Assembly: GCA_035358035.1 (NCBI GenBank)
Contig: DAOPOS010000003.1
Coordinates: 34,513 to 98,512 of the forward strand
Length of the DNA stretch: 64,000 bases
Direction of reading: 5' to 3'
Source: Syntrophales bacterium
Lineage (GTDB): Bacteria; Desulfobacterota; Syntrophia; Syntrophales; UBA2251
Part shown: positions 1-64,000 of the stretch, piece after piece
Layout of the letters: the number at the start of each line of letters is the position of its first letter
Numbering within the stretch: the first letter of the stretch is position 1
Position numbers and translations under genes: made by a program
The notes under the pieces: model-generated
Told to the model about the DNA's origin: nothing
Database searches by the model: none
The model's input: the letters and a program-made list of their open reading frames with translations, nothing else

Positions 1-1460
1 CCCTCGATCACCTCCGGCAGGCGGATCAGGGTCTTGATCAGGGCCGCCTCCTCCGGAAGCGTCAGGCGCTCGAGGGCCGCCTGTCCGTAGGCCGGCACGG
101 CCACGCCTTTTTCGGCGGCCGTCTTCAGGATGCTGCAGATCCGCGCGTGGGCGTACTGGACATAATAGACCGGGTTGTCGTTCGACTGGCGTTTCGCCAC
201 CTCGAGATCGAAATCCAGGTGGCTGTCGGAGCGCCGCATGAGAAAGTTGTAGCGCGCCGCGTCCCGTCCGACCTCGTCGACCACCTGACGCAGGGTGACG
301 AACTCGCCCGAGCGGGTGGACATGGCCACGGGCTTGCCGTCCCTAAGGAGGTTGACGAGCTGGACGAGGATGACCTGCAGGGCCTCCTTCGGATACCCCA
401 GGGCCTGGACGCCCGCGAGCATGCGGGGGATGTAGCCGTGGTGGTCCGCGCCCCAGACGTCGATGACCGTGTCGAAGCCGCGCTCGAACTTGTTTTTGTG
501 GTAGGCGATGTCGGCGGCGAAGTACGTGGGTTCCCCGTTCTGGCGGATGACAACCCGGTCCTTCTCGTCGCCGAAGGCCGTCGTCCTGAACCAGAAGGTG
601 CCGTCCTCGCGGTAGATGAAGCCCTGCGACTCGAGCGCCGTTAGAAGTTTCGCCACGCCGTCGTTCTCGTAGAGGGTCCGCTCGCTGAAGTAGCGGTCGA
701 AGACGATCCCGAAGGCCTTCAGGTCGTCCTTGATCCCGTCGAGGATGACCCCGCCGGCGTGGTCCGTCAGGCGGGGGATGGCCTCCCCTTCCGCCTCGTC
801 GAGACAGCGCCGGCCCTCCCGCGCGAGGACCTCCCGCGCCAGCTCCCGGATGTACTCGCCCTGGTAGCCGTTCTCGGGAAACGGCGCGTCCCCGCCGGCC
901 AGCTCCCGGCAGCGGGCGAGGACCGACCGGCCCAGGTTGTGCATCTGGTTGCCCGCGTCGTTGATGTAGTATTCCCGCTCCACCGCGTAGCCGCACGCGG
1001 CAAGGACCGCGGCGACGGCGTCGCCCACCACCGCCCCCCGGGCGTGGCCGATGTGCAGGGGGCCCGTGGGGTTGGCGCTGACGAATTCCACCTGGACACG
1101 CCTTCCGGCGCCGAAGTCGAGCCGGCCATAGCCCGTCCCCTCGCGCTCCACGGCCTCCAGGAGCGTCGCCCAGAAGCCCTCTCGGATGAAGAAATTGATG
1201 AAGCCGGGGCCGGCGATTTCCGTCCGGGCGACGACCCCTTCGGGATCGTCCAGCTCCGCGATCAGGGTCTCGGCGATCCGCCGCGGGTTCATCTTCAGGC
1301 GCGAGGCCAGCATCATGGCCGCGTTCGTGGCGTAATCGCCGTGCGCGGCGTCCCTGGTGAGCTCGATCTCTACCGCGGGGAGTTCCGCCGCCGCAAGCGT
1401 GCCCTTCTCCATGCACGCCGCGAGGGCCTCCCCGACCATCCGTTCCAGACGCTTCTTCAT
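1..1460 (-). CDS. argS: arginine--tRNA ligase; the C-terminus lies beyond the left window edge
   Basis: The minus-strand frame is open from the window edge to the ATG at 1460. I translated it by hand: [15 protein letters not shown]..., the class-I HIGH motif [12 protein letters not shown] (around 1030-1070), and [13 protein letters not shown] near the left edge. It is missing from the ORF track because it is edge-truncated. Confidence 0.95.
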
Positions 1461-1555
1461 ATCTTAAGCTCTTGCCGGTTTCATCAACGGCCCCGCGATC
1501 GCCCCCCGCACACGCCGGAGGGGGTCCGCCGCGGCCCGTATCGTCCCTTTCGATC

Positions 1556-1602
1556 AAAAAAAAGTGACAAGTAACCCTCCAATCCCGGCTGTTACTTGTC
1601 AC
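1556..1602 (-). terminator. hairpin plus T-tract between the small Cys-protein gene and argS
   Basis: Perfect 12-bp inverted repeat GTGACAAGTAAC (1564-1575) / GTTACTTGTCAC (1591-1602) with a 15-nt loop. On the minus strand it is followed by T8 (A8 at 1556-1563 on the plus strand). Confidence 0.5.
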
Positions 1603-1634
1603 CTCGCTGTCTTACGGTGCTGAGGGCGGACGGG

Positions 1635-1808
1635 CTATCCCTCACGTTCCTTTTTCACCGCCTCGTCGATGTCCTTGTCCTTGATGGCAAGGTCCCGGGA
1701 GTAATCGGCGCAGTGGACCTGCCCGGTCGCATCCGTGGACACGCTGAATTTCTTCTGACAGGTCCCCCTCCAGGCACAGATGGCGCAGTACCTTCGATCC
1801 ATGGCCAT
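1635..1808 (-). CDS. small Cys-rich hypothetical protein (57 aa)
   Basis: Internal ATG at 1808 of ORF 1635..1853, preceded by the SD-like AAGGGGG. Sequence MAMDRRYCAICAWRGTCQKK...VHCADYSRD has a CxxC plus two further Cys. No family recognised. Confidence 0.45.
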   Translation of the reverse strand: MAMDRRYCAICAWRGTCQKKFSVSTDATGQVHCADYSRDLAIKDKDIDEAVKKEREG

Positions 1809-1959
1809 GATGCAACACCCCCTTCTTGAAGATTCCCGCGATGGCGGCGCCACCCTAATACGGATGCCCCTTTCAAGTCAAGGATTTTTGCATGCGGGGG
1901 CACTTCTCCGGGGCCTCGCGCCGCGTCCGCAAACGCGCTGAAAACCGTTGAAAAACGGT

Positions 1960-1989
1960 TTGACATTCGGGGAGGGTTTTCTTTAAGAT
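1960..1989 (+). promoter_or_regulatory. candidate sigma70-type promoter for the 2026 gene
   Basis: TTGACA (1960-1965), 18-nt spacer, TAAGAT (1984-1989). An AAACCGT/ACGGTTT palindrome lies immediately upstream. Confidence 0.3.
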
Positions 1990-2025
1990 ACCGGGAAAGT
2001 TCTGATTCAAAAAGGAAGGCCCGCC

Positions 2026-2613
2026 ATGAGAAAATATTGCTTCTGGACGGCCGTCGTCATCACGGCCCTGATCCTCCCCGTCGCCGCCGACGCCGCCTGC
2101 CTGATCCGCCTCGAGAGCGGCGGCCGGATCTGGACGCCCCACTGCTGGGAGGAGGGCGGGGAGCTCAAATTCTACGTGGGCGACGGTATCGCGGGAGTCG
2201 AGCAAAACATGGTGCGTCACATCGAAAAAACCGCCATGACCTCGGGCGTCGTCTATGAGGCGCCGGCGCCGGCCCCCGCCGATACCGTGGAGAAGGCCGA
2301 AAAAAACCCGTCGTCTCCGGCCAACGTCGAGGGTGGCGCGGCGCCCCCAAAAGCTCCGGCAAAGAAGGTCGATGTGAAGGCCTACCAGGACCGGATGGCC
2401 AAGCTCAAGGCGGATCTGAACCGGACGCTCGCGCGGATGAAGAAGGCCACGACCAATAACGATCCTGCCGCCAAGGAGGACGCAACGGCGGAAAACCGCC
2501 GGATCTCCGATGAAATGTACCGTCTGACCGATGAACTCAAGGAAGGCAACAACGGCGTCCTGCCCGCCGACTGGTGGGAAGGGATCGGAAAGGAAGAGCC
2601 CGCGGAACCGTAA
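2026..2613 (+). CDS. secreted protein: signal peptide, small beta domain, Pro/Ala linker, coiled coil (paralog A)
   Basis: N-terminal hydrophobic signal MRKYCFWTAVVITALILPVAADA and a PA-rich linker. The C-terminus ...YRLTDELKEGNNGVLPADWW is shared with the 6894..7460 protein. Confidence 0.7.
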   Translation: MRKYCFWTAVVITALILPVAADAACLIRLESGGRIWTPHCWEEGGELKFYVGDGIAGVEQNMVRHIEKTAMTSGVVYEAPAPAPADTVEKAEKNPSSPANVEGGAAPPKAPAKKVDVKAYQDRMAKLKADLNRTLARMKKATTNNDPAAKEDATAENRRISDEMYRLTDELKEGNNGVLPADWWEGIGKEEPAEP

Positions 2614-2640
2614 ACGGGACAGACGGGCCGGATCCGCCCC

Positions 2641-3732
2641 TTAGAAGACATCCCGCCAGGCCGTCCGCTGGAGCGTGGTGACCGAATTGATGTTCTGCAG
2701 GTTGCTCAGGGCCGTGGAGCTGTAATACAGGTTGATGCTGCCGGTCAGGTCGATCAGCTTGGTCAGGTGGCCGATCGTGATCATGCTCCCGTAAATATTT
2801 CCGGTCCCGCTCCCGAAGACCCGACCGGTCCCCCTCAGGATAACCAGCCCTTCGAACTCGAAATTGCCGTTGATCTGGAGTTCTCCCCCGTTGTCGACGA
2901 TGATGATGCCCGCGCCGTTTCCCGAACCGTTCAACGTGGCGCCATTCGGAATGACCGTGATGGCCGGATTCGCCCGCGTGCCCAGCGTGGTCTGAAACAG
3001 GTTGTTCGTCAGGATGTTGTTGACGAAATTGTTGTACTCCGTCTCCCGGCTGGGCCCCAGGGTCTGCGTGGGACTCCCCCCCAGGTGGGCGCTCACGTTT
3101 CCCGTGAGGGTCGGGGTCATGACGGTGTAGAGGCCTGGCTTGGCCGGCAGGGAACCGTCCACCGCCGTGTTGCAGGCGCTGCCGTTGCAGTTCGGATCGG
3201 CCGGCACCGGGTAATCGTGGCCGTCGACGGCATAGCCCCCGCCGCCGCCTTTCTTGAAGTCGACCGCCGGCCCGCCGCCGTACATGGCCACCGCGCCGTC
3301 CGCGCTCGTGGTGGACGGAGGAATCTTCCGGATGCGGGCCTCGATCGTCTTCGTGGTGTTTTGTGTCCCGATGCCGGTCATCTGGAACCGGTACCGGTAG
3401 GGCGCCACATAATAGAGCGTCACCGAGGGGTTGAAGCTGAAGCCTGCCGGACAGGTTACAGTTATTGTTCTTGTGGGAGACGCGGCCGTGGGATAGGTGA
3501 TCGTGTTGTTCCTGAGGTAATACATGACCTGCTCCACCCCCGCCTCGGCCTCGTAAAAGGCCTGGGTGCCGGCCTTGTAGTTCGCGCTGATCTTCATGTC
3601 CGTCGTGCTCATGATCACGGCCGTCGACCCGAGCAGCACGAGGACGGCCGTCAGGAGCAGGACGACGACGAGGACCATGCCCCGTTCATCGGACGGCCGC
3701 ACTTCCCTGCGGGGTTGGATAGGCTGCGCCAT
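2641..3732 (-). CDS. PilX-like type IV pilus minor pilin (PilX N-terminal domain type)
   Basis: N-terminus ERGMVLVVVLLLTAVLVLLGSTAVIMSTTDMKISANYKAGTQAFYEAEAG is typical of PilX_N. It is last in a fimT-pilV-pilW-pilX order. Confidence 0.75.
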   Translation of the reverse strand: MAQPIQPRREVRPSDERGMVLVVVLLLTAVLVLLGSTAVIMSTTDMKISANYKAGTQAFYEAEAGVEQVMYYLRNNTITYPTAASPTRTITVTCPAGFSFNPSVTLYYVAPYRYRFQMTGIGTQNTTKTIEARIRKIPPSTTSADGAVAMYGGGPAVDFKKGGGGGYAVDGHDYPVPADPNCNGSACNTAVDGSLPAKPGLYTVMTPTLTGNVSAHLGGSPTQTLGPSRETEYNNFVNNILTNNLFQTTLGTRANPAITVIPNGATLNGSGNGAGIIIVDNGGELQINGNFEFEGLVILRGTGRVFGSGTGNIYGSMITIGHLTKLIDLTGSINLYYSSTALSNLQNINSVTTLQRTAWRDVF

Positions 3733-3752
3733 GCTGACACCTCCCCTGCCTT

Positions 3753-4415
3753 TCAGATGGCAAGATTTCTGGCCGTCACGACGGACGACAGGGTGTACGT
3801 CCGGTAACCGCCGTTGGTGGAATAGGCCGGATCGGGCTTGGCCGTCCGGCCGGTGATCGTGATTCTGATCGCACGGACATCCGCGGCATTGAGCGTGGAC
3901 GCGCCGGCGCCGTCCAGATAATCAAAGGAGAAGGAATCCACGTTCTCGACGAACGGCTGGGCGCCGCTGCCGATGTTTCGGGTGATCTGGTGGTTGGCCG
4001 AATCGAACGCATAGACGATGTTCTCCTCGCTCGTTCCGTCGATGGCCCCGTCGCCGTTCAGGTCCGCCCGGATCTCGAGTTGCGTCGCGTCGATGACCAC
4101 CCCGGCGAAATCATTCCCCGTATTCGCATCGGAATTCACCCCGGACGGATCGTACCGCGCCATCCGGACCTCCCGGGCCATCATGTCCATGCCCGCCCTG
4201 ACGCCCTGCTGCATGGCCACGATCTCCTCCTGGTTTCCGAAGGTCTTGTATTGGATCGTGAAGACGCTGTAGGCAGCGCCCAGAACCACGAGACCGATCG
4301 CCATGGCGATCATCATCTCGAGCAGGGTAAACCCGCGCGCGTCGTCCCGAACCGCCGGCGTTTTCCGGGATGCAATCCCTGTTGCGCGACATTTCCTTAC
4401 GATTCGATACGGCAA
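3753..4415 (-). CDS. PilW-like prepilin-type minor pilin
   Basis: Prepilin cleavage/methylation motif G|FTLLEMMIAMAIGLVVLGAA. TTG start at 4415 with AGGAG 7 nt upstream. Confidence 0.8.
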   Translation of the reverse strand: MPYRIVRKCRATGIASRKTPAVRDDARGFTLLEMMIAMAIGLVVLGAAYSVFTIQYKTFGNQEEIVAMQQGVRAGMDMMAREVRMARYDPSGVNSDANTGNDFAGVVIDATQLEIRADLNGDGAIDGTSEENIVYAFDSANHQITRNIGSGAQPFVENVDSFSFDYLDGAGASTLNAADVRAIRITITGRTAKPDPAYSTNGGYRTYTLSSVVTARNLAI

Positions 4416-4425
4416 TACGCTGCTC

Positions 4426-4806
4426 CTATTGACTGACGATGCTCCGGAGTACCACGTTGTGGCCCGTCCCCTGCCAGGTCCACGCCACCGTGACGACCAG
4501 GGTGCTCATCCCCGTTGCCGGCGAATCGGCCGTGACGTCCCAGGTGCGGGTGTAGAGGGTTTCCTGCGTATCCGTCCCGTCCGCCAGACTGGCATAGGCG
4601 GTGTTTTTCAATTCCTCCATCTTGTCCGCGGCCAGCGTCGTCGCGGTCGTCATCGTCTTGCTGAAGGCATTCCCCCTGATGACCATGACGGTCACGGAAA
4701 TGACCCCCAGCATCGCGACCACGAGGAGGAAGATCGCAATCATGATCTCGATCAGTGTAAACCCCTGATTTTTACGCAACCGGGAGATCGTCATCGCCTT
4801 TTTCAC
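4426..4806 (-). CDS. PilV-like prepilin-type minor pilin
   Basis: MKKAMTISRLRKNQG|FTLIEIMIAIFLLVVAMLGV. Confidence 0.8.
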   Translation of the reverse strand: MKKAMTISRLRKNQGFTLIEIMIAIFLLVVAMLGVISVTVMVIRGNAFSKTMTTATTLAADKMEELKNTAYASLADGTDTQETLYTRTWDVTADSPATGMSTLVVTVAWTWQGTGHNVVLRSIVSQ

Positions 4807-4832
4807 CCTGTTTGCCGCGCCTTTCGCATCTC

Positions 4833-5300
4833 CTAATTGGAAACCGCCACCCGTCCGGAAATCGCCACGGCGATATCCCTCGATCCGGCTGAATTCGTCA
4901 CGGTAACCGTTCCGATCGCGGACGCGGCGCCCCTGGGATTAAAAATCGGATCGTTCGTCGTAGTCAAGGCGACATCGTGATAGTCCTGATGGAGATCCTT
5001 CGAAATGTTGACGCCTTCACTGCTGGCAACCGTCCCGTCATTGTTGGCATCGCTCCAGATCTTGTAGGTATGGCCATCGCCTTCGATATGGACCTTGACC
5101 TTCTGATTCAGACTGACCGCTGTCATTCTTGCATTCATGAGATCGGACATGACCTGCCTCGCCGCCCCCTTCAGACGGCTCCGGACCATGAAGGTCTGAT
5201 AGCTGGGAATCGCGATGGCCGTCAGGATGCCGATGAGCGCGATCACGACCATCAGTTCGATAAGCGTGAATCCCCGGGCTGTTTTCCTGAATCTGGTCAT
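4833..5300 (-). CDS. FimT/GspH-like pseudopilin
   Basis: Probable start at the ATG at 5300 (SD GGGAAGGGGGAG). MTRFRKTARG|FTLIELMVVIALIGILTAIAIPSY. Confidence 0.8.
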   Translation of the reverse strand: MTRFRKTARGFTLIELMVVIALIGILTAIAIPSYQTFMVRSRLKGAARQVMSDLMNARMTAVSLNQKVKVHIEGDGHTYKIWSDANNDGTVASSEGVNISKDLHQDYHDVALTTTNDPIFNPRGAASAIGTVTVTNSAGSRDIAVAISGRVAVSN

Positions 5301-5356
5301 GGCTCCCCCTTCCCGAACAGGGGCATGCATGCTGCGCTCGCACGCCCCTGGAGTTT

Positions 5357-5386
5357 ATAATAAGGGCGAAGTCATTCGATTGTCAA
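5357..5386 (-). promoter_or_regulatory. candidate sigma70-type promoter for the fimT-pilV-pilW-pilX operon
   Basis: The minus strand reads TTGACA (5386-5381), 18-nt spacer, TATTAT (5362-5357). Confidence 0.4.
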
Positions 5387-5461
5387 CAGGAATTCGCGCC
5401 CGATGCGTCTTCTTGAGTGGCCGAGGTCACCCCGGCAGCGTGACCGACTTCACACAAGGGC

Positions 5462-6211
5462 TCAAAGGTTCCTCGGGGCGACGACGGCCGTCAGGGTATA
5501 GCGGCGATGATGGTCGTTGTTCACCGGATCCGTGTAGGCGGGGTCCGGCTTGGCGGTTTTCGCCGTCACCTGGACCCGGACCTTGGCGATGGAGGAAACC
5601 TGCGCCGACGTGGGAGCCGTCACGACGGTCCCGTCGATCAGGGTATACGTGAGGCTCAGGGTCTCGATGGTCTCCACGATCGGCTGCCAGGACCGGGTCC
5701 CGTCCGAGGCGATGGCGTAACGTTCGAGCGCGCCGCCGTTGACGCGGAAGGCAACCTCCTCTAAGTCGTTCGTGTCCAGCGCCCCGTCGCCGTCGTTGTC
5801 GGTCGTGAAGGCGACACTGCTTGCGTTCGTCGCCCGGCCCTCGCTGGCGGAATACTGGAAACCGAACGTGCCCGTCGTCCGCTGCGGATTGAAGCCCGCC
5901 ATCCGGATCTCCCGGCTGACGATGTCGATGGCCGCCCGCGCGTTCTGCTGAATGTCCACAACCTGCTCCTGGTTGCCGAGTTGACGGTTCTGCAGGGTGA
6001 ACACGGCGTACGCGGCGCCGAGGATCACGAGGCCGAGCGCCATGGCGATCATGAGTTCCAGGAGGGTGAACCCCGCCGTGACAGGACCATCCGCTTTCCG
6101 GGCCTGACGGGCCTCGGATCGGCCTGGCGCCGGGGCGTTCCCCGGGGATCCGCAAATCAAGGGTTCCTGTCTCCTTTCGGCCACCCTGCATAGGTCCGCG
6201 GCGCATATCAT
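5462..6211 (-). CDS. PilW-like prepilin-type minor pilin (paralog 2)
   Basis: Motif G|FTLLELMIAMALGLVILGAAYAVF and a C-terminal TAKPDPAY shared with the 3753..4415 protein. Start taken at the ATG at 6211, 15 nt after the upstream stop. The longer track ORF to 6310 overlaps the upstream gene. Confidence 0.75.
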   Translation of the reverse strand: MICAADLCRVAERRQEPLICGSPGNAPAPGRSEARQARKADGPVTAGFTLLELMIAMALGLVILGAAYAVFTLQNRQLGNQEQVVDIQQNARAAIDIVSREIRMAGFNPQRTTGTFGFQYSASEGRATNASSVAFTTDNDGDGALDTNDLEEVAFRVNGGALERYAIASDGTRSWQPIVETIETLSLTYTLIDGTVVTAPTSAQVSSIAKVRVQVTAKTAKPDPAYTDPVNNDHHRRYTLTAVVAPRNL

Positions 6212-6225
6212 GGCAACCCTGCCTG

Positions 6226-6672
6226 TCAGTTGATCGCCACCCGTCCCGTGCTGTTGACCGTCACCGTCTTCGTCAGGCCCAGGGTGGTGCTCGTCAGGAT
6301 GACGGTGCACCCGGAACCGCTCAACCGCCCCGACGAGCTAAAGGTCGGGCTCGCGGCGGCCGCCACCGTCACGTCGCGATAACCGAATCCGGTTTGAAGA
6401 TTCCGGGTCAGCGCCGTTCCCCCCGTGTCGTAGGTGTAGAACGCGCTGGCGGAGGTCGGGAAGGTCACCTGGACGTCGCGGTTCTGTGACACGGCGGCCA
6501 TGCGGGCGTTCATGAGGTCCGACATCACGTGCCTTGCCGCCCCGTTGAGCCGTCGCTGCGCCATGAAGGGTTGCAGGGAGGGAACGGCAATGGTCGTCAG
6601 GATGGCGAGAATGGCGATGACGATGATCAGTTCGACCAACGTAAACCCGCCCCGGTGGGTCTTCCTCCGCAT
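6226..6672 (-). CDS. FimT/GspH-like pseudopilin (paralog 2)
   Basis: MRRKTHRGG|FTLVELIIVIAILAILTTIAVPS. The stretch ...GAARHVMSDLMNARMAAVS is nearly identical to the 4833..5300 protein. Confidence 0.8.
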   Translation of the reverse strand: MRRKTHRGGFTLVELIIVIAILAILTTIAVPSLQPFMAQRRLNGAARHVMSDLMNARMAAVSQNRDVQVTFPTSASAFYTYDTGGTALTRNLQTGFGYRDVTVAAAASPTFSSSGRLSGSGCTVILTSTTLGLTKTVTVNSTGRVAIN

Positions 6673-6893
6673 GACTCCTCTTCGACGTGCCGACGACGGT
6701 TCTTGGCCGGGAGGATTTTCCCGTTTGGCCGCCCGACATCCCCGACTGTGTTATCTAACCCGCGCTACCGCTGGTGGCGATCATTAAACCACAGGCGAAA
6801 TTGAATGAAAAGGATAATTTCAGAAGAATCTGTGGGCAAATTTTCTTGACGTGCCCCGCAAGCCGGGGGTATTTAGAAGCCGGAGGGTGTGAT

Positions 6894-7460
6894 ATGAAAC
6901 GAATACGGCGTCTTCTCTTGATCCTGATCTTTCTTTTTCCATCTGTCACACCGGCGGCATCGGTCGTCTATCTCAAAAACGGCGGCCGCCTGACCACCCC
7001 GGCCTGGAGCCGCGAGGGGGATATGATCGTGCTTCAGACCGCCGCCGGCCAGATGAGCATCGAGCGCCGCGACGTGCTGAAGATCGTGTCCGACGATGCC
7101 GACGCGTTGGCGGTGCCGGCGCCGGCCGCACCTGCGGCCCCGCAACGGGCCGGGAAAGACGCGCTTCCGTCTCCGGCCGCGCCGTCGGGCGGGGCATCCC
7201 CGGCCGTCGCGCCGTCGCCCGTCCCCCCGCCGGTCGCGGAAAAAGCCGACCTCGACGCCTACAAGGCACGGAAGAATGAGCTTCAGGGACAGTTGGACGC
7301 GGCGCTCGCCCGGATGCGCGAGTCCGCACGCCTGCAGGACGAGCCGGCCAAGGAGCAGGCCCGCAAGGAAATGCGGGAGATCTCGGCCCGGATCTACGAA
7401 CTGACGGACGAGGTCAAGCGCGTCAACAACGGCATCCTTCCCCCCGGCTGGTGGAAATAG
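6894..7460 (+). CDS. secreted protein: signal peptide, small beta domain, Pro/Ala linker, coiled coil (paralog B)
   Basis: ATG at 6894 after GGAGGG. MKRIRRLLLILIFLFPSVTPAAS..., PA-rich linker, C-terminal ...YELTDEVKRVNNGILPPGWWK. Confidence 0.7.
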   Translation: MKRIRRLLLILIFLFPSVTPAASVVYLKNGGRLTTPAWSREGDMIVLQTAAGQMSIERRDVLKIVSDDADALAVPAPAAPAAPQRAGKDALPSPAAPSGGASPAVAPSPVPPPVAEKADLDAYKARKNELQGQLDAALARMRESARLQDEPAKEQARKEMREISARIYELTDEVKRVNNGILPPGWWK

Positions 7461-7467
7461 GGGACCC

Positions 7468-8715
7468 CTACCGCACGTCCTTCCAGCTCAGGACGTCGAG
7501 CGGGCGGTTTGCGGTCTGGACCGAGATGGCCGTGCTGCAGTAGATGATGTTGGCGTTCCCCCCGACCACGTCCGCGTCGGTTGCCCCCCCGCTCGCCAGC
7601 GCCCCGGTCACGTTCTTGTTCCCGCCCCCGGTGAAGGTCACCGATCCCGATACGAGCACGATACCGTTCCAGGAAAAGCCGCCGTGGAAGAAGGCGTCGC
7701 CCTCGATCAGCAACAGCCCGCACCCCGTGGCTCCCCCCGTCAGGCTGATGTCCGTCGGAACCCCCGCCGATGTCTTGGTGTTGTAGTAGACGACGTTGTG
7801 CACGCTGCACGTCGAAGGGTCCGAATCGTCCGCCCCCAGCACCGGCGTTCCCCAGCCGTCGCCGGGTCCCGGCACGGTCGTGTTGGTGTGGGTGGCGCTC
7901 TCCACGTGGTACGTGAAGTTCGCGCCCGTCTTGTAGGTGTCGATCAACGCCTGCACGTTGATCGGCGTATCGGTATGGGCGATCGGGGTCGTTCCGCTGA
8001 TCGTCGGGTTGCCGTTCGTGGTCACCGACGAGACCGCCTGGCCGGTCACGATGCCGGGCTTGTTGGCGCCGCCGCAGGCGTCGTTGCCGATGACGTTGGT
8101 GCTGGACCCCTGAATACTGGTCGCCGCGTTGACGGACAGGGCGGCCGGAACGGCGATCGGCGGCTTGCGCGCCGCCTCGACCTCGACCGTCCGGTTGGAG
8201 CCGCTGGAGGCCCCGTAACTGGAGATGAGATAGATATTGCCGCCGGTGGTCGTGTTCCGCTCGTAGTCACCGTCTCCGTCGGCATCGCCCCAGTAGAGCA
8301 GGTTCCCCGCGCCGTCCGTCTGATGACGGATGCGGACCGTGTAGTCGAGGGCCGACTGCAGGCTGCTGACCAGGACGTGCAGGGCGTTGCCGCTGCTGTA
8401 GCCCTTCCCCTGAGCCTTCACCTCCAAGCCGATGAAGGCCGACCACCCGGTGTTGGTCGGGTGCGCGTCGGTGATCGGGTTCGCCGAATCCGACCGGAGG
8501 CGCGACAGTGCCTCGTTCACCCCCGCCTCGGCTGCGAACAGGGCCTTCTGCGTCGAACCATAGTTCCCCGCGATCTGCACGTCGGTCGAGACCATCATCA
8601 GCGTCGAAAACCCGATGATGACGATGACCACCACGATGAGGATGGCCACAACCACGGTGATCCCCCGCTCGTTCCCGCAAACCCTCCGGGGGTTTTTACG
8701 CGTGCATTGACTCAT
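7468..8715 (-). CDS. PilX-like type IV pilus minor pilin (paralog 2)
   Basis: ERGITVVVAILIVVVIVIIGFSTLMMVSTDVQIAGNYGSTQKALFAAEAG. The C-terminal end resembles the 2641..3732 protein. Confidence 0.7.
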   Translation of the reverse strand: MSQCTRKNPRRVCGNERGITVVVAILIVVVIVIIGFSTLMMVSTDVQIAGNYGSTQKALFAAEAGVNEALSRLRSDSANPITDAHPTNTGWSAFIGLEVKAQGKGYSSGNALHVLVSSLQSALDYTVRIRHQTDGAGNLLYWGDADGDGDYERNTTTGGNIYLISSYGASSGSNRTVEVEAARKPPIAVPAALSVNAATSIQGSSTNVIGNDACGGANKPGIVTGQAVSSVTTNGNPTISGTTPIAHTDTPINVQALIDTYKTGANFTYHVESATHTNTTVPGPGDGWGTPVLGADDSDPSTCSVHNVVYYNTKTSAGVPTDISLTGGATGCGLLLIEGDAFFHGGFSWNGIVLVSGSVTFTGGGNKNVTGALASGGATDADVVGGNANIIYCSTAISVQTANRPLDVLSWKDVR

Positions 8716-8915
8716 GTCCGCCTCTGCCCGACAGCTTCATGCGCGGGAGGTCTCGATGGGAGACTCCGCACATGCTTTAAAAAGCGCGCTATTCATAAGA
8801 TCGCTTGTTTGGATTCTATCGCCATATTTCGTATTTGTCCATCCCGGAAAATGTCATCATTTCCCCGAGCAGGGGGCGCGTTGACCAGGCGGCACCCGTC
8901 GGAGCGGGGGCGGAA

Positions 8916-9677
8916 TCAAAAGAACCGATGGAACATCAGAAAGTTGAAGAACGCCGCGCCGAAGAAGAGGTAGGCCACGGCGGCCAGGGACAGGAAGGGC
9001 CCGAAGGGCACGGCGTACTTCGTGTCCGCCCCCTTGGCGACCATCAGCGCGATGCCGACGGCGGCGCCGGTGAGCGAGCTGACGAGCAGGATGAAGATCA
9101 GCGATTTCCAGCCGAGGAAGGCCCCGATCATCGCCAGGAGTTTGATGTCGCCGCCCCCCATCCCCTCCCGCTTCGTGGCCAGTTCGTAGGCCACCGCGAT
9201 GGCGTAGAGGACCCCGCCTCCGAGCAGGAGCCCCAGCAGGGCCTCGAGCCAGGGGACGCGCATGGCGAAGACGGCGAGGAGAAACCCGAGGGGGATCCCC
9301 GGCAGGGAGATGACGTCGGGGATGATCTGGTGGTCGATGTCGATGAAGGTGACGGCGATGAGCGCCGCCGTGAAGGCGAAGGCGGCCAAGAAGGCCGCGC
9401 CGAGGCCGTACTTCCAGAAGAGGAGCAGGGCCAGGAGGGCGGCGAGACCCTCGACGGCCGGATAGCGCCAGGAGACGACGGCGGCGCAGGCGCGGCAGCG
9501 GCCCCTGAGGATGAGGAAGCTCAGGAGGGGAAGGTTGTCGTACCAGCGGATCGGCGTGAGGCACTGCGGGCAGCGGGAGCCCGGGCGGACGATGGACTGC
9601 TCGGCCGGCAGCCGGTAGATGCAGACGTTGAGGAAGCTCCCGACGGCGGCGCCGAAGGCGAAGATCAACATGTCCAT
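8916..9677 (-). CDS. pilD: prepilin peptidase (A24 family)
   Basis: Start at the ATG at 9677 (MDMLIFAFGAAVGSFLNVCIYRLP). Zn-finger-like CPQC...CRAC. Catalytic Asp contexts FIDIDHQIIPD and GMGGGDIKLLA. Confidence 0.9.
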   Translation of the reverse strand: MDMLIFAFGAAVGSFLNVCIYRLPAEQSIVRPGSRCPQCLTPIRWYDNLPLLSFLILRGRCRACAAVVSWRYPAVEGLAALLALLLFWKYGLGAAFLAAFAFTAALIAVTFIDIDHQIIPDVISLPGIPLGFLLAVFAMRVPWLEALLGLLLGGGVLYAIAVAYELATKREGMGGGDIKLLAMIGAFLGWKSLIFILLVSSLTGAAVGIALMVAKGADTKYAVPFGPFLSLAAVAYLFFGAAFFNFLMFHRFF

Positions 9678-9857
9678 CAAAAACCCCGTCACGCCCCCTC
9701 CTCCCTGCAGCCGATCTTCCGCGCGCTCCGCGCCGGCACACCCCGGTGTCACGCACACCCCGGTCGGGGTCCCTCCGCAGGTCCCGGGCGGGTGTAAATC
9801 CTGCGGCACCCGAATCATCCGGATTCGCGTTTCCGCGGGATCGACACGGCCCTCCCC

Positions 9858-10313
9858 TCAGCCATCCTTGCGGTCCCAGTCGTAGGGGATGTCGTTGACG
9901 TGGGGATCGACGCGGAACTCGTCCGGCTCCTCGTACCGGTAGACCTCCGTCGGCGTGTTGACGACGATGGCCTCGTCCGGCGAGACGCACTTGAACCCGT
10001 GATAAACGTAGGGCGGGATGTGAACGAGGACGGGATGGTGCTCCCCGGCAAAGAAGACGTCGATCTCGCCCCGGGTCGGCGAGTCCGCGCGGCCGTCGTA
10101 CAGGACGATCTTCATCATCCCCTTGACGACGGCCATGTTGTCGGATTGCTTCTTATGGTAGTGCCAGCCCTTGACCACGCCGGGGTAGGCCGTGGTCATG
10201 TAGACCTGGCCGAAGCCCCCGAAGAACGCGTCGTCGGCGCGCAGGATCTCCATGAGGCGCCCCCGCTCGTCGGCGATCACCTTCAGCTGCTTGACGCGCA
10301 CCCCCTCGATCAT
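9858..10313 (-). CDS. short RmlC-like cupin (dTDP-4-dehydrorhamnose 3,5-epimerase family-like)
   Basis: ATG at 10313 with GGAGGGG upstream. ...DERGRLMEILR...GQVYMTTAYPGVVKGWHYHKKQSD... is typical of short RmlC-like proteins. Confidence 0.7.
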   Translation of the reverse strand: MIEGVRVKQLKVIADERGRLMEILRADDAFFGGFGQVYMTTAYPGVVKGWHYHKKQSDNMAVVKGMMKIVLYDGRADSPTRGEIDVFFAGEHHPVLVHIPPYVYHGFKCVSPDEAIVVNTPTEVYRYEEPDEFRVDPHVNDIPYDWDRKDG

Positions 10314-10602
10314 GAAACCCCTCCGGATCCGGCCAAAGGCGCCAGGATATCTCCCGTCATCGCGTTTCTCCAATGCGGGCCTGAATGGTGATCGAACGGC
10401 CTGTCTGTATCGTATCTCGCCGCTCAGCGCAACAGGAAATGACGCGTGCACCCGCCGCCCCCCTCCCGGCCATTTTCCCATTCGAACTATCGCCGAAACC
10501 ATGGTATGAAGATCCGGGAATACCGGCACCGAAGGCGTGCCAGGAGCGTGTTTCGGAACGGGCTTCCCCGACGGGAAAAATGAAGACAACCGGGAGGCGG
10601 TC

Positions 10603-11709
10603 GTGAAAACGGACGAATTCTACATGCGGCGCGCCCTGCGCCTGGCCCGGAAGGGCGAGTGCCGGGTCAGCCCCAACCCCATGGTGGGAGCGGTCATCGT
10701 GAAGGAAGGCCGGATCATCGGCGAGGGGTTCCACGCCTGCTGCGGCGAGAACCACGCGGAGGTCAACGCGATCGAACGCGCCGTCGAGGACCCGGCCGGG
10801 TCGCAGTTTTACGTCACCCTCGAGCCCTGCTGCCATCAGGGCCGGACACCGCCCTGCGTGGAGCGCCTGATCGCCCTCCGGCCAGCGCGGGTAATCGTTG
10901 GCACGACCGACCCCAACCCGCTCGTCTCCGGCCGGGGAATCGCGGCCCTCGAGGCCCGCGGGATCGAGACAAAACTTGGCGTCCTCGCGGATGCGTGCGT
11001 TGCGCTCAACGAGCGCTTCTTCACCTTCATGCGGACCGGACGTCCCTTCGTCACCCTGAAGTTCGCCCAGACCCTGGACGGGCGGATCGCCACGCGCACC
11101 GGCCACTCCCGCTGGGTCAGCTCGCCCCCCTCCCTGCGCTTCGCCCACGAGCTCAGGAGCAGCCACGACGCGATCCTGGTTGGCGTCGGCACCGTGATCA
11201 AAGACGATCCCGAGCTCACCGTCCGTCACGTCCGGGGGCGCAATCCCCTGCGCGTGATCCTGGATTCGGCCCTGCGGGTGCCGCCGGTATCCCGGGTCCT
11301 GTCCGGCCTTGACGACGCCCGGACGCTGATCGCGACGCTCGGGGGCGCCGACCCGGAAAAGCGGCGGCAACTGGAGCGGGCGGGCGTCGAGGTCCTCACG
11401 GTCCCGCCGGACGGGGCGGGCCGCGTGAGCCTTCCGCACCTGATGGGCCGGCTCGGGGAGCGCGGGATCTCGTCGGTCCTGATCGAGGGGGGGGCCGAGG
11501 TCATCACCCGGGTGCTCGCGGCGGGGCTCGCCGACAAGCTCGTCGTCGTCGTCGCCCCGAAGATCATCGGCCGCGGGACGGAGGCGGTCGGGGACCTGGG
11601 CAAAGACCGGATGGAGCAGGCCCTGCCGCTCACCCTCCGCCGCCTGCGGCGCCGGGGGCCGGATACCCTCTTCGAGTTCACCGTTGAAAAAAATCCGCAA
11701 TCGGGATAG
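10603..11709 (+). CDS. ribD: bifunctional riboflavin-biosynthesis deaminase/reductase
   Basis: Deaminase motifs HAEVNAI and TLEPCCHQGRTPPC, with a C-terminal RibD reductase domain. Probable GTG start at 10603 (GGGAGG upstream); the ORF is open from 10537. Confidence 0.9.
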   Translation: MKTDEFYMRRALRLARKGECRVSPNPMVGAVIVKEGRIIGEGFHACCGENHAEVNAIERAVEDPAGSQFYVTLEPCCHQGRTPPCVERLIALRPARVIVGTTDPNPLVSGRGIAALEARGIETKLGVLADACVALNERFFTFMRTGRPFVTLKFAQTLDGRIATRTGHSRWVSSPPSLRFAHELRSSHDAILVGVGTVIKDDPELTVRHVRGRNPLRVILDSALRVPPVSRVLSGLDDARTLIATLGGADPEKRRQLERAGVEVLTVPPDGAGRVSLPHLMGRLGERGISSVLIEGGAEVITRVLAAGLADKLVVVVAPKIIGRGTEAVGDLGKDRMEQALPLTLRRLRRRGPDTLFEFTVEKNPQSG

Positions 11710-11764
11710 ATCATAACCGGCCGCCCGTCCGAAATTCCCGGCGGCCGGAAAGCAGGTTTCCCAC

Positions 11765-12268
11765 GTGCCCTGGTACGCCCTCCATACGCGCAGCCGCCAC
11801 GAAGACCGCGTCCATCTCGGCCTGACCCAAAAGGGGTTCAATGTCTTCCTGCCCAAGATCGAGGTGTGGAGCCGCCGCAAAGACCGCCGGAAGAAAATCA
11901 TGCTCCCCATGTTCTCCGGGTATCTCTTCATCGAACTGACGTCGCTCGACAACCAGACGAAGCTCAACGTCCTGAAGACCTTCGGCGTCGTCGCCCTGCT
12001 CGGCGCCCCCCATCACCCCGATCCGATCCCGGTCCCCGACGAGAAGATCGACGCCATCCAGCGCATCGTCGCTTCCCGCGTGGAGGTGCAGCATTTTCAG
12101 TACCCCAAGGTCGGCGAGCCGGCCCGGATCACCGACGGTCCCTTCGCCGGGATCGAGGGCGTCGTCCTCAAGACCGACTTCGAGAAGGAGGTCTTCGTCG
12201 TCTCCATCGAGCTCCTGCAGCGCTCCGTCGCCATCCGCCTCGAGGGCTTCCAGATCACCCGCCTGTAA
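11765..12268 (+). CDS. NusG-family paralog (NGN + KOW; UpxY/RfaH-like specialised antiterminator)
   Basis: GTG start. WYALHTRSRHEDRV...MLPMFSGYLFIE (NGN domain) and GEPARITDGPFAGIEGVVLK (KOW domain). Confidence 0.8.
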   Translation: MPWYALHTRSRHEDRVHLGLTQKGFNVFLPKIEVWSRRKDRRKKIMLPMFSGYLFIELTSLDNQTKLNVLKTFGVVALLGAPHHPDPIPVPDEKIDAIQRIVASRVEVQHFQYPKVGEPARITDGPFAGIEGVVLKTDFEKEVFVVSIELLQRSVAIRLEGFQITRL

Positions 12269-12597
12269 AGATCGGGCGCCTCGAAAGCGCCCTTCCCCAT
12301 CGTGGCCGAGGTCCGTCCGCCTTCCCCGCACGGGCCTGAATCCACGGGACGCCTCGGAAGGCCGGATCCCTGCCCACCCATAAAGGGCATTGGCCTGTTG
12401 AATCCAAGAGGACATTCCTGCTTTGGTAAGAACAGGATATTTCCCCCTTGGCTTGACACATCACGCTTTTCGCACTTGACTTTACGGATGAGTTGCGCGA
12501 TAAGCGCAGGCTTTAGTTGATCTTTACTGCCGCCCGTGCTATGGAATCGCCGTCGCGGCAGCGACCGTGAATGAAGGAACCGCATCGAGGAGCGACC

Positions 12598-12810
12598 GTG
12601 CCGAAGGGAAAGATCACCATTGACAAGGAGTTGTGCAAGGAGTGCCATCTGTGCGTCTTTGCATGCAAACACGCAAATATCGTCGCCGGGAAAGAATACA
12701 ACTCCAAGGGCTACCGGCCCGTCTGCTTCCAGGACGACGGCAAGTGCACGGGGTGCGCCCTGTGCGCCATCACCTGTCCGGAAATCGCCATCGAGGTCTA
12801 CCGTGAATAG
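12598..12810 (+). CDS. 2-oxoacid:ferredoxin oxidoreductase delta subunit (2x[4Fe-4S] ferredoxin)
   Basis: CKECHLCVFAC and CTGCALCAITCP. GTG at 12598 after GAGGAG; the ORF is open from 12571. Confidence 0.8.
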   Translation: MPKGKITIDKELCKECHLCVFACKHANIVAGKEYNSKGYRPVCFQDDGKCTGCALCAITCPEIAIEVYRE

Positions 12811-13864
12811 CAAGGTATTGATGCAGGGGAACAGAATCATCGGCGAGGCCGCGATCCGGGCCGGATGCCGGTTTTATGCGGGCTACCCGATCACGCCGCA
12901 GAACGAGATTCCCGAGTACATGGCGGAGAACCTCCGCAAGGTGGAGGGGGGCGTTTTCATCCAGTCGGAAAGTGAAATCGCGGCCATCAACATGGTGGCC
13001 GGCGCCGCCAGCGCGGGGGCGCGGGCCATGACCTCCTCCTCCGGTCCCGGGATCTCCCTCAAGCAGGAGGGCATCTCGTCCATGGCCGCCCAGGAGCTGC
13101 CCGGCGTCATCGTCAACATGATGCGCGGCGGACCGGGCCTGGGAAACATCCGCCCCTCCCAGGGCGACTATTTCCAGGCCACGCGGGGCGGCGGTCACGG
13201 GGACTACCGGACGATCGTGCTCGCGCCGGGGACCTGCCAGGAGCTGGCGGATCTCACGATGGACGCCTTCGATCTCGCCGACCGCTATCGCATCCCCGTG
13301 GTCCTGCTCGCCGACGGCATGATCGGCCAGATGATGGAGCCGGTGGTCTTCAAGGAACCCAAGCCGCGGCAGTACAGCGAGGATTACGTCCTGAAGGGCG
13401 CGGGCACGGGCAAGGCCAAGACCATCAAGGGCCTGATCCTCGACCCCCTCGACATGGAGGAGCACAACTGGAAGCTCGACCGGAAATACCGGGTGATCGC
13501 GGCCCGGGAAACCCGCTGCGAGATCTTCAACACGGATGAAGCCGACATCGTCATCGTGGCGTACGGCACCGCGGCGCGCGTCGCGAAGGGGGCCATCAAG
13601 CGCCTGGGCGACCACGGGATCAAGGCCGGTCTCTTCCGCCCGATCAGCCTCTGGCCGTTCCCCACCGAGGAGTTGAGGCGGCTGGCGGGCGCCCGGAAGA
13701 AATTCTTCGTCTTCGAGATGAGCACGGGGCAGATGCTGGAGGACGTCCGCCTGGCCCTGCAGGGATACGCGGACATCGACTTCCACGGGCGCCCGGGCGG
13801 CGTGGTCCCCACGCCGGTGGAACTGGCCAACGTGATCGTCCGTCACTACCGGCGCGATCGGTAA
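12803..13864 (+). CDS. 2-oxoacid:ferredoxin oxidoreductase alpha subunit
   Basis: VLMQGNRIIGEAAIRAGCRFYAGYPITPQNEI. Start at the GTG at 12803, or alternatively the ATG at 12821. Confidence 0.85.
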   Translation: MNSKVLMQGNRIIGEAAIRAGCRFYAGYPITPQNEIPEYMAENLRKVEGGVFIQSESEIAAINMVAGAASAGARAMTSSSGPGISLKQEGISSMAAQELPGVIVNMMRGGPGLGNIRPSQGDYFQATRGGGHGDYRTIVLAPGTCQELADLTMDAFDLADRYRIPVVLLADGMIGQMMEPVVFKEPKPRQYSEDYVLKGAGTGKAKTIKGLILDPLDMEEHNWKLDRKYRVIAARETRCEIFNTDEADIVIVAYGTAARVAKGAIKRLGDHGIKAGLFRPISLWPFPTEELRRLAGARKKFFVFEMSTGQMLEDVRLALQGYADIDFHGRPGGVVPTPVELANVIVRHYRRDR

Positions 13865-13890
13865 GGGAACTTCGAGAGAAAAGGACCGCA

Positions 13891-14670
13891 ATGAAAAAGG
13901 TTTTCAGCAGACCGGAATCGTTGAGAAAGAAATTCGTCTTTCACTATTGCCCGGGGTGCGGCCACAGCATCGCCCACCGGGTCATCGCCGAGATCATCGA
14001 CGAGCTGGGGGTCCGCGGCACCACCATCGGCGTGCCGCCGGCGGGCTGCGCCGTGCTCGCCTACAACTACTTCGACGTGGACATGATCGAGGCCATGCAC
14101 GGCCGGGGACCGGCCGTGGCGACGGGCATCAAGCGCGTCCGCCCGGAGTGCCTCGTCTTCTCGTACCAGGGGGACGGCGATCTCGCGGCCATCGGCATCG
14201 CGGAGACGTTCCACGCCGCCAACCGGGGCGAGAACTTCACGATCATCTTCATGAACAACGCCGTCTACGGGATGACGGGCGGCCAGATGGCCCCCACCAC
14301 CCTCCTCGACCAGAAATCGACGACCTCGCCCCCGGGGCGCAGCGCCGTCCTGGACGGCTACCCCGTCCGGATCAGCGAGATCCTGGCCCAGCTGCCCGGC
14401 ACGGCCTACATCGAGCGCTGCACGGTGAACTCGCCGGCCAATATCGTCAAGACCAAGCGCGCCATCAAGAAGGCCTTCCAGTACCAGCTCGACGGCCGGG
14501 GCTTCTCGCTGATCGAGATCCTCTCCCCCTGTCCGACGAACTGGAAGATGTCCCCCATCGACGCCTGCCGCTGGATCGACAACGTCATGAGCAAGCAGTA
14601 CCCGATCGGGGTCATCAAGGATACACCGGCGGAAGCGGCCGGAAAGGAGGGCGCGGGCCATGATCGTTAA
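13891..14670 (+). CDS. 2-oxoacid:ferredoxin oxidoreductase beta subunit (TPP-binding)
   Basis: HYCPGCGHSI...GDGDLAAIG...MNNAVYGMTGGQ. Confidence 0.9.
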   Translation: MKKVFSRPESLRKKFVFHYCPGCGHSIAHRVIAEIIDELGVRGTTIGVPPAGCAVLAYNYFDVDMIEAMHGRGPAVATGIKRVRPECLVFSYQGDGDLAAIGIAETFHAANRGENFTIIFMNNAVYGMTGGQMAPTTLLDQKSTTSPPGRSAVLDGYPVRISEILAQLPGTAYIERCTVNSPANIVKTKRAIKKAFQYQLDGRGFSLIEILSPCPTNWKMSPIDACRWIDNVMSKQYPIGVIKDTPAEAAGKEGAGHDR

Positions 14671-15199
14671 GACCATCTTTTCCGGATTCGGCGGCCAGGG
14701 CGTCCTCATGATGGGCTACAGCTTCGCCCACGGCGCCATGAGCGAGGGCTACGAGGTGACCTACCTGCCCGCCTACGGCGCGGAGGTCCGCGGCGGCACG
14801 GCCAACTGCACGGTCGCCGTGGGGGACGAGGAGATCGCCTCGCCGATCGCATCGGAGCCGGACTACCTCGTGGCCCTGAACACGCCCTCCCTGTACACGT
14901 TCCAGAACCGGATCGCCGCCGGCGGCCTCCTGTTCCTCAATTCCTCCATCATCAGCGCCCGTCCCAGCCGTCAGGACATGGAGGTCTTCGCCATTCCGGC
15001 GAGCGACATCGCCGAGGAGCTGGGAAACGCCCGGGCGTTCAACACCGTCATGATGGGGGCGTTCCTGAAACGGACGAGCCTCGTGAAGCCCGAGATCTAC
15101 CTGAAGAGTCTGGAGACCGTCATGGGGAGCAAGAAAAAGGCGGTCGTCGAGATCAACCGGAAGGCCTTTTCGGCCGGCTACGATTTTCTCAAGGCGTGA
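14660..15199 (+). CDS. 2-oxoacid:ferredoxin oxidoreductase gamma subunit
   Basis: FSGFGGQGVLMMG...YGAEVRGGTANC. It overlaps the end of the beta gene by 11 nt. Confidence 0.85.
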   Translation: MIVKTIFSGFGGQGVLMMGYSFAHGAMSEGYEVTYLPAYGAEVRGGTANCTVAVGDEEIASPIASEPDYLVALNTPSLYTFQNRIAAGGLLFLNSSIISARPSRQDMEVFAIPASDIAEELGNARAFNTVMMGAFLKRTSLVKPEIYLKSLETVMGSKKKAVVEINRKAFSAGYDFLKA

Positions 15200-15226
15200 A
15201 GTAAATTTCGAAGGAGTGGACCGCAG

Positions 15227-15655
15227 ATGCCAGTGAAACAGATTTCCGTCCTCCTGGACAACACCCCGGGCACCCTGGCCCGGCTTTCCAATATCCTGGA
15301 CAACGAGGACATCACGTACAAGGCCGTGCTGGCGGCAAGCGCCGAGCAGCAGAGCACCGTCCGGCTCGTGGTCAACGACCCGGACCGGGCGGCGGCGGTC
15401 CTGAAGAGCTTCGGCTTCAACTTCGAGGTCAGCCCCGTCCTCGCGGCGGAGGTGCCGCTGCATCCGGGCGGGATGAACGCCATCCTGAAGCACCTCTCCA
15501 AGGCGGACGTCAATATCCACTACCTCTACACGACGATCAACCGCCTGGGCCAGGAGACGATCGTCATCCTCGGGGTGGACAACCTCGACGAGGCCCGCAA
15601 GGTCCTCCAGCGCAACTGGATCCGCCTGATCGAGGACGAGATCTATTCCCTCTGA
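15227..15655 (+). CDS. ACT-domain protein
   Basis: Two ACT-like repeats (ISVLLDNTPGTLARLSNIL..., LHPGGMNAILKHLSKADVNI...). Confidence 0.65.
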   Translation: MPVKQISVLLDNTPGTLARLSNILDNEDITYKAVLAASAEQQSTVRLVVNDPDRAAAVLKSFGFNFEVSPVLAAEVPLHPGGMNAILKHLSKADVNIHYLYTTINRLGQETIVILGVDNLDEARKVLQRNWIRLIEDEIYSL

Positions 15656-15711
15656 CGGTCGGGCGGGGTCTGAAATCCCGGGGGTTTGGGCCCCGGACCC
15701 GCTTTCGTCCC

Positions 15712-16122
15712 ATGGCGATCTCACCGGACAAGGAACAGGCCCTGCGCGACCGCATGGCGCGCCTCGGCGTCACCGAAGACGAGCTGGCGGAATCCTTTAT
15801 CCGCTCCTCCGGCCCCGGGGGTCAGAACGTCAACAAGACGTCCACCTGCGTGCACCTCGTCCACAAGCCGACGGGCCTCTCCGTCAAGTGCCAGCAGGAG
15901 CGCTCCCAGGCGCAGAACCGTTTCCTCGCGCGGCGTCTGCTCCTGGACCGGATCGAACGCCTCCGGACCGGCCGGGTGGAGGCCGCGAGACAGCGCGAGG
16001 AAAAGATCCGCCGGCAGAAGCGCCGCCGCTCCCGCCGCGCCCAGGAGAAGATCCTGGAGGCCAAGCACCGCCAGTCGGAGAAAAAGGCCCTCCGCGCCAG
16101 ACCCGATCCCTCCGCCCCCTGA
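15712..16122 (+). CDS. arfB: ribosome-rescue peptidyl-tRNA hydrolase, ArfB-like (GGQ domain plus basic tail)
   Basis: IRSSGPGGQNVNKTSTCVHL followed by a K/R-rich C-terminal tail. The length of about 136 aa is typical of ArfB/YaeJ. Confidence 0.8.
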   Translation: MAISPDKEQALRDRMARLGVTEDELAESFIRSSGPGGQNVNKTSTCVHLVHKPTGLSVKCQQERSQAQNRFLARRLLLDRIERLRTGRVEAARQREEKIRRQKRRRSRRAQEKILEAKHRQSEKKALRARPDPSAP

Positions 16123-16166
16123 ATCCGGTTTTCCGCCTTCGTCTTCCCCGCGCCCGTTTTTCAGGC

Positions 16167-16203
16167 AAAAAAAAGGGGAGTTGAAGTCGTTGGCTCGCTC
16201 CCC
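16167..16203 (-). terminator. rho-independent terminator after atpE
   Basis: The minus strand reads GGGGAG, 17-nt loop, CTCCCC, then T8 (A8 at 16167-16174 on the plus strand). It sits about 30 nt after the atpE stop. Confidence 0.55.
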
Positions 16204-16231
16204 CTCCCCGATTGGATATGAATACGATGGG

Positions 16232-16606
16232 CTATCCGCCGACCACGACCTTGAGCAGCGGGTTGGCGTAAAGGACGACCAGCGCGATGACGAGCGCGTA
16301 GATCGCCAGTGATTCGATCATGGCCAGACCGACCATCATGGTCAGCAGGACCTTCCCCTGGGCCTCAGGATTCCGTCCCACGGCACTGGTGGCGCCGCTC
16401 AAGCCGTTCCCCATGCCGACGCCCGTACCGATCGTCCCCATGCCGATGGCCAGGCCGGCGGCGAGCAGACTGCAGCCGATGACGATGGCCTTGGTGTAAT
16501 CCACGACAGGCGCCGCCGCAGCCGCACCCTGGGCCGCCGCCGCCAGCGTCGCGCTCAACAACACGAACAGCATTCCGACAAACGTTCCTACGGTAACTCT
16601 CTTCAT
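16232..16606 (-). CDS. atpE: F0 ATP synthase subunit c with an N-terminal signal-like extension
   Basis: GMGTIGTGVGMGNGLSGATSAVGRNPEAQGK...GLAMIESLAIYALVIALV: a Gly-rich helix 1, the polar loop, and the ion-binding Glu. About 35-40 extra N-terminal residues. Confidence 0.85.
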   Translation of the reverse strand: MKRVTVGTFVGMLFVLLSATLAAAAQGAAAAAPVVDYTKAIVIGCSLLAAGLAIGMGTIGTGVGMGNGLSGATSAVGRNPEAQGKVLLTMMVGLAMIESLAIYALVIALVVLYANPLLKVVVGG

Positions 16607-16973
16607 TGAATGTCCTCCCCTTTTTTGGTGTGAGCCTGAACACCCCCCGACCTGCCGGTCCTTCGGCCTCGCTCACCTCCTCTCCCGGTCCTCCCTGACC
16701 GCCTGCCTTGATCGGTGGGCCGCCGGGGCGCCTGAGCTCGAAAAACTACCCAGTGTAGTTTTGCGGACAGACCTAGCGGCAAGAGAAAAAAAAGTCAAGC
16801 ATTTTTTCCCCCGGCGTCGCCCGCTCCGCATCGCTTTGGGAACGCTTGATTTTCTCGGGCATCCGTACTATGGGATCGGCAGGGCTTTCCCCACCGCACG
16901 CCTCTTCGGGACCGCATCGCGCCCCGTGCCGTGCGCGTGCCGAAACGCGGGGGAACCGGAAAGGATTCCGGCC

Positions 16974-17444
16974 GTGAAGACGGACCGGGCGGCCGGCGTC
17001 GCCGCCATCCTGCAGAAGAACATCCCCCTGGTGAAGCGCCCGTTCCGCGCCATCGGCGAGCGTCTGGGTCTCGCCGAGGCGGACGTCCTCCGGATCGTCC
17101 GGGAGCTCAAACACGAGGGGGTCATCCGGAAGGTAGGCGCCATCCTCCGGCACCAGCCGGCGGGCTACGTCCACAACGCCCTGATCCTCTGGGCCGTCCC
17201 CGACGGGCGGACGGACGAGGTCGGCCGCATCCTGGCCGGCTTTCCCGACGTCACCCACTGCTACGAGCGCCGGCCGCCCTTCGCCGGCAAATACACCCTC
17301 TTCAGCATGGTCCACATGCGGGAGAACCGGCGGTCGGAACTGCTCGACACCCTGACGCGGGCCACCGGTATCACCGACATCCAGGTCCTGACCAGCGTGG
17401 AGGAGTTCAAGAAAAGTTCGATGGAGTATTTCGATGAGCCCTGA
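16974..17444 (+). CDS. AsnC/Lrp-like protein of the siroheme decarboxylase (AhbA/AhbB, NirD/H) type
   Basis: GTG at 16974. ...ILQKNIPLVKRPFRAIGERLGLAEADVLRIVRELKHEGVIRKVGAIL...VTHCYERR..., immediately upstream of and overlapping hemL. Confidence 0.6.
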   Translation: MKTDRAAGVAAILQKNIPLVKRPFRAIGERLGLAEADVLRIVRELKHEGVIRKVGAILRHQPAGYVHNALILWAVPDGRTDEVGRILAGFPDVTHCYERRPPFAGKYTLFSMVHMRENRRSELLDTLTRATGITDIQVLTSVEEFKKSSMEYFDEP

Positions 17445-18720
17445 ATCCTCGGAGGCCCTGTTCGACCGGGCCCGGCAGTGCATCCCCGGCGGCGTGAACA
17501 GCCCCGTCCGGGCCTGCGGCGCCGTGGGCGCCGCCCCCCGCTTCATCGACCGGGCGGCGGGCGCGCACCTCTACGATGCGGACGGGAACGCCTATGTCGA
17601 CTACGTCGGGTCCTGGGGCCCCATGATGCTCGGCCACGCGCATCCGCGCGTCACGGCCGCCATCCGGGCGGCGGCGGAACGGGGCACGAGCTACGGCGCC
17701 CCGACGGCCGCCGAGGTCGAGATGGCGGAGCTGATCCGCGCGGCCTTCCCCGCCATCGAGCAGGTGCGGATGGTGAGTTCCGGCACCGAGGCGACGATGA
17801 GCGCCATCCGCCTCGCCCGCGGGGTCACCGGCCGGGAGCGGATCGTGAAGTTCGCCGGCGGCTATCACGGCCACGGCGACAGCCTGCTCGTCAAGGCCGG
17901 CTCGGGGGTGGCCACCCTAGGCATCCCGGGCAGCGCCGGCATCCCCGCCGCCCTCGCCGCGCTCACGCTCGTCCTGCCCTATAACGACGCCGGCGCGGCG
18001 GAAGCGGCCTTCGCCCGGTGCGGCGGCGAGATCGCGGCCATCATCGTGGAGCCCGTAGCGGCCAACATGGGCGTCGTCACCCCGGCGCCGGGATTTCTCG
18101 AGACCCTGCGCGCACTCACACGCGCCTCGGGCGCCCTGCTCATCTTCGACGAGGTGATCACCGGCTTCCGCCTGACCTGGGGCGGCTACCAGGCGTTGTG
18201 CGGCATCGCGCCGGACCTCACCTGCCTAGGCAAGATCATCGGCGGGGGACTGCCCGTCGGGGCCTTCGGCGGCCGGGCCGAGTTCATGGCGCACCTCGCC
18301 CCCGCGGGGAATGTCTACCAGGCCGGCACCCTCTCCGGGAATCCCCTGGCGATGGCGGCCGGCCTCGCCACGCTGCGCATCCTCCGGGAGCGGCGGGACG
18401 ACTATGCCGCCCTGGATCGCCGGACCGCGCACCTGTGCGACGAGATCCTCACCCTCTTCCGGCAGCGGGGACGGCCCGCCCGGATCAACCGCGCCGGCTC
18501 CCTGTTCACCCCCTTCTTCACCGACGGCGACGTGACGGATTACGAAACGGCCCTCAAGGCCGACGTCGCGGCCTACGCGCGCTGGTGGCGGGCGATGCTC
18601 GCGGAGGGGATCTATCTCGCCCCGTCCCAGTTCGAGGCGGCCTTCGTCTCGTTCGCGCATACGGACGAGGACCTGGAGCGGACGCTCGCGGCCTGCGCCC
18701 GCGCCCTGGACAGGGTCTGA
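17434..18720 (+). CDS. hemL: glutamate-1-semialdehyde 2,1-aminomutase
   Basis: LFDRARQCIPGGVNSPVRA...YVDYVGSWGPMMLGHAHP... Confidence 0.95.
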   Translation: MSPESSEALFDRARQCIPGGVNSPVRACGAVGAAPRFIDRAAGAHLYDADGNAYVDYVGSWGPMMLGHAHPRVTAAIRAAAERGTSYGAPTAAEVEMAELIRAAFPAIEQVRMVSSGTEATMSAIRLARGVTGRERIVKFAGGYHGHGDSLLVKAGSGVATLGIPGSAGIPAALAALTLVLPYNDAGAAEAAFARCGGEIAAIIVEPVAANMGVVTPAPGFLETLRALTRASGALLIFDEVITGFRLTWGGYQALCGIAPDLTCLGKIIGGGLPVGAFGGRAEFMAHLAPAGNVYQAGTLSGNPLAMAAGLATLRILRERRDDYAALDRRTAHLCDEILTLFRQRGRPARINRAGSLFTPFFTDGDVTDYETALKADVAAYARWWRAMLAEGIYLAPSQFEAAFVSFAHTDEDLERTLAACARALDRV

Positions 18721-18845
18721 GCCCGCGCCGGACGGGCTCACGCCAGACGGACATGCGACCTCCCGCCCGGATGAAGGGTTGAATTGCAAGCAGAATTCGG
18801 CTATAGGGGGGCGCAGTTCATTCAACCCACTCTCGGAGGCCCAGC

Positions 18846-20189
18846 ATGACCCACCCTGAGACCGCCGGCGCGGAGGCGCCCCTGTCTCTCGCCACCCTCG
18901 ACGCGCGCACGCACCGGCTTGCCGTCGTCGGCCTGGGCTACGTCGGCCTGCCGCTCGCCGTCCAGATGGCCCGACATTTCGACGTGGTCGGGTTCGACAT
19001 CCGCCCGGAACGGATCGCGGAACTTCAGGCGGGACGGGACCGGACGCTCGAGGTCGCCCCGGACGCGCTCGGTGCGGTCGACATTGCCTTCTCGTCGGAC
19101 CCCGCCGTCCTGAGGGCCTGTCGCCTGATCCTCGTGGCCGTCCCGACCCCCATCGACGAGGCCCGCCGGCCCGACCTGCGGCCGGTCGAACAGGCCTGCG
19201 TCCTGGTCGGTCGAAACCTGGCGCGGGGGGCCTGCGTCGTCTTCGAATCCACCGTCTACCCCGGCGTCACCGAGGAGGTCTGCGTCCCCCTCCTCTCCCG
19301 GGAATCGGGTTTGAGCCTGGGCGAGGGGTTTACCGTGGGCTATTCGCCCGAACGGATCAACCCGGGCGACCGCGTACACACCCTGGAGAGCATCACGAAG
19401 ATCGTCTCCGGCTCCGACGCGGCCACCCTGAAGCTGCTCGTCGACGTCTACGGCCGGGTGGTCCGGGCGGGGATCCACCCCGCGGCCTCCATCAAGATCG
19501 CCGAGGCGGCCAAGGTCATCGAGAACACGCAGCGGGACATCAACATCGCCCTGATGAACGAACTGGCGATCATCTTCCAGCGGATGGGCATCGACACCCT
19601 GGACGTCCTCGCGGCGGCGGGGACGAAATGGAACTTCCTCCCCTTCCGCCCGGGGCTCGTCGGCGGCCACTGCATCGGCGTCGACCCGTACTACCTGACC
19701 TACAAGGCGGAGATGCTCGGCTACCACCCCGAGATGATCCTGGCCGGCCGCCGGATCAACGACAACATGGGCAAGTACGTGGCGGAACGGACGATCAAGC
19801 TCCTGATCGCCGCCGGCACGCAGATCCGCGAGGCCGCCGTCGCCGTCCTGGGGCTCACCTTCAAGGAGGACGTCCCGGACCTCCGGAACACCCGCGTGAT
19901 CGACATCATCCGGGAGCTTCAGGATTACGGCATCCGCACGGTCGTCCACGACCCGCTGGCGGATCCCGGCGAGGTGGAGCGCCACTTCGGGCTCGCCCTG
20001 CACGACCTGAAGGACATCGGCCCGGTGGACGCCGTGATCGTGGCCGTCGCCCACGCCCCCTACCGGCGGCTCGCCCTGGGGGACATCGCCGGCCTGTGCC
20101 GGAACGGCGAACCGGTCCTCGTCGACATCAAGGGGATGTTCGACCCGGTGGAGGCGCGGTCCCGGGGCTTCCGCTACTGGCGGTTGTAG
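18846..20189 (+). CDS. nucleotide-sugar (UDP-N-acetyl-hexosamine type) dehydrogenase, TviB/WbpO-like
   Basis: Rossmann motif VVGLGYVGLPLAV...; the catalytic Cys context GLVGGHCIGVDPYY. Confidence 0.85.
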   Translation: MTHPETAGAEAPLSLATLDARTHRLAVVGLGYVGLPLAVQMARHFDVVGFDIRPERIAELQAGRDRTLEVAPDALGAVDIAFSSDPAVLRACRLILVAVPTPIDEARRPDLRPVEQACVLVGRNLARGACVVFESTVYPGVTEEVCVPLLSRESGLSLGEGFTVGYSPERINPGDRVHTLESITKIVSGSDAATLKLLVDVYGRVVRAGIHPAASIKIAEAAKVIENTQRDINIALMNELAIIFQRMGIDTLDVLAAAGTKWNFLPFRPGLVGGHCIGVDPYYLTYKAEMLGYHPEMILAGRRINDNMGKYVAERTIKLLIAAGTQIREAAVAVLGLTFKEDVPDLRNTRVIDIIRELQDYGIRTVVHDPLADPGEVERHFGLALHDLKDIGPVDAVIVAVAHAPYRRLALGDIAGLCRNGEPVLVDIKGMFDPVEARSRGFRYWRL

Positions 20190-20371
20190 CGGCGTCCAGG
20201 AGCGATGAACATCCGCCGCCTCGGGCGCGAAACGGGATCTTTCCGGACCGACCGGAAGCGCGGCGCCCCTCCGGCGCCGGGGACGCGAAGGACATGCCGG
20301 GATGAAAAAATGTCCTGAGCGCGGCGGGAGCGGAGTTCCCAAACGCTTGGACCCCAAAGGATTTCGGAAAG

Positions 20372-21385
20372 ATGCCTGACACGATTCTCGTCACCGGCGC
20401 GGCCGGGTTCATCGGATTTCACCTGACGAAACGGCTCCTCGACGCCGGGCTCACGGTCGTCGGGGTGGACAACCTCAACCCCTACTACGACGTCCGCCTG
20501 AAGGAGGACCGCCTCGCCCGCCTGCAGGGCTCCCCGGGCTTCCGCTTCGTCCGCCTCGATCTCGCCGACCGGGAGGGCATGGCGGAACTCTTCGCGCGGG
20601 AGACGCCCGCGCGCGTGGTCCATCTCGCCGCCCAGGCCGGCGTCCGGTATTCGCTCGAAAACCCCCACGCCTACGTCGAGAGCAACCTCGTCGACTTCCT
20701 CCACGTCCTGGAGGGCTGCCGCCGCAACGGCGTCCGCCACCTCGTCTTCGCCTCGTCGAGCTCCGTCTACGGCGGCAACACCCGGATGCCCTTTTCCGTC
20801 CACGACAACGTGGACCATCCCATGAGCCTCTACGCGGCCACGAAGAAATCGAACGAACTGATGGCCCACGCTTACGCGGCCCTCTACGGCCTGCCCTGCA
20901 CGGGGCTGCGCTTCTTCACGGTTTACGGGCCGTGGGGCCGGCCCGACATGGCCCTGTTCCTCTTTACCCGGGCGATCCTGGCGGGCGAGCCCATCGACGT
21001 CTACAACCACGGGCGGATGCAGCGGGACTTCACCTATATCGACGACATCGTGGAGGGAGTGGCCCGGATCCTGGACCGGCTCCCCGCGCCGGACCCCGGT
21101 TGGCGGGGCGAGGCGCCGGACCCGGCGACGAGCTTCGCCCCGTACCGGATCTTCAACATCGGCAATAACGCCCCCGTGGCGCTGAACGACTTCATCGCGG
21201 CGATCGAGGCGGCCCTGGGCCGCAAGGCCGTCCGGAACCCACTGCCGATGCAGCCCGGGGACGTTCCGGCCACCTACGCGGACGTGGACGACCTGACCGC
21301 CGCGGTGGGGTTCAGGCCGTCGACCCCGCTTGCGGAGGGGATCGGCCGGTTCGTTCAGTGGTACCGGGCGTATTACAACGTCTGA
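20372..21385 (+). CDS. NAD-dependent nucleotide-sugar 4-epimerase (UDP-glucuronate 4-epimerase-like)
   Basis: ILVTGAAGFIGFHL...SSSSVYG...YAATKKSNE (SDR extended family). Confidence 0.85.
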   Translation: MPDTILVTGAAGFIGFHLTKRLLDAGLTVVGVDNLNPYYDVRLKEDRLARLQGSPGFRFVRLDLADREGMAELFARETPARVVHLAAQAGVRYSLENPHAYVESNLVDFLHVLEGCRRNGVRHLVFASSSSVYGGNTRMPFSVHDNVDHPMSLYAATKKSNELMAHAYAALYGLPCTGLRFFTVYGPWGRPDMALFLFTRAILAGEPIDVYNHGRMQRDFTYIDDIVEGVARILDRLPAPDPGWRGEAPDPATSFAPYRIFNIGNNAPVALNDFIAAIEAALGRKAVRNPLPMQPGDVPATYADVDDLTAAVGFRPSTPLAEGIGRFVQWYRAYYNV

Positions 21386-21416
21386 GGGGCACGGGCGGCA
21401 CGGCCGCGCTTTGCCC

Positions 21417-21446
21417 TTGACAGGCCCGGCCCCGCGAAACTAGGAT
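21417..21446 (+). promoter_or_regulatory. candidate promoter for gmd-fcl
   Basis: TTGACA (21417-21422), 18-nt spacer, TAGGAT (21441-21446). Confidence 0.3.
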
Positions 21447-21537
21447 GGCCGGGAAACACCCCGGGCCGCGGCGCCGGCCCGGTGGAGGACGCCATTTCCG
21501 GGTCGCCCGCGACCCGCCGGAAGGAGAGCAACGCTGA

Positions 21538-23535
<1,998 letters not shown>

Positions 23536-23667
23536 CCCCCGGACCGGACCCGCCGGCGCCCCGCGGAAAGTCCGGAACAGCGGCGCTCCGGTTCCTGACC
23601 GCCGGTCAGGGGAGGCATGTTTTTTATTTGACTTCATTCCCCAATCGTGTTAAGAGGCGCGGCGACA

Positions 23668-23952
23668 ATGGATAGGGCAACGCGAAGGTCGGCCATTCAG
23701 TTGGCGTATGCCAGCAGCATCGGCATCGCCATGGTCATGACGGTTTTTGGCGGGCTGTTTTTCGGGCTCTATCTGGACCGGAAGCTGGACACGGGCAACA
23801 CCTTCACCTTCGTGTTTCTCGTCATCGGTCTCGTCGCCGGCTTCCGAAACATTTACGTCCTGATCCGCAAGAATTTCACGGACGAACGAGACGTCATTAC
23901 GTGTATAAAAAGTGAACCCCATCGCAAAAGACCCTCTCCAAAAAAGACTTGA
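23668..23952 (+). CDS. AtpZ/AtpI-family small membrane protein
   Basis: SSIGIAMVMTVFGGLFFGLYLDRKLDTGNTFTFVFLVIGLVAGF; upstream of atpI-atpB. ATG at 23668 is preferred over the GTG at 23647. Confidence 0.6.
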   Translation: MDRATRRSAIQLAYASSIGIAMVMTVFGGLFFGLYLDRKLDTGNTFTFVFLVIGLVAGFRNIYVLIRKNFTDERDVITCIKSEPHRKRPSPKKT

Positions 23953-24307
23953 GGTCACCAACTGGGTTCTTTTGGCCTTTCTCACGTTCCTGAGCGCCCC
24001 GTGGGCCTCCCCCCGTTTCGTCGCCGGAATCGTTTGCGGCGGGCTCATCTGCATCATTAACTTTCACTGGCTTTACCGCAATCTGACGACGGTTTTTGCT
24101 CAGTTGACCGAGAAGGCGAAGTCGGCGGTCATGATCCGCTACTACCTCCGCTTCGTCCTGACGGCGGCGGTGCTCTTCGTGGTCATCACGCGGGAGTGGG
24201 TGGACATCTTCGGGCTGGTCATCGGCCTGTCGATCGTGGTCGTCAACATCGTCCTGACCGTCGTCCTCGTGTTCGGAAAAAAAAATCTCATTCAGGAGGT
24301 TAGATAA
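23912..24307 (+). CDS. atpI: ATP synthase protein I-like membrane protein
   Basis: Four predicted hydrophobic helices. The position directly upstream of atpB fits. GTG start. Confidence 0.55.
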   Translation: MNPIAKDPLQKRLEVTNWVLLAFLTFLSAPWASPRFVAGIVCGGLICIINFHWLYRNLTTVFAQLTEKAKSAVMIRYYLRFVLTAAVLFVVITREWVDIFGLVIGLSIVVVNIVLTVVLVFGKKNLIQEVR

Positions 24308-24310
24308 CCG

Positions 24311-24964
24311 ATGCATTCGTTGTCATTTCTGGCCAATCCCTTTTTCCCGGATCACGTCACCTATACGTGGTTTGCCATGGCCGTCCTGGCGCTGCTGAGC
24401 TTTCTGGCGACCCGGCGGGTCAGCATCGTCCCGGGCGGCTTTCAGAACGTCATGGAGGCGATCGTCGTCGGTTTCGACGGGCTGCTCCTGGATACGATGG
24501 GCCCGCACGGTCGGAAGTTCTTCCCCCTGATCGCCACCCTGGGCCTGTTCATTCTCTTTTCCAACCTCATCGGCCTGGTGCCCGGGTTCGCGTCGCCGAC
24601 GGCCAGCCTCAACACGAACGCCGCCATGGCCATCGTCGTCTTCATCATGACGCACGTCGTGGGCATCCAGATCCACGGGTTCAAGTACGTCAAGCAGTTC
24701 CTCGGCCCCGTCTGGTGGCTCATCCCACTTATGATGCCCATCGAAATCATCAGCCACCTGACGCGCCCCCTGTCGCTCTCCGTTCGGCTGTTCGGCAACA
24801 TCGAAGGGGGGCACATCGTGATCGCCGTTCTGCTGATCCTGGTGCCGTTCCTGGTTCCGCTGCCCATCTATCTGCTCAAGGTGCTGATCTCCTTCATCCA
24901 GACCCTGGTCTTCGTGCTCCTGTCCATGATGTATATCGCCGGCGCCATGGAGGAGGGCCACTGA
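24311..24964 (+). CDS. atpB: F0 ATP synthase subunit a
   Basis: ...[19 protein letters not shown]...[17 protein letters not shown]... (the conserved Arg in LSVRLFGN). Confidence 0.9.
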
Positions 24965-25052
24965 AAGACCCGGCGGGGCACCGATCGCTCCCGCCCCGGG
25001 ACGGACCCGCCCGGCGCCGCCGGGCCCGAAACCACACCACGCCACCCGCGCA

Positions 25053-25084
25053 GGCCGGAGCCGACCAGGCTCCGGCCTTTTTTT
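25053..25084 (+). terminator. rho-independent terminator after atpB
   Basis: GGCCGGAGCC (25053-25062), loop GACCA, GGCTCCGGCC (25068-25077), then T7. Confidence 0.8.
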
Positions 25085-25291
25085 GCGCCGCGGACGGCCA
25101 TCTTCGCACCGGAACCATGCGGCGCGTGGACACTCCCGGCCGTGGGGCGCAGGTGTTCACGACGCCCCCCGCCTCCTCCCGTCATCCTCACGCCGGGACG
25201 CACCCGGCCTCGAACCGATCGGCCGTGGATGCCCGTCCGTGTGGCACAACCGGTGAACCTGGGGTGGGGGTAAAACCGGATTGTCCGGTGG

Positions 25292-26701
25292 TCAGCGCTT
25301 CTTAAATTCGCGTACGAACCGCGCGTAGTTGATCAGGTGGGCAATGGCCTGGAAGCCCAGGCCCGGATCCTCGATGGCGGCGATGCCGTGTTCCTGGTAG
25401 TACGACCGCGCAAAGTCGCCCGCTTCGCGGAACATGATGGGAATCAGGGGCTTGCCGGACGCTGACAGGTACGGCAGCAGGGTGGCGTTGATCAGCCCGG
25501 CAAAGGCGTCGTCCGGCCCCTTCGGCGGTACGGTAAGCGGCGCCAGGACGGCCAGGTTTTCGTCGTTCAGCAACAGCTCGATGACCCGGTCCACGCCCCG
25601 CTGAAACCCGCCGCCCGTCAGGTCGAGGGGATTGTCGGGCTGGGCGAAGTCGGGAAGCACCGCCCGGAGGCCGGCAAGCGTCTCCGGGCCGAGCGCGGGG
25701 AGTTCGATCCCGTATTTCGCGCACAGGTCCGCATAGACGCCGCACAAGCCCCCCGACAGCGTGCAGACGCCGAGGCCCGTCCCCCGGGGAAGCGGGCAGT
25801 GGACGAACAGGTTCGCCGCCTCCACCAGTTCCTCGATGGTATCGACGCGGAGGATGCCCCACTGGCGGAAGATGCCGTCCAGCACGGCGTCGTTTCCGGC
25901 CAGCGCCCCGGTGTGCGACTGGGCCGCCCGGACGGCCTTCGCCGAGCGTCCGACCTTGATCATGAGGATCGGAACCTGCCTCCGGGCCGCCGCCCGGGCC
26001 ACGGCCTCGAGCTTGGGAATGTTCCGGAACCCTTCACAGAAGGCGGCGATGACCCTCGTCTCCGGGTCGTGGACGAGATATTCCAGGCAGTCTTCCACGG
26101 TCAGCAGGGCCTCGTTGCCCGTCGTGGCGTACAGGGAAATGCCCAGGCGCCGCTTGAGGAGCTTGGTGACCAGGACCTCGGTCGTCGCCCCGCTCTGGCC
26201 GACGACCCCGATATGCCCCACCTGCAGCGCCCCCTCCACGGCGCGGCCGAGAAACATGCTGACCCGGGCGGGGAAATTCATGTATCCGAGACAGTTGGGC
26301 CCCATGAGGAGCATCCCCTCGCGGCGGCAGTAGTCCTCGACGGCACGCTGCTTCTCCCGGCCCGCCTCGCCCGTCTCCCCGTAGCCGGAACTGAACAAAA
26401 GGACGTTCTCGATCCGGCGCTCCTTGAGCTGCCTCAGGACGTCCAGAACCTGCTCCTCCTTGACCAGGATCGCGGCAAAGTCGATGACGCCCTCGGGCAG
26501 CGCCGCGATCGAGCGGCAGGCCTTAACGCCGCAGACCTCGTCCGCTCCCGGGTTGACCGGGTAGAACCGGGTGTCGGCCCCGATCCAGGCGGCATTGGCG
26601 AGGACGTTGGCAAACCAGCCGTTCTTCGCGGAGGCGCCCACCACGGCGATATGGCGGGCGTTGAAAAAGCGCTGCAGGCGTTTCTGGATGTCGGACGGCA
26701 T
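25292..26701 (-). CDS. CoA-binding / ADP-forming acyl-CoA synthetase alpha-type protein
   Basis: FFNARHIAVVGASAKNGWF...; a CoA-binding domain followed by a succinyl-CoA-ligase-like flavodoxin domain (GHIGVVGQSGA...). Confidence 0.75.
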   Translation of the reverse strand: MPSDIQKRLQRFFNARHIAVVGASAKNGWFANVLANAAWIGADTRFYPVNPGADEVCGVKACRSIAALPEGVIDFAAILVKEEQVLDVLRQLKERRIENVLLFSSGYGETGEAGREKQRAVEDYCRREGMLLMGPNCLGYMNFPARVSMFLGRAVEGALQVGHIGVVGQSGATTEVLVTKLLKRRLGISLYATTGNEALLTVEDCLEYLVHDPETRVIAAFCEGFRNIPKLEAVARAAARRQVPILMIKVGRSAKAVRAAQSHTGALAGNDAVLDGIFRQWGILRVDTIEELVEAANLFVHCPLPRGTGLGVCTLSGGLCGVYADLCAKYGIELPALGPETLAGLRAVLPDFAQPDNPLDLTGGGFQRGVDRVIELLLNDENLAVLAPLTVPPKGPDDAFAGLINATLLPYLSASGKPLIPIMFREAGDFARSYYQEHGIAAIEDPGLGFQAIAHLINYARFVREFKKR

Positions 26702-26792
26702 ATCATCGGCTCCCGGGTGAGGATGGCCCCCCTGCCCCGCGGTCGCAGCGCGGACGGGGAAGACGGCGCCGCCGGCCTGCGCCGGCGGGCGG

Positions 26793-26822
26793 AGTATAGG
26801 GGGAAGACGGGCCGGGTGTCAA
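26793..26822 (-). promoter_or_regulatory. candidate sigma70-type promoter for the 25292..26701 gene
   Basis: The minus strand reads TTGACA (26822-26817), 18-nt spacer, TATACT (26798-26793), about 90 nt upstream of the ATG at 26701. Confidence 0.45.
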
Positions 26823-26949
26823 GAACTTCAACGAAGGCCGGCGGACGGTGTCAGGCCGACCTGGACCGGTCCCGTATCCGGTACGGGCGCCCCGTCCTGC
26901 CCGGCCGATCGGCGGCTGCCGGTCCGCGGGCGAGGCGCGGAGCCGCGTC

Positions 26950-28026
26950 TCAGCCGTTCGCAGGCTCCTGCTGGGTGAGGCAGTGGAGGGTCCCCAGGCC
27001 CCAGACGAGGTCGACGGCGTGGATGCCGACGACGGGGCGGTCCGGGAAAAGTTCGGAAAGGACGCCCAGGGCGATCCGGTCGTTCGGATCGTTGAAGGTC
27101 GGCACCAGGACCGCGGCGTTCGCGATGTAGAAATTCGCGTAGCTCGCCGGCAGGCGCTGTCCGTCGAGGAAGAGCGGCTTGGGCATGGGGAGGGAAACCA
27201 CCTCGAGCGGCGCGCCGGCGGCGAGCCTCACCCCCTGGAGGCGCTCCCGGTTTTCCTCGAGGGGGCGGTAATTGGCGTCCGACGGATCCGCCTCGCGGCA
27301 CAGCACCACCGTGCGGTCGTTCACGAAACGGCAGACGTCGTCGACGTGGCCGTGCGTGTCATCCCCGGCAATGCCGCGCCCGAGCCAGAGAATCTGCGTC
27401 ACGCCCAGGTGGTCCCGGAGGGCCCGTTCGATCTCAGCCCGCCCGAAGCCGGGGTTGCGGACCTGGACCGCGGGATCGAGGAGGCATTCCTCCGTGGTCA
27501 GGAGCGCGCCCGCGCCGTTCACGTCGATGCTGCCGCCCTCGAGAACGAAATCCGTGTCGCCGATCCGGGCGGGCAGCAGGCGCAGCCCGAGCCGCTCCGC
27601 CGCGCGCGCGGGGATGTCGGCGTCCCGCGCCCAGTCGGGATACTTCGCCCAGGCGTTGAACCGGAATCCCGCCACGGCGACCTCCGCACGGGGCGTCGTG
27701 CGCTTGAGGAAGACGGGCCCGGAATCGCGCGTCCAGCCGCGGTCGGACGGAAAATCGAAGAACTCGACGCGGGCCGGGTCGACGCCCGCGCGCGCGAGGA
27801 GGCGCCGGGCCCGCCGTTCGATCCGGCCCTGCGCGATGATGCGGCAGATCTCGCCCGGGGCGAGCTTGCGCACGATCTCCCCATAGACCCAGGGGATCGG
27901 GGCGAACTTCCCCGGCCAGTCCGTCCGGTTCGCGGGCCAGCCGAGCCACGTCGCCGCATGGGGCTCCCACTCGGCGGGCAGGCGGAACCCCTGCGCGGCG
28001 GGGGTCCGGGCGCGATCGGCCGTCAT
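26950..28026 (-). CDS. aguA: agmatine deiminase
   Basis: GFRLPAEWEPHAATWLGWP...GTLHCLTQQEP (C-terminal catalytic Cys context). Confidence 0.9.
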   Translation of the reverse strand: MTADRARTPAAQGFRLPAEWEPHAATWLGWPANRTDWPGKFAPIPWVYGEIVRKLAPGEICRIIAQGRIERRARRLLARAGVDPARVEFFDFPSDRGWTRDSGPVFLKRTTPRAEVAVAGFRFNAWAKYPDWARDADIPARAAERLGLRLLPARIGDTDFVLEGGSIDVNGAGALLTTEECLLDPAVQVRNPGFGRAEIERALRDHLGVTQILWLGRGIAGDDTHGHVDDVCRFVNDRTVVLCREADPSDANYRPLEENRERLQGVRLAAGAPLEVVSLPMPKPLFLDGQRLPASYANFYIANAAVLVPTFNDPNDRIALGVLSELFPDRPVVGIHAVDLVWGLGTLHCLTQQEPANG

Positions 28027-28051
28027 GACCCGCCTCCTCGATAATCCGCAT

Positions 28052-28966
28052 TCATTTTTTCTTCTCCGGAACCCGATGGTCCAGGAAGCGCTCGGTCAGG
28101 CCGCCGTAGGCGTCGATGCGGCGGTCGCGCAGGAAGGGCCAGTTCCGCCGGACGTCTTCGAGATGCGCGAGGTCCACCTCGGCCAGAAGGATCTCTTCCC
28201 GGTTCGGCGAGGCCTCCGCGAGGACGATCCCCTGGGGGTCGGCAATGAAGGACGATCCCCAGAACTCGAGGCCGTCGCCGCCCGCCTCCGGCCGTTCGAG
28301 ACCGACCCGGTTGACCGCGGCCACGTACACGCCATTGGCGATGGCGTGCCCGCGCTGGACGGTCTTCCACGCCTCGCGCTGCGTGGCGCCGAACCGGGCC
28401 TTCTCCCGGGGGTGCCAGCCGATGGCCGTAGGGTAGAAGACCGCCGCCGCCCCGTGGAGCGCGGCGAGGCGCGCCGCCTCGGGAAACCACTGGTCCCAGC
28501 AGATCAGGGTCGCGATGCGCCCGCAGCGCGTGTCGAAGGCCGGAAAGCCGAGATCGCCGGGGGTGAAGTAGAATTTTTCGTAGTAGGCCGGGTCGTCCGG
28601 AATGTGCATCTTGCGGTAGAGTCCGGCCGGGCGGCCGTCGGCATCGATCACGAGGACGCTGTTGTGATAGACCCCCGGCGCCCGGCGTTCGAAAAGCGGG
28701 GCGATGACGACGACCCGGTGCTTCCGGGCGAGGCCGGCCAGGGCCTCGGTGGTCGGGCCGGGGATCGTCTCCGCGAGATCGAAGGCGGCGGTCTCTTCGC
28801 GCTGGCAGAAGTAGCGGGAGCGGAAGAGCTCGGGAAGGCAGACGACTCCGGCCTTCCGTTTCGCCGCGGCCGCGATTTGGCTCATGGCGCGGCGGAGGTT
28901 CTCGCCGACATCGGCGCTCATGGCCATCTGGATCAGGGCGATCGCGAATTTCCTGGGCGTCTTCAT
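28052..28966 (-). CDS. aguB: N-carbamoylputrescine amidase (nitrilase superfamily)
   Basis: ATG at 28966. ...VVCLPELF...YRKMHIPDDP...ATLICWDQWFPE (the Glu-Lys-Cys triad contexts). Confidence 0.9.
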   Translation of the reverse strand: MKTPRKFAIALIQMAMSADVGENLRRAMSQIAAAAKRKAGVVCLPELFRSRYFCQREETAAFDLAETIPGPTTEALAGLARKHRVVVIAPLFERRAPGVYHNSVLVIDADGRPAGLYRKMHIPDDPAYYEKFYFTPGDLGFPAFDTRCGRIATLICWDQWFPEAARLAALHGAAAVFYPTAIGWHPREKARFGATQREAWKTVQRGHAIANGVYVAAVNRVGLERPEAGGDGLEFWGSSFIADPQGIVLAEASPNREEILLAEVDLAHLEDVRRNWPFLRDRRIDAYGGLTERFLDHRVPEKKK

Positions 28967-29235
28967 CCTTTCCTCACCCGCCTCATCCGCGCCGGAGCGC
29001 CTGGCCCCGGCCGTCTCACTGGAAGCTCCCCCCAAAAACGCGCCCCGCTGCACGCCGGCCCTTTTCGAACCCCCGGGCGCTGCGCCGCGAAGACGAATCC
29101 CATACCCGCGTCATCGAGATCGCCGCCCCCGCGGCCGACGAAACCCCGGGGCGGGCTCGCCGGCAATCCCCCTGCGCGGGATGCGCGTCCCGGATTGCGT
29201 AACGCATTCGATCAGGGTCTTGAAAAACCGGCGCG

Positions 29236-29264
29236 AGTATAGGGAGATTCCCGGTCCCTGTCAA
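29236..29264 (-). promoter_or_regulatory. candidate sigma70-type promoter about 260 nt upstream of aguB
   Basis: The minus strand reads TTGACA (29264-29259), 17-nt spacer, TATACT (29241-29236). Confidence 0.5.
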
Positions 29265-29306
29265 GAATGAACGCCGAACACGCGCAGGGGGCGGGTCCTC
29301 CGGCAT

Positions 29307-29339
29307 CCCGTTGCCGCATCCGCCCCGGCAACGGGGCGG
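29307..29339 (-). terminator. GC-rich overlapping hairpins downstream of the MFS gene (possible terminator, no T-tract)
   Basis: CCCGTTGCCG (29307-29316) / CGGCAACGGG (29326-29335) form a 10-bp stem. This overlaps a second possible stem, CCGCCCCG-GCAA-CGGGGCGG (29320-29339). Confidence 0.3.
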
Positions 29340-29379
29340 TCCGTTTGGGCCGAAGCGCCTCCCCCCGGGCCCGGCGGCC

Positions 29380-30615
29380 TCAGACAGCCTGGAAGCGCGC
29401 CCGCTTCAGGGCCGCCGCCCCCAGGAGCAGGGCCAGGACGGCCAAGACGATATAGACATAAAACGCCGCATCGTAGCCCCCTGTCCAGTCGTACAGGTAG
29501 CCCGACAGGGGCATGCCGATCCCCGATCCCAGCGTCTGGAAGATGGTCAGGATCCCGTAGATCAGGGCGAAGTGGGCGAGGCCCGCGCCGGCCACCGTCA
29601 TCAGCGGCGGCATCACGGTCTGGATGGCGTTTCCGAAGCCGTAGACCACGCCGAACAGGACGGCCCACGGCAGCGAGGCCGCCCCGAAGAGCAGGAGGAT
29701 CCCCACGACCAGGATCGCGGTAAAGATCGCCAGCCCCGCCTTCAGCCCCTTCCGGTCGCAGAAGCTCCCCAGGACCAGCTTTCCGAAAACCGTCATCCCC
29801 AGGTAGAGCCCCATGACGTTGGCCGCGACCGTGGAGCTGTGGCCGATGTCCGTCAGGTAGGGGATCAGGTGCTGCTGGATGCCCATGTTGAGCGTGTTGA
29901 TGAGGAGGATCATCCCGGCGAGCATCCAGAAGACCGGGGTTCTGGCGAACTCGCCCAGCCGATAGCCCCCGGCCGCCGCCTCCGGCGCCTCGCCCCCGGC
30001 CCGCTCCGCGCCGTCCGGAAGCCACCCCTCCTCTTCCGGCGAGCGCTTCATCAGGAGAAGGGCGGTGGGCGTGCAGATGACGCCAATGAGGACGCCCAGA
30101 AGGAGATAGGTCTCCCGCCAGCCGTAGTTCAGGATGAGCCAGTTGGCGACCGGGTTGAAGACGAGCCCCCCGATCCCCGTCGCCGTGAAGACGATCCCCA
30201 TCGCCAGCCCGCGCCGACGCCGGAACCAGTTGCTGATCAGGGTGGAGACGGGGATGATGTGGCTCCCCGCGTGGCCGATGCCGACCAGGACGGACAGGAG
30301 ATAGAAATGGGCGAGCGTCTGGCACTGGGAATAGAGGGCGAAGGAGACGGCTAAAAGCGCCGTGGAGACCCCCATGACGACACGGACGTTCAGCATCTCC
30401 AGCAGCTTTCCCACGAGCGGGGCCGCGGCCGTCATGGACAGGGCCGCGATCGTGAAGTACAGGGAGAAGTCCCCCCGGCTGAAGCCGAGCGTGTCGACGA
30501 CCGGCTTGAAGAAGACCCCTATGGCGTTGATCCCGATCCCGATCCCGATGAGATTCAGGATGAAGCCGCCGACCACGATCCACCACCCGTAGAACATCCT
30601 GCGCCGTTTCACCAT
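29380..30615 (-). CDS. MFS transporter (oxalate/formate-antiporter-like)
   Basis: About 12 hydrophobic segments. MFYGWWIVVGGFILNLIGIGIGINAIGVFFKP is typical of OFA-type MFS transporters. Confidence 0.85.
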   Translation of the reverse strand: MVKRRRMFYGWWIVVGGFILNLIGIGIGINAIGVFFKPVVDTLGFSRGDFSLYFTIAALSMTAAAPLVGKLLEMLNVRVVMGVSTALLAVSFALYSQCQTLAHFYLLSVLVGIGHAGSHIIPVSTLISNWFRRRRGLAMGIVFTATGIGGLVFNPVANWLILNYGWRETYLLLGVLIGVICTPTALLLMKRSPEEEGWLPDGAERAGGEAPEAAAGGYRLGEFARTPVFWMLAGMILLINTLNMGIQQHLIPYLTDIGHSSTVAANVMGLYLGMTVFGKLVLGSFCDRKGLKAGLAIFTAILVVGILLLFGAASLPWAVLFGVVYGFGNAIQTVMPPLMTVAGAGLAHFALIYGILTIFQTLGSGIGMPLSGYLYDWTGGYDAAFYVYIVLAVLALLLGAAALKRARFQAV

Positions 30616-30633
30616 GACGTCCCCTCCCCCCGT

Positions 30634-31851
30634 TCAGAGAAATGCGGCGCCCTCGCCCCGGTACGTCGGCGCCCGCTCCACGATGCGGTCGCCGCGGATC
30701 AGCAGGAGCGCGTTGAATCGTTCGGCCAGCTCGCCGGCCTTGGCGTGCTGGAAGATGACGGGATCCCCGATCTTAAGTTCGGGACCATCGGGCGGCAGCG
30801 TGAGCGGCGTCTGCACTTCGCCGGCGCCCTCCAGCGGCAGCAGGCGCATCCCGGGCGGCAGGACCGGCCGCGGGAGCTTGTCCGGACCGGCGGCCCCGGA
30901 GGCCGCGTAGCCCCCGCCGAGGCAGGTGACGAGTCCGGGGGCGGGCCTCCGCACGACCTGGACGGCGAAAAAGGCCGCAGGTTGGAAATGCACCTCCCGG
31001 AAATGATGAAACAGCGCGGGGCCGTAGAGCGCCGAACCGGCCGTGACCTCCGTGAGCGAGGGGTCGCGTCCGGACGAGACCAGGCTGCCGCTTCCGCCGC
31101 CGTTGACGACCCGCAGGGTCGCGCCGGCCTCCCGCAGGGCCCGGACCACGGCCGTGCGTCTGCGCGTCAGCTCCGGAATGGATGCCCGCTTCATCAGGCG
31201 GACCAGGCGGTTCTTGAGACGCTCCCCCGGCAGATCGTCGTTCGTGGAGGCGATATGCCCCTCGTAGCCCATGATGGCGTCGATCCGCACCCCCTTCATC
31301 GACCGGGCGGCGTGCGCGAGCGCGAGGGCCTCCGCCGGCGTCCGGACCGGGCTGCGCCGGGCGCCCAGGTGGAGGGAGGTCCGGAAGGGGCGGTACGACA
31401 GGTCCACCTCGAGGCATGCGTTGAGCGTCACGCCCGCCCGCTCGCCCGCGGCGGACAGGCGCTCCAGATGCGCGACGGAATCCGCCACGAGCGAAACCTG
31501 CTTCCCGGCGGCCGTCAGACCGGCAAGCAGGGCGAGGTCCGACGGCTGCACGGTGGGATAGGCGATCAGGATGTCGTCGAATCCCCGGTCCACGAGGAAG
31601 GCGGCCTCCTCAACCGTGAAGCCGAGGATCCCCCGGTAGGACGCCCCGCCCCGGGTGAAGATGCGCCGGATCAGCTCCACGCAGCGCAGGGACTTCGAGG
31701 CGACGCGGACGCGCTTGCCGGTGGCCCGCTGCGTGGAGGCGACGCAGGCCACGTTGGCGTCGAACCGGTCCAGATCGACGAAGGCGGCGGGCAGGCGCTC
31801 CCCCCTGAGGATGTCGCGGTAGCGGACATAGTCGCCGGAATCGCTTACCAT
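30634..31851 (-). CDS. PLP-dependent alanine-racemase-fold enzyme (DSD1 / D-serine-deaminase-like)
   Basis: ATG at 31851. ...PAAFVDLDRFDANV...RVASKSLRC... (Lys in the VASKS context), with a C-terminal beta domain. Confidence 0.65.
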   Translation of the reverse strand: MVSDSGDYVRYRDILRGERLPAAFVDLDRFDANVACVASTQRATGKRVRVASKSLRCVELIRRIFTRGGASYRGILGFTVEEAAFLVDRGFDDILIAYPTVQPSDLALLAGLTAAGKQVSLVADSVAHLERLSAAGERAGVTLNACLEVDLSYRPFRTSLHLGARRSPVRTPAEALALAHAARSMKGVRIDAIMGYEGHIASTNDDLPGERLKNRLVRLMKRASIPELTRRRTAVVRALREAGATLRVVNGGGSGSLVSSGRDPSLTEVTAGSALYGPALFHHFREVHFQPAAFFAVQVVRRPAPGLVTCLGGGYAASGAAGPDKLPRPVLPPGMRLLPLEGAGEVQTPLTLPPDGPELKIGDPVIFQHAKAGELAERFNALLLIRGDRIVERAPTYRGEGAAFL

Positions 31852-31994
31852 CGCACCCGCCTTCCGCGGCCGAGCGGTCCGGCCGCGCCCGGAAACGCAG
31901 GGCACCGGATCGCCCGTGCTTTTAAGTCTCCGCCGCCTCCCGAACCGCCCCGCGGCCTTGCCGCCGAGAACGGCCTCCGGGGGCGCGCGGCTCC

Positions 31995-33932
31995 CTACAG
32001 GGCGGCGCCGATGGCGAAGCCCTCCTCGACGGCCTCCTGGATCGCCCGGGCCCGGACGCAGTCGCCCACGGCGTGGACCTCGGTCGCGGCCTGCCGGAAG
32101 GCATCGATCTTGAGCGGATCCGCCCTGTAACCCGCCGCGAGGATCACGGTGTCCGCGGGGACGACATCCGCGCTCCCGTCCCGCTCCACGTTCACCCCTC
32201 CGTCGGCGATCCCGGTGACGGTGGTCCGGGTCGAGAACTTCACCCCGCCCTCCTTCAGGCGGCCGAGGAAAAAGGGGCGGTAGGTGGGGACCACATTGTC
32301 CGCCATGCGCCCCAGCATCTCCAGGATCGTGATGTCCTCGATGCCGCGCTCCAGGAGGAATTCCGCCGTCTCGCAGCCCACGGACCCGCCCCCGATCACG
32401 ACCGTGCGCCCCCGGGCGGCCCGCCGGCCCGTCAGGATATCCTCCGCCAGGACCACGTTCGGGCCGTCGATGCCGGGGACGGGCAGGCGCAGGGGATCGG
32501 CGCCCGTCGCCAGGACGAGGGCGTCCGGTTTCTCCCGTTCAACAAACGCCGGATCGACGGGGTGGTCGAACCGGAAGCGGACGCCGGCCTTCTGCGCCCG
32601 CACATGCTGGCTCTCGATGAGATGACGGATCTCCTCCTTGAACGGCGGGAGGGCCGCGGCGACCAGCCGCCCGCCCGGCGCGCCGGCCGCATCGAACACC
32701 GTGACGTCATGGCCCCGGGCCGCGGCGACCGTGGCCGCCGTCATCCCGCCGGGACCGGCACCGACGACGAAGACCCGCTTCTTCCGGGCGGGGGCGGCGG
32801 GCGGGGGCTCCCATTCCCGCCCCGCCAGCGGGTTGACGCTGCAGAGCGATCGGATGGATCCCGCGCCCGGCCGGGTCCGGTACAGCGCCGACATGATCTG
32901 CGCCAGACAGCTGGAGCAGGCGAGGCACGGGGTGATCTCCGCCTCCCGCCCTTCCCGGGCCTTGTTCGGAAGCTCCGGATCCGCGATCAGCGCGCGGCCC
33001 ATGCCGATGAGATCGGCCTTGCCCCCGGCCAGGATGGCCTCCGCCGTCGCCGGATCGTTGATCCGGTTCGAGGCGATAACCGGCAGGGCGCAGGACGCCT
33101 TGATCTGCTGGGACAGATGGGCAAAGGCCCCCTTGGGCAGGGAGGGCGCCACGGTGGGAATGGGGGATTCGTGCCAGCCGGTGTAGGTGTTGATCAGGGC
33201 AACCCCGTGCCGCTCGAGGGCCTCCAGAACCGGTTTCGCATCCGTGACGGTGAGTCCGCCCGGCATCTGCTCATCCACGTTGAGCCGGCAGATGACGGGA
33301 AAGTCTGTACCGGCCTCCGCCCGGATGCGGTCGACGACGTCGAGAATGATCCGCATCCGGTTTTCCGGGCTCCCGCCGTAGGCGTCCGTCCGCGCATTGC
33401 TGATGGGGGACAGGAAGCGGTTCAGGATATACCCCGCCGCGACGAGCACCTCGACCGCGTCGCATCCCCCGTCGCGGGCCCGGCGCGCGGCGCGGCCGAA
33501 TTCGCAGACGATCAGATGGATCTCGTCGAGCGTCAGTTCGCGGGGGGCCGTTCGAAACAGGCGGTTGACGACCGGCGAGGGGCCGACGAGTTCGGGGGTG
33601 TCGCCCTTCAGGATCACGAAGTAGGACAGGATCAGCTGGGCCGCCACCCGGGCGCCGGCATCGTGAAGCCGGTCCGTCAGGCGTCGGGTGGCGGGGATGA
33701 AGCGGTCGTCGAACAGGCCCGGCTCGACATGACCGCCGTCCCGCATCGGGGTGAAGGGAATGATGATCAGCCCCGCGCCGCCCTCGGCCCGCGCCTCGTA
33801 GAAACGGATGAAGCGCTCGCCCACCGTTTCGTCGGGCTCGATGAACCCCGTGCTCATGGGGAGCATCACCACCCGGTTCCTCAATGCCATGCCCGTCACC
33901 GTGAAGGGGCTAAACAGTCGATCGAAGGCCAT
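31995..33932 (-). CDS. Old-yellow-enzyme / 2,4-dienoyl-CoA-reductase-like flavoprotein (OYE + Fe-S + FAD/NAD(P) domains)
   Basis: LFSPFTVTGMALRNRVVMLPM...; Cys cluster ITPCLACSSCLAQ; dinucleotide fold VFVVGAGPGGMTAA. Confidence 0.85.
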   Translation of the reverse strand: MAFDRLFSPFTVTGMALRNRVVMLPMSTGFIEPDETVGERFIRFYEARAEGGAGLIIIPFTPMRDGGHVEPGLFDDRFIPATRRLTDRLHDAGARVAAQLILSYFVILKGDTPELVGPSPVVNRLFRTAPRELTLDEIHLIVCEFGRAARRARDGGCDAVEVLVAAGYILNRFLSPISNARTDAYGGSPENRMRIILDVVDRIRAEAGTDFPVICRLNVDEQMPGGLTVTDAKPVLEALERHGVALINTYTGWHESPIPTVAPSLPKGAFAHLSQQIKASCALPVIASNRINDPATAEAILAGGKADLIGMGRALIADPELPNKAREGREAEITPCLACSSCLAQIMSALYRTRPGAGSIRSLCSVNPLAGREWEPPPAAPARKKRVFVVGAGPGGMTAATVAAARGHDVTVFDAAGAPGGRLVAAALPPFKEEIRHLIESQHVRAQKAGVRFRFDHPVDPAFVEREKPDALVLATGADPLRLPVPGIDGPNVVLAEDILTGRRAARGRTVVIGGGSVGCETAEFLLERGIEDITILEMLGRMADNVVPTYRPFFLGRLKEGGVKFSTRTTVTGIADGGVNVERDGSADVVPADTVILAAGYRADPLKIDAFRQAATEVHAVGDCVRARAIQEAVEEGFAIGAAL

Positions 33933-34103
33933 GCCCTGCTCCTTGAAGCCGCCTGCCGCGGCGACCGGAACGACCGATGGGTCGTTCCGGCCCGTCGTTC
34001 CGCCCGGGACATCGCCCCCCGCAGGGGCGCACGGGCGTTGTTTCGGGATCGAAACCTGTCCGTCGCGCCACGGGACAACGCGTCCCGAAGAGGTTTGCCG
34101 CTT

Positions 34104-35126
34104 TTAAAGAATCATGTACTCGTGGAGCATCTCTCCAGAGACGCGGTCCTTCGCGCCGTCGATCTCGATGTCCATCGTAAAGTCCGCGAGGAACCGGTAG
34201 TACCACTGGTCCCAGTCCACGGTCTTGGGAAGCTGCATCAATTCCACAAGGCGCTTCGTCGCGATGTCGAGCGTCATCTTCACGCCGAGGTTGTCCGTCG
34301 TGAGCACGAGGTGCTTTGCGTATTCCTGACCGGTCTTGGGCTCCTTTTCGAGGTCGCTCAGTTCCGTGTGCATAATGTTCGTCGACAGGACGATCTCGCG
34401 CCCCTTCGCAATCAGGAGCGGGGCAAACATGGGTCCGCTCGGGTCCCGCGGGAAGACCCAGCCGTAGTCCAGGCAGTAATCGCCGCTGTGGAGTCTGCCC
34501 CAGTACCACTTGGAGCAGACCTCGTGCATCGGGAAGTTTCCCCAGTTGTGATCGTGATACGCGTTGCCGCGGACGGCGATGGTTTCGTCCTTAATGTAGA
34601 GTTCTCCCTCCACCTCCGCGTACGGCACCGGGACCACCCACCCCGCGACCCGGGCTTTTTCCTCGTCGCGGTAGTTGAAGCCCGTTCCCAGCTTCCAGCC
34701 GGGGACGACATTCTTCAGGGTCAGGTGCGCCCCGACCTTTTTGATCATGATGTACATCTCGTAGGTGCCGTTCCCCCGGTCCTTGAGCCAGCTCTCGCCC
34801 ATGCGGACGTCGCACCAGTCCGCCCCCGCGTAGGCCTCCTCGGGCTTGCACAGGTCATAGCGCGCCGTCTGCGTTCCGTCCGGCTTGTAGATCATGAGCT
34901 GGATGGAGGGGACGATGGGCTTGAGGAACATGTTCATGTAGTGGAAGGTGAACACCATGTGATAGCCGTTGTCGAAGGAGCAGTCGATGTACCACCACTC
35001 GTAATAATCGTCGCTCTTGTAGATGTGGTTCCCGTCGTCGCGGCTCTGATAGTTTGCGGGATTGCGCTCCGCGCCGGGAACACCGTTGAACGACGCCAGA
35101 TAGTTTCTTTTTTCCTTCTCTTCCAT
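34104..35126 (-). CDS. CrtC/AttH-like lipocalin-fold protein (carotenoid 1,2-hydratase family-like)
   Basis: YEWWYIDC...GNAYHDHNWG...WYWGR motifs recalled from CrtC/AttH-type proteins. Assigned from memory only. Confidence 0.45.
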   Translation of the reverse strand: MEEKEKRNYLASFNGVPGAERNPANYQSRDDGNHIYKSDDYYEWWYIDCSFDNGYHMVFTFHYMNMFLKPIVPSIQLMIYKPDGTQTARYDLCKPEEAYAGADWCDVRMGESWLKDRGNGTYEMYIMIKKVGAHLTLKNVVPGWKLGTGFNYRDEEKARVAGWVVPVPYAEVEGELYIKDETIAVRGNAYHDHNWGNFPMHEVCSKWYWGRLHSGDYCLDYGWVFPRDPSGPMFAPLLIAKGREIVLSTNIMHTELSDLEKEPKTGQEYAKHLVLTTDNLGVKMTLDIATKRLVELMQLPKTVDWDQWYYRFLADFTMDIEIDGAKDRVSGEMLHEYMIL

Positions 35127-35377
35127 GAATGCCTCCTATCAATGATTTTTTGATCGTCTTTCCGGCCGAAGGGCGCCGCAGGGGCGTGGATGCCGTCCTG
35201 CCGCCCGGGAGAAGCCCGCGCACGCATCGATCTGCATCTGCGGCGGGGAATTGGTGTCGGCGATTTGGTCGCTCTATATCATTATCGACCGGACCTTCAA
35301 ACAAAATTTTGATGTCGTTCATGATTTATTCATTCATTTCGATCAGTTGACCGTCCGGAGGGGACGAGCGAATGATC

Positions 35378-35406
35378 TTGACATGGCAGGCCCTTTCGTC
35401 TATGAA
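35378..35406 (+). promoter_or_regulatory. candidate promoter for the acyl-CoA ligase gene
   Basis: TTGACA (35378-35383), 17-nt spacer, TATGAA (35401-35406), inside a relatively AT-rich 440-bp divergent intergenic region. Confidence 0.35.
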
Positions 35407-35566
35407 ATCGCAGCGATCGACCAATCAGTCAACATCGCTCCCGGAAGCCACGGGACACACTGGCGGCATTCGAAGGGTCGGCACCAGCCGTGCGGGGCGG
35501 AGTGGAATTCGGCCCGGGCCGTATTCGGACAATACGTCAAACCATCAAACAAAGGGGATGAATCAC

Positions 35567-37108
35567 ATGAACATGGCATCGTATCTGGTCGAGGCAATCG
35601 AGAAGTTCGGAGAATATGAACAGTTCATCTACATCGCGAACGACGTGCGAACGACCCTGAAGAACACGGAGATCGACCGGCGGGCGCGCGCCCTGGCAAC
35701 GGGTCTGCAGGAGGCCGGCGTGAAGAAGGGCGACATCGTGGGCGTCATGGTCAGCAACATCCTGGAGATCCCGGAGCTCATGAACGGCATCATGCGCATG
35801 GGCGCCACGTACCTGCCCATCATCTTCATGCTGACCCCCAAGGAAATCCGCTACATCCTGGAGGACTCCCAGGCCCGGATCCTCATCACGGAAAAGAACA
35901 TGTGGCCGAAGATGAAGGAGGCCCTCGAAGGAAATGCCTTCGTGAAGCAGATCGTCGTCATCGGCGCCGGTCCGGGCGACGACCTGCCCGAGAAATTCAT
36001 CCCGTACGAGGACTTCGTCGCCAATGACGGGGCCCTGGGCGACGTCCGGGACCTGTCGCCCGACGATCTGGGCATCCTGATGTACACCTCCGGCTCCACG
36101 GGCTTTCCCAAGGGCGTCATGCTCTCCCACGGGAACCTCATCAACAACATGCTGCAGGGGTTCAAGGTATGGCCCTACGAAAATCGCAAGGAGGTGTCTT
36201 ACGCCTGTGTTCCCATGAACCACATCTACGGCTGTCTGGGGTTTCACGAGGCCTGCTACTTCGGCGGGAAGATGGTCCTCGTTCCCCCGTTCGACCCGGT
36301 CAAGGTCCTCGAGCACATGACGGAGTTCAAGGTCACCGTGACGGGTCTGGTGCCGACCATGATCATCCTGATGATGATGGTGTTCGATCCCGCCAAGCAC
36401 AACCTCAAGTCCATGAAATACTGCGTCAGCGCGGGCGCGCCGCTGGCGGAAGAGACCCTGCTCAAGGCCCAGGAGATGTTCGGCATCAGGATCCTGCACG
36501 GCTATGGCTGCACGGAGGCGGGGCCGACCATCGCCCGCCAGCCCCGGGAAGGGGCGTTCAAGCCGGGCTCCGTCGGACCGGCGCTCCCCGGCCTGGAACT
36601 GAAACTCGTCAACGATGCGGGGATGGCGGTTCCCCAGGGAGAGACCGGGGAGATCCTGGTCAAGGGCCCCGGCGTCATGAAGGGATACTGGAACAAACCG
36701 ATCGAGACGGCGGAGACGCTTCGCGACGGGTGGCTGCACACGGGCGACCTGGGACGCCTGGACGGGGACGGCGAACTCTTCATCGTCGGCCGGAAGAAGG
36801 ACCTGATCATCAAGGGCGGCGAGAACATCGACCCCGGCGTTTCGGAAAACATTCTGGCGAAGCACCCGGCGGTCATGATGGTGGCGACCGTCAGCATTCC
36901 CGACGCCAAGTACGGGGAGGAGGTCGGGGCGGCGGTTGTCCTGAAACCGGGGCAGCAGGCCACCGAAGAGGTCCTGCTGACCTACGCCAGGGAACACCTG
37001 CACCCGTTCGTCACACCGAAAAAGATCTTCTTCATGCCCTCCTTCCCCATGACGGGAACGGGCAAGATCCTCAAGCGCGAGATCAGGGAAATGGTCAAGA
37101 AAATGTAG
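35567..37108 (+). CDS. AMP-dependent acyl-CoA synthetase/ligase
   Basis: AMP-binding motif LMYTSGSTGFPKGVMLSH; ...GYGCTEAG...; TGDLGRLDGDGELFIVGRKKDLI; C-terminal GKILKRE. The ATG at 35567 lies 9 nt after AAAGGGG. Confidence 0.85.
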   Translation: MNMASYLVEAIEKFGEYEQFIYIANDVRTTLKNTEIDRRARALATGLQEAGVKKGDIVGVMVSNILEIPELMNGIMRMGATYLPIIFMLTPKEIRYILEDSQARILITEKNMWPKMKEALEGNAFVKQIVVIGAGPGDDLPEKFIPYEDFVANDGALGDVRDLSPDDLGILMYTSGSTGFPKGVMLSHGNLINNMLQGFKVWPYENRKEVSYACVPMNHIYGCLGFHEACYFGGKMVLVPPFDPVKVLEHMTEFKVTVTGLVPTMIILMMMVFDPAKHNLKSMKYCVSAGAPLAEETLLKAQEMFGIRILHGYGCTEAGPTIARQPREGAFKPGSVGPALPGLELKLVNDAGMAVPQGETGEILVKGPGVMKGYWNKPIETAETLRDGWLHTGDLGRLDGDGELFIVGRKKDLIIKGGENIDPGVSENILAKHPAVMMVATVSIPDAKYGEEVGAAVVLKPGQQATEEVLLTYAREHLHPFVTPKKIFFMPSFPMTGTGKILKREIREMVKKM

Positions 37109-37183
37109 CCCCGCCGCCGGGCCCCGCGTAACCGCCGCTCCGGGCGGGGGGAGTAACGGGCGGCGCGGCGATCCCGGAAACGG

Positions 37184-38692
37184 TCACTGGAAGAGGTTGG
37201 GTCCCCCGTCCCCGGGCGTGACCACGCCCCGGTAGCCGATGAACTCTTCCTCTTCCATGCGGCCCGCCAGACCGGAGCCGCGGGGCGCGGTCGCCAAGCA
37301 GCGCTCTCCGGAGTCCAGCCGGGCGACGATGACGGGCCAGGGGACCCCGTCGGGCCGGTCGTGGAGGACCGTGTAGGTCTCCACGGTGGCGGGCCCATCC
37401 GGCTTGAGACAGAACGGCGGGGGTTCCAGGGCGTCGAGCCGTTCCTGGACGGGGTTCCGCCGCGGACGCCTCCACGCCTTCGCGGGTTCACGCCCGCTGT
37501 AGATCCCCACCGCGTATTTCGTCAGGAAATAGCCCACCCCCGTCACCAGGCCCGTCTCCTCCGGATGCCGGCGCAGCCGCTCGACGGCATGCGCGATGGC
37601 GTGCATCGTATAGTTGTTCCCGGCCCCGCCGAAGTAGGACAGGCCGCCGGTGATCGTCAGGGGGGGCAGGTCGTGAATGTCCAGGCCGATCTCCCGGGCG
37701 GCGATGATCGTGGCGCACGGAAAACAGCTGTAGAGGTCCAGGAAATCGATGTCCGCCATCGTCAGGCCGGCGGCCTCCAGGGAGGCCTCGACGGTGAAAC
37801 GGATGAGCGGCGAGGCGTGATAGCAGAGCCTCTCGGAGATGTACCACTTGTCCGCGGCCTCCGCGCCGCCGTGGAGATAGACCCATTTCTCGCGGGGGAT
37901 GCCGAGACTGCGCGCGGTTTCCGTATCGGTGACGAGCACGGCCGCGGCCTGGTTCACGGCCAGCACCGGATTCATGAACTTCGTGTAGGGAAAATTGAAG
38001 AGGGGATTCCCCGCGGTGGGTTCCGTGATGTCGTCCATCTGCTTGCCGCGGTTGAACCAGGCCAGGGGGTTGCCGGCCGCAACCGCCGCCATGTCCAGGA
38101 AGTAGGCGGTCATGTACGCCCGGTGCTCCGCCAGACTCATGCCCAGCGCCTGGCGGAGGGCGTTTTCGAAAAGCGGATAGATATGGGAGGCGCGGTCCGC
38201 CCCGTGCAGAATTTCGTGGTGGGATTCGCCGTAGCGCACGTCCCCCAGGATCCCGTCATCGTCGCGCATCCGCGCGAAGAGTTTCTCGAAGTTCATGAAC
38301 TGCCAGACCTTCCGGTCCCGGTAGAGGGCCTCGGCGCCCGCCAGGAGCGCCACCCTGCACTCGCCGGCCATGATCCGGTCCGCCGCCCGGTTCACGAGCA
38401 GCTGGGGATTGTTTCCCCCCATGGACGTCTCTTCGCGGAAGGCGGGCGAGATCCCCGCCCGGGCGCAGATTCCGGGGAGGGGGCTTTCCCGGAACTCCGT
38501 CATCATGTTGACGACGGAAAGCGTGTCGATGCGGCCGCGAATCTCCGGCCGCCCCGTGTCCTGGATGCAGGCGTCGATCGCCCGCACGGCCAGATCGACG
38601 GCGGAAACGCTGTCCCCGACGATCTTTTCACGGTGCGTGATCTGTCCCGCGCCGACGAGAACGGGATGGTTCATGACCTTGGATGCACTCAT
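37184..38692 (-). CDS. thiolase-like protein fused to a C-terminal OB-fold (DUF35-like) domain
   Basis: The ATG at 38692 overlaps the upstream stop (ATGA). A thiolase-like body (...LLAGAEAL..., ...DLYSCFPCATIIA..., GGLSYFGGAGNNY) is followed by about 110 aa, PDGPATVETYTVLHDRPDGVPWPVIVARLDSGERCLA. The 835-aa ORF in the track is a read-through artefact. Confidence 0.75.
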   Translation of the reverse strand: MSASKVMNHPVLVGAGQITHREKIVGDSVSAVDLAVRAIDACIQDTGRPEIRGRIDTLSVVNMMTEFRESPLPGICARAGISPAFREETSMGGNNPQLLVNRAADRIMAGECRVALLAGAEALYRDRKVWQFMNFEKLFARMRDDDGILGDVRYGESHHEILHGADRASHIYPLFENALRQALGMSLAEHRAYMTAYFLDMAAVAAGNPLAWFNRGKQMDDITEPTAGNPLFNFPYTKFMNPVLAVNQAAAVLVTDTETARSLGIPREKWVYLHGGAEAADKWYISERLCYHASPLIRFTVEASLEAAGLTMADIDFLDLYSCFPCATIIAAREIGLDIHDLPPLTITGGLSYFGGAGNNYTMHAIAHAVERLRRHPEETGLVTGVGYFLTKYAVGIYSGREPAKAWRRPRRNPVQERLDALEPPPFCLKPDGPATVETYTVLHDRPDGVPWPVIVARLDSGERCLATAPRGSGLAGRMEEEEFIGYRGVVTPGDGGPNLFQ

Positions 38693-40161
38693 CTGTCTGT
38701 GGATTCCTCCTTTAGGGGATCGGCCCGTCTCCCGGTCGGGGCCGGCTCGAAATGGCGCCGGGCGGCGATGAAATCGGGCAGGTGTTTCGCCATGTGCCAG
38801 AGGCTGTGGCGGTGCTCCCAGAGGCGGCTCCGGAAGCGGCGTCGCCAGGCGGGATCGGTGTAGAAGCGCTTGACGTGCGCGTTGTAGAGCTGGTCGAGGC
38901 GTTCGCGGGAGGCGATGCCCTTCGGCACGAAGACGAAGTTCAGGCAGTTCATCTGCCGCCAGTCCTCGTCGAACCGTCCTTCGTCCCGGATCGTCGCCCA
39001 GAGCGGCGCGCCCGGAAACGGGGTGAACTTCGTCATGTTCATGTCGTCGAGACCCAGGGCGAGGACGAAGTCGCTCGTCCGGCGGATGGAGGCCTCCGTC
39101 TCGCCCGGCAGGCCCATCATGAAGAGCCCCTTGGCCCTCAGGCCCGCCGCCCGGATCATCGCCACGGTCTCGCGGACCTCCTCCAGGGTCACGCCCGCCT
39201 TGTGGCGCGCCAGCATCTCGGGGTCGGCGGACTCGATCCCGAGCGAAACCATCAGGGCCCCCGCCGCCTTCAGCATCGCCAGGAGCTCCGGGTCCGTCTG
39301 GCCGACGCGCACGGCGCAGTTGAACTGCATCCCCAGCGGATTCTGCATGAGTTTTTCGCACAGCGCCGTGATGCGGGGGCGATTCGCGGTGAAGAGGTCG
39401 TCGTAGATGTTGACGTGGCGCACCTCGAAGCGCGTGCGCAGGTGCTTGAGGTGGTCGTAGATGTAGTCCGCGGAGTTGTAGCGGTAGCCGCGCTTGAAGA
39501 CGGAGCGGTCGCAGTAGGAGCACTGGTAGGGGCAGCCCCGGCTGGTGATCATTGTGGCGCCGGGAAACTGGACGTAGCTGAAGAGCGGCAGGTTGTAGCC
39601 CCTCGGGAAGCCGGCGAGTTTCTCGTAGGCCGGGAACGGAAGAGCGTCCAGATCGGGGAGCGGCGGCCGGGGCGGATTCGCGACGATGCATTCCCCGTCC
39701 CGACGGATCAGCCCCGCGATGCCGGCCGGATCCGCTCCCGAGGCGAGTTCCGCGAGGGTCGCCTCCCCCTCCCCCGGACAGAGATAATCGATGGCGTCGA
39801 AGCGCTCCAGGAGCGTCCCCTCCAGGGCGGAGACGTGCACGCCGCCGAAGACGGCGACGACCCCGGGACGGGCGGCCTTGATCGCCGCCGCCATCTCCCA
39901 GGCATCGAGAAACCCGGAGGTCGTGGCGGAAAAACCGACGAGGTCCGGGTCGCGTTCGAGAACGAGGCGCGCGTTCGCCGCCGTCCCGGAGACGGCATGC
40001 GGACCCAGGCAGTCGTGGACGAAGACCTCGTGGCCTTCGCGGGACAGGTAGGCGGCAATCGAAAGCAGCCCCAGCGGGGCCATCCGGTTGGCCGTCGCGG
40101 TGATGTCCTTTTCCCCCGGCACCCAGTTGGAGCCCGCCGGGTGGACCAGAACGATGCGCAT
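38689..40161 (-). CDS. B12-binding-domain radical SAM enzyme (class B)
   Basis: ATG at 40161 after GGAAGGAAGGGG. The N-terminal MRIVLVHPAG...LGLLSIAAYL...VGFSATTS is cobalamin-binding-like. Radical-SAM cluster motif SRGCPYQCSYCD. Confidence 0.85.
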   Translation of the reverse strand: MRIVLVHPAGSNWVPGEKDITATANRMAPLGLLSIAAYLSREGHEVFVHDCLGPHAVSGTAANARLVLERDPDLVGFSATTSGFLDAWEMAAAIKAARPGVVAVFGGVHVSALEGTLLERFDAIDYLCPGEGEATLAELASGADPAGIAGLIRRDGECIVANPPRPPLPDLDALPFPAYEKLAGFPRGYNLPLFSYVQFPGATMITSRGCPYQCSYCDRSVFKRGYRYNSADYIYDHLKHLRTRFEVRHVNIYDDLFTANRPRITALCEKLMQNPLGMQFNCAVRVGQTDPELLAMLKAAGALMVSLGIESADPEMLARHKAGVTLEEVRETVAMIRAAGLRAKGLFMMGLPGETEASIRRTSDFVLALGLDDMNMTKFTPFPGAPLWATIRDEGRFDEDWRQMNCLNFVFVPKGIASRERLDQLYNAHVKRFYTDPAWRRRFRSRLWEHRHSLWHMAKHLPDFIAARRHFEPAPTGRRADPLKEESTDR

Positions 40162-40259
40162 CAATCCCCTTCCTTCCCGCCCGTTAACCTGCCCCTGGAC
40201 ATCGGGGCCCCTCCGCGCGGCGGGCCTTTTCCGGCCCGGTTTCCCCTTCGCCGCGGCCC

Positions 40260-40844
40260 TCAGCCCCCGGCCTTCCCCCGTCTCTCGTCGAGCAGCGCCG
40301 CGACATTCCCCCGGTGGTTCCAGAAAACGAAGAGCGCCGTCGCCGCCGTCCCGGCGATCGGAATCGCCTGGCCGCCGCTCGCCGCGACCGTCGCCCCCCC
40401 GAGGGTCAGGATCATGAAGAAGGAGGCGACAAACGGGATCCGGACGATCCGGTGGACGACGACCCAGACGAGACAGGACAGGGCCGCCCCCCACGGGGCG
40501 ATGAGGACCGTGAAGCCCAGATAGTTGGCGACGCCCTTCCCGCCGCGGAAGCCGTGAAAGCAGGGGAACCGGTTCCCGAGGACGAGGGCGAAGCCGATCC
40601 AGGGAGCCCAGGCGAAGGGCAGCAGCCACAGGGCCAGGGCGGCGAAGCCGACGGCCCGGCCGACGTCGAGCAGGAGGACGACGGCCGCCCAGCCTCGCCC
40701 CGCCTGGCGGAAGACGTTCGTCGTCCCCGCGTTCCCGCTGAACTGCGTCCGGGGATCCGCCTTCCCCAGGAGATGAAGGACGATGATCGCGAAATTGACC
40801 GAGGCGGCGAGATACGCCAGCACAAACAGCGCGGCAACGCCCAT
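40260..40844 (-). CDS. plsY: acyl-phosphate:glycerol-3-phosphate acyltransferase
   Basis: SGNAGTTNVFR...FHGFRGGKGVA... are typical PlsY motifs. Multi-pass membrane protein. Confidence 0.9.
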   Translation of the reverse strand: MGVAALFVLAYLAASVNFAIIVLHLLGKADPRTQFSGNAGTTNVFRQAGRGWAAVVLLLDVGRAVGFAALALWLLPFAWAPWIGFALVLGNRFPCFHGFRGGKGVANYLGFTVLIAPWGAALSCLVWVVVHRIVRIPFVASFFMILTLGGATVAASGGQAIPIAGTAATALFVFWNHRGNVAALLDERRGKAGG

Positions 40845-40845
40845 C

Positions 40846-41766
40846 CTACACCCCTTCCCTCACCCAGGCCGGCGGGATCCGCCTTCCGCCCGAGATGTCC
40901 CGCATCCTCAGGCCCCGGATCACCTCCACGGCCCGTCGTTTTTCGTCGTCGATCTGGAAATCGAAGCGCAGGGTCGCCCCTTCGTCCGCAAGGGGGGAAA
41001 CCCGGCAGACGTAGCGCCCGCCGGACGACGTCGGGAAGAGAATCTCCCGGCGGTCGAAGCCGACGGGAAAGGCCACGACGCCCCGGTAGCGCTGTCCCCA
41101 GGCGCAGGCCACGTGCATGGCGGCGTCGAAGGGAAAGGGCGACCCCAGGGGACCGTCGGCCTCCGGAAAACGTCCGCCGGAAAGGGCTGCCGCCGCCCCG
41201 GCCGACGTGAGACACACCTCGCCCGTCACGTTCCGCCAGGCGGGTCCGAACGGGACCAGTTCCTCGTAGAGGCGGGCGCCGGGGACGACAAAGGGCGCCG
41301 TGTCTTGCCGCGTCGTGTCCTCATCATCCCGCCTCCCTTCACCGGAGGCGCCCCGGACCGCCCTCTCCCGGGCGGTTGTCGTCTCCTCTCCGGTGTCCGT
41401 CCCCGCCCCGCGCACGGCGGGAAAATGCACGCATGCATGCTCGATGCGGCGGGTGCAGGCCGTCCGCCGTCCGGTGCGTCGCGTCGTCAGACGGGAACGG
41501 CACCCCCCGCCGGGCAGCGGCTCGACCTCGTGGACCGCCTCGATGCGCGCCGCCGCCTCGTCCACGATGAGGAGGTGGGAGAACTGCGCCCCCTCCTGAC
41601 GGCGGGCGTCGTACGCCGGCGGCAGCGTCCGGGCCAGGATCTGCAGGGCCTCCGCGGCGGGCAGGACGCAGCGTCCGTCCGCACGGTGCTCGCGCAGATA
41701 CGCGGGAACGGGGATGACGAGGGGGATTTGCCCGGGATGCTTCACGGCTGGGGGAACGTCTTCCAT
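40846..41766 (-). CDS. stand-alone PKS-type (double hot-dog) dehydratase-like protein
   Basis: ATG at 41766. HRADGRCVLP matches HxxxGxxxxP, and DAAMH matches DxxxQ/H in the second half. A charged low-complexity linker of about 45 aa separates the halves. Confidence 0.6.
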   Translation of the reverse strand: MEDVPPAVKHPGQIPLVIPVPAYLREHRADGRCVLPAAEALQILARTLPPAYDARRQEGAQFSHLLIVDEAAARIEAVHEVEPLPGGGCRSRLTTRRTGRRTACTRRIEHACVHFPAVRGAGTDTGEETTTARERAVRGASGEGRRDDEDTTRQDTAPFVVPGARLYEELVPFGPAWRNVTGEVCLTSAGAAAALSGGRFPEADGPLGSPFPFDAAMHVACAWGQRYRGVVAFPVGFDRREILFPTSSGGRYVCRVSPLADEGATLRFDFQIDDEKRRAVEVIRGLRMRDISGGRRIPPAWVREGV

Positions 41767-42224
41767 AGATGAACCGTTTTGGGGTCGACGGCCACGGGCA
41801 CGCCCCGGGCGTTCAGGGCGCAGTGGCGGGTGAATCCCCGGCAGACCTCGACGCCCGACTCCGCATGCAGAATGATGTAGTCGAAGCGGAGGCGCACCCG
41901 CTCCAGTTCTCCGGGACGGGTATGGATCCACATGGGGTCGTCGTAATGGAGCGCCTGATAGAACTGGACGCCCATCTCGATGATGGGGTAGACGTAGCCC
42001 CCGGCCTCGATCTCCCGGTAGGGATAGGCGGCGTCCCGCATCAGGGACGTGCGTCCCAGTTCGAAGTATCTCAGGTAATTCGCGTGATACACGACCGTGG
42101 AGCGGTCCGTATCGGCGTAGAGGGTCCGGTGGGAACAGCGATGCCAGACGAGGCCGGTTGCGGCGTCGCGGACATACCGTCCCTCATCGGACAGGGATTC
42201 CGGCCGGAAGGGTTTCGGCTTCAT
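41742..42224 (-). CDS. 4HBT/YbgC-type acyl thioesterase
   Basis: ...RTLYADTDRSTVVYHANYLRYFELGR... (hot-dog thioesterase N-terminal Asp motif). ATGA overlap with the upstream KS stop. Confidence 0.8.
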   Translation of the reverse strand: MKPKPFRPESLSDEGRYVRDAATGLVWHRCSHRTLYADTDRSTVVYHANYLRYFELGRTSLMRDAAYPYREIEAGGYVYPIIEMGVQFYQALHYDDPMWIHTRPGELERVRLRFDYIILHAESGVEVCRGFTRHCALNARGVPVAVDPKTVHLWKTFPQP

Positions 42225-43489
42225 CCCGCACCTCCGAAGACGATGCAGCAGTTCGTCCCCCCGAAGCCGAAGGCGTTCGCCAGGGCGGTTGCGTAACGCT
42301 GGCGGCGGGCGCGATCGGGGACGCAGTCGATGTCGGCGAAGCGCGGGTCGGGGCGGTGGTTGATCGTCGGCAGGATCACCCCCCGCTGCATGCCTTCGAT
42401 CGTCAGGGCGTCCTCGATGGCCGCCGCGGCCCCCAACGTATGGCCGAGCTGCGATTTGTTTGAGGACAGGGGGATCCGCTCGAGGCCCTTCCCGAAGACC
42501 GTCCGGAGGCAGGCGATCTCCGTCAGGTCGCCCTTCTGTGTGGAGGTCCCGTGCGTATTGATGTACCCGATATCCGCCGGCGCGAGCCCCGCGTCGGCAA
42601 TGGCCTCGCGGATGGCCCGCACGATCGTTTTGGCGTTGGGATTGGTGAAGTGGTACGCGTCGGAGGTCCAGCCGACGCCCAGGACCTCCGCCCGGGCGGT
42701 CAGGCCGAACCGGGCGAGCGCCTCCTCGGCCGCGAGGACGAGCACGCCCGCGCCTTCGGACAGGACGAAGCCGCGCCGGTCCGCGCTGAAGGGGCGCGAG
42801 GCCTGCGCGGGGTCGTCATACGCCCGGTCCCCCGGGAGGACCTTGATCGTGGCGTTCATGTTGGTGAAGCCGTGGATGATCTCCGGCAGGATGGGGGTGT
42901 CCACCCCGCCCGCGAGCGCGAAATCGCAGTCCCCGTCGCGGATCATCCGCGCCCCGATGCCGACCGCGTGGTTGCCGGAGGCACAGGCCCCCTGCGGCGA
43001 GAAGACGGGTCCGGTGAAGCCCAGGAGCATCCCCGCCTTGCCCGAGGGGAGGTTGGCGCAGAGGTTGGGCAGGAGGTAGGGGCTCACCTTGAGCGGCCCC
43101 CGCTCCTGGAAATTCAGCATGGCGGTCCGGAAGGCGTCGGTGCCGTTGATTGCCGAGCCGATGAGGCAGGCCGTGCGCGGCGCGGTCTCCTCGTTCATCT
43201 CCAGTCCGGCGTGGTCCAGGGCCTCCCGGCAGACCGCCATGGTCAGGAGAACGAAGGCGGCGTTCCAGTTGTAGACCTCCTTGGCATCGGCAAACTCGAG
43301 GCCCGCGGGGTCCCAGCCGGGGATCTCCCCGACCACGTCGCAGACGGACTGGACCTTGCAGCGGGTAACCTTCCGGAAGCCCGCCTCGCCCTTGGCGGCG
43401 CGCGCCCACGTCTCGGCGAAGGTCCGCCCCAGGGGGGTGGCCGCCCCGTAGCCGATCACGAAGACCCGTCTGTTCCGTGGCGCTTTCAT
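42221..43489 (-). CDS. beta-ketoacyl synthase (KAS I/II type)
   Basis: Active-site contexts GACASGN, SDAYH, NTHGTSTQ, NKSQLGH. Confidence 0.9.
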   Translation of the reverse strand: MKAPRNRRVFVIGYGAATPLGRTFAETWARAAKGEAGFRKVTRCKVQSVCDVVGEIPGWDPAGLEFADAKEVYNWNAAFVLLTMAVCREALDHAGLEMNEETAPRTACLIGSAINGTDAFRTAMLNFQERGPLKVSPYLLPNLCANLPSGKAGMLLGFTGPVFSPQGACASGNHAVGIGARMIRDGDCDFALAGGVDTPILPEIIHGFTNMNATIKVLPGDRAYDDPAQASRPFSADRRGFVLSEGAGVLVLAAEEALARFGLTARAEVLGVGWTSDAYHFTNPNAKTIVRAIREAIADAGLAPADIGYINTHGTSTQKGDLTEIACLRTVFGKGLERIPLSSNKSQLGHTLGAAAAIEDALTIEGMQRGVILPTINHRPDPRFADIDCVPDRARRQRYATALANAFGFGGTNCCIVFGGAG

Positions 43490-43501
43490 GCCCGCCTCAT
43501 A

Positions 43502-44752
43502 TCAGGTGACGCGACGAAATACAAGGCACGCATTGCAGCCGCCGAAGCCGAAGGCGTTTTTCAGGACGACGGTCTGGTCCAGGCGCCGTGCGCCTTCGGC
43601 CACGCAGTCGAGCGGGATTCCCGGGTCCGGGTGGTGGTTGATCGTGGGCAGGAGCACGCCCCGGCGCAGACCCTCGATCGCCAGCACGGACTCGACGGCG
43701 CTCGTCGCCCCCATGGCGTGGCCGAGCTGCGATTTGTTGGCCGAGACGGGCGGGACCCGGTCCCCGAAGACCTCCCTCAGGGCGTCGGCCTCGACCTGGT
43801 CCCCGATCTTCGTCGAGGCGGCGTGGGCGTTGACGGCGTCGATCGCGGCGGGAGGGAGGCCGGCGTGCCGGAGGCCCTCGGCGATGCAGCGGGCAACCTG
43901 GGCGCGGTTGGGCATCACGGCGTGGTAGGCGTCGGCCGTCATGGCCCAGCCGGCCAGTTCCGTTTCGAAGTTAAGGCCGTGCGCCCGGGCGAACGCCCGG
44001 GAGGCGATCACGATGCAGGCGGCGCCCTCCGAGACGACGAAGCCGCGCCGCCCCAGGGAGAACGGTGCGCTCGCCGCTTCGGGCGGAACGGGCGCCTCCC
44101 CCCCCTTCGGCCGGTAGGCGCCGTTCATCGTGGCGAAACCGGCCACGATGGACTCGACCAGGGGAAAATCCACGGCGCCGCAGAGGGCGATGTCGGCCAT
44201 ACCCTGGGCGATGAACATCGCCCCCAGGACGAGGGAACTGCTCCCCGTGGCGCATGCCGTGATGATCGAGGCGATCGGTCCGGTCGCCCCGGTGAAGATC
44301 GCCACCTTGCCGCCCACCATGTTGATGCAGGCGTTGGGGTTCATGAAGGGCTGGGGGAGTTTCCCGGAGGCCGTCAGCGCCCGGTCCGCCGCGACGAGCG
44401 CGTCCAGGCCGCCGATCGCGGAGCTGAAGGTGACGGCGGTCCGCGGGGCCGTCTCCGGCGTGATCTCCACACCGGCGCGCTTCAGGGCGCGGTGGACGAC
44501 GAGCAGGGCGTGGGGGAAGACGGGCGAGGTCCAGTGGGCCATCTCGCGGGGGCGGAGGAAGGGATAGGGGGCGACGTCCATCTCCGGGACCTGGCCGGCG
44601 ATCCGGACGGGAAACCCGTCGCGCGGGGGAAAGCGGGTCAGCGGGCCGATACCGCTCTCCCCGGCCGCGGCCCGCGCCCACTGCCGATCGAGGTCCGTAC
44701 CAAGCGGCGAAACGCAGTCATATCCGAGAATCACGGGTCGCAAGTCAGTCAT
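43502..44752 (-). CDS. beta-ketoacyl synthase paralog (divergent)
   Basis: TACATGS, ADAYH, NAHAASTK, NKSQLGH. The Cys-His-His triad appears to be retained. Confidence 0.85.
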   Translation of the reverse strand: MTDLRPVILGYDCVSPLGTDLDRQWARAAAGESGIGPLTRFPPRDGFPVRIAGQVPEMDVAPYPFLRPREMAHWTSPVFPHALLVVHRALKRAGVEITPETAPRTAVTFSSAIGGLDALVAADRALTASGKLPQPFMNPNACINMVGGKVAIFTGATGPIASIITACATGSSSLVLGAMFIAQGMADIALCGAVDFPLVESIVAGFATMNGAYRPKGGEAPVPPEAASAPFSLGRRGFVVSEGAACIVIASRAFARAHGLNFETELAGWAMTADAYHAVMPNRAQVARCIAEGLRHAGLPPAAIDAVNAHAASTKIGDQVEADALREVFGDRVPPVSANKSQLGHAMGATSAVESVLAIEGLRRGVLLPTINHHPDPGIPLDCVAEGARRLDQTVVLKNAFGFGGCNACLVFRRVT

Positions 44753-44818
44753 GGCCGTTCTCGTGGTTGAGCGGGACCGCGCCCCCGCAGCGGAGGCCCC
44801 CGCGCATCGCCAGGGCGC

Positions 44819-45817
44819 TCACCAGGGCAGGAAGCGGTAGAGTTTGGCGAACATCTCGTAGACCTCGATCCAGTTCTGCAGGTCTTTGGCCGAGCGCAGA
44901 TGGGCCCGCTTGTTCACCATCACCCAGCTCATGTGGGCGGCGCCGTCCTTACAGGTCGCGCAGTCGCGGGTGGCCGACGTGCAGCAGCGGTGCATCGTCT
45001 CCAGGTCCGCCGCCCAGCGGATGAAGCGGATCAGGCGCTTCGGACGGGGATCGCGGGTGTCGAGCGGTTCCGTCACGGAGGGGCATTCCATCCACCCGAA
45101 GGGGCGCCCGAGCATCCGGCCGGTCGTGATGATCTCGTGGTAGTACCGGCAGGAGACGACGGTCCGCGGGTAGGCGTCGAGCATGGCGTCCATCTCGGCG
45201 CGGAGGTCGGCGAGCTGGGAGGGGGTCCAGGAGAACCCCTCCACGCCCTCGTCGTTCGACAACAGCTGCATGTGGACCTTGAGCCCCACGTCGGCGATGC
45301 GCCGGATGACGCGCTCCGTGCGGCCGATCTGCCGGGGGGTGATCGTGTAGAGGTAGTAGGTGTACGGGTCGCCCGCGTAGTTCCGGCTGGAGACGGCGAA
45401 GACGTCCCTCCCGCGGAGGAGCTTCTCGTCCTCCTCGTCCCCCCAGAGCGAGATCCCGATCATCATCTCGGGGAAACGGTCGCGGGGCGCCTTGATGAGG
45501 CCGTTCGTGGCGAGGTACGTGGGAATCCGCCGGTAGAAGGCCTCGACGCGGTCGAGGTGGAGGGTCGGTTCGCCCCCGATGAGGATGGCGAGATTCACCC
45601 CGCGCGCCTGCTCCCGGGCCACGAAGGCCTCCCATTTCGCGAGGTCGGTCTCTTCGGGCGCGGCCCGGTGCTCGCCGGAGGAGAAGAAGAAGCACCCCTT
45701 GCAGCGCAGGTTGCAGCGGTTCGTCACGTCGTAGATCGAACTGCGGATGTTCAGGCGGGAGATCGCCCGGTAGCGCGCGGCCCAGGGCTCATCGAGAAGC
45801 GTGCTGACGGTGTGCAT
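44819..45817 (-). CDS. radical SAM enzyme (paralog 2)
   Basis: IYDVTNRCNLRCKGCFF; GGEPTL; C-terminal Cys motif HRCCTSATRDCATCKDGAA. Confidence 0.85.
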   Translation of the reverse strand: MHTVSTLLDEPWAARYRAISRLNIRSSIYDVTNRCNLRCKGCFFFSSGEHRAAPEETDLAKWEAFVAREQARGVNLAILIGGEPTLHLDRVEAFYRRIPTYLATNGLIKAPRDRFPEMMIGISLWGDEEDEKLLRGRDVFAVSSRNYAGDPYTYYLYTITPRQIGRTERVIRRIADVGLKVHMQLLSNDEGVEGFSWTPSQLADLRAEMDAMLDAYPRTVVSCRYYHEIITTGRMLGRPFGWMECPSVTEPLDTRDPRPKRLIRFIRWAADLETMHRCCTSATRDCATCKDGAAHMSWVMVNKRAHLRSAKDLQNWIEVYEMFAKLYRFLPW

Positions 45818-45820
45818 GGC

Positions 45821-47011
45821 TTACGGTTTCCTCGCGGGGAGGGGATCCGGCGGGGCGATCATCTCCTGGCAGAGGGTCTCCCCCTTTTCGTAGCCCATCA
45901 CCCAGACGGCGAGATAGGTGTCGACGTAATCGAGCCAGGCGCGAAAGGTCCCTGGATCCGTGGCGTGCCGGTAGAGCCGCGCGGTGACCACCGCGCTCCC
46001 CGCCGCATAGTGGCGGCAGTCGTCGCAGTCCGTGTCGGGCACGCAGCAGGCAACGTCGCGGTCCCAGGTCAGGTCGGCCCGGAACTGGCGGAAGGAGCGT
46101 CCGAGGCCGAGGGCGGTGGAGGGGTTCCGCCGGGGATAGGCGCAGCGGTACAGGTCGTGGAGACCCTGGACCTCGGTGTGGGCGACGGCGTTGTAGGGCG
46201 AAAAGAGGACGTGGCCGGGGTGACGGTCCATCATCCCGGACATGACGTCCCGCGTCCGGGCGAGCGAGGCGGCGTCGTGGCGGAGGGGGCCCGTGTAGCC
46301 GACCGGCGCGGAGAACACGTTGAAGGTCGCCCTGCAACCGGCCGCGGCCAGGGTGTCCATGACGCCCGCGCACTCCCCGACGTTTTCCCGCGTGAAGGTA
46401 TAGACGAAGACGGCGCGCGGGTCGCCCGCGTAGTTGTCGATCTGGCGGCCGAGGAGGCCCTTCGCCTTGCGGACGCGCAGGCTCGTGGCGTCGTTGCCCC
46501 AGACGGAGATGTGGATCCTGTAGCCTACGGCGGGATCGATGCGGCGGACCCCGTTGGTCGCGATGCAGCCCAGGGGCGCCTCGGCGAAGCAGACCGCGAG
46601 CCGCTCGGGAACGAGCGAGGGCTCGGCCCCCGCCAGCACGACATAGGTGATGCCGCGCGCCTTTTCCCGGCGCATCAGGTCGCGCCACGCCTCCGGGTCG
46701 TCGTTCTCGCGGGCGAACTGCTTTTCGCCCTCGTAATAGTAGCAGCCGTCGCAACGGAGGTTGCAGCGGTTCGTCATGTCGTACGTGGATTCGCGCAGGA
46801 AAAAGTATTTTCGCACCTTTTCCCAGCGCTCCCGGACCTCCGGCGGGGCGAGCAGCTCGGAAAACTTCCACCGGCGCGGCGCAACCGCCACCGGGGCGGA
46901 AAGGACGTCCGCGGCGGCCCGGCGCTCACGGTCCGTCGCCCCCCCCGCCTTCGGGTCCCTGTGATCGTCGCGGCGCCGCACGCGGGCACCGCACGTCTTG
47001 GCCTCGCTCAT
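45821..47011 (-). CDS. radical SAM enzyme (paralog 1, with an Arg-rich N-terminal extension)
   Basis: The ATG at 47011 overlaps the ACP stop (ATGA). TYDMTNRCNLRCDGCYY; GAEPSL; C-terminal VACCVPDTDCDDCRHYAA. Confidence 0.8.
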   Translation of the reverse strand: MSEAKTCGARVRRRDDHRDPKAGGATDRERRAAADVLSAPVAVAPRRWKFSELLAPPEVRERWEKVRKYFFLRESTYDMTNRCNLRCDGCYYYEGEKQFARENDDPEAWRDLMRREKARGITYVVLAGAEPSLVPERLAVCFAEAPLGCIATNGVRRIDPAVGYRIHISVWGNDATSLRVRKAKGLLGRQIDNYAGDPRAVFVYTFTRENVGECAGVMDTLAAAGCRATFNVFSAPVGYTGPLRHDAASLARTRDVMSGMMDRHPGHVLFSPYNAVAHTEVQGLHDLYRCAYPRRNPSTALGLGRSFRQFRADLTWDRDVACCVPDTDCDDCRHYAAGSAVVTARLYRHATDPGTFRAWLDYVDTYLAVWVMGYEKGETLCQEMIAPPDPLPARKP

Positions 47012-47274
47012 GAATGCAATTTCTTTTGCAGGTATTCGGCGATCAACCGGAGGGTCTTCAACGTCGGATAGTCGTCCTCGTCGATGAAGACGCCGTACTC
47101 GTCCTGCAACACCAGGGCCACCGTCGCCAGATCCATGCTGTCCACGCCGAGCTCGTCCACCAGGTCCATATCGGGATCGAACGTCTCCGGCGTCACGTCT
47201 TCCAGCTTCAGCTCCTCGATCATGATCGTGGCAATCCGGAGGATCAGCGCCTGGGTGTCCATCCGCTCCGGCAT
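47008..47274 (-). CDS. acyl carrier protein
   Basis: ATG at 47274 after GGGAGG. Phosphopantetheine-attachment motif LGVDSMDLATV. 88 aa. Confidence 0.85.
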   Translation of the reverse strand: MPERMDTQALILRIATIMIEELKLEDVTPETFDPDMDLVDELGVDSMDLATVALVLQDEYGVFIDEDDYPTLKTLRLIAEYLQKKLHS

Positions 47275-47602
47275 GGTGCAACCTCCCTCACACAAAAAGT
47301 CCGCCCCGCTTCGGGTCACGGCCGTCCGAAAAGTGCCTTTTTGCAGGACAATCCCTCCATTTGTCAAGAGATTTATGGATCGTCCCATCCGGTTTTTTAA
47401 CACATCCGGCCGGGGGAAACAACGTTTTCATCGGGTCGTCCCTCCCGTCCCATCGCCCTGTGGGGAATGCCTGCGCGGCCTCCGGGGGTTGCGGCGATGC
47501 CGGACGGGATATTGCTGTTGATTCCTGTTTCCGGGACGTGTATGGTCCGACCGATATCGAAACAGCACCCCTTCCCCCGGGAGAGGGCATCCGGAAGGAA
47601 CT

Positions 47603-48340
47603 ATGAAAATCCAAGTCATCGGTTGCGGGGACGCGTTCGGAAGCGGGGGCCGGTTTAATACCTGCTTCCTTTTAGAAGACGGCGGGCAGCGCATCCTCGT
47701 CGATTGCGGCGCAAGTTCCCTTGTGGCGTTGAAGAAATTCGGCGTGGACCCCGATTCCATCGGGACGGTGGTTCTCACCCATCTTCACGGCGATCATTTT
47801 GGCGGCCTGATTTTCCTGCTGCGCGAGGCGACGCTTTTCAAACGCCGGACGAAGGCCCTGGTTATCGGCGGACCCGAAGGAACCGCCGAAAGGCTGGAGA
47901 ACGCCATGGAAGCCTTCTTTCCCGGCGGGTGGATCGCAAACCCGGCCTTCGGTCTCACCATCATGGAGTATCGCTCGGAAGAGCCCGTGTCCATCGGTCC
48001 GCTGCAGGTGAAACCGTATTCGATGCGTCATGCCTGCGGGGCGCCGCCCTACGCCCTGAGGATCCGTTTCGCCGGCAAGACGATCACCTACACCGGCGAC
48101 ACGGAATGGGTGGATTCCCTCGTTGATGCCTGGAAAGAAAGCGATCTCTTGATCTGCGAGTCGTACGTCTACTCGACGCCCGTCAACAAGCACTTAAGCT
48201 ATGAAACCGTCGCCGCCCGGCTGTCTGAGATCAACCCCAAACGGGTCCTCCTGACCCACCTCAACCAGGACATGCTCGATCGCCTGGCCGAATCGAAATA
48301 CCCGATAGCCCGGGACGGAATGATCATCGATCTTCACTGA
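47603..48340 (+). CDS. metallo-beta-lactamase-fold hydrolase
   Basis: THLHGDHFGG (HxHxDH motif) and ...TGDTEW.... Confidence 0.8.
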   Translation: MKIQVIGCGDAFGSGGRFNTCFLLEDGGQRILVDCGASSLVALKKFGVDPDSIGTVVLTHLHGDHFGGLIFLLREATLFKRRTKALVIGGPEGTAERLENAMEAFFPGGWIANPAFGLTIMEYRSEEPVSIGPLQVKPYSMRHACGAPPYALRIRFAGKTITYTGDTEWVDSLVDAWKESDLLICESYVYSTPVNKHLSYETVAARLSEINPKRVLLTHLNQDMLDRLAESKYPIARDGMIIDLH

Positions 48341-48453
48341 CGGAAGAGGGTACGATAGAAGGAAAATCCTTGACTTTTCGTCAAGGCTCTATAAACTACC
48401 CCCAAGCCGTAAGGCTGGTGGCCCTTTACCCAAGGTTTAGGACCGTGGCTGCG

Positions 48454-48483
48454 CCTCAGTCGCCGTTAAGACTGGGGCTTTTT
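48454..48483 (+). terminator. hairpin plus T-tract at the left island edge
   Basis: CCTCAGTC (48454-48461) / GACTGGGG (48470-48477) with one G-U pair, followed by CTTTTT. The loop contains the stop codon of the minus-strand 48466..48765 ORF. Confidence 0.45.
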
Positions 48484-48765
48484 CGTTTCCAGTAAAGTGC
48501 TTTCCCGCCGGATCTTTGCCAAGTATGCTTTATCTGCCGGGAAAGCGGTGATGAACTCAAGCACATTCTGCCCTTTTCGCTCTTCCAACACGACCACATA
48601 CCGTTCCTCGACAACAATCAAAACCCGCCGCTTCTTCATCCGGCCACGGCTGTCCCTGCGGTACTCAAGCCTCCGTTCAATGCTGCCCTTCGATACGGTC
48701 AAAACCTCCTTGACCCAGAGGATACAGCGCGCCCGCTTTTTTAGAAAAGGAACCATCATGAACAC
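48466..48765 (-). CDS. hypothetical 99-aa protein (possibly a small RelE/BrnT-like toxin fold; unverified)
   Basis: ORF only. ...RRVLIVVEERYVVVLEERKGQNVLEFITAFPADKAYLAKIRRE... No confident family assignment. Confidence 0.35.
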   Translation of the reverse strand: MFMMVPFLKKRARCILWVKEVLTVSKGSIERRLEYRRDSRGRMKKRRVLIVVEERYVVVLEERKGQNVLEFITAFPADKAYLAKIRRESTLLETKKPQS

Positions 48766-48815
48766 CGCTTATGAAGCGATGGGCTGTGCTTTTGGAAAAG
48801 GCGTGTGCAGGTGGG

Positions 48816-48935
48816 TCAGTTTTCAGCTACCACAATCATTCTTCTGTGAATCCCCTGACCGAGGGCCTCGCGAGTGCAGATGATCCTGTCTTGCTGGCGG
48901 ATGATCTCGATTGCCTTGCTTCTTGTTGTATCCAT
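48816..48935 (-). pseudogene. 39-codon remnant resembling the N-terminal winged-helix of AbiEi_4-type antitoxins
   Basis: Translated by hand: MDTTRSKAIEIIRQQDRIICTREALGQGIHRRMIVVAEN*. The pattern A.E.I....II.T.EAL..GIH matches remembered AbiEi N-termini. It is truncated after about 39 aa. Confidence 0.3.
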
Positions 48936-48950
48936 GGGCAGGCACAGCAT

Positions 48951-48979
48951 AAAAAGGCGGCAACATATTGAGTTTGCCG
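48951..48979 (-). terminator. weak hairpin plus T-tract after the AIPR gene
   Basis: CGGCAA (48958-48963) / TTGCCG (48974-48979) with a 10-nt loop. On the minus strand it is followed by CCTTTTT. Confidence 0.3.
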
Positions 48980-49085
48980 ACTTTTTATGACCTAGTCATG
49001 CCTAGCTTGTCGTCCGAGGGGGGGGTAAAGAGGGGCTACAATCCCTTAAATTTTAAAAGGTGTTAAAATATCTATTGTTATGTCA

Positions 49086-51167
49086 CTATGGATACCCAAA
49101 GCCTTCAGCTATCATCCTCGAACGGATTTCAAGTAATTTTGGGCATTGGAAATCAGGAGGTATCCTGTTCGGTATACGCGCTGCGATACTAACAATCTTC
49201 TTTTCATCAGGCGTAAGCAAATTTTTCTTCTCAGCCCAATTGCTGATCTGCTGCCAATACTTGCCACCAAGTTGGACAACCTCTGCCTGTGCCGCAATAC
49301 CATTGTCCGTTTTTTGCAGTTTCTTCGCATCCTTTTTAACCGTCAGGAGCTCTGCCTTGTCCACTAGATCCGCGACGAATGAAGAAAGCAATGGAACCTT
49401 AATACTCTCTACCCTTTCCCAGCAGAGTTTCTTCTTACACCACTCCGTCACATTATCGACGAGCCTGTCTTCAGACACGATGGTATTGAAAACCGCCTCA
49501 GCTATCTGTTCAAGCTGTAACTCCATGGCCTTTGAAATACCCTGCTTCCCCCATATCGCTCTGAAGTCAAGAACCCTGCCTCCTGCCGATGTTCTGATCA
49601 TCATGGCAAGCTTGGCAATTGAATACGCAACGACGTTAGCCCTGTAACCGCCTTGATACCAAGGTTGTCTTGAAACCATTCTTTCTGTGTATTTCCAGAT
49701 GATAGCCCGTGCGACAATGTTTTTGAAATATTCTTCATTGAACTCAGAGTCGGATGCCTTCCACAATTCATCGATATGTCCTGCAAAATCCCTGAAGTTC
49801 TTTTGTGCACCAAGGCTAATAACATGGGGAATTTCTCGCCAAGCGTTCTCATACTTGGCAAGGTCCGTTTTTGTTATGAGTTGCTCGCGGGGATTCTGTT
49901 GCAGAAATCTGCGCTTCTCTGAGGGGGTCATCCTTACCTGTTCGTTAAGAAATTGTCCCCTCGCGCGTTCATAAAACCAGTGCGTCTCGTGTTGAGCCCC
50001 AGCAACAGCCGGTGCCCAAAGATGTCGCGAATGTGTCTCTATTCTCCGATGGAAAGGATGGTTAGAAAAGAAATCGGCTTCGCTTACTTTATTTTGGCTG
50101 TTTGCAGAACGCGAGATCTGCGGAATAAGTTCATCCGCCCGTTCTGGTCCAATAACGGAAAGTTTCATCTGTACAAAAATGTCTTTAAGCTCTGCCCTGT
50201 CTTTCCGTTTTGCCGTTGTCAGGGATGCGGTTGTCTGACCCCCATTAACAATCTGCAGATCGTCTGCACAGAGAATACCAAGCCCGTTTCCACCGCGTGC
50301 CACTTCTACGGTGCTGGCCGTAACTGCAATTCCATTATTGAATGCGAAAAACATTGAGGGCTGACTGAGGATTGTACTCCTTATACCGCTGTTGACACTT
50401 TTTGCTCCCCTTATGCCAAGAAAAGACCGGACATTTCTTTCGAGAAGCCGGCTTCCGTATCTGTCATAAAGATCGGCCAAGACAGTTGCAGGAATGACAC
50501 ATAAATAAGCTTTATATTCATCGCCCGTCTGGCTGGCTTCCAGACAGGGAATACCTTCTGGCATGAATTCTCGGAAGTCAATCTTCAGTTCATCCCGGCC
50601 AGTAGCAGCTTCAAAAGCCCTATGAAACCGGGCAGCATCCCAGATATGGAACTCGAATGGCTTATCGTTGATAATTCTTTCTGGCCAGTCTTTGACGCGA
50701 CTGCTCAGCACTGCGTCTGTCGCAAGGTAAAGCCTCAACCGCGCGATTGCCTGTTGATTCCTGAATATCTCAGTTGCTAGTGCGCGTGCCGGTGAACTGT
50801 CCTCAAGCTGCGGGTGAAGCATTCCCGACATTGCTTCTGTGATAAATGCAGTCAACCGTGAAAACATTGTTGAAGCATCCGTCTGTGTTAAAGTTTCAGC
50901 CACTGCGCCTCCTCGGAAATCAACTATCAGGAGCTTGAGTGAGTCATCAGATTCATCGAATGAATATCCATCTATGCCAAGTTTCAGGCGGCGGTCCTTT
51001 ACCCCGTTTCCTTCATGGTAACAGTGCTCAAAATCCGACAATTCCTCGGCATCCATGAGTTTCTCAGAAACTATTGTCACAAAAGCCGCATGGGTTATAT
51101 CGCCCTCTGCGGCTGCATGTGATTTGACTGTTTCAAGGAAGTCTTTCCGGAATTCTTCAATATCCAT
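49086..51167 (-). CDS. AIPR (abortive-infection phage-resistance) family protein
   Basis: N-terminal ...GIDGYSFDESDDSLKLLIVDF..., central ...LQIVNGGQTTASL.... Size about 690 aa. It sits last in the cassette. Family assigned from memory. Confidence 0.75.
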   Translation of the reverse strand: MDIEEFRKDFLETVKSHAAAEGDITHAAFVTIVSEKLMDAEELSDFEHCYHEGNGVKDRRLKLGIDGYSFDESDDSLKLLIVDFRGGAVAETLTQTDASTMFSRLTAFITEAMSGMLHPQLEDSSPARALATEIFRNQQAIARLRLYLATDAVLSSRVKDWPERIINDKPFEFHIWDAARFHRAFEAATGRDELKIDFREFMPEGIPCLEASQTGDEYKAYLCVIPATVLADLYDRYGSRLLERNVRSFLGIRGAKSVNSGIRSTILSQPSMFFAFNNGIAVTASTVEVARGGNGLGILCADDLQIVNGGQTTASLTTAKRKDRAELKDIFVQMKLSVIGPERADELIPQISRSANSQNKVSEADFFSNHPFHRRIETHSRHLWAPAVAGAQHETHWFYERARGQFLNEQVRMTPSEKRRFLQQNPREQLITKTDLAKYENAWREIPHVISLGAQKNFRDFAGHIDELWKASDSEFNEEYFKNIVARAIIWKYTERMVSRQPWYQGGYRANVVAYSIAKLAMMIRTSAGGRVLDFRAIWGKQGISKAMELQLEQIAEAVFNTIVSEDRLVDNVTEWCKKKLCWERVESIKVPLLSSFVADLVDKAELLTVKKDAKKLQKTDNGIAAQAEVVQLGGKYWQQISNWAEKKNLLTPDEKKIVSIAARIPNRIPPDFQCPKLLEIRSRMIAEGFGYP

Positions 51168-51184
51168 CTGAATCCTCCGTTTGT

Positions 51185-52105
51185 TTATTTTTCAAACGGT
51201 TCACAGAAGGTCAAATCCAGCTCGTATGTTACTTTGTTAATACCTGATGAAAGGCTTGATCTGATAATCCGTGGGAACCCATCGCGGACCGTAAAAAAAC
51301 GAAATATCCCGGATTTAAAAAAAAGATTCCTGTATTCATCGCTGTCAATGTATCCTGCAGCAAGCAAACGTTCTTCGAAAGTGGATAAGGCAACAGGGTC
51401 TTCTTTCAGCAGGCGCCTCATATCGTTAACAATGTCCGGGAGTGAAAATGCATCCGTGGATTCTCGATCTACAGGATCAAGGATTATTGCAACCAGCTCC
51501 AGTGGCTTGACGGCATCATCAAGCTGATCAGCAGAGGATATAATTACTCTTGAGAAACCGGTACGGATCGACTTTACTTCAAAATATCCATCCGGATAAT
51601 GGAAATCCTGTGCTGCATCGAGTGGACCCATCCAGCCTGTGATTGCCGGCCCAAGACCATATCGGGGTGTTGAGATCTGCCTGAGAAACAGCAATTCGCA
51701 GATAAGCCCTCTCAATGCTGATTCGTCCAGCAGCCCCGTATGGCCATGCTTAAGGAGACGTTGCCATCTTTCAAAACGGGCGAGCACGAACCGGGCAGGA
51801 TTTGTCTTATCTGAAAGATTCCGGCTCGATTCGACAAGATCCTCGCAGAGATGAGAAAATAACCTGCCCAGCTCCGACCGCACGAGACGAAACATCAGAG
51901 CCCACTGTCCATCATGCCTCTTCCTGCATATAACGTTAATTGCCTGACTCTGTACGGGTACGGTTTCCTCACCCTGAGTAATGAGGAGTAGAACACGGTC
52001 GCCGGACACATCGATACCAAGATAGAAATCCAGAGGATGATCTTCATCAATCCTTTGAAATCCACCAAGCTCAAGTATTTCCCACCGTGCTTCAATTGGC
52101 ATCAT
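51185..52105 (-). CDS. PD-(D/E)XK-motif nuclease-like protein (DUF4420-like)
   Basis: ...GLICELLFL...GPLDAAQDFHYPDGYFEVKSI... (D...E-x-K arrangement). It overlaps the upstream Z1 gene by 14 nt. Confidence 0.7.
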   Translation of the reverse strand: MMPIEARWEILELGGFQRIDEDHPLDFYLGIDVSGDRVLLLITQGEETVPVQSQAINVICRKRHDGQWALMFRLVRSELGRLFSHLCEDLVESSRNLSDKTNPARFVLARFERWQRLLKHGHTGLLDESALRGLICELLFLRQISTPRYGLGPAITGWMGPLDAAQDFHYPDGYFEVKSIRTGFSRVIISSADQLDDAVKPLELVAIILDPVDRESTDAFSLPDIVNDMRRLLKEDPVALSTFEERLLAAGYIDSDEYRNLFFKSGIFRFFTVRDGFPRIIRSSLSSGINKVTYELDLTFCEPFEK

Positions 52106-54785
52106 CTATATTCTCCAGATCGTCGTCTACTTCTTCCTGGAACATGTTTCTCCATTCAACCAGGTTAATCCGATATCTGACGCGGCGGGCTATGTCGGTA
52201 TCATCGAATTGCGGAAAACTCAGGCCTACGGCAACAAGAGGAATACCACCTGCTTCATATTCCTGGCCTTCATCCGTAAAAGGTTTCAGCAGATGTACAA
52301 GGAGCAGAGGCCGCTGTCTCTTTTTTCGATATTCCTTATCCGGTACGTTTTTCCCTTCATTATTAGCTCGATATTCGTCTTCTATTTTCGTAACCGACTC
52401 ATAGGGGATACCTTCCTTCTCGATTCCCCGTGAACCAACACGCATTGATCTGCCTGATATAAAAATTGATTGCGTATCGCTGTAAGCCTTGACTCCTCGC
52501 TTTTGAGGCCGGTATGTAATTCCAGATATATTTGCAGGAGCCTCTCCTCCGTTTGGCAGTACAATATCCCATAGCTGAAGTTTGGGCTCATCCGTCCTTT
52601 CCAGAAATGACACAAGGCTTTCTCTTTGAAAGGTCGTGTTGAGTGGATGACTGTCAAATCTCCCGAGAAACTGACAGACGATGTCTTTCGGCACATTATG
52701 CCAGATATTATTCCCCCATCGCGATGTTTCATTTGGTTTTCCCGCTGCAGCTAATGCTGCGATCAGTGTCTCCACTGCAAGCTTATTTGCCCGGTTTATG
52801 TCTTGAGATTTCTGCAGACGGGGCGTTTCAATCCCCTGACCACTTACGGAAATCACTCTTTCTATGGTTTGCGCCGACCGCATCTTGTTTCTGGCTGTAA
52901 CGATAAGAGCATCTGGATGGGCTCGCACTTTCAGTCCAAAATCTTCAGGCGTCAACTTGATGGCACTCATTCTGCGAATTTCACCGCGCAGTTCTTCTGT
53001 TGCAGAAGTGATGTGTTGATACCAGCTGCTGGCTTCCTCTGAGAGCCAGATGCTGCAAAGATCTGCATAACCGTCTCTGTACCCGAACCATCTTCCCATT
53101 TGAAGAAGCGTATCATACATTTGGGAATTCCTAAGAAAATAGCTTGTTGAAAGCCCTTCGAGTGTCAGTCCTCGAGAGAGACTGTTTCCACCAACGGCGA
53201 CAACCCTCAGTCCCGTATCTCTATATGCGGAATAATCGAGACTTGCTGCACCGGTTCTCTGGTTCACGGCTCTGACTTCGATGGGCAAAGCGGCACGCAA
53301 GAGCGCCCGCTGAACATCTGGCCATTCAAACCCGGTTCTTCCGAATTCTCTTTCCCAGATATTGCGGATAGCCGCGATTTTTACAGAGCGACTTGCTTCA
53401 GCGGGGGGTAGTTGACTGTAGTTGCGAATTTCCCTGCTTATCTCACGCAACTCATAATCCAGCATCCCCGCAAGCTGATCTTGGACATCGGTAAATCGAC
53501 TTACATTCACAAGCATTGAGCGATGCGTATTTCCCTCTCCGCGGAGGTCACGCAGGGTATTTGAGAGTATGAAGAATCTGAGTGCCTCAAGAAGGCTTTC
53601 TGGTAAATGGTCTATAATCAGATTACGCCTGTGCCTTGGCGGAAACACTTCTTCTGCATCATTGATTTCCCTGAGAATGTCGAGAGTTGCATTGTCTCCG
53701 AAAATAATCTGGGATCCAATGTAATTTGTGGGCGATTCCAAAGAATATATAAAATGTCTTGGGAAAAGATCATCACCGATCATCTCTCTATCTGAGTCAG
53801 GATCAATGAAAATATTCGCAAAAGGTGTGGCCGTAAATCCCACGTAACTGGATCGTGTAAAAAGATTGAGAAGCGCCCTGATTCTTTCATTGATGGCTGT
53901 TGGATCACTGTTTGCCGGATTTGTGTTTATCGAAGCATTATCAGCTTCATCATCAATAAACAGCACCGGTATATCTATTCTTCCATTGGTGTCCGCATTG
54001 TACGATCTCAACCAGTTTTCAAGGTTCTCAAGAATCCTTTTATTCTTCTTGACTACGACCAGGACTGGTTCTCTGAATGAATTCAGCTTGAAACCCAGTG
54101 TATTCATCAGCGAGCTCTTGAAGTCAGTCGTTTTGGAGGTAAAAACTCCTGCTGTCCTTCGTCTGTCAAGCAACCCGACCCCAACTTCTCTGGTTATTCG
54201 CTGCTGCGAGAGTAGTCCCGCACTGTCGAGTCCGACAAAACCAGCGTCAAGTCGTTCCTGGGTCTGACGACGGAGATTCTCCAGTGTGCCTGTCATGAGT
54301 ATGATAAGCCTGTAACCGGCATCTGCTGCCTTACAGCAAAGCGCTATATAGGTAGCCGTCTTGCCGGACTGAACATCACCCATTACAAGTCCCCTGCGCT
54401 TCCATTGGCCATCCCTGGATGGATCACCCATCAGATCGAGGACTTCATCGGCTATTCTGTCCAAGGTGCTGGTGACTCTTGGTGGCCAGCCATTCCGATT
54501 CAGGTACTTCTCATACCGCTGCCAATAATAGGGATCCATATCAGGCCGCCGTGCTGGCAACCATGATTGATGATCTCTTTCAACGACGGCAGTTCCTGTA
54601 TCCATCACGATGCGCAGCCTTGCATGGAGTCTTCGGACAATGATATCGCGTTCATCATCCGAGACCTGAAACATAGCTCTGAAGCCTTCAACAAGTCCGA
54701 GAATTGCCTCTTCAGTAGGCAACTGGTCCAGATTTAGAGTGGCTATAACCGCATTTTCGATCCGGAGGACATTTTCAGCCGACAT
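52092..54785 (-). CDS. Z1-domain P-loop NTPase (helicase-like)
   Basis: Walker A GDVQSGKT and Walker B/DEAD-like VLFIDDEADNAS. About 897 aa. It overlaps the upstream ATPase gene by 11 nt. Confidence 0.8.
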   Translation of the reverse strand: MSAENVLRIENAVIATLNLDQLPTEEAILGLVEGFRAMFQVSDDERDIIVRRLHARLRIVMDTGTAVVERDHQSWLPARRPDMDPYYWQRYEKYLNRNGWPPRVTSTLDRIADEVLDLMGDPSRDGQWKRRGLVMGDVQSGKTATYIALCCKAADAGYRLIILMTGTLENLRRQTQERLDAGFVGLDSAGLLSQQRITREVGVGLLDRRRTAGVFTSKTTDFKSSLMNTLGFKLNSFREPVLVVVKKNKRILENLENWLRSYNADTNGRIDIPVLFIDDEADNASINTNPANSDPTAINERIRALLNLFTRSSYVGFTATPFANIFIDPDSDREMIGDDLFPRHFIYSLESPTNYIGSQIIFGDNATLDILREINDAEEVFPPRHRRNLIIDHLPESLLEALRFFILSNTLRDLRGEGNTHRSMLVNVSRFTDVQDQLAGMLDYELREISREIRNYSQLPPAEASRSVKIAAIRNIWEREFGRTGFEWPDVQRALLRAALPIEVRAVNQRTGAASLDYSAYRDTGLRVVAVGGNSLSRGLTLEGLSTSYFLRNSQMYDTLLQMGRWFGYRDGYADLCSIWLSEEASSWYQHITSATEELRGEIRRMSAIKLTPEDFGLKVRAHPDALIVTARNKMRSAQTIERVISVSGQGIETPRLQKSQDINRANKLAVETLIAALAAAGKPNETSRWGNNIWHNVPKDIVCQFLGRFDSHPLNTTFQRESLVSFLERTDEPKLQLWDIVLPNGGEAPANISGITYRPQKRGVKAYSDTQSIFISGRSMRVGSRGIEKEGIPYESVTKIEDEYRANNEGKNVPDKEYRKKRQRPLLLVHLLKPFTDEGQEYEAGGIPLVAVGLSFPQFDDTDIARRVRYRINLVEWRNMFQEEVDDDLENIDDAN

Positions 54786-56247
54786 TTGAAAGCTCCTTGA
54801 TTATGGATTCTGTAATTTCAGGATACTGGCAGAAGGGCTCAAGGAGAATGAGCCGTTCTAACAGTCTCTCTCTGCCTCCCTCAATAGTATCAGCTGCTGT
54901 GAGCAGGCACTGCGCGAGTTCGATTAATTTCCCTTCAAGATTTTCTTCCAGATAAATTCTTGGTCTTTCTGAGGCCATATCGGCGTAAAGAGCATCTGCA
55001 GGAAAGGTTCGTTCCAACGTTTCAAGAACGAGCTCAAAAAGTTTGATGTCGTCAGCACTCAGTCTGTCTGTGAACGCAGAAACCAGTGGATGACGGCGGT
55101 TTACAATGTAGCTTATGCCATCCCTTCCTTCCATACGGGTCCATGAATGCACAAGCTTGTCATTGATTGTGGAACGACCGCGATATGTATAGACTCTGCG
55201 ACTTGTCCCCACAATTTTATCTATGATTCTTCTGAAATTCTGCCTGACCTCTTCTGGTGGATGAGCTGTAGATTTCTTGATATCAATAGTCCAGAGGTGA
55301 TCGAGCGCCGTGGGAATATCCACCCGGACCCGCGCAAGTTTTGATAGCTCCTCCTGTCGTGCTAGGCGAAACCATGTTCCCCAGATGATCAGGCGGCGAT
55401 TACGATAAATGTAGAACCCCTGATAACGCCGTAAACCCTCTTCTCCCCCGGCTTGTCGTAACTCAGCAGGTGTAAGTTTGCTGATATGTGGAAGTATGTA
55501 TGGCTTGATCAAGACGGCATGATTTTCGACCTCAATCAATTCATCCTGCAAAGGTTGGATAGCAGGATGCGACGAAAGAAATGGATCAACTGGAATGACA
55601 GGATTTTCGTTCAGGCGAATTTCAATCCTGCTTGTCGCTACTTCCGTTGACAAATATCGGTGAAATACGAGCGCCAAATGCTCACGCACAGTGTCCATTT
55701 TTTCAGGTAGAGCTCTCGCAATGGAACTCTCACCTGCGCATATTCTGTCAAGTTGCTGCCATATGACCAATGTCCCATGCCCCTGGTTCTGAAGAGCTTT
55801 GAATAACGGTAAATCTTCAATTTCTTCAGGTTCAGGCACATAAAGTATCCAGTCTTCGCGCTGGACAATAAGATCAATATCCCAGCACCTGGCTGCCATT
55901 GTATCATTTTTAATTGATACTACAGTCAGTTTCCGGCATTGGGAGAGAGATGCTGTCTTCAGTCCCAAGCCAAATCTCCCGAGATCATTGTCTGCCCGTA
56001 TTCCCCAAGGATCTCTGCTTCCATGCCTCATAGCCTGAGTGAGCTCGGCTGGTTCCATTCCGGTTCCATCATCGAGGATGGCCACGTAAGGATCATCGTG
56101 TGGTGAGTATCGAACTGATATGCTTTTTGCGGCGGCTGAAATGCTGTTGTCGATGATATCCGCTATAGCGGACTGCAGGGAATAACCTACTGACCGCATT
56201 GATTCAATCAGTGTGGGTGCATAAGGAGAAACTCTGAGTTCAGCCAT
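54775..56247 (-). CDS. GHKL (MORC/MutL-like, HATPase_c_3-type) ATPase
   Basis: Bergerat-fold motifs IADIIDNSISA, ILDDGTGM, GRFGLGLKTAS. Confidence 0.85.
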   Translation of the reverse strand: MAELRVSPYAPTLIESMRSVGYSLQSAIADIIDNSISAAAKSISVRYSPHDDPYVAILDDGTGMEPAELTQAMRHGSRDPWGIRADNDLGRFGLGLKTASLSQCRKLTVVSIKNDTMAARCWDIDLIVQREDWILYVPEPEEIEDLPLFKALQNQGHGTLVIWQQLDRICAGESSIARALPEKMDTVREHLALVFHRYLSTEVATSRIEIRLNENPVIPVDPFLSSHPAIQPLQDELIEVENHAVLIKPYILPHISKLTPAELRQAGGEEGLRRYQGFYIYRNRRLIIWGTWFRLARQEELSKLARVRVDIPTALDHLWTIDIKKSTAHPPEEVRQNFRRIIDKIVGTSRRVYTYRGRSTINDKLVHSWTRMEGRDGISYIVNRRHPLVSAFTDRLSADDIKLFELVLETLERTFPADALYADMASERPRIYLEENLEGKLIELAQCLLTAADTIEGGRERLLERLILLEPFCQYPEITESIIKELSNVG

Positions 56248-56334
56248 GCTCCGAAGCCCTTTCTAGGGTATATTGATAAGAACATCTGCCAGGTATCAGC
56301 TCCAGAATGTAGTTCAACCCACTGGATACTTATA

Positions 56335-58299
56335 TTATTCTTCCATCATTTGCTCTCTTGCTGCTAACTCCTTGGCCAGTCTGCTTCCTAATTTATCCTT
56401 GTCAGCTAATTCACACTCCCAAACCGTCAAAATCAGCCAGCCAAGCTTCCTGATTTCCTTTTCAACGTGCTTATCTCGTTTCACGTTGCTCGCGAATTTT
56501 TTTTCCCAGAATTCCTGATGTGTTTTTGGTGTGTATGCCAGCTTACATCGCGGGTGACGGTGCCAGTAACATCCATGGACAAAAACAACAGTTTTAAGCC
56601 GTGGGAGAGTTATGTCTGGTTTCCCGGGCAATTTGAGAAAGTGCAACCGGAATCGATACCCTAGAGAGTGAATAATTGATCTCACAACCTTCTCGGGTAA
56701 TGTATTTTTCGACTTGATACGCGACATGTTCCAACTTCTGCGCTGTTCAGAAATTCGCTCCATCACATTCAATGCTCCATCTTTTTTAAACACTCCCTTC
56801 ACGATTTCAGCGATCTGCAATGCCAGTAAAGGAGGTACAGCGTTGCCCACTTGGGTATATTGAGATGTTCTGCTGCCTTCGAAAAAATAATTGTCCTGAA
56901 AAGTTTGAAGCCTGGCTGCTTCCCGAACTGTGAGACTTCTACATTGCACCGGATCAGGGTGAATAAAATAGTGCCCGTCTTTGGATATGTGTGCAACAAT
57001 GGTTGTAGAAGGAGAGTTTTTTAATTGGACCCTGAATCTGTCTGAAAACATCCTGCCTTCCACGGCTTCATCAACGTTCTTATGTGCTGGTCTCAGTTTC
57101 GGGGGAAAGTCGCCAAGAGTAGGAGATTTACCTTTAACTTTTGCATAGCAGGCAGCAAACAAGTAACGATACAAATCTTCTTGCATGTGCCTTTTCGCAG
57201 CGTGGTTACAAACCCCCGGCAACTTCTCATCTGCGAACCACCATGCATGCTTCTTTAGCCATTCCGACTTTTCTTCAGTATATTTTAGTGGGACAAATTC
57301 GCCACCAAGGGTCAGATTGCTCCTCAAACCGGTGGCTTCCTTCATTTCAATAATAAGGTCTTTTGGAATGGCGGCATCGTTTTCAGACGTACTGGTGAAC
57401 AAACTCAGCAGTCGCGTCCAGTTCTCGTTACTGTCAGGGATTCTCGACAATCCGCTTCGAATGCGTGGCATGTCGCAGATAGCATCCCATAGATGAATCT
57501 GCTCTTCACGATTTTCCAGATGATCCGGGTCAATACCAAGGTCTGTCCTTAAGCCCAGAATAATGATCCTGTGGCGACTCTGAGGTATGCCATAATTTTC
57601 ACTATAAAGGAGGTAATCAGAATCTGCGCATGATTTTGAAGAGCGTTGCTTAACGAGAGGATAGAGTTTGTAGCCATGATCAGCAAGATTCTTCATGGAG
57701 AGGTCTTGGAGAATACGGGGGAACGTGGATTCTCCTTTGACACTTGACGACAGAAGCCCCAGGACATTTTCCAGGACGAAGACCGGCGGTTTATGATTAA
57801 TTAATATTCGGAGATACTCACGATACAAGTAGTGGCGGTGATCCCTCTCGTACTTTTTAGGATCTTCCCCTCGCATCCGGTTGCGTCCAATTATTGAATA
57901 CGCTTGGCAAGGAGGGCCGCCGAGAAGCACCCAATTCCCTCTGCCAGCGAGTGCCCTTTCAATGCGCTTGTGAATTTCCTCAGCGTTTTCTTTACACAGC
58001 TCTAAATTCCATGCTTCCTCTTTTGCGGCTGCTGCTTGCTCAGGATAGTGCCTGAATAATTCATCCCGCGTTATGCCATCACCAGTAATATATCGGTAGT
58101 ATTCATCCGGCACTTCCCCATGTGGGAATTTTCTAAAGAAGCTTCTTAATTCAAGAGTCTTGTGTGCACTGGGATCTTTTTCGATCGATAAACATAGTTC
58201 AAATATCGGATTCCCGGTTTCATCTCTCAAAGACGAAAATCCTTCACCAAGCCCTCCTGGACCTGCAAACATGTCAATAACCGGAATCGGCAACTCCAT
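56335..58299 (-). CDS. DNA (cytosine-5) methyltransferase fused in frame to a Vsr very-short-patch-repair endonuclease
   Basis: MTase motifs DMFAGPGG, GGPPCQAYS, VLENV, GIPQSRHR, GNAVPP. The C-terminal 142 aa (56335-56763) read MSRIKSKNTLPEK...LPGKPDITLP...VFVHGCYWHRH...TVWECE, which is Vsr. The ATG at 58299 is preferred over the TTG at 58308. Confidence 0.9.
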   Translation of the reverse strand: MELPIPVIDMFAGPGGLGEGFSSLRDETGNPIFELCLSIEKDPSAHKTLELRSFFRKFPHGEVPDEYYRYITGDGITRDELFRHYPEQAAAAKEEAWNLELCKENAEEIHKRIERALAGRGNWVLLGGPPCQAYSIIGRNRMRGEDPKKYERDHRHYLYREYLRILINHKPPVFVLENVLGLLSSSVKGESTFPRILQDLSMKNLADHGYKLYPLVKQRSSKSCADSDYLLYSENYGIPQSRHRIIILGLRTDLGIDPDHLENREEQIHLWDAICDMPRIRSGLSRIPDSNENWTRLLSLFTSTSENDAAIPKDLIIEMKEATGLRSNLTLGGEFVPLKYTEEKSEWLKKHAWWFADEKLPGVCNHAAKRHMQEDLYRYLFAACYAKVKGKSPTLGDFPPKLRPAHKNVDEAVEGRMFSDRFRVQLKNSPSTTIVAHISKDGHYFIHPDPVQCRSLTVREAARLQTFQDNYFFEGSRTSQYTQVGNAVPPLLALQIAEIVKGVFKKDGALNVMERISEQRRSWNMSRIKSKNTLPEKVVRSIIHSLGYRFRLHFLKLPGKPDITLPRLKTVVFVHGCYWHRHPRCKLAYTPKTHQEFWEKKFASNVKRDKHVEKEIRKLGWLILTVWECELADKDKLGSRLAKELAAREQMMEE

Positions 58300-58300
58300 C

Positions 58301-59137
58301 CTATCCAAAGTACCCCTTCCTCAACTCTCTGGTCACCGCCCGGTACACTTCATCAAATTCCGGTAGGTCAGCCATCTGCGCCGCCAGTCTGACGGCCCAG
58401 AGCTTCCTGAGGCGCGCCTCCTTCCGCTGAAACAGATCCTTTGCATCGTTGAGTGTTCTGCTGCGAAATGCTGCCTTTGCCCGGACCGCCTCAATCAGAT
58501 CGGCGGGTTTGACAAGCCTGTTGCCGGACAGGTGCCAAAGGTCGTAAAGATCCCGGGGCTCGTTCCGCGCCGGATCGAACAGGGCAACGATCTTTTCAGC
58601 GGCTATTTCGTTGAGGGAATAGACGCCGATGACCGCGTCTGTCGGAAGGTCACGGTATTCGGCATAGGCCTTGAGCACGGGCAGGATGGCTACGGGAAAG
58701 ACAATCCGCTCACGGATCGTTATGTCCACCTTGACTTCCTTACCGGCGGCGCCGGGAAGAGGCCCTTCGTAGGCGAGGTAGAATGTGTGGCTGTTTTCGT
58801 GGGAGTGCCTGTCGTATCGGCTGAAGCGGATCTTGACGCCCGACGCTTCTTCCGTGCATTTGAATCCCTCGTCGAGATGGCCCTGGATTGTTTCAAAGGG
58901 GGTCTCTTCGCGCAGGGTGAAATCGAGATCTTCTGAAAAGCGGTAATCAGGGATGTAGCATTTCTTGATGGCCGTACCGCCTTTGAAGGCAAGAATGTCC
59001 CTGAGCGGGGTTGCGGACATGCCCACGAGGAACCAGGAAAGGCAGTAGTCCTTTTCCAGGACAGCCTCGGGAAGGCGGCGCGCTCCCTTCCTGGCGAGGC
59101 GATTTGACAGCAGCGACAGATCGCGTTGCGGAATCAT
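58301..59137 (-). CDS. AbiEii/AbiGii-family nucleotidyltransferase toxin (DUF1814 type)
   Basis: ...LAFKGGTAIKKCY...RFSEDLDF... is typical of AbiEii. Its start shares 1 nt with the abiEi stop. Confidence 0.85.
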   Translation of the reverse strand: MIPQRDLSLLSNRLARKGARRLPEAVLEKDYCLSWFLVGMSATPLRDILAFKGGTAIKKCYIPDYRFSEDLDFTLREETPFETIQGHLDEGFKCTEEASGVKIRFSRYDRHSHENSHTFYLAYEGPLPGAAGKEVKVDITIRERIVFPVAILPVLKAYAEYRDLPTDAVIGVYSLNEIAAEKIVALFDPARNEPRDLYDLWHLSGNRLVKPADLIEAVRAKAAFRSRTLNDAKDLFQRKEARLRKLWAVRLAAQMADLPEFDEVYRAVTRELRKGYFG

Positions 59138-59970
59138 CAGGTCCTCACGGTTGAGAGGAATTCATCGGAAGAAACATTGAGCCGGAGCCGCCACTTGCGC
59201 AGGTACTTCCCCTCGGCCGGCAGGAGCGGATCAAGACTTGCGTAAGTGTCCGTCAGTTTGCTCCGGAGCTGATCCCGGTCCGCTGGGGCGCCGATATCGT
59301 AAAGCTCCATGAGATATCCCAGCCGGCGGATGACGGCGCCGACGTCCATTCGTAGCGCATAATCGACCAGCCTGACGGCTTTCAGGTCCGGCTTCCTGAT
59401 CCAGAGTCCCTTGGCCAGTTCGGTGAGGCCGCCGCAGTATTCCGGCATACGGAGCCCGTCCAGAATGGTCCGTTCGGGATCGCTGATCCTGACCTTTTCC
59501 TGCTTGGTGACCCAGTGGTCCATCAGGCCGAAGAACCCGTCCTTTGCGGAGGCGATGAACCGGAATTCGGTTCCCATGATCCGGATGGGTCGGCGCGGCG
59601 CGCGCGTTGTCACGTGGAACACCAGTTGAGGCTGCGTGACCATGCCGTGGATTGACATCGCCGAGCCATGGGAGAGAAAGTAATCTTTCCCACCGGCCAG
59701 TTCGCGGGCCACAATGAAGGGGTTCCCCAGGTACTCCCGCTCTCTCCCCAGTTCGAAGGGGACAAGGGTGAAAAGGCCGGGCTTCAGACGCGCGACCACG
59801 CCTCTGTTCACAAGCGTTCTGACCAGGCTGCGGGTAGTTGGTTCTTCGAGGCTGAGGATCCGCTGGACATCTTCCAGGCGAAAAACAAGCTTGTTGTCTT
59901 CATGGAGTGATGTGACAAGCAGTGCAGCCTGGGGGCCGAGCGTCTTCAGCGGGCCGTTATGTTTCATCAT
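59137..59970 (-). CDS. AbiEi-family antitoxin / transcriptional regulator (COG5340-like)
   Basis: The N-terminal wHTH-like ...FRLEDVQRILSLEEPTTRSLVRTLVNRGVVARLKPGLFTLVP; the position upstream of abiEii. The ATG at 59970 is preferred because the TTG at 60006 lies upstream of the predicted promoter. Confidence 0.8.
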   Translation of the reverse strand: MMKHNGPLKTLGPQAALLVTSLHEDNKLVFRLEDVQRILSLEEPTTRSLVRTLVNRGVVARLKPGLFTLVPFELGREREYLGNPFIVARELAGGKDYFLSHGSAMSIHGMVTQPQLVFHVTTRAPRRPIRIMGTEFRFIASAKDGFFGLMDHWVTKQEKVRISDPERTILDGLRMPEYCGGLTELAKGLWIRKPDLKAVRLVDYALRMDVGAVIRRLGYLMELYDIGAPADRDQLRSKLTDTYASLDPLLPAEGKYLRKWRLRLNVSSDEFLSTVRT

Positions 59971-59993
59971 TGAAGTGTGTCCTCTGGGAGCAC

Positions 59994-60022
59994 ATAATGC
60001 ACGCAAAGCATGACATTGTCAA
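59994..60022 (-). promoter_or_regulatory. candidate sigma70-type promoter of abiEi
   Basis: The minus strand reads TTGACA (60022-60017), 17-nt spacer, CATTAT (59999-59994). GAGGA lies 9 nt before the ATG at 59970. Confidence 0.5.
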
Positions 60023-60024
60023 TC

Positions 60025-60039
60025 GGCAATTTCATTGCC
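60025..60039. promoter_or_regulatory. palindrome GGCAAT-N3-ATTGCC abutting the -35 box (candidate AbiEi operator)
   Basis: GGCAAT (60025-60030), ttc, ATTGCC (60034-60039). Confidence 0.3.
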
Positions 60040-60185
60040 CGGCATAGCCGAGATCGCTTTGGGATGGCAAAGATCCGTCAACTCTGTTATACGTGCGCGC
60101 ATCGTTCCCGGATCGACCGCTTTGCGGACGCGGGGCGATTCGCCGCCCCGGAAAGGCGTTCCCCGGGAGCCCGACGGAGGAAAGC

Positions 60186-60590
60186 ATGCGCATCGACGAA
60201 ACCCCCCAGGATCACATCCGGACCCTCGGGGGCGAAACCAAGGCGCTGTACGTCCTCGACGACAACGGCCGCTACACGACCGCCCGGACGACGGGCTGGG
60301 AGGTGGAGGAGATCGTCTTGAACCAGGTGATCGAGGACTTCCGGGCCAAAGCGGAGGAGGCCCGCCGCCGCGTCCTCGCGGGCGAGACGTCCCCCATCGA
60401 ATACTACATGTACCGGAACTGGATGGACCCCCTGACGCTGGCGCAGGCCATGGGCCTTTTCCGCTGGCAGGTCCGGCGGCATTTCCGCCCGGCGGTGTTC
60501 GCCCGCCTGTCCGAAACGCGTCTGCGCGCCTATGCGCGCCTCTTCCGCATCGATGTCCCGACGTTGAAAACCCTCAAGGAGGCCCCCTGA
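60186..60590 (+). CDS. hypothetical protein with a possible C-terminal HTH
   Basis: ATG at 60186 after GGAGGA. ...MDPLTLAQAMGLFRWQVRRHF... looks HTH-like. No family recognised. Confidence 0.45.
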   Translation: MRIDETPQDHIRTLGGETKALYVLDDNGRYTTARTTGWEVEEIVLNQVIEDFRAKAEEARRRVLAGETSPIEYYMYRNWMDPLTLAQAMGLFRWQVRRHFRPAVFARLSETRLRAYARLFRIDVPTLKTLKEAP

Positions 60591-61601
60591 TTGGACCCGG
60601 TCATCCCCTTCCCGCACCGCCAGTACGCCCATTGCGAGAGCGGCGTGGTCGCCGCCCTGCTCACCCATTACGGGCTGGCGATTTCGGAGCCCCTGGTCTT
60701 CGGGATCTCCGGCGGGCTCACGTTCGCCTATATCCCCTTCATCAAGATCACGAATCTTCCCATCATCTCCTACCGGATGTTTCCGCACGCGATTATCAAT
60801 GGGATCCAGAAGCGTCTCGGCATCCGGTTCCGGACGCGCACCTACCGGGACCCGCAAAAGGCCCACGGCGATCTGGTCGCGCTCCTGTCCGAAGGCCGGG
60901 TGGTCGGACTTCAGACGTCCGTGTACTGGCTCCCCTACTTCCCCGACGAGATGCGGTTCCAGTTCAACGCCCACAACCTGATCGTGTACGGGATGGAGGA
61001 CGGGGAATTTCTCGTGAGCGATCCGATCGCCGACCACCTGGTCCGGATCGCGCCGGCCGACCTCGAAAACGCGCGGTTTGCAAAGGGGACCCTCGCCCCG
61101 AAAGGATTCCTGTACTACCCGGAAGACGTCCCGTCTTCGATCGCGCTGGAAGAACCGATCCGGAAGGCCATCCGAAAGACGGCGCAGATGATGCTCTACG
61201 CCCCGGTGCCCCTCATCGGCATCAAGGGCATCCGCACCCTGGCCGGCCGGATCGAACGCCTGCGCCGGCACCCGGACGGGCGCTACGTCCGGAATTTCCT
61301 GGGGCATATTGTCCGGATGCAGGAGGAAATCGGGACCGGCGGGGGCGGCTTCCGTTTCATGTACGCCGCCTTTCTGCAGGAGGCCGGCGACACGCTCGGA
61401 CTCCCGGTCCTGAAGGAGGCCTCCCTCCGGATGACCGAATCGGGCGATCTCTGGCGGACCTTCGCGCTCGCCTGCGCCCGGGCCTGCAAGCGCAAGGGCG
61501 ATCCCGTCGATTTCACCGCCATCGCCGACCTCGCGCGCCGGTGCGCCGACTTCGAGGAGCAGGTGTTCCGGATGCTCCTGCGGATGGAGCGGACCGCCTG
61601 A
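60591..61601 (+). CDS. BtrH-N-like (papain/C39-like) plus DUF4872-like protein
   Basis: The TTG start directly follows the upstream stop. N-terminal ...HRQYAHCESGVVAALL... (Cys in the HCESG context) recalled from BtrH_N-type proteins. Confidence 0.55.
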   Translation: MDPVIPFPHRQYAHCESGVVAALLTHYGLAISEPLVFGISGGLTFAYIPFIKITNLPIISYRMFPHAIINGIQKRLGIRFRTRTYRDPQKAHGDLVALLSEGRVVGLQTSVYWLPYFPDEMRFQFNAHNLIVYGMEDGEFLVSDPIADHLVRIAPADLENARFAKGTLAPKGFLYYPEDVPSSIALEEPIRKAIRKTAQMMLYAPVPLIGIKGIRTLAGRIERLRRHPDGRYVRNFLGHIVRMQEEIGTGGGGFRFMYAAFLQEAGDTLGLPVLKEASLRMTESGDLWRTFALACARACKRKGDPVDFTAIADLARRCADFEEQVFRMLLRMERTA

Positions 61602-61653
61602 CGCGCCCCCTCCCCGCTTCCGGGCCGGGCGGGGTTCCCGCGGGACAACGGCC

Positions 61654-62454
61654 TCAGGGCTTCAGCCGGTAGAACCGGTTTCCCAGCGTTTTTCCACCCC
61701 GGACCGTGTCCAGACGGTTGCCGATCGCCCCGTCCAGCTCGACGAGCCGGTCGTCGGGATGCGGATGCGTCTTGAACAGCAGGGCCACCCGGCTCTCGTC
61801 CCGGCCGGTCTGACCGATCGTCTGCAGCACCTCGGGCAGTCCGTACGGCTCGTACCCCGCCCGGACGGTCAGCGCCACCCCCATGCGGTCCGCCTCGAAT
61901 TCGGCGCCCCTGTCCAGGCTGCGGGCGCAGATTTCCGCGCCGCTGCCGATCACCTTCTGAATGATCTCACGATCCGTGCCGACGCGCTGGCCGACCCAGC
62001 CCGCGCCGATATCCAGCAGCTGGGATTGTTTCAGAATCTTGAGGTGATGGCTCCGGACGACGTGGGCGATTTCATGGGACAGGACGCCCGCAAGCTGCGC
62101 CTCGTTCTCCAATCGCCGATAGAGCCCCCGGGTTACGAGGACATAGCCGCCGGGCGCGGCAAAGGCATTGATGTCCTCGCTTTCGATCACGCCGAAGCGC
62201 CAGGGCAGATCCGAGCGCTCGCTCTGGTTGGCGACCCAGCGGCCCACCTGGTTGACGTAGGTCTGCAGCGCCGCGTCGCCGACCAGGGGAGCGGCCCCCA
62301 GCAGATTGCCGGCGATCTCGCGCCCGATCTCGATTTCCTGCTCCTGCGAGGGGCTTTTCAGCAGGGTCTCCCCCAGATCGAGGGCCTCGGCCGGCAAAAC
62401 GCAGACGGCCAACAGGAGCCCCCAGAGGCATCCCAGCATGCACAGGCGCTTCAT
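61654..62454 (-). CDS. M48-family Zn metallopeptidase, secreted or lipoprotein
   Basis: ATG at 62454. Signal MKRLCMLGCLWGLLLAVCVLPA. HEIAH zinc motif and the downstream EFEADR. Confidence 0.85.
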   Translation of the reverse strand: MKRLCMLGCLWGLLLAVCVLPAEALDLGETLLKSPSQEQEIEIGREIAGNLLGAAPLVGDAALQTYVNQVGRWVANQSERSDLPWRFGVIESEDINAFAAPGGYVLVTRGLYRRLENEAQLAGVLSHEIAHVVRSHHLKILKQSQLLDIGAGWVGQRVGTDREIIQKVIGSGAEICARSLDRGAEFEADRMGVALTVRAGYEPYGLPEVLQTIGQTGRDESRVALLFKTHPHPDDRLVELDGAIGNRLDTVRGGKTLGNRFYRLKP

Positions 62455-62972
62455 CGCCCCCCTCCTTCCCGTCCCGGTTCCGGCAGGTAGGCGAACGTGA
62501 CGGCCCGGAGGCCGCCGCGCCGGGCGAACTGCTCGCCCTGTCTGGGGGTCTGGGCGTAGCCGTCCAGCTTCTTCACCTCGGCCGCGTTGTACTGGGCGCC
62601 CTTGAGCTCCTCCTCGTTCAGGCCGCGGACCCCCGTCGTGGCGACGATTCTCCCCGTCCCGGCGCGTCCGCTCGCCACATCGAGCACGCCCCTGGCCGGA
62701 CTCCCGCTCCCGGCCGTGCCGCGCCGGACCGACAGCAGGCGTACCCAGCCGCCGGCCCGCTTCGCGGTCTTGACGTTCAGCCAGGCACCCTTTTTCGCGA
62801 GGATCTGCAGCGTCTCGCCCCGCACGATCGCGCCGGTTGTCCTTGCGTCGCTGTAGGGCGTGGCGCGCAGAACGTCCGCCTTGAGCGCCTGGCCCGTCTC
62901 CGCGGCCCGGGTCATTCCCGGCAGCAGCGGGACCGCCAGCAGGACGGCCAGTAAAATTGCATGAATTTTCAT
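62451..62972 (-). CDS. secreted SH3-like domain protein
   Basis: ATG at 62972. Signal MKIHAILLAVLLAVPLLPG. ...GETLQILAKKGAWLNVKTAKRAGGWV... is SH3_3-like. ATGA overlap with the M48 gene. Confidence 0.55.
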   Translation of the reverse strand: MKIHAILLAVLLAVPLLPGMTRAAETGQALKADVLRATPYSDARTTGAIVRGETLQILAKKGAWLNVKTAKRAGGWVRLLSVRRGTAGSGSPARGVLDVASGRAGTGRIVATTGVRGLNEEELKGAQYNAAEVKKLDGYAQTPRQGEQFARRGGLRAVTFAYLPEPGREGGGR

Positions 62973-63027
62973 CGGGCTCTCCTCCCCGGTCCGGGGGACG
63001 CATCGAGACGGTCGCACACGGCGGGCC

Positions 63028-64000
63028 TCATTCCCCCGGCCGATTTTCCCCCTCGTACTCCAGTTTGATCACCGCCCGGGCAAACAGGCCGCGCCACTGG
63101 TTCGCCAGCGGCCTGTCTCCCGCCAGCCCCCCGGGGTGGAGGGTGTGGCGCACCTTCGTATCGCCGGGCAGTCCGATATCGATCAGGATGGACGGCAGCT
63201 GCCGGACCAGCTGGTCGGCGTCCTGCGCCGCCTGCCGCCCGTACTCCTCCGGCGTTTCGGCGTAGGTCCAACTGACGACGGCCATGTCTCCGAACAGCCC
63301 CCAGATGCCGCTTTGCGACCCCTTCAGGACATCCACCGTGTTGGGCGTTTTGCAGCCCATCTCGATTCTCCGTTTCAATTTCTTGAGCAGGGCCTCCCCC
63401 AGCGGCTCCGCGCTTTCCACCAGGATCGGCATCACGAGCGCCCGCAGTCCGCCCTCGCCCATCTTGACGCCGAAGGCCAGCCAGCGCTGCAGGGCGAGAT
63501 CGTTCGCGAGCGCGTAGACCTTGGCGACGCTGAAATACGCGATCGCCCAGAGAATCGGCCCGCTGAGATCGATGTAGGTGTTCGTGACGTTGATCGTGAC
63601 ATAGGAAATCCCGATCAGTCCGATCTGGCTGCTGCTGAAGATCCGGTTCAGTTTGTCGCGGTCCGCCTGCCGGTAAAAGGCCGCGGCGGTGAGCCAGATC
63701 AGCAGCAGGCTGAACAGGACGTAGGAGAGGGCGCCGCGCCACACATGCAGGTAATCTCCGTGTCTGACATTGTCGATGGCCGTGGCCAGGATCTCCACGC
63801 CCGGATAGACCCGGGCCATGGGCGTGGCCTTCAGGTCGAACAGGCTGGGCGCGGTGGACCCGATGATGACGATCTTCCCCTCGAATTCATTCTGCGGGCG
63901 CTTCTTCTCCCGGCTCGTCATGTCCAGCAGAACCTCGCTGAACGTGACGTACCGGTACGTGAAGGGCTTGCCCCGCCAGTTGATCAGCACGTCGGGCGTC
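63028..64000 (-). CDS. CHASE2-domain membrane sensor; the N-terminus lies beyond the right window edge
   Basis: ...GKIVIIGSTAPSLFDLKATPMARVYPGVEILATAIDNV... followed by three or four TM segments. The frame remains open to position 64000. Confidence 0.7.
   Translation of the reverse strand, partial: TPDVLINWRGKPFTYRYVTFSEVLLDMTSREKKRPQNEFEGKIVIIGSTAPSLFDLKATPMARVYPGVEILATAIDNVRHGDYLHVWRGALSYVLFSLLLIWLTAAAFYRQADRDKLNRIFSSSQIGLIGISYVTINVTNTYIDLSGPILWAIAYFSVAKVYALANDLALQRWLAFGVKMGEGGLRALVMPILVESAEPLGEALLKKLKRRIEMGCKTPNTVDVLKGSQSGIWGLFGDMAVVSWTYAETPEEYGRQAAQDADQLVRQLPSILIDIGLPGDTKVRHTLHPGGLAGDRPLANQWRGLFARAVIKLEYEGENRPGE

Follow-up and report, generated by a model that had tools for sequence, protein, structure and literature searches.

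The window analysed here, a 64-kb stretch of DNA from a Syntrophales bacterium, holds between positions 37184 and 47274 ten densely packed genes, every one on the minus strand, which are followed by a stem-loop and by a convergent gene on the opposite strand. In the order of transcription of the ten genes, the features are:

47008..47274, minus strand: dedicated acyl carrier protein (ACP), 88 aa, opening the operon; PF00550, E 5.7e-10
45821..47011, minus strand: radical-SAM enzyme rSAM1, 396 aa; PF04055 on the N-terminal part only, CNLRCDGC, C-terminal CCVPDTDCDDC
44819..45817, minus strand: radical-SAM enzyme rSAM2, 332 aa; PF04055, CNLRCKGC, C-terminal CCx6Cx2C
43502..44752, minus strand: FabF-like ketosynthase KS1, 416 aa; N- and C-terminal ketoacyl-synt domains (Pfam), Cys-His-His intact
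42221..43489, minus strand: FabF-like ketosynthase KS2, 422 aa; N- and C-terminal ketoacyl-synt domains (Pfam), Cys-His-His intact
41742..42224, minus strand: hot-dog thioesterase of the YbgC/FadM type, 160 aa; PF13279, PF03061 (4HBT), TIGR00051
40846..41766, minus strand: PKS-type double hot-dog dehydratase-like protein (DH), 306 aa; weak PF14765 (PS-DH)
40260..40844, minus strand: divergent PlsY-family acyltransferase, 194 aa; PF02660 (G3P_acyltransf), 119.6 bits
38689..40161, minus strand: B12-binding radical-SAM enzyme (B12-rSAM), 490 aa; PF02310 and PF04055, CPYQCSYC
37184..38692, minus strand: thiolase-like protein type 1 (TLP1), 502 aa; PF18313, ATGA-coupled to the B12-rSAM gene
37107..37123, minus strand: terminator-like stem-loop, immediately 3' of the last gene
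35372..37108, plus strand: AMP-binding acyl-activating enzyme, convergent, start uncertain; PF00501 and PF13193

The operon is real and tightly packed. ATGA start/stop overlaps occur at 47008-47011, 42221-42224 and 38689-38692, the thioesterase and DH genes overlap by 25 nt (41742-41766), and the remaining gaps measure 3, 66, 12, 1 and 98 nt, the last of these exactly so when the B12-rSAM start is corrected to the ATG at 40161, which has GGAAGGAAGGGG just before it. The layout proposed in the sequence-only reading (a single strand, three ATGA overlaps, one overlap of 25 nt and no gap longer than 98 nt) is thereby verified, and annotation with Pfam and NCBIfam profiles bears out its ten domain calls, as well as its claim that no ketoreductase, enoyl reductase or malonyl transferase is encoded within the operon. 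A ribosome-binding site, GAGGGAGG, lies upstream of the ACP gene, and the stem-loop at the other end comes from a consensus scan only, in which terminator-like sites were no more frequent than in shuffled sequence. The AMP-binding enzyme is possibly an accessory gene outside the conserved core: it adjoins the cluster in full length only in the window, the copy in locus L014 is internally deleted, and distant homologs are found near the cluster in three further loci (L015, L063 and L078).

Of the 50 related loci with sufficient downstream sequence, 48-50 preserve the succession ACP-rSAM1-rSAM2-KS1-KS2-thioesterase-DH (rSAM2 and KS1 being present in all 50, KS2 and thioesterase in 49 each, DH in 48), and at least 50 genomes of related anaerobes share this arrangement, so that the gene block is kept well outside the genome under study and cannot be attributed to chance; the ACP gene is found in 63 of 64 loci. 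PlsY is present in at least 35 of the 50 loci and the B12-rSAM in 15, while the thiolase-like gene is missing in 80 of 81 related loci, is internally deleted in the close relative L014, and is a lineage-specific add-on. Thus, the description of the locus as a ten-gene operon holds for its layout but not for the conserved unit, which comprises seven to nine genes. A PlsC-type acyltransferase is present in 15 of the 50 loci, and extended versions of the cluster terminate in PlsC and PlsY, the acyltransferase pair that makes phosphatidic acid; the conservation of PlsY together with these PlsC-type genes strengthens a glycerolipid reading.

The enzymes expected to assemble the acyl chain are well conserved at their catalytic positions. 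The phosphopantetheine site of the ACP (DSMDL) is at least 95% conserved in 73 homologs, and the same level of conservation is observed for the Cys-His-His residues of both ketosynthases in 56-62 homologs, upholding the earlier claim that the two enzymes retain them. KS1 and KS2 are 42% identical, KS1 has HAAST where HGTST is expected, and canonical FabF entries are its closest PDB matches; the TIGR03150 scores (321 bits for KS1 and 375 for KS2) fall below the 493.75 cut-off, and on these profiles both are KS-domain proteins but not housekeeping FabF equivalogs. The thioesterase passes the TIGR00051 cut-off (74 against 68.7 bits) and its catalytic motif Y-x-DTD is kept across 55 homologs. As to the DH, which has no match among PDB sequences, the PF14765 score is low but above the cut-off (E 4.9e-6, 26.6 against 23.7 bits), and the HxxxGxxxxP and DxxxH motifs previously attributed to it are verified, with H27, P36, D213 and H217 at least 90% conserved in 46 homologs; score and motifs together place it as a putative PKS-type dehydratase. 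Other loci encode fusions of a DH-like protein with a phosphopantetheinyl transferase (PPTase) domain, which link the DH to the ACP.

All three radical-SAM proteins pass the PF04055 cut-off of 29.5 bits (rSAM1 33.9, rSAM2 33.2 and B12-rSAM 90.1), and the invariant CxxxCxxC cysteines establish their membership of the superfamily. rSAM1, in which the N-terminal ~45 residues are variable, and rSAM2 are paralogs (29% identity, E 2e-32), and four C-terminal cysteines (CCx6Cx2C) are invariant in both families. There is no dedicated Pfam or NCBIfam model for either protein, rSAM1 scores above no NCBIfam cut-off, and Pfam detects no SPASM domain in the pair, which belongs to the MoaA/PqqE/anSME-like group; the folds nearest to the AF2 model of rSAM2 (pLDDT 69, below 50 in the C-terminal Cys-rich region) are those of anSME, CteB and PqqE, at a TM of only ~0.4. 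Orthologs of rSAM1 number more than 2000 proteins and are 70-92% identical, and its relatives occur in at least 594 of the 185,579 species genomes scanned, a lower bound, mainly in Syntrophales, Smithella, Desulfobacterales and Spirochaetota. The rSAM2 orthologs, among the 120 listed of 1889 proteins, are 79-88% identical and nearly all exactly 332 aa long. Such identities across orders and phyla point to unusually strong purifying selection. An unrelated polysaccharide locus has an rSAM1-like gene (40% identity) immediately beside a gene for an ACP, which suggests that the family acts on substrates bound to a carrier protein.

The PlsY protein has the PF02660 domain in common with the canonical PlsX/PlsY/PlsC pathway and aligns to Aquifex PlsY (5XJ5) at the majority of motif positions, among them SGNAGxTN, GGKGVA and HxxN; however, it scores below the TIGR00023 cut-off (101.8 against 137.2 bits), it carries GH to GN and K to R substitutions that are common to 35 cluster-linked homologs, and it resides in a biosynthetic operon without plsX or a fatty-acid kinase gene. 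It is hence assigned to the family without being a clear TIGR00023 equivalog, and the low score and conserved substitutions suggest that its donor or acceptor may differ from the canonical one, the usual PlsY donor being acyl-phosphate. In the case of the B12-rSAM the top NCBIfam matches, HpnJ (175 bits) and BchE (161 bits), are both well under their cut-offs, and the closest PDB entry is AprD4. The thiolase-like protein exceeds the PF18313 cut-off (32.9 against 26.1 bits), which identifies it as a TLP1, and matches M. smegmatis TLP1 (4EGV) over its full length (E 2.4e-70).

Taking the locus as a whole, we consider it somewhat better than an even chance that the operon constitutes a self-contained type II fatty-acid/polyketide-like branch that supplies a glycerolipid with a specialised acyl chain. 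In such a branch KS1 and KS2 would extend the chain on the dedicated ACP, housekeeping FAS II would lend the steps of malonyl loading and keto-reduction, as well as enoyl reduction if there is any, and enoyl intermediates would arise through the DH. On the ACP-bound chain the rSAM1/rSAM2 pair, which probably acts as a complex, would functionalise a carbon that is unactivated or allylic, be it by C-C bond formation or cyclisation, by desaturation or by other hydrogen abstraction; the thioesterase would release or proofread the chain, and the divergent PlsY would transfer the product to glycerol-3-phosphate. A further modification could come from the B12-rSAM, in the simplest case methylation of an unactivated carbon, and in the lineage of the window the thiolase-like protein and the acyl-AMP ligase would have been appended. 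The domains and motifs, the strict synteny across many anaerobes, the translational coupling and the strong purifying selection on both radical-SAM proteins are consistent with this branch, as are the rSAM1-like/ACP adjacency, the DH-PPTase fusion and the extended versions ending in PlsC and PlsY. Against it count the usual need of PlsY for acyl-phosphate in an operon devoid of PlsX and fatty-acid kinase, the substitutions and sub-cut-off score of PlsY itself, a thioesterase whose activity would draw the chain away from direct transfer to glycerol phosphate, and a mediocre rSAM model that offers no substrate clue.

No characterised pathway of this composition was matched in NCBIfam, Pfam, PDB or the literature, in line with what had been stated earlier. 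Tes/GDGT-MAS and Mss are likewise radical-SAM enzymes forming C-C bonds between unactivated lipid carbons, but their substrates are complete phospholipids and not ACP-bound chains, and we know of no instance in which they cluster with KS and ACP genes; the weak profile matches of an operon rSAM to GDGT-MAS (7TOL, E 0.0028) and to NF045702 concern the generic radical-SAM core only. Jawsamycin is assembled by an iterative PKS, unlike the discrete type II enzymes found here, and its HemN-like Jaw5 is related to rSAM1 and rSAM2 only at the superfamily level. The likeness would be one of concept, a radical-SAM enzyme acting on a growing carrier-bound chain, as the Jaw4/Jaw5 cyclopropanase modifies an enoyl intermediate during chain growth (PMC13459092).

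The presence of an acyltransferase does not by itself prove a bulk membrane lipid, since aryl-polyene (Ape) clusters carry lipid acyltransferases too. Indeed, the product could be a low-abundance lipid-anchored metabolite, aryl-polyene-like or another polyene protectant or pigment, an alternative which we regard as unlikely: lacking an enoyl reductase, the KS pair and DH would build a polyene that the radical-SAM enzymes tailor and the acyltransferase anchors. The absence of ketoreductase and enoyl reductase genes fits this scheme, and Ape clusters are type II FAS-like systems that similarly combine an ACP, a KS pair, hot-dog dehydratases, a 4HBT thioesterase and anchoring acyltransferases; moreover, extended relatives of the operon carry ApeI-like FabZ, LpxL-like acyltransferase and MMPL-methyltransferase genes, and share the ApeI-like Pfam domain. 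To our knowledge, however, Ape clusters contain no radical-SAM enzymes and do contain a ketoreductase, a KS/CLF pair, starter-activation and export genes, whereas here both ketosynthases are intact, the window has neither an aryl-starter-activating enzyme nor export genes, and Pfam and NCBIfam profiles find no ketoreductase, ApeI-like, MMPL or LolA-like domain among the ten proteins, which we do not class as an Ape cluster. While antiSMASH 'ladderane' calls in Desulfobacterota have been handled as secondary-metabolite clusters (PMC9902471), the very high conservation and broad spread are more suggestive of core physiology than of variable secondary metabolism.

A rather improbable explanation is that strict anaerobes use the operon to make ordinary unsaturated, hydroxylated or branched housekeeping fatty acids without oxygen, the radical-SAM pair serving as anaerobic desaturase or dehydrogenase and KS1/KS2 filling FabB/FabF-like roles. 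All named carriers do belong to lineages known mainly from anoxic habitats, and the structural neighbours of rSAM2 include the radical-SAM dehydrogenase anSME, but this fold similarity is weak (TM ~0.4). Radical-SAM-based anaerobic desaturation has been proposed by Rattray et al. for related clusters (PMC2649909); yet the at least 594 matching genomes do not amount to a general anaerobe solution, and a dedicated ACP, a thioesterase and a second PlsY would be superfluous for housekeeping fatty acids. Even less probable is an acyl-derived cofactor or prosthetic group, by analogy with lipoyl and biotin synthesis, where radical-SAM enzymes with auxiliary clusters act on ACP-bound intermediates: enzyme conservation is very high, but the conserved PlsY, the frequent PlsC and the LpxL-like and MMPL genes of extended loci have no role in cofactor synthesis, and no ligase or transferase for attachment to protein is present.

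The sequence-only reading had further, without certainty, brought up ladderane-type clusters. In anammox bacteria the candidate clusters of extended FAS II are Kuenenia kuste3335-3352 and kuste3603-3608, and Desulfotalea, Geobacter and Pelobacter have clusters syntenic with them (Rattray 2009, PMC2649909; Javidpour 2016, PMC4790861). The comparison is sound for most relatives of the operon, in which the module is contiguous with homologs of anammox genes, and fails for the window, which lacks them and whose radical-SAM proteins are not orthologous to the four from Kuenenia that were compared. A TIGR04072/Kuste3342-like B12-rSAM, a Kuste3351-like polysaccharide-deacetylase-like gene and FabZ immediately precede the conserved module in 45-58 of the 64 related loci; in about one third of the relatives a phytoene-desaturase-like gene lies beside it, and a KS-KS fusion also occurs among these neighbours. 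The upstream B12-rSAM of locus L083 passes TIGR04072 'rSAM_ladder_B12' (388 bits, cut-off 360) and is 34-37% identical to Kuste3342.

None of these neighbours is found in the 64-kb window, in which tblastn with the phytoene desaturase and FabZ of related loci returned no matches. The window B12-rSAM reaches 93.5 bits in TIGR04072 and 23-24% identity to Kuste3342, Kuste2803 and Kuste3608 (for the latter two over the first 400 residues), and the match of Kuste3343 to rSAM1 and rSAM2 is confined to 79-101 residues around CxxxCxxC (E 3e-5 to 7e-5), for which reason orthology to all four was rejected. The comparison with Cluster I (kuste3603-3608) thus yields neither a B12-rSAM of the Kuste3608/Kuste2803 type, nor a phytoene-desaturase-like flavoprotein with amxFabZ, nor a KS/CLF-like pair with a mutated triad, and that with the TIGR04072-marked cluster yields no Kuste3343-type SPASM partner. 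PDB entry 9s5h, which from its 2026 date and name we take to be the probable amxFabF heterodimer, matches KS1 and KS2 less well than canonical FabF. Overall, anammox clusters and operon have in common a dedicated ACP, extra FabF paralogs, hot-dog dehydratases, radical-SAM enzymes and an anaerobe host; they differ in the family of the twin radical-SAM enzymes (Kuste3343 being of the SPASM type), in the predicted catalytic integrity of both ketosynthases, and in PlsY, YbgC-type thioesterase and PKS-type DH, absent from the Kuenenia cluster genes listed in PMC2649909 and PMC4790861. That the operon makes ladderane lipids or a direct precursor, as anammox bacteria do, is hardly credible despite the linkage in relatives, given the missing neighbours, the non-orthologous radical-SAM enzymes, intact ketosynthases where anammox bacteria have the FabF amxFabFmut (preprint 10.64898/2026.05.19.726425), the failure to detect ladderanes in D. 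psychrophila, a carrier of related clusters (PMC2649909), and the view that they are confined to anammox Planctomycetota (PMC9902471).

Returning to the glycerolipid branch, we put forward more tentatively, as a possibility that we would not yet favour, that rSAM1 and rSAM2 represent a new family of carrier-protein-dependent radical-SAM enzymes which, with the KS pair, DH and PlsY, endow a membrane lipid of sulfate-reducing and syntrophic anaerobes with a structural feature to which no gene has yet been assigned, whether ring, internal C-C link or anaerobic desaturation. If this is so, one of the orphan bacterial lipids seen in anoxic sediments could derive from this lipid, and rSAM1 and rSAM2 would supply the functional link that is missing to the anammox-type clusters usually adjoining them.

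The ten minus-strand reading frames that the sequence-only reading had described at 37184-47274 are present in the window, together with the coupling claimed for them: ATGA start/stop overlaps were located at 47008-47011, 42221-42224 and 38689-38692, the thioesterase and dehydratase (DH) genes overlap by 25 nt, and the remaining gaps amount to 3, 66, 12, 1 and 98 nt, none exceeding the 98 nt proposed. We have corrected the start of the B12-binding radical-SAM gene (B12-rSAM) to the ATG at 40161, ahead of which stands the ribosome-binding site GGAAGGAAGGGG, and a Shine-Dalgarno sequence is recognisable for most genes of the operon. A terminator-like hairpin lies 3' of the last gene, such sites being no commoner in the scan than in shuffled sequence, and internal promoters or terminators do not rise above shuffle expectation either. 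Upstream of the operon no Rfam match to a riboswitch or other RNA was obtained, and the tRNA scan of the window returned none. The GC content of the window is ~65-70%, except for a low-GC block at 48-58 kb.

Profile searches with Pfam and NCBIfam confirmed all ten domain assignments, namely an ACP, two radical-SAM enzymes (rSAM1 and rSAM2), two FabF-like ketosynthases (KS1 and KS2), a hot-dog thioesterase (TE) of the YbgC/FadM type, which is the sole operon protein above an NCBIfam cut-off, a PKS-type dehydratase, whose Pfam match is weak but significant, PlsY, the B12-binding radical-SAM enzyme and a thiolase-like protein (TLP1) with an extra C-terminal domain. The catalytic residues are retained throughout the acyl-chain assembly proteins. 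The ACP keeps its DSMDL serine site and the thioesterase its Y-x-DTD motif, while both ketosynthases do preserve Cys-His-His, as had been claimed, and also carry the gatekeeper FGFGG, these ketosynthase residues being at least 95% conserved in 56-62 homologs; KS1 and KS2 are 42% identical to each other, and in PDB sequence searches they resemble canonical FabF structures about as much as any others. The dehydratase motifs recognised earlier, H27xxxGxxxxP and D213xxxH217, are conserved across 46 homologs despite just 31-57% overall identity. Several related loci encode the DH-like protein as a fusion with a 4'-phosphopantetheinyl transferase domain at its C terminus (19240-20775 in locus L083; 17686-19218 in locus L027). 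The PlsY homolog aligns over its full length to the Aquifex PlsY structure, with SGNxGxTN, GGKG and HxxN preserved; its score falls short of the TIGR00023 cut-off, and its GH to GN and K to R substitutions recur in 35/35 cluster-linked homologs examined. It represents a distinct PlsY subfamily.

The twin radical-SAM enzymes are paralogs (29% identity end to end, E 2e-32), and neither Pfam nor NCBIfam has a model dedicated to their families. Throughout both families the cysteines of CxxxCxxC are invariant, as is a CCx6Cx2C motif at the C-terminal end, a pattern that may point to one auxiliary Fe-S cluster. Searches by PDB sequence and by fold assign the pair to the MoaA/PqqE/anSME/sactisynthase group, where neither has a near neighbour: the rSAM1 profile retrieved from PDB sequences only SkfB (E 8e-9 over the core) and a weak GDGT-MAS match over the radical-SAM core. 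A structure model of rSAM1 built from 12 sequences was discarded (pLDDT 53), and that of rSAM2, built from 54 sequences, was of moderate quality (pLDDT 69, low in both cysteine regions), Foldseek returning for it generic SPASM-group neighbours only (TM ~0.4). The nearest enzymes to the operon B12-rSAM are of the AprD4, TokK and TsrM types, a proximity that does not fix its chemistry. The gene contexts of relatives at 32-41% identity are heterogeneous, comprising polysaccharide, MBOAT and RiPP-like loci, so that no family-wide function can be derived from them. In loci L085/L086 (10001-11255) an ACP gene comes after a single rSAM1-like gene of 40% identity, inside a polysaccharide locus that also encodes sulfotransferases, WcbI and glycosyltransferases, has IS elements beside it and contains no ketosynthases.

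Relatives of rSAM1 number more than 2000 in a collection of 5.8 billion proteins, the best 120 being 71-92% identical, and the rSAM2 relatives listed are 79-88% identical and nearly all exactly 332 residues long; among 1.84 billion proteins clustered at 50%, no more than 415 representatives make up the entire rSAM1 superfamily. Scanning one genome per GTDB species gave rSAM1 matches in at least 594 species genomes, the best 80 of which belong to Syntrophales, Syntrophus, Smithella, Desulfobacterales, other Thermodesulfobacteriota and Spirochaetota MAGs, and the closest among the matches listed is a Syntrophales MAG at ~90% DNA identity, so that a Syntrophales bacterium is very probably the source of the window. 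Comparison of the window proteins with 81 loci by tblastn established that the operon is syntenic beyond this genome.

Occurrence of module genes (downstream counts from the 50 loci with at least 8.5 kb 3' of rSAM1; upstream counts from the 64 loci with at least 4.5 kb)
ACP: 63/64 loci
rSAM2: 50/50 loci
KS1: 50/50 loci
KS2: 49/50 loci
Thioesterase: 49/50 loci
DH: 48/50 loci
PlsY: at least 35/50 loci, a lower bound as loci end early
Window-type B12-rSAM: 15/50 loci
PlsC-type acyltransferase: 15/50 loci

The commonest order, ACP-rSAM1-rSAM2-KS1-KS2-TE-DH-PlsY with or without B12-rSAM, is that of the first eight or nine genes of the window. Ten genes are indeed coupled here, as had been stated, but the conserved unit runs from ACP to PlsY, with or without B12-rSAM, and the thiolase-like gene is an add-on. 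Conservation so exceptional between phyla argues for a closely interacting machine subject to strong selection, and probably for horizontal spread as well. The close relative L014 (Syntrophaceae UBA2251) shares 93.7% DNA identity with the window from KS1 to B12-rSAM and only 78% over rSAM1-rSAM2, the break falling at the rSAM2/KS1 junction (~44780), and L003, a second contig of the same MAG, is 93-97% identical over MBL-ACP-rSAM1-rSAM2; the break reflects either recombination within the operon or a chimeric MAG contig.

Set against the 81 loci, the thiolase-like gene and the convergent AMP-ligase gene beyond it are complete only in the window. In L014 (13859-15400) both are internally deleted, by 836 nt (window 37498-38333) and 627 nt (window 35979-36605), respectively, which suggests decay of accessory genes or assembly collapse. 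The two genes are a recent, lineage-specific appendage, despite the ATGA coupling of the thiolase-like gene to the B12-rSAM gene. At the promoter side of the operon, a segment of 12.7 kb (47436-60184) is missing from the closest relative, L002, where its flanks are joined by 139 nt.

Genes flanking the operon
31995-34103, minus strand: FadH/old-yellow-enzyme-type flavin oxidoreductase, past the AMP-ligase and abutting the CrtC-like gene
34104-35126, minus strand: CrtC-like lipocalin-domain gene, just past the AMP-ligase, syntenic in L014
47603-48340: MBL-fold hydrolase, within the 12.7-kb segment
49086-51167: AIPR, low-GC (~47%) defence block
51185-52105: DUF4420, same block
52092-54785: Z1, same block
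54775-56247: HATPase_c_3, same block
56335-58308: Dcm methylase-Vsr fusion, same block
58301-60006: AbiEii/AbiEi pair, after the block
60591-61601, plus strand: BtrH_N/DUF4872 protein, adjoining the island, with a 92% identical counterpart immediately upstream of the operon in L002

The sequence-only reading had mentioned, with reserve, that similar clusters are discussed as candidates for ladderane or other unusual lipids. In Kuenenia, Rattray 2009 described FAS II clusters that combine radical-SAM and phytoene-desaturase-like genes with additional FabF genes, and striking synteny of such clusters in Desulfotalea, Geobacter and Pelobacter, ladderanes being undetected in Desulfotalea (PMC2649909). 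The suggestion holds in that the module often adjoins anammox-like genes in relatives: upstream of it lie a FabZ/ApeI-like gene (58/64 loci), a polysaccharide-deacetylase-like gene (54/64), a B12-rSAM (45/64), a phytoene-desaturase-like gene (22/64) and a KS-KS fusion (21/64). That upstream B12-rSAM exceeds the cut-off for NCBIfam TIGR04072 'rSAM_ladder_B12' and is 34-37% identical to Kuste3342 of Kuenenia (E ~1e-85 to 1e-90; Kuste sequences from Javidpour 2016 Table S6, PMC4790861). The fusion, of 727 aa, adjoins the phytoene-desaturase-like gene (L083 3182-5365; equivalents in 21 loci) and resembles a covalently fused anammox KS/CLF-like heterodimer. However, none of these upstream genes is present in the window, nor in L002, which also rules out the defence-island insertion as the cause of losing FabZ, deacetylase and B12-rSAM, since L002 lacks the island as well. 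The window's own enzymes differ too: outside the surroundings of the SAM-cluster motif, rSAM1 and rSAM2 do not match the SPASM enzyme Kuste3343, its B12-rSAM shares no more than 23-24% identity with Kuste3342, Kuste2803 and Kuste3608, and its ketosynthase pair is intact, whereas the anammox pair is a KS/CLF-like heterodimer (preprint 10.64898/2026.05.19.726425). On these grounds the module is a frequent neighbour of anammox-like genes and not a copy of them. The twin enzymes as orthologs of the adjacent Kuste3342/Kuste3343 pair were rejected, Kuste3342 being a B12-rSAM that matches a gene missing from the window and Kuste3343 a SPASM enzyme; identification of L001, a 4.57-Mb contig, as an anammox genome was unsupported, its B12-rSAM being just 37% identical to Kuste3342.

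The statement that no characterised pathway has this composition agrees with our Pfam, NCBIfam, PDB and literature searches, which gave no matching pathway. Literature queries on PlsY with radical SAM, membrane-spanning lipid genes and TIGR04072 found no characterisation, and those on a characterised product of ladderane-like clusters, or for brGDGT, found nothing. No new fatty acids appeared when the Kuenenia genes were expressed heterologously (PMC4790861), antiSMASH 'ladderane' clusters of unassigned function are reported from Desulfobacterota and other phyla in metagenome surveys (PMC9902471), and a 2026 review names ladderanes (hypothetical) and jawsamycin as the sole fatty-acyl lipids even proposed to be radical-SAM-modified (PMC13459092).

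From the parts list, conserved catalytic residues, coupling and synteny we infer a mechanism in which the dedicated ACP would carry a chain extended by KS1 and KS2, with malonyl loading and reductions supplied by housekeeping FAS II and enoyl intermediates generated by the DH. While bound to the carrier, the chain would be altered by the rSAM1/rSAM2 pair through hydrogen-abstraction chemistry; the thioesterase would free or edit it, the divergent PlsY would esterify the product to glycerol-3-phosphate, and B12-rSAM would make one more modification, in the simplest case adding a C-methyl group. That the enzymes depend on a carrier protein and that the product ends up in a glycerolipid is supported by the unrelated polysaccharide locus, where an rSAM1-like gene again neighbours an ACP gene, by the DH-phosphopantetheinyl transferase fusions, and by extended clusters ending in PlsC and PlsY, the two enzymes making phosphatidic acid. 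The strongest competing reading is that the product is a specialised metabolite of aryl-polyene-like type, anchored to a lipid; a housekeeping anaerobic desaturation route, a cofactor as product and ladderane synthesis itself are less likely. The interpretation as a membrane-lipid pathway is reasonable, but needs correcting as to the conserved unit, the thiolase add-on and the status of the operon, which is one of a widespread family that lies next to the anammox-type gene set and differs from it, and belongs with the FAS II-like lipid clusters of anaerobes that contain radical-SAM enzymes.

Almost nothing has been charted of the ways in which radical-SAM enzymes tailor fatty-acyl (non-isoprenoid) lipids, and this compact, extremely conserved module is widespread among the syntrophs behind methanogenic carbon turnover. 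As it ends in a glycerol-phosphate acyltransferase, its product should show up by lipidomics. Solving it would give a function to two radical-SAM families, could uncover a new anaerobic lipid and possible biomarker, and would offer a tractable non-anammox route into the related 'ladderane-type' clusters.

Follow-up and report, generated by a model that had tools for sequence, protein, structure and literature searches.

The window analyzed here, a 64-kb stretch of DNA from a Syntrophales bacterium, carries a compact five-gene cassette which, judged by homology, is a Dcm-linked member of the Mza family (MutL-like ATPase, Z1, AIPR), a family already named and phage-tested. The cassette is of foreign composition, keeps all its active sites intact, and combines the Mza core genes, in their usual order and tightly coupled, with a C5-cytosine methylase fused to a Vsr endonuclease. 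On balance, we favor the view that it works as an ATP-dependent restriction-modification (R-M) system in which m5C marks self DNA.

Organization and composition of the cassette

The five genes lie at positions 49086–58299 and are co-directional, all on the minus strand (Table 1). An in-frame TTG at 58308 is an alternative start for the Dcm-Vsr gene, giving a protein of 657 aa. Adjacent genes either overlap, by 11 nt (54775–54785) and 14 nt (52092–52105), or are separated by gaps of 87 nt (56248–56334) and 17 nt (51168–51184), and a Shine-Dalgarno-like GGAG/AAGGAG motif precedes every internal start. This is the arrangement expected of the single translationally coupled unit suggested in an earlier note on this DNA, whose coordinates, strand, overlaps, and gaps are all reproduced by the ORF listing. 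AbiEi and AbiEii (58301–60006) are found directly upstream; as the AbiEii stop codon (58301–58303) is 1 nt from the Dcm ATG, the cassette does not stand alone at its 5' end, a point missed in the note, but continues into these two genes, giving seven closely spaced genes in one direction.

Table 1 Genes of the cassette, from the ORF listing of the window
Gene product	Coordinates	Strand	Length
Dcm-Vsr fusion	56335-58299	-	654 aa from ATG
MzaB-like GHKL (MutL/MORC-type, 'paraMORC') ATPase	54775-56247	-	490 aa
MzaC-like Z1-domain SF2 helicase/translocase-type ATPase	52092-54785	-	897 aa
MzaD-like PD-(D/E)XK nuclease (DUF4420)	51185-52105	-	306 aa
MzaE-like AIPR-family protein	49086-51167	-	693 aa

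The cassette was acquired horizontally, as the same note had proposed: its GC content is 46.8% overall (0.454–0.474 per gene, with a GC3 of 0.43–0.46), against 0.666 at positions 1–47000 of the window, 0.673 at 61600–64000, and a GC3 of 0.92–0.95 in two host genes, with an abrupt step at the Dcm start (~58300). The earlier hand count of 42–47% was essentially right, if slightly low; host genes are at about 67%, where the note gave about 68%. The cassette occurs with identical proteins on at least three independent metagenome contigs (L001–L003), each carrying the Dcm-Vsr fusion, and is therefore not an assembly artefact.

Architecture and conserved motifs of the five proteins

Pfam searches return the five families assigned by eye in the earlier note, namely Dcm with Vsr, HATPase_c_3, Z1, DUF4420, and AIPR. 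The Dcm-Vsr protein is composed of a C5-cytosine DNA methyltransferase (residues ~1–506; DNA_methylase, 1.7e-44), a short linker, and a very-short-patch-repair endonuclease (residues ~513–640; Vsr, 1.1e-24). Both parts exceed the curated cut-offs, with 133.6 bits for TIGR00675 dcm (cut-off 100.65) and 128.1 for TIGR00632 vsr (cut-off 97.85). The translation contains the methyltransferase motifs I (FAGPGG), IV (PPCQ, with Cys131), VI (ENV), VIII (QSRHR), IX (REAARLQTF), and X (GNAVPP) and the Vsr motifs PDI, FVHGCYWHRH, RD, and WEC. The target-recognition stretch (residues 301–360) is only 8–16% conserved among 33 full-length homologues. None of the 74 relatives examined has Dcm and Vsr in one polypeptide.

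The MzaB-like protein matches Pfam HATPase_c_3 (1.4e-33), PADLOC MzaB (1.1e-84), and NCBIfam MzaB (1.6e-109, 366 bits, equivalog cut-off 850). Among solved structures, human MORC2 comes nearest (E = 2e-4), with a match confined to the N-terminal ATPase part. At least 95% of 75 homologues conserve D30/N34 of motif I, D59xGxG63, G90RxGxG95-K97, G158T159, and K325. The MzaC-like protein, which has over 7780 homologues at E ≤ 1e-10, comprises an N-terminal region (residues 1–120), a motor core (about residues 120–640), and a C-terminal domain (residues 640–897) to which no family is assigned. It matches Pfam Z1 (3.3e-77), PADLOC MzaC (3.6e-148), and NCBIfam MzaC (2e-167, 559 bits, cut-off 1500); at least 95% of 79 homologues retain the Walker A motif G136xxxxGKT143, D278DEAD282, T318AT320, and Q562MGR565...R570. 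It also matches the PADLOC model 'Type II helicase domain protein' (6e-41); such REBASE-derived models class Z1 proteins as Type II helicase partners, which supports an R-M reading.

The MzaD-like protein is the probable DNA-cleaving subunit. It matches Pfam DUF4420 (1.7e-69), PADLOC MzaD (4.5e-12), and NCBIfam MzaD (2.7e-34, 119 bits, cut-off 420), and at least 95% of 75 homologues share E137, D167, E176-x-K178, and P278. The catalytic Asp and conserved Pro align with D189 and P299 of the protein at the MzaD position ('PD-(D/E)XK motif protein') in the Mza locus on a Thalassospira marina plasmid, and the spacing of the latter pair, 110 residues, is that of D187 and P297, mutated in E. coli MzaD in a preprint on T4. 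With 27–42% identity across loci, this is the least conserved component of the cassette. The MzaE-like protein is made up of an AIPR_N domain (1.5e-38), an AIPR core (1.2e-98), and a helical C terminus, and it matches PADLOC MzaE (1e-86) and NCBIfam MzaE (4.3e-107, 359 bits, cut-off 1050). Its conserved polar motifs are E243xNVR247, N277NG279, N308GGQTT313, K335, N356xQN359, D365, and H370. Neither the whole protein nor its core domain, in an AlphaFold2 model of mean pLDDT 85.5, gave a significant fold match in the PDB; sequence searches of the PDB likewise returned no relative for this protein or for the MzaC-like one. No Mza-specific component is among the solved structures of the PDB, where Z1, DUF4420, and AIPR have no significant relative. 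The ATPase, helicase, and nuclease motifs of the cassette are all intact and conserved in at least 95% of the 75–79 homologues.

Relationship to the Mza family

Genes 2–5 are recognized by the MzaB, MzaC, MzaD, and MzaE models of both PADLOC and NCBIfam (titled 'MZA anti-phage system associated' in the latter), the PADLOC search having been proposed in the earlier note. They align over nearly their full length, with 33–37% identity, to the B-C-D-E genes of the T. marina plasmid locus, where the last gene is named MzaE by NCBI and the MzaB-position gene product ('ATP-binding protein') reaches 37%. For each of the four core proteins, the score falls far short of the NCBIfam equivalog cut-off, which places them in a clade separate from canonical Mza; at these scores and ~35% identity, assigning them the functions of E. 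coli Mza means extrapolating.

The mzaABCDE system of Salmonella and E. coli (Gao et al. 2020, Science; PADLOC 'mza'; NCBIfam NF041932–NF041935) encodes these four proteins in identical order, a MutL-like GHKL ATPase, a Z1 helicase-like ATPase, a DUF4420 PD-(D/E)XK nuclease, and an AIPR protein. It differs in its sigma-factor-like MzaA, in whose position the cassette has the Dcm-Vsr fusion; MzaA (sigma-70-like, ~750 aa) was not found anywhere in the 64-kb window. Given this replacement and the separate clade, the self/non-self logic likely differs, with an epigenetic mark in the cassette and possibly transcriptional control in canonical Mza.

Later papers cite mzaABCDE as an anti-phage system validated by Gao et al. 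2020. According to a 2022 preprint, E. coli Mza protects 10^3–10^4-fold against T4(C) and T4(hmC), its restriction being strongest for unmodified T4(C) and weakest for glucosyl-hmC T4, and it causes no growth arrest of cultures at any MOI, high MOI included; the same work found DNA cleavage by purified MzaD. In Serratia, an 'mza subtype' (SDIC2) protects at least 1000-fold. The literature yielded no test of the Dcm-Vsr-linked clade itself. The earlier remark that no biochemical or phage-challenge characterization was known for such a system is out of date, genes 2–5 being homologues of mzaBCDE. The note's reading as a defense system holds, but the cassette belongs to a family already named and modeled.

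Conservation of the neighborhood

The survey of the neighborhood covered 80 species-representative genomes across many phyla. Of these, 74 contain the complete four-gene core, and every one of the 74 keeps its B-C-D-E order and strand. A Dcm homologue lies within the 10-kb flanks in 67 of the 74 loci, and within 1.5 kb in 62; Vsr is present in 50 and absent from 24. Complete cassettes also occur on IMG/VR viral contigs, 24 of 27 with Dcm. The Dcm-linked form of Mza is therefore common, and the neighborhood that the earlier note attributed to surveys of MORC-like ATPases, and whose conservation it suggested examining, is that described by Iyer, Abhiman & Aravind in 2008 (PMC2292703). AbiE homologues are found in none of the 80 surveyed loci; AbiE is also located near such a cassette on an Agrobacterium plasmid.

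Proposed mechanism and alternatives

In the restriction mechanism that we favor, the Dcm domain would methylate C5 of cytosine within a specific short motif on the host chromosome, thereby marking self, and the fused Vsr would nick the T:G mismatches left by deaminated m5C sites, limiting the mutational cost of the methylase. MzaB (GHKL clamp ATPase), MzaC (Z1 SF2 motor), MzaD (nuclease), and MzaE (AIPR), made in fixed proportion from the translationally coupled genes, would act as a single effector complex. On unmethylated DNA, MzaB and MzaC would use ATP to clamp it, loop it, or translocate along it, and would so deliver MzaD or license its cutting, so that phage or plasmid DNA would be destroyed directly and the cell not killed. 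MzaE, a conserved and presumably obligatory partner, would probably serve as a DNA- or nucleotide-binding regulator or sensor. We infer both that methylation protects self DNA from MzaBCDE and that the four proteins form a complex; the anti-phage activity, the lack of growth arrest, and the nuclease activity of MzaD would apply to the cassette by analogy with the relatives described in the literature. Both the R-M role and a looping mechanism were predicted by Iyer et al. (PMC2292703). Several observations count against this model. Canonical Mza has MzaA and no dedicated methylase, so that MzaBCDE need no methyl mark in principle; the target-recognition region of Dcm is highly variable, in contrast to the well-conserved MzaB, MzaC, and MzaE, and no subunit that would read each different motif emerged from this comparison; Dcm and Vsr vary in position and orientation; and 7 of the 74 loci show no Dcm, some of them being limited by contig extent.

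Alternatively, the cassette would combine two independent neighbors, a solitary Dcm-Vsr methylase/repair gene and a methylation-independent MzaBCDE that would detect infection by another route, as canonical Mza with its MzaA has to, the methyl mark being irrelevant to self/non-self. Such an arrangement, which we regard as unlikely but worth serious consideration, agrees with the reported activity of canonical Mza, in which MzaA replaces the methylase, and with the placement of Dcm/Vsr upstream of the core in ~30 loci, downstream in ~32, and at times on the opposite strand. It also agrees with the finding that, after removal of Z1-core divergence, Dcm does not diverge in step with MzaB, MzaD, or MzaE, three proteins tightly coupled to one another; a modest coupling is left between Dcm and the Z1 C terminus (partial Mantel r = 0.29), weak evidence since control pairs are also significant. 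Defense genes moreover cluster for non-functional reasons as well, as the abutting AbiE genes illustrate. The Dcm near the core, however, is of one family (39–49% identity) that stays with it through changes of side or strand, and together with the 62 of 74 loci at ≤1.5 kb this makes the linkage far tighter than ordinary island clustering. AbiE homologues are absent from all 80 loci. No other candidate restriction gene lies between methylase and core, in the window or in the annotated plasmid examples, that could be the partner of the methylase, and the latter is listed as a core associate in the Pfam Z1 description, by Iyer et al. (PMC2292703), and by Miller et al. 2022 (PMC9523054).

Abortive infection, in which MzaB, MzaC, and MzaD would sense invading DNA and an AIPR toxin would stop or kill the infected cell, was raised in the earlier note and appears improbable in view of the growth of E. 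coli Mza cultures. The AIPR protein does match the PADLOC model of the lactococcal AbiU (6e-24), a HEPN RNase domain was proposed for AIPR in earlier surveys, Makarova et al. 2012 counted AbiU1/AIPR, frequent neighbors of R-M systems, among the Abi proteins and gave them a HEPN toxin domain at the N terminus, and a true toxin-antitoxin Abi pair, AbiE, is immediately upstream. The AlphaFold2 model, however, shows a mixed α/β N-terminal domain with three- to four-stranded sheets instead of the all-helical HEPN fold, inspection of residues 1–200 by eye revealed no Rx4-6H motif, and a 2026 review likens AbiU to a restriction-endonuclease-like nuclease with an effect of only 10–100-fold. More improbable still is a modification-dependent (Type IV-like) nuclease, or a VSP/mismatch-repair-like excision machine serving the methylase instead of defense. 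The set of components parallels that of E. coli VSP repair, where Vsr works with MutL and a helicase, an analogy made explicit by Iyer et al. (PMC2292703), and Vsr is frequent among the loci. However, the T4 preferences of E. coli Mza are the opposite of those of a modification-dependent enzyme, the Vsr-less cassettes and the protection afforded by canonical Mza, devoid of Dcm and Vsr, argue against a repair role, and the mobile, patchy distribution of the cassette, on plasmids and viral contigs, is a defense-gene pattern untypical of housekeeping repair.

Comparison with known systems

The Dcm and Vsr parts resemble their E. coli counterparts in passing the curated cut-offs with all catalytic motifs, and a MutL-like GHKL ATPase gene lies beside that of Vsr, recalling the known MutL-Vsr partnership. 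Classical Type II m5C R-M systems with vsr have a single endonuclease partner, whereas the cassette has a four-protein ATPase/nuclease module and a fused Dcm and Vsr. With Type I and III systems it would share a methyl mark of self and an SF2-type motor ATPase coupled to a PD-(D/E)XK nuclease, but it carries no HsdS/HsdM or Mod subunit (a ResIII Pfam match stays below threshold, with E = 0.004 and 17.6 bits where 22.5 are required), its type of methylase is a stand-alone C5 enzyme of variable position, and the GHKL clamp ATPase and AIPR are additional. Direct, non-abortive defense by a PD-(D/E)XK nuclease that is gated by a GHKL ATPase has been proposed for paraMORC3/Shedu type I-D, for instance V. 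cholerae VcSduA (PMC12137116), and the MzaB-like protein weakly matches the BbrUII/HgiDII restriction-enzyme model (NF050001, E = 3e-4); in both cases, ATPase and nuclease form one polypeptide with neither Z1 motor nor AIPR, and the likeness is limited to the ATPase domain.

The closest descriptions, both purely computational, are the predicted R-M operons of Iyer et al. (PMC2292703), with paraMORC, SFII helicase, a novel RE-fold endonuclease, DCM, VSR, and AIPR, and the 'Type II' Z1 / PD-(D/E)XK / cytosine-methyltransferase / AIPR / MORC system of Miller et al. (PMC9523054). The window holds one instance of this neighborhood, set apart by its single Dcm-Vsr polypeptide. In Listeria monocytogenes ST87 (Commun Biol 2023, PMC10687267), a 'methyltransferase-encoding mza' is linked, by correlation, to genome modification at GCWGC/GCSGC. 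The target-recognition region of the window enzyme is divergent. The motif-specific modification found with this Mza-type locus supports the idea that methylases of this kind act on the genome of their host.

The cassette encodes distant relatives of the Mza components

Profile searches assign the four core genes to the Mza families. The ATPase matches MzaB of PADLOC (1.1e-84, across residues 6–479 of 490) and of NCBIfam (1.6e-109) and carries Pfam HATPase_c_3, while the Z1 protein matches MzaC (3.6e-148 and 2e-167, respectively) and Pfam Z1 (3.3e-77). The DUF4420 protein matches MzaD (4.5e-12 and 2.7e-34) and Pfam DUF4420, and the last protein matches MzaE (1e-86 and 4.3e-107) and Pfam AIPR_N and AIPR. 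Together with DNA_methylase and Vsr in the first protein, these matches bear out the five families named in the earlier note, which had described a defense system with an unsolved mechanism. The defense assignment stands, as does the unsolved mechanism, but the kind of system already has a name in PADLOC and NCBIfam, where the models matched by genes 2–5 are titled "MZA anti-phage system associated ...", and has been phage-tested. All four proteins miss the NCBIfam equivalog cut-offs, with 366/850 (B), 559/1500 (C), 119/420 (D), and 359/1050 (E) bits. As judged from sequence, the cassette lies outside the phage-tested Mza clade, in a Dcm-linked clade instead.

Each core protein was aligned with 74–78 homologs from other genomes, and conservation was assessed at a threshold of at least 95% of the sequences. 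The elements that reach it are, in the ATPase, GHKL motifs I–IV and the lysine of the S5 domain; in the Z1 protein, Walker A, a literal DEAD box, TAT, and QxxGR...R, which identify it as an SF2 motor; in the DUF4420 protein, E137, D167, and E176-x-K178; and in the AIPR protein, a set of polar motifs. Besides Vsr, the predicted nuclease MzaD is the only nuclease candidate of the cassette. A Type I/III assignment was ruled out, the Pfam ResIII match being sub-threshold.

PDB sequence searches with the Z1 and DUF4420 proteins, and with the AIPR protein as a single sequence or as a profile, returned nothing meaningful. Within the Mza-specific set, only the MzaB-like protein has a PDB relative, human MORC2, matched through its generic GHKL ATPase domain, and PDB sequence, profile, and Foldseek searches found no solved structure of the Mza-specific components.

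Gene organization and base composition

The five genes overlap by 11 and 14 nt or are separated by 87 and 17 nt, and every internal start is preceded by a Shine-Dalgarno-like motif (see the table). The ORF listing and translation place them exactly, in position, strand, overlaps, and gaps, as first read from the sequence. None of the five appears degraded. The GC content of the cassette is 0.468 (GC3 0.43–0.46) versus about 0.67 in the remaining window and a GC3 of 0.92–0.95 in two host genes, which agrees with the low GC noted earlier; the step at 58300 is abrupt. The identical cassette is found on three independent metagenome contigs and is therefore not an assembly artefact. On one of these contigs (L001), the ATPase had appeared as a 374-aa variant; this was ruled out, as tblastn gives 100% identity over the full length and the gene caller had chosen a different start.

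Features of the cassette and its surroundings (window coordinates)
Feature	Position	Strand	Remarks
AMP-binding enzyme and thiolase-like protein	35372–39691		Further upstream of the lipid or polyketide-like cluster
Lipid or polyketide-like cluster	42221–47403	-	Two beta-ketoacyl synthases, two radical-SAM enzymes, small PP-binding acyl-carrier protein; GC3 0.92–0.95
MBL-fold hydrolase	47603–48340	+	GC 0.59, intermediate; convergent with the cassette
Small ORF, 99 aa	48466–48765	-	Downstream of AIPR; DNA about 50% GC
Small ORF, 44 aa	48816–48950	-	Downstream of AIPR; DNA about 50% GC
MzaE-like AIPR protein	49086–51167	-	693 aa
MzaD-like DUF4420 nuclease (predicted)	51185–52105	-	306 aa
MzaC-like Z1 protein	52092–54785	-	897 aa
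MzaB-like GHKL ATPase	54775–56247	-	490 aa
Dcm-Vsr	56335–58299	-	654 aa (ORF listing)
AbiEi/AbiEii type IV toxin-antitoxin pair, complete	58301–60006	-	PADLOC 1.3e-76 each; Pfam AbiEii 3.4e-38

The stop codon of abiEii, which encodes the nucleotidyltransferase toxin, lies 1 nt from the dcm ATG, so that the AbiE genes, which overlap each other by 1 nt, continue the run of tightly packed genes. Their composition is a third one (GC 0.58–0.59, GC3 0.70–0.72), and its position between those of cassette and host suggests a separate, older acquisition. Homologs of this AbiE were found by tblastn in none of the 80 related loci, which, with the different composition, makes it a neighbor and not a component of the system. 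A promoter-like site (60022–59994, 10/12 matches) is located just upstream of abiEi, and transcription from this putative promoter might continue into the Mza-type genes. On the Agrobacterium salinitolerans plasmid NZ_CP074397 (locus L085, 1707–12775), an AbiEii/AbiEi pair sits, on the opposite strand, immediately beside a Vsr-Dcm-ATPase-Z1-PD(D/E)XK-AIPR cassette. A recurrent AbiE-Mza association is possible, the AbiE proteins being very diverse.

Cassette and AbiE pair are flanked by a host biosynthetic cluster on one side and by other host genes on the other, namely a BtrH_N/DUF4872 gene, an M48 peptidase, and a CHASE2 protein. The window lacks tRNA genes, the scan of flanking ORFs did not reveal an integrase, and the search for direct or inverted repeats at the borders gave nothing convincing. 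The MBL-fold hydrolase that converges on the cassette has its best matches in RNase Z, with sub-threshold matches to NF041851, "cyclic nucleotide-degrading phosphodiesterase" (E = 1.7e-24, 87 versus 400 bits), and to the Pfam family of the anti-Pycsar protein Apyc1 (E = 3.5e-9, 37 versus 50 bits); this may be either a normal hydrolase of the host or an enzyme of the island that degrades signaling nucleotides. A hairpin with a T-run is present at 48453–48478. The 99-aa ORF weakly matches PBECR2, a phage Barnase/EndoU/RelE-like nuclease family (E = 0.005). The three near-identical contigs retain both small ORFs, but all other related loci lack them, and for this want of conservation they were ruled out as parts of the system.

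The Dcm-Vsr fusion is a peculiarity of the window's lineage

DNA_methylase and Vsr form a single polypeptide, both halves of which exceed the curated NCBIfam cut-offs (for Dcm, TIGR00675 at 133.6 bits versus 100.65). The translation contains the C5-methylase motifs I, IV, VI, VIII, IX, and X, as FAGPGG, PPCQ, ENV, QSRHR, REAARLQTF, and GNAVPP, and the catalytic and zinc residues of Vsr; the C5-cytosine methyltransferase is thus active-looking in its motifs. All three metagenome contigs have the fusion, which occurs in 0/74 complete relatives, and in the nearest genomic relatives (e.g. L006 and L010) dcm and vsr are separate, abutting ORFs. The fusion is a peculiarity of the lineage. In the methylase, the target-recognition stretch (aa 301–360) shows only 8–16% conservation among relatives, whereas B, C, and E are well conserved.

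The best PADLOC methylase matches of Dcm-Vsr are DrmMII and DruM. Membership in DISARM or Druantia was ruled out, since their signature partners (DrmA/DrmB/DrmC, DruA-E/DruH) are absent from the PADLOC matches listed for the seven proteins scanned (for Dcm-Vsr, the best 25 of 56); the two matches reflect general C5-methylase similarity.

The AIPR protein

AIPR has been regarded in older surveys as an Abi protein with a HEPN toxin domain, and a 2026 review describes the related AbiU as resembling a nuclease. AlphaFold2 gave a full-length model with a pLDDT of 85.5, in which the N-terminal domain of the protein is modeled as alpha/beta and not as all-helical, and a separate core-domain model with a pLDDT of 72.7. 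Foldseek searches of the PDB with the whole model and the core-domain model gave no match with E < 0.1; two hints, 9jfl_A (a DndBCDE-DndI chain, E = 0.39) and the ParB-N structure 5k5d (E = 2.8), are at chance level. The motif N308GGQTT had been considered as a mark of a ParB/DndB/DUF262-like domain, which is unsupported without a significant Foldseek match. Residues 242–256 (ERNVRSFLG...) and 357–365 (SQNKVSEAD) form the two most conserved polar loops of the core. They are also the lowest-confidence parts of an otherwise confident model, a combination that fits a putative flexible ligand- or DNA-binding site.

Methylase linkage is widespread

The Z1 protein has more than 7780 homologs at E ≤ 1e-10. 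A survey limited to one genome per species yielded 80 loci from Acidobacteriota, Pseudomonadota, Bacillota, Chloroflexota, Planctomycetota, Nitrospirota, Actinomycetota, and other phyla. All four core genes are present in 74 of these loci, and each of the 74 keeps the B-C-D-E order on one strand, the synteny that the earlier note had proposed to look for. A Dcm homolog occurs in the flanks of 67 of the 74 complete loci, within 1.5 kb of the core in 62, and Vsr in 50. In about half of the loci the methylase precedes the core, and in the remainder, mainly Bacillota, it follows AIPR; occasionally it is on the other strand. Despite these changes of position, the Dcm traveling with the core belongs to the same family (39–49% identity). 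Among IMG/VR viral contigs, 27 carry a complete cassette, accompanied by Dcm in 24 cases, and plasmids, some of which are conjugative, carry complete cassettes as well. The methylase-linked form is thus the common natural form of Mza, spread over many phyla, plasmids, and viral contigs, and the form with a sigma factor, the one tested in E. coli, appears to be in the minority. The window has no separate restriction gene between methylase and core, which leaves the core as the only candidate partner of the methylase.

Two plasmid loci extend the picture. On the Thalassospira marina plasmid NZ_CP024200 (L084, 4064–15928), a canonical Mza, whose sigma-70-like MzaA carries N-terminal ankyrin-like repeats, has genes for an ordinary restriction endonuclease and for a Dcm methylase directly behind it, so that even this MzaA-type locus is accompanied by an m5C system. 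On the Helicobacter sp. plasmid NZ_AP028024 (L087, 3871–9313), a Z1-domain protein without ATPase, DUF4420, or AIPR partners adjoins a HaeIII-family restriction enzyme and its Dcm methylase; the association of Z1 with m5C therefore extends past Mza-type cassettes.

Mechanistic readings

The earlier note knew of no biochemical or phage-challenge characterization, but such data exist for relatives. In a 2022 preprint, E. coli Mza protected 10^3–10^4-fold when the T4 DNA was unmodified or contained hmC; the protection from wild-type T4 was about 10-fold. Growth arrest was absent at any MOI, and purified MzaD cleaved DNA. The MzaD mutations D187A and P297A weakened the effect; alignment and spacing match the mutated residues to D167 and P278 of the window protein. 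For a Serratia "mza subtype", the protection was at least 1000-fold.

The best-supported reading of the cassette, which we consider probable though far from assured, is restriction-modification logic with methyl-marked self and cleavage of unmarked DNA by MzaBCDE. Dcm would mark the host DNA and Vsr would limit the C-to-T mutations arising from m5C, while the MzaB clamp ATPase, the MzaC motor, the MzaD nuclease, and MzaE, all from translationally coupled genes, would jointly and directly cut DNA lacking the mark. This reading is favored by the tight and widespread Dcm linkage together with the intact enzymes, by the direct protection and nuclease activity of the E. coli relatives, and by Listeria strains with a "methyltransferase-encoding mza", which carry GCWGC-specific modification (PMC10687267). 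It also has weaknesses. Canonical Mza needs no methylase, and the Dcm target-recognition stretch varies against well-conserved B, C, and E proteins, with no subunit standing out as a reader of the differing sites. In exploratory partial Mantel tests, a coupling to Dcm divergence emerged for the Z1 C-terminal domain alone (r = 0.29, p ~0.001), and control pairs among B, D, and E were significant as well, indicating that residual shared phylogeny was not fully removed. Dcm-Vsr could merely stand beside a methylation-independent MzaBCDE, as the methylase-free canonical form would allow; set against the constancy of the linkage, this arrangement is unlikely, if still worth weighing. Abortive infection with AIPR as the toxin would suit the older HEPN label, but both the alpha/beta model and the absence of growth arrest in E. 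coli speak against it; we hold it to be quite improbable. Type IV or repair readings, with Vsr in the cassette on one side and protection extending to unmodified T4 DNA on the other, are very improbable even when taken jointly.

A more specific version makes the Dcm-linked clade a distinct class of ATP-dependent restriction-modification machine that borrows the logic of very-short-patch or mismatch repair. The MutL-like clamp MzaB would be recruited via the methylase/Vsr module, physically fused in the window lineage, the poorly conserved Z1 C-terminal domain would read the methylation state of the site, and AIPR would be a new kind of switch, one that senses nucleotides or DNA and licenses cleavage by MzaD. 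Its grounds are only the conserved Dcm/Vsr linkage, the weak co-variation of Dcm with the Z1 C-terminus, and the missing fold match of AIPR, and we regard it as speculative and rather doubtful.

Mza is listed among the known defense systems, yet it is one of the least understood. For the restriction-modification reading, the Dcm-linked cassette offers the simplest mechanistic handle, since host-controlled modification experiments can directly decide whether m5C gates MzaBCDE. The cassette also bears on the cooperation of bacterial MORC-like ATPases with nucleases, a subject relevant to how eukaryotic MORC proteins arose.

Comparison with known systems

Passages of later papers cite Gao et al. 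2020 for the validation of mzaABCDE. The cassette shares with this system the B, C, D, and E families, their co-directional order, and their tight spacing, but the first gene of Mza encodes the sigma-70-family MzaA, a position occupied here by Dcm-Vsr. A tblastn search of the 64-kb window with Thalassospira MzaA gave nothing at E ≤ 0.01, and MzaA is not among the matches listed for the seven proteins scanned with PADLOC (for Dcm-Vsr, the best 25 of 56) or the eight scanned with NCBIfam. The canonical locus of the T. marina plasmid runs from a sigma-70-family protein of about 750 aa (MzaA) through ATPase, Z1, and PD-(D/E)XK to MzaE, and the window proteins share 37 (B), 37 (C), 34 (D), and 33% (E) identity with their counterparts there. 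Dcm-type loci, e.g. on Agrobacterium and Pseudarthrobacter plasmids, are annotated by NCBI in generic terms only.

The surveys of MORC-like ATPases mentioned in the earlier note can be traced to Iyer et al. 2008 (PMC2292703), who described the same gene set, paraMORC ATPase, SFII helicase, new RE-fold nuclease, DCM, VSR, and AIPR, as a predicted restriction-modification neighborhood; it was described again in 2022 (PMC9523054). The window has all six of these elements, as a GHKL+S5 ATPase, an SFII helicase, an E-D-ExK nuclease, DCM, VSR, and AIPR. The cassette is not a discovery but an added member of the catalogued Mza family, from its Dcm-linked clade and with a lineage-specific Dcm-Vsr fusion.
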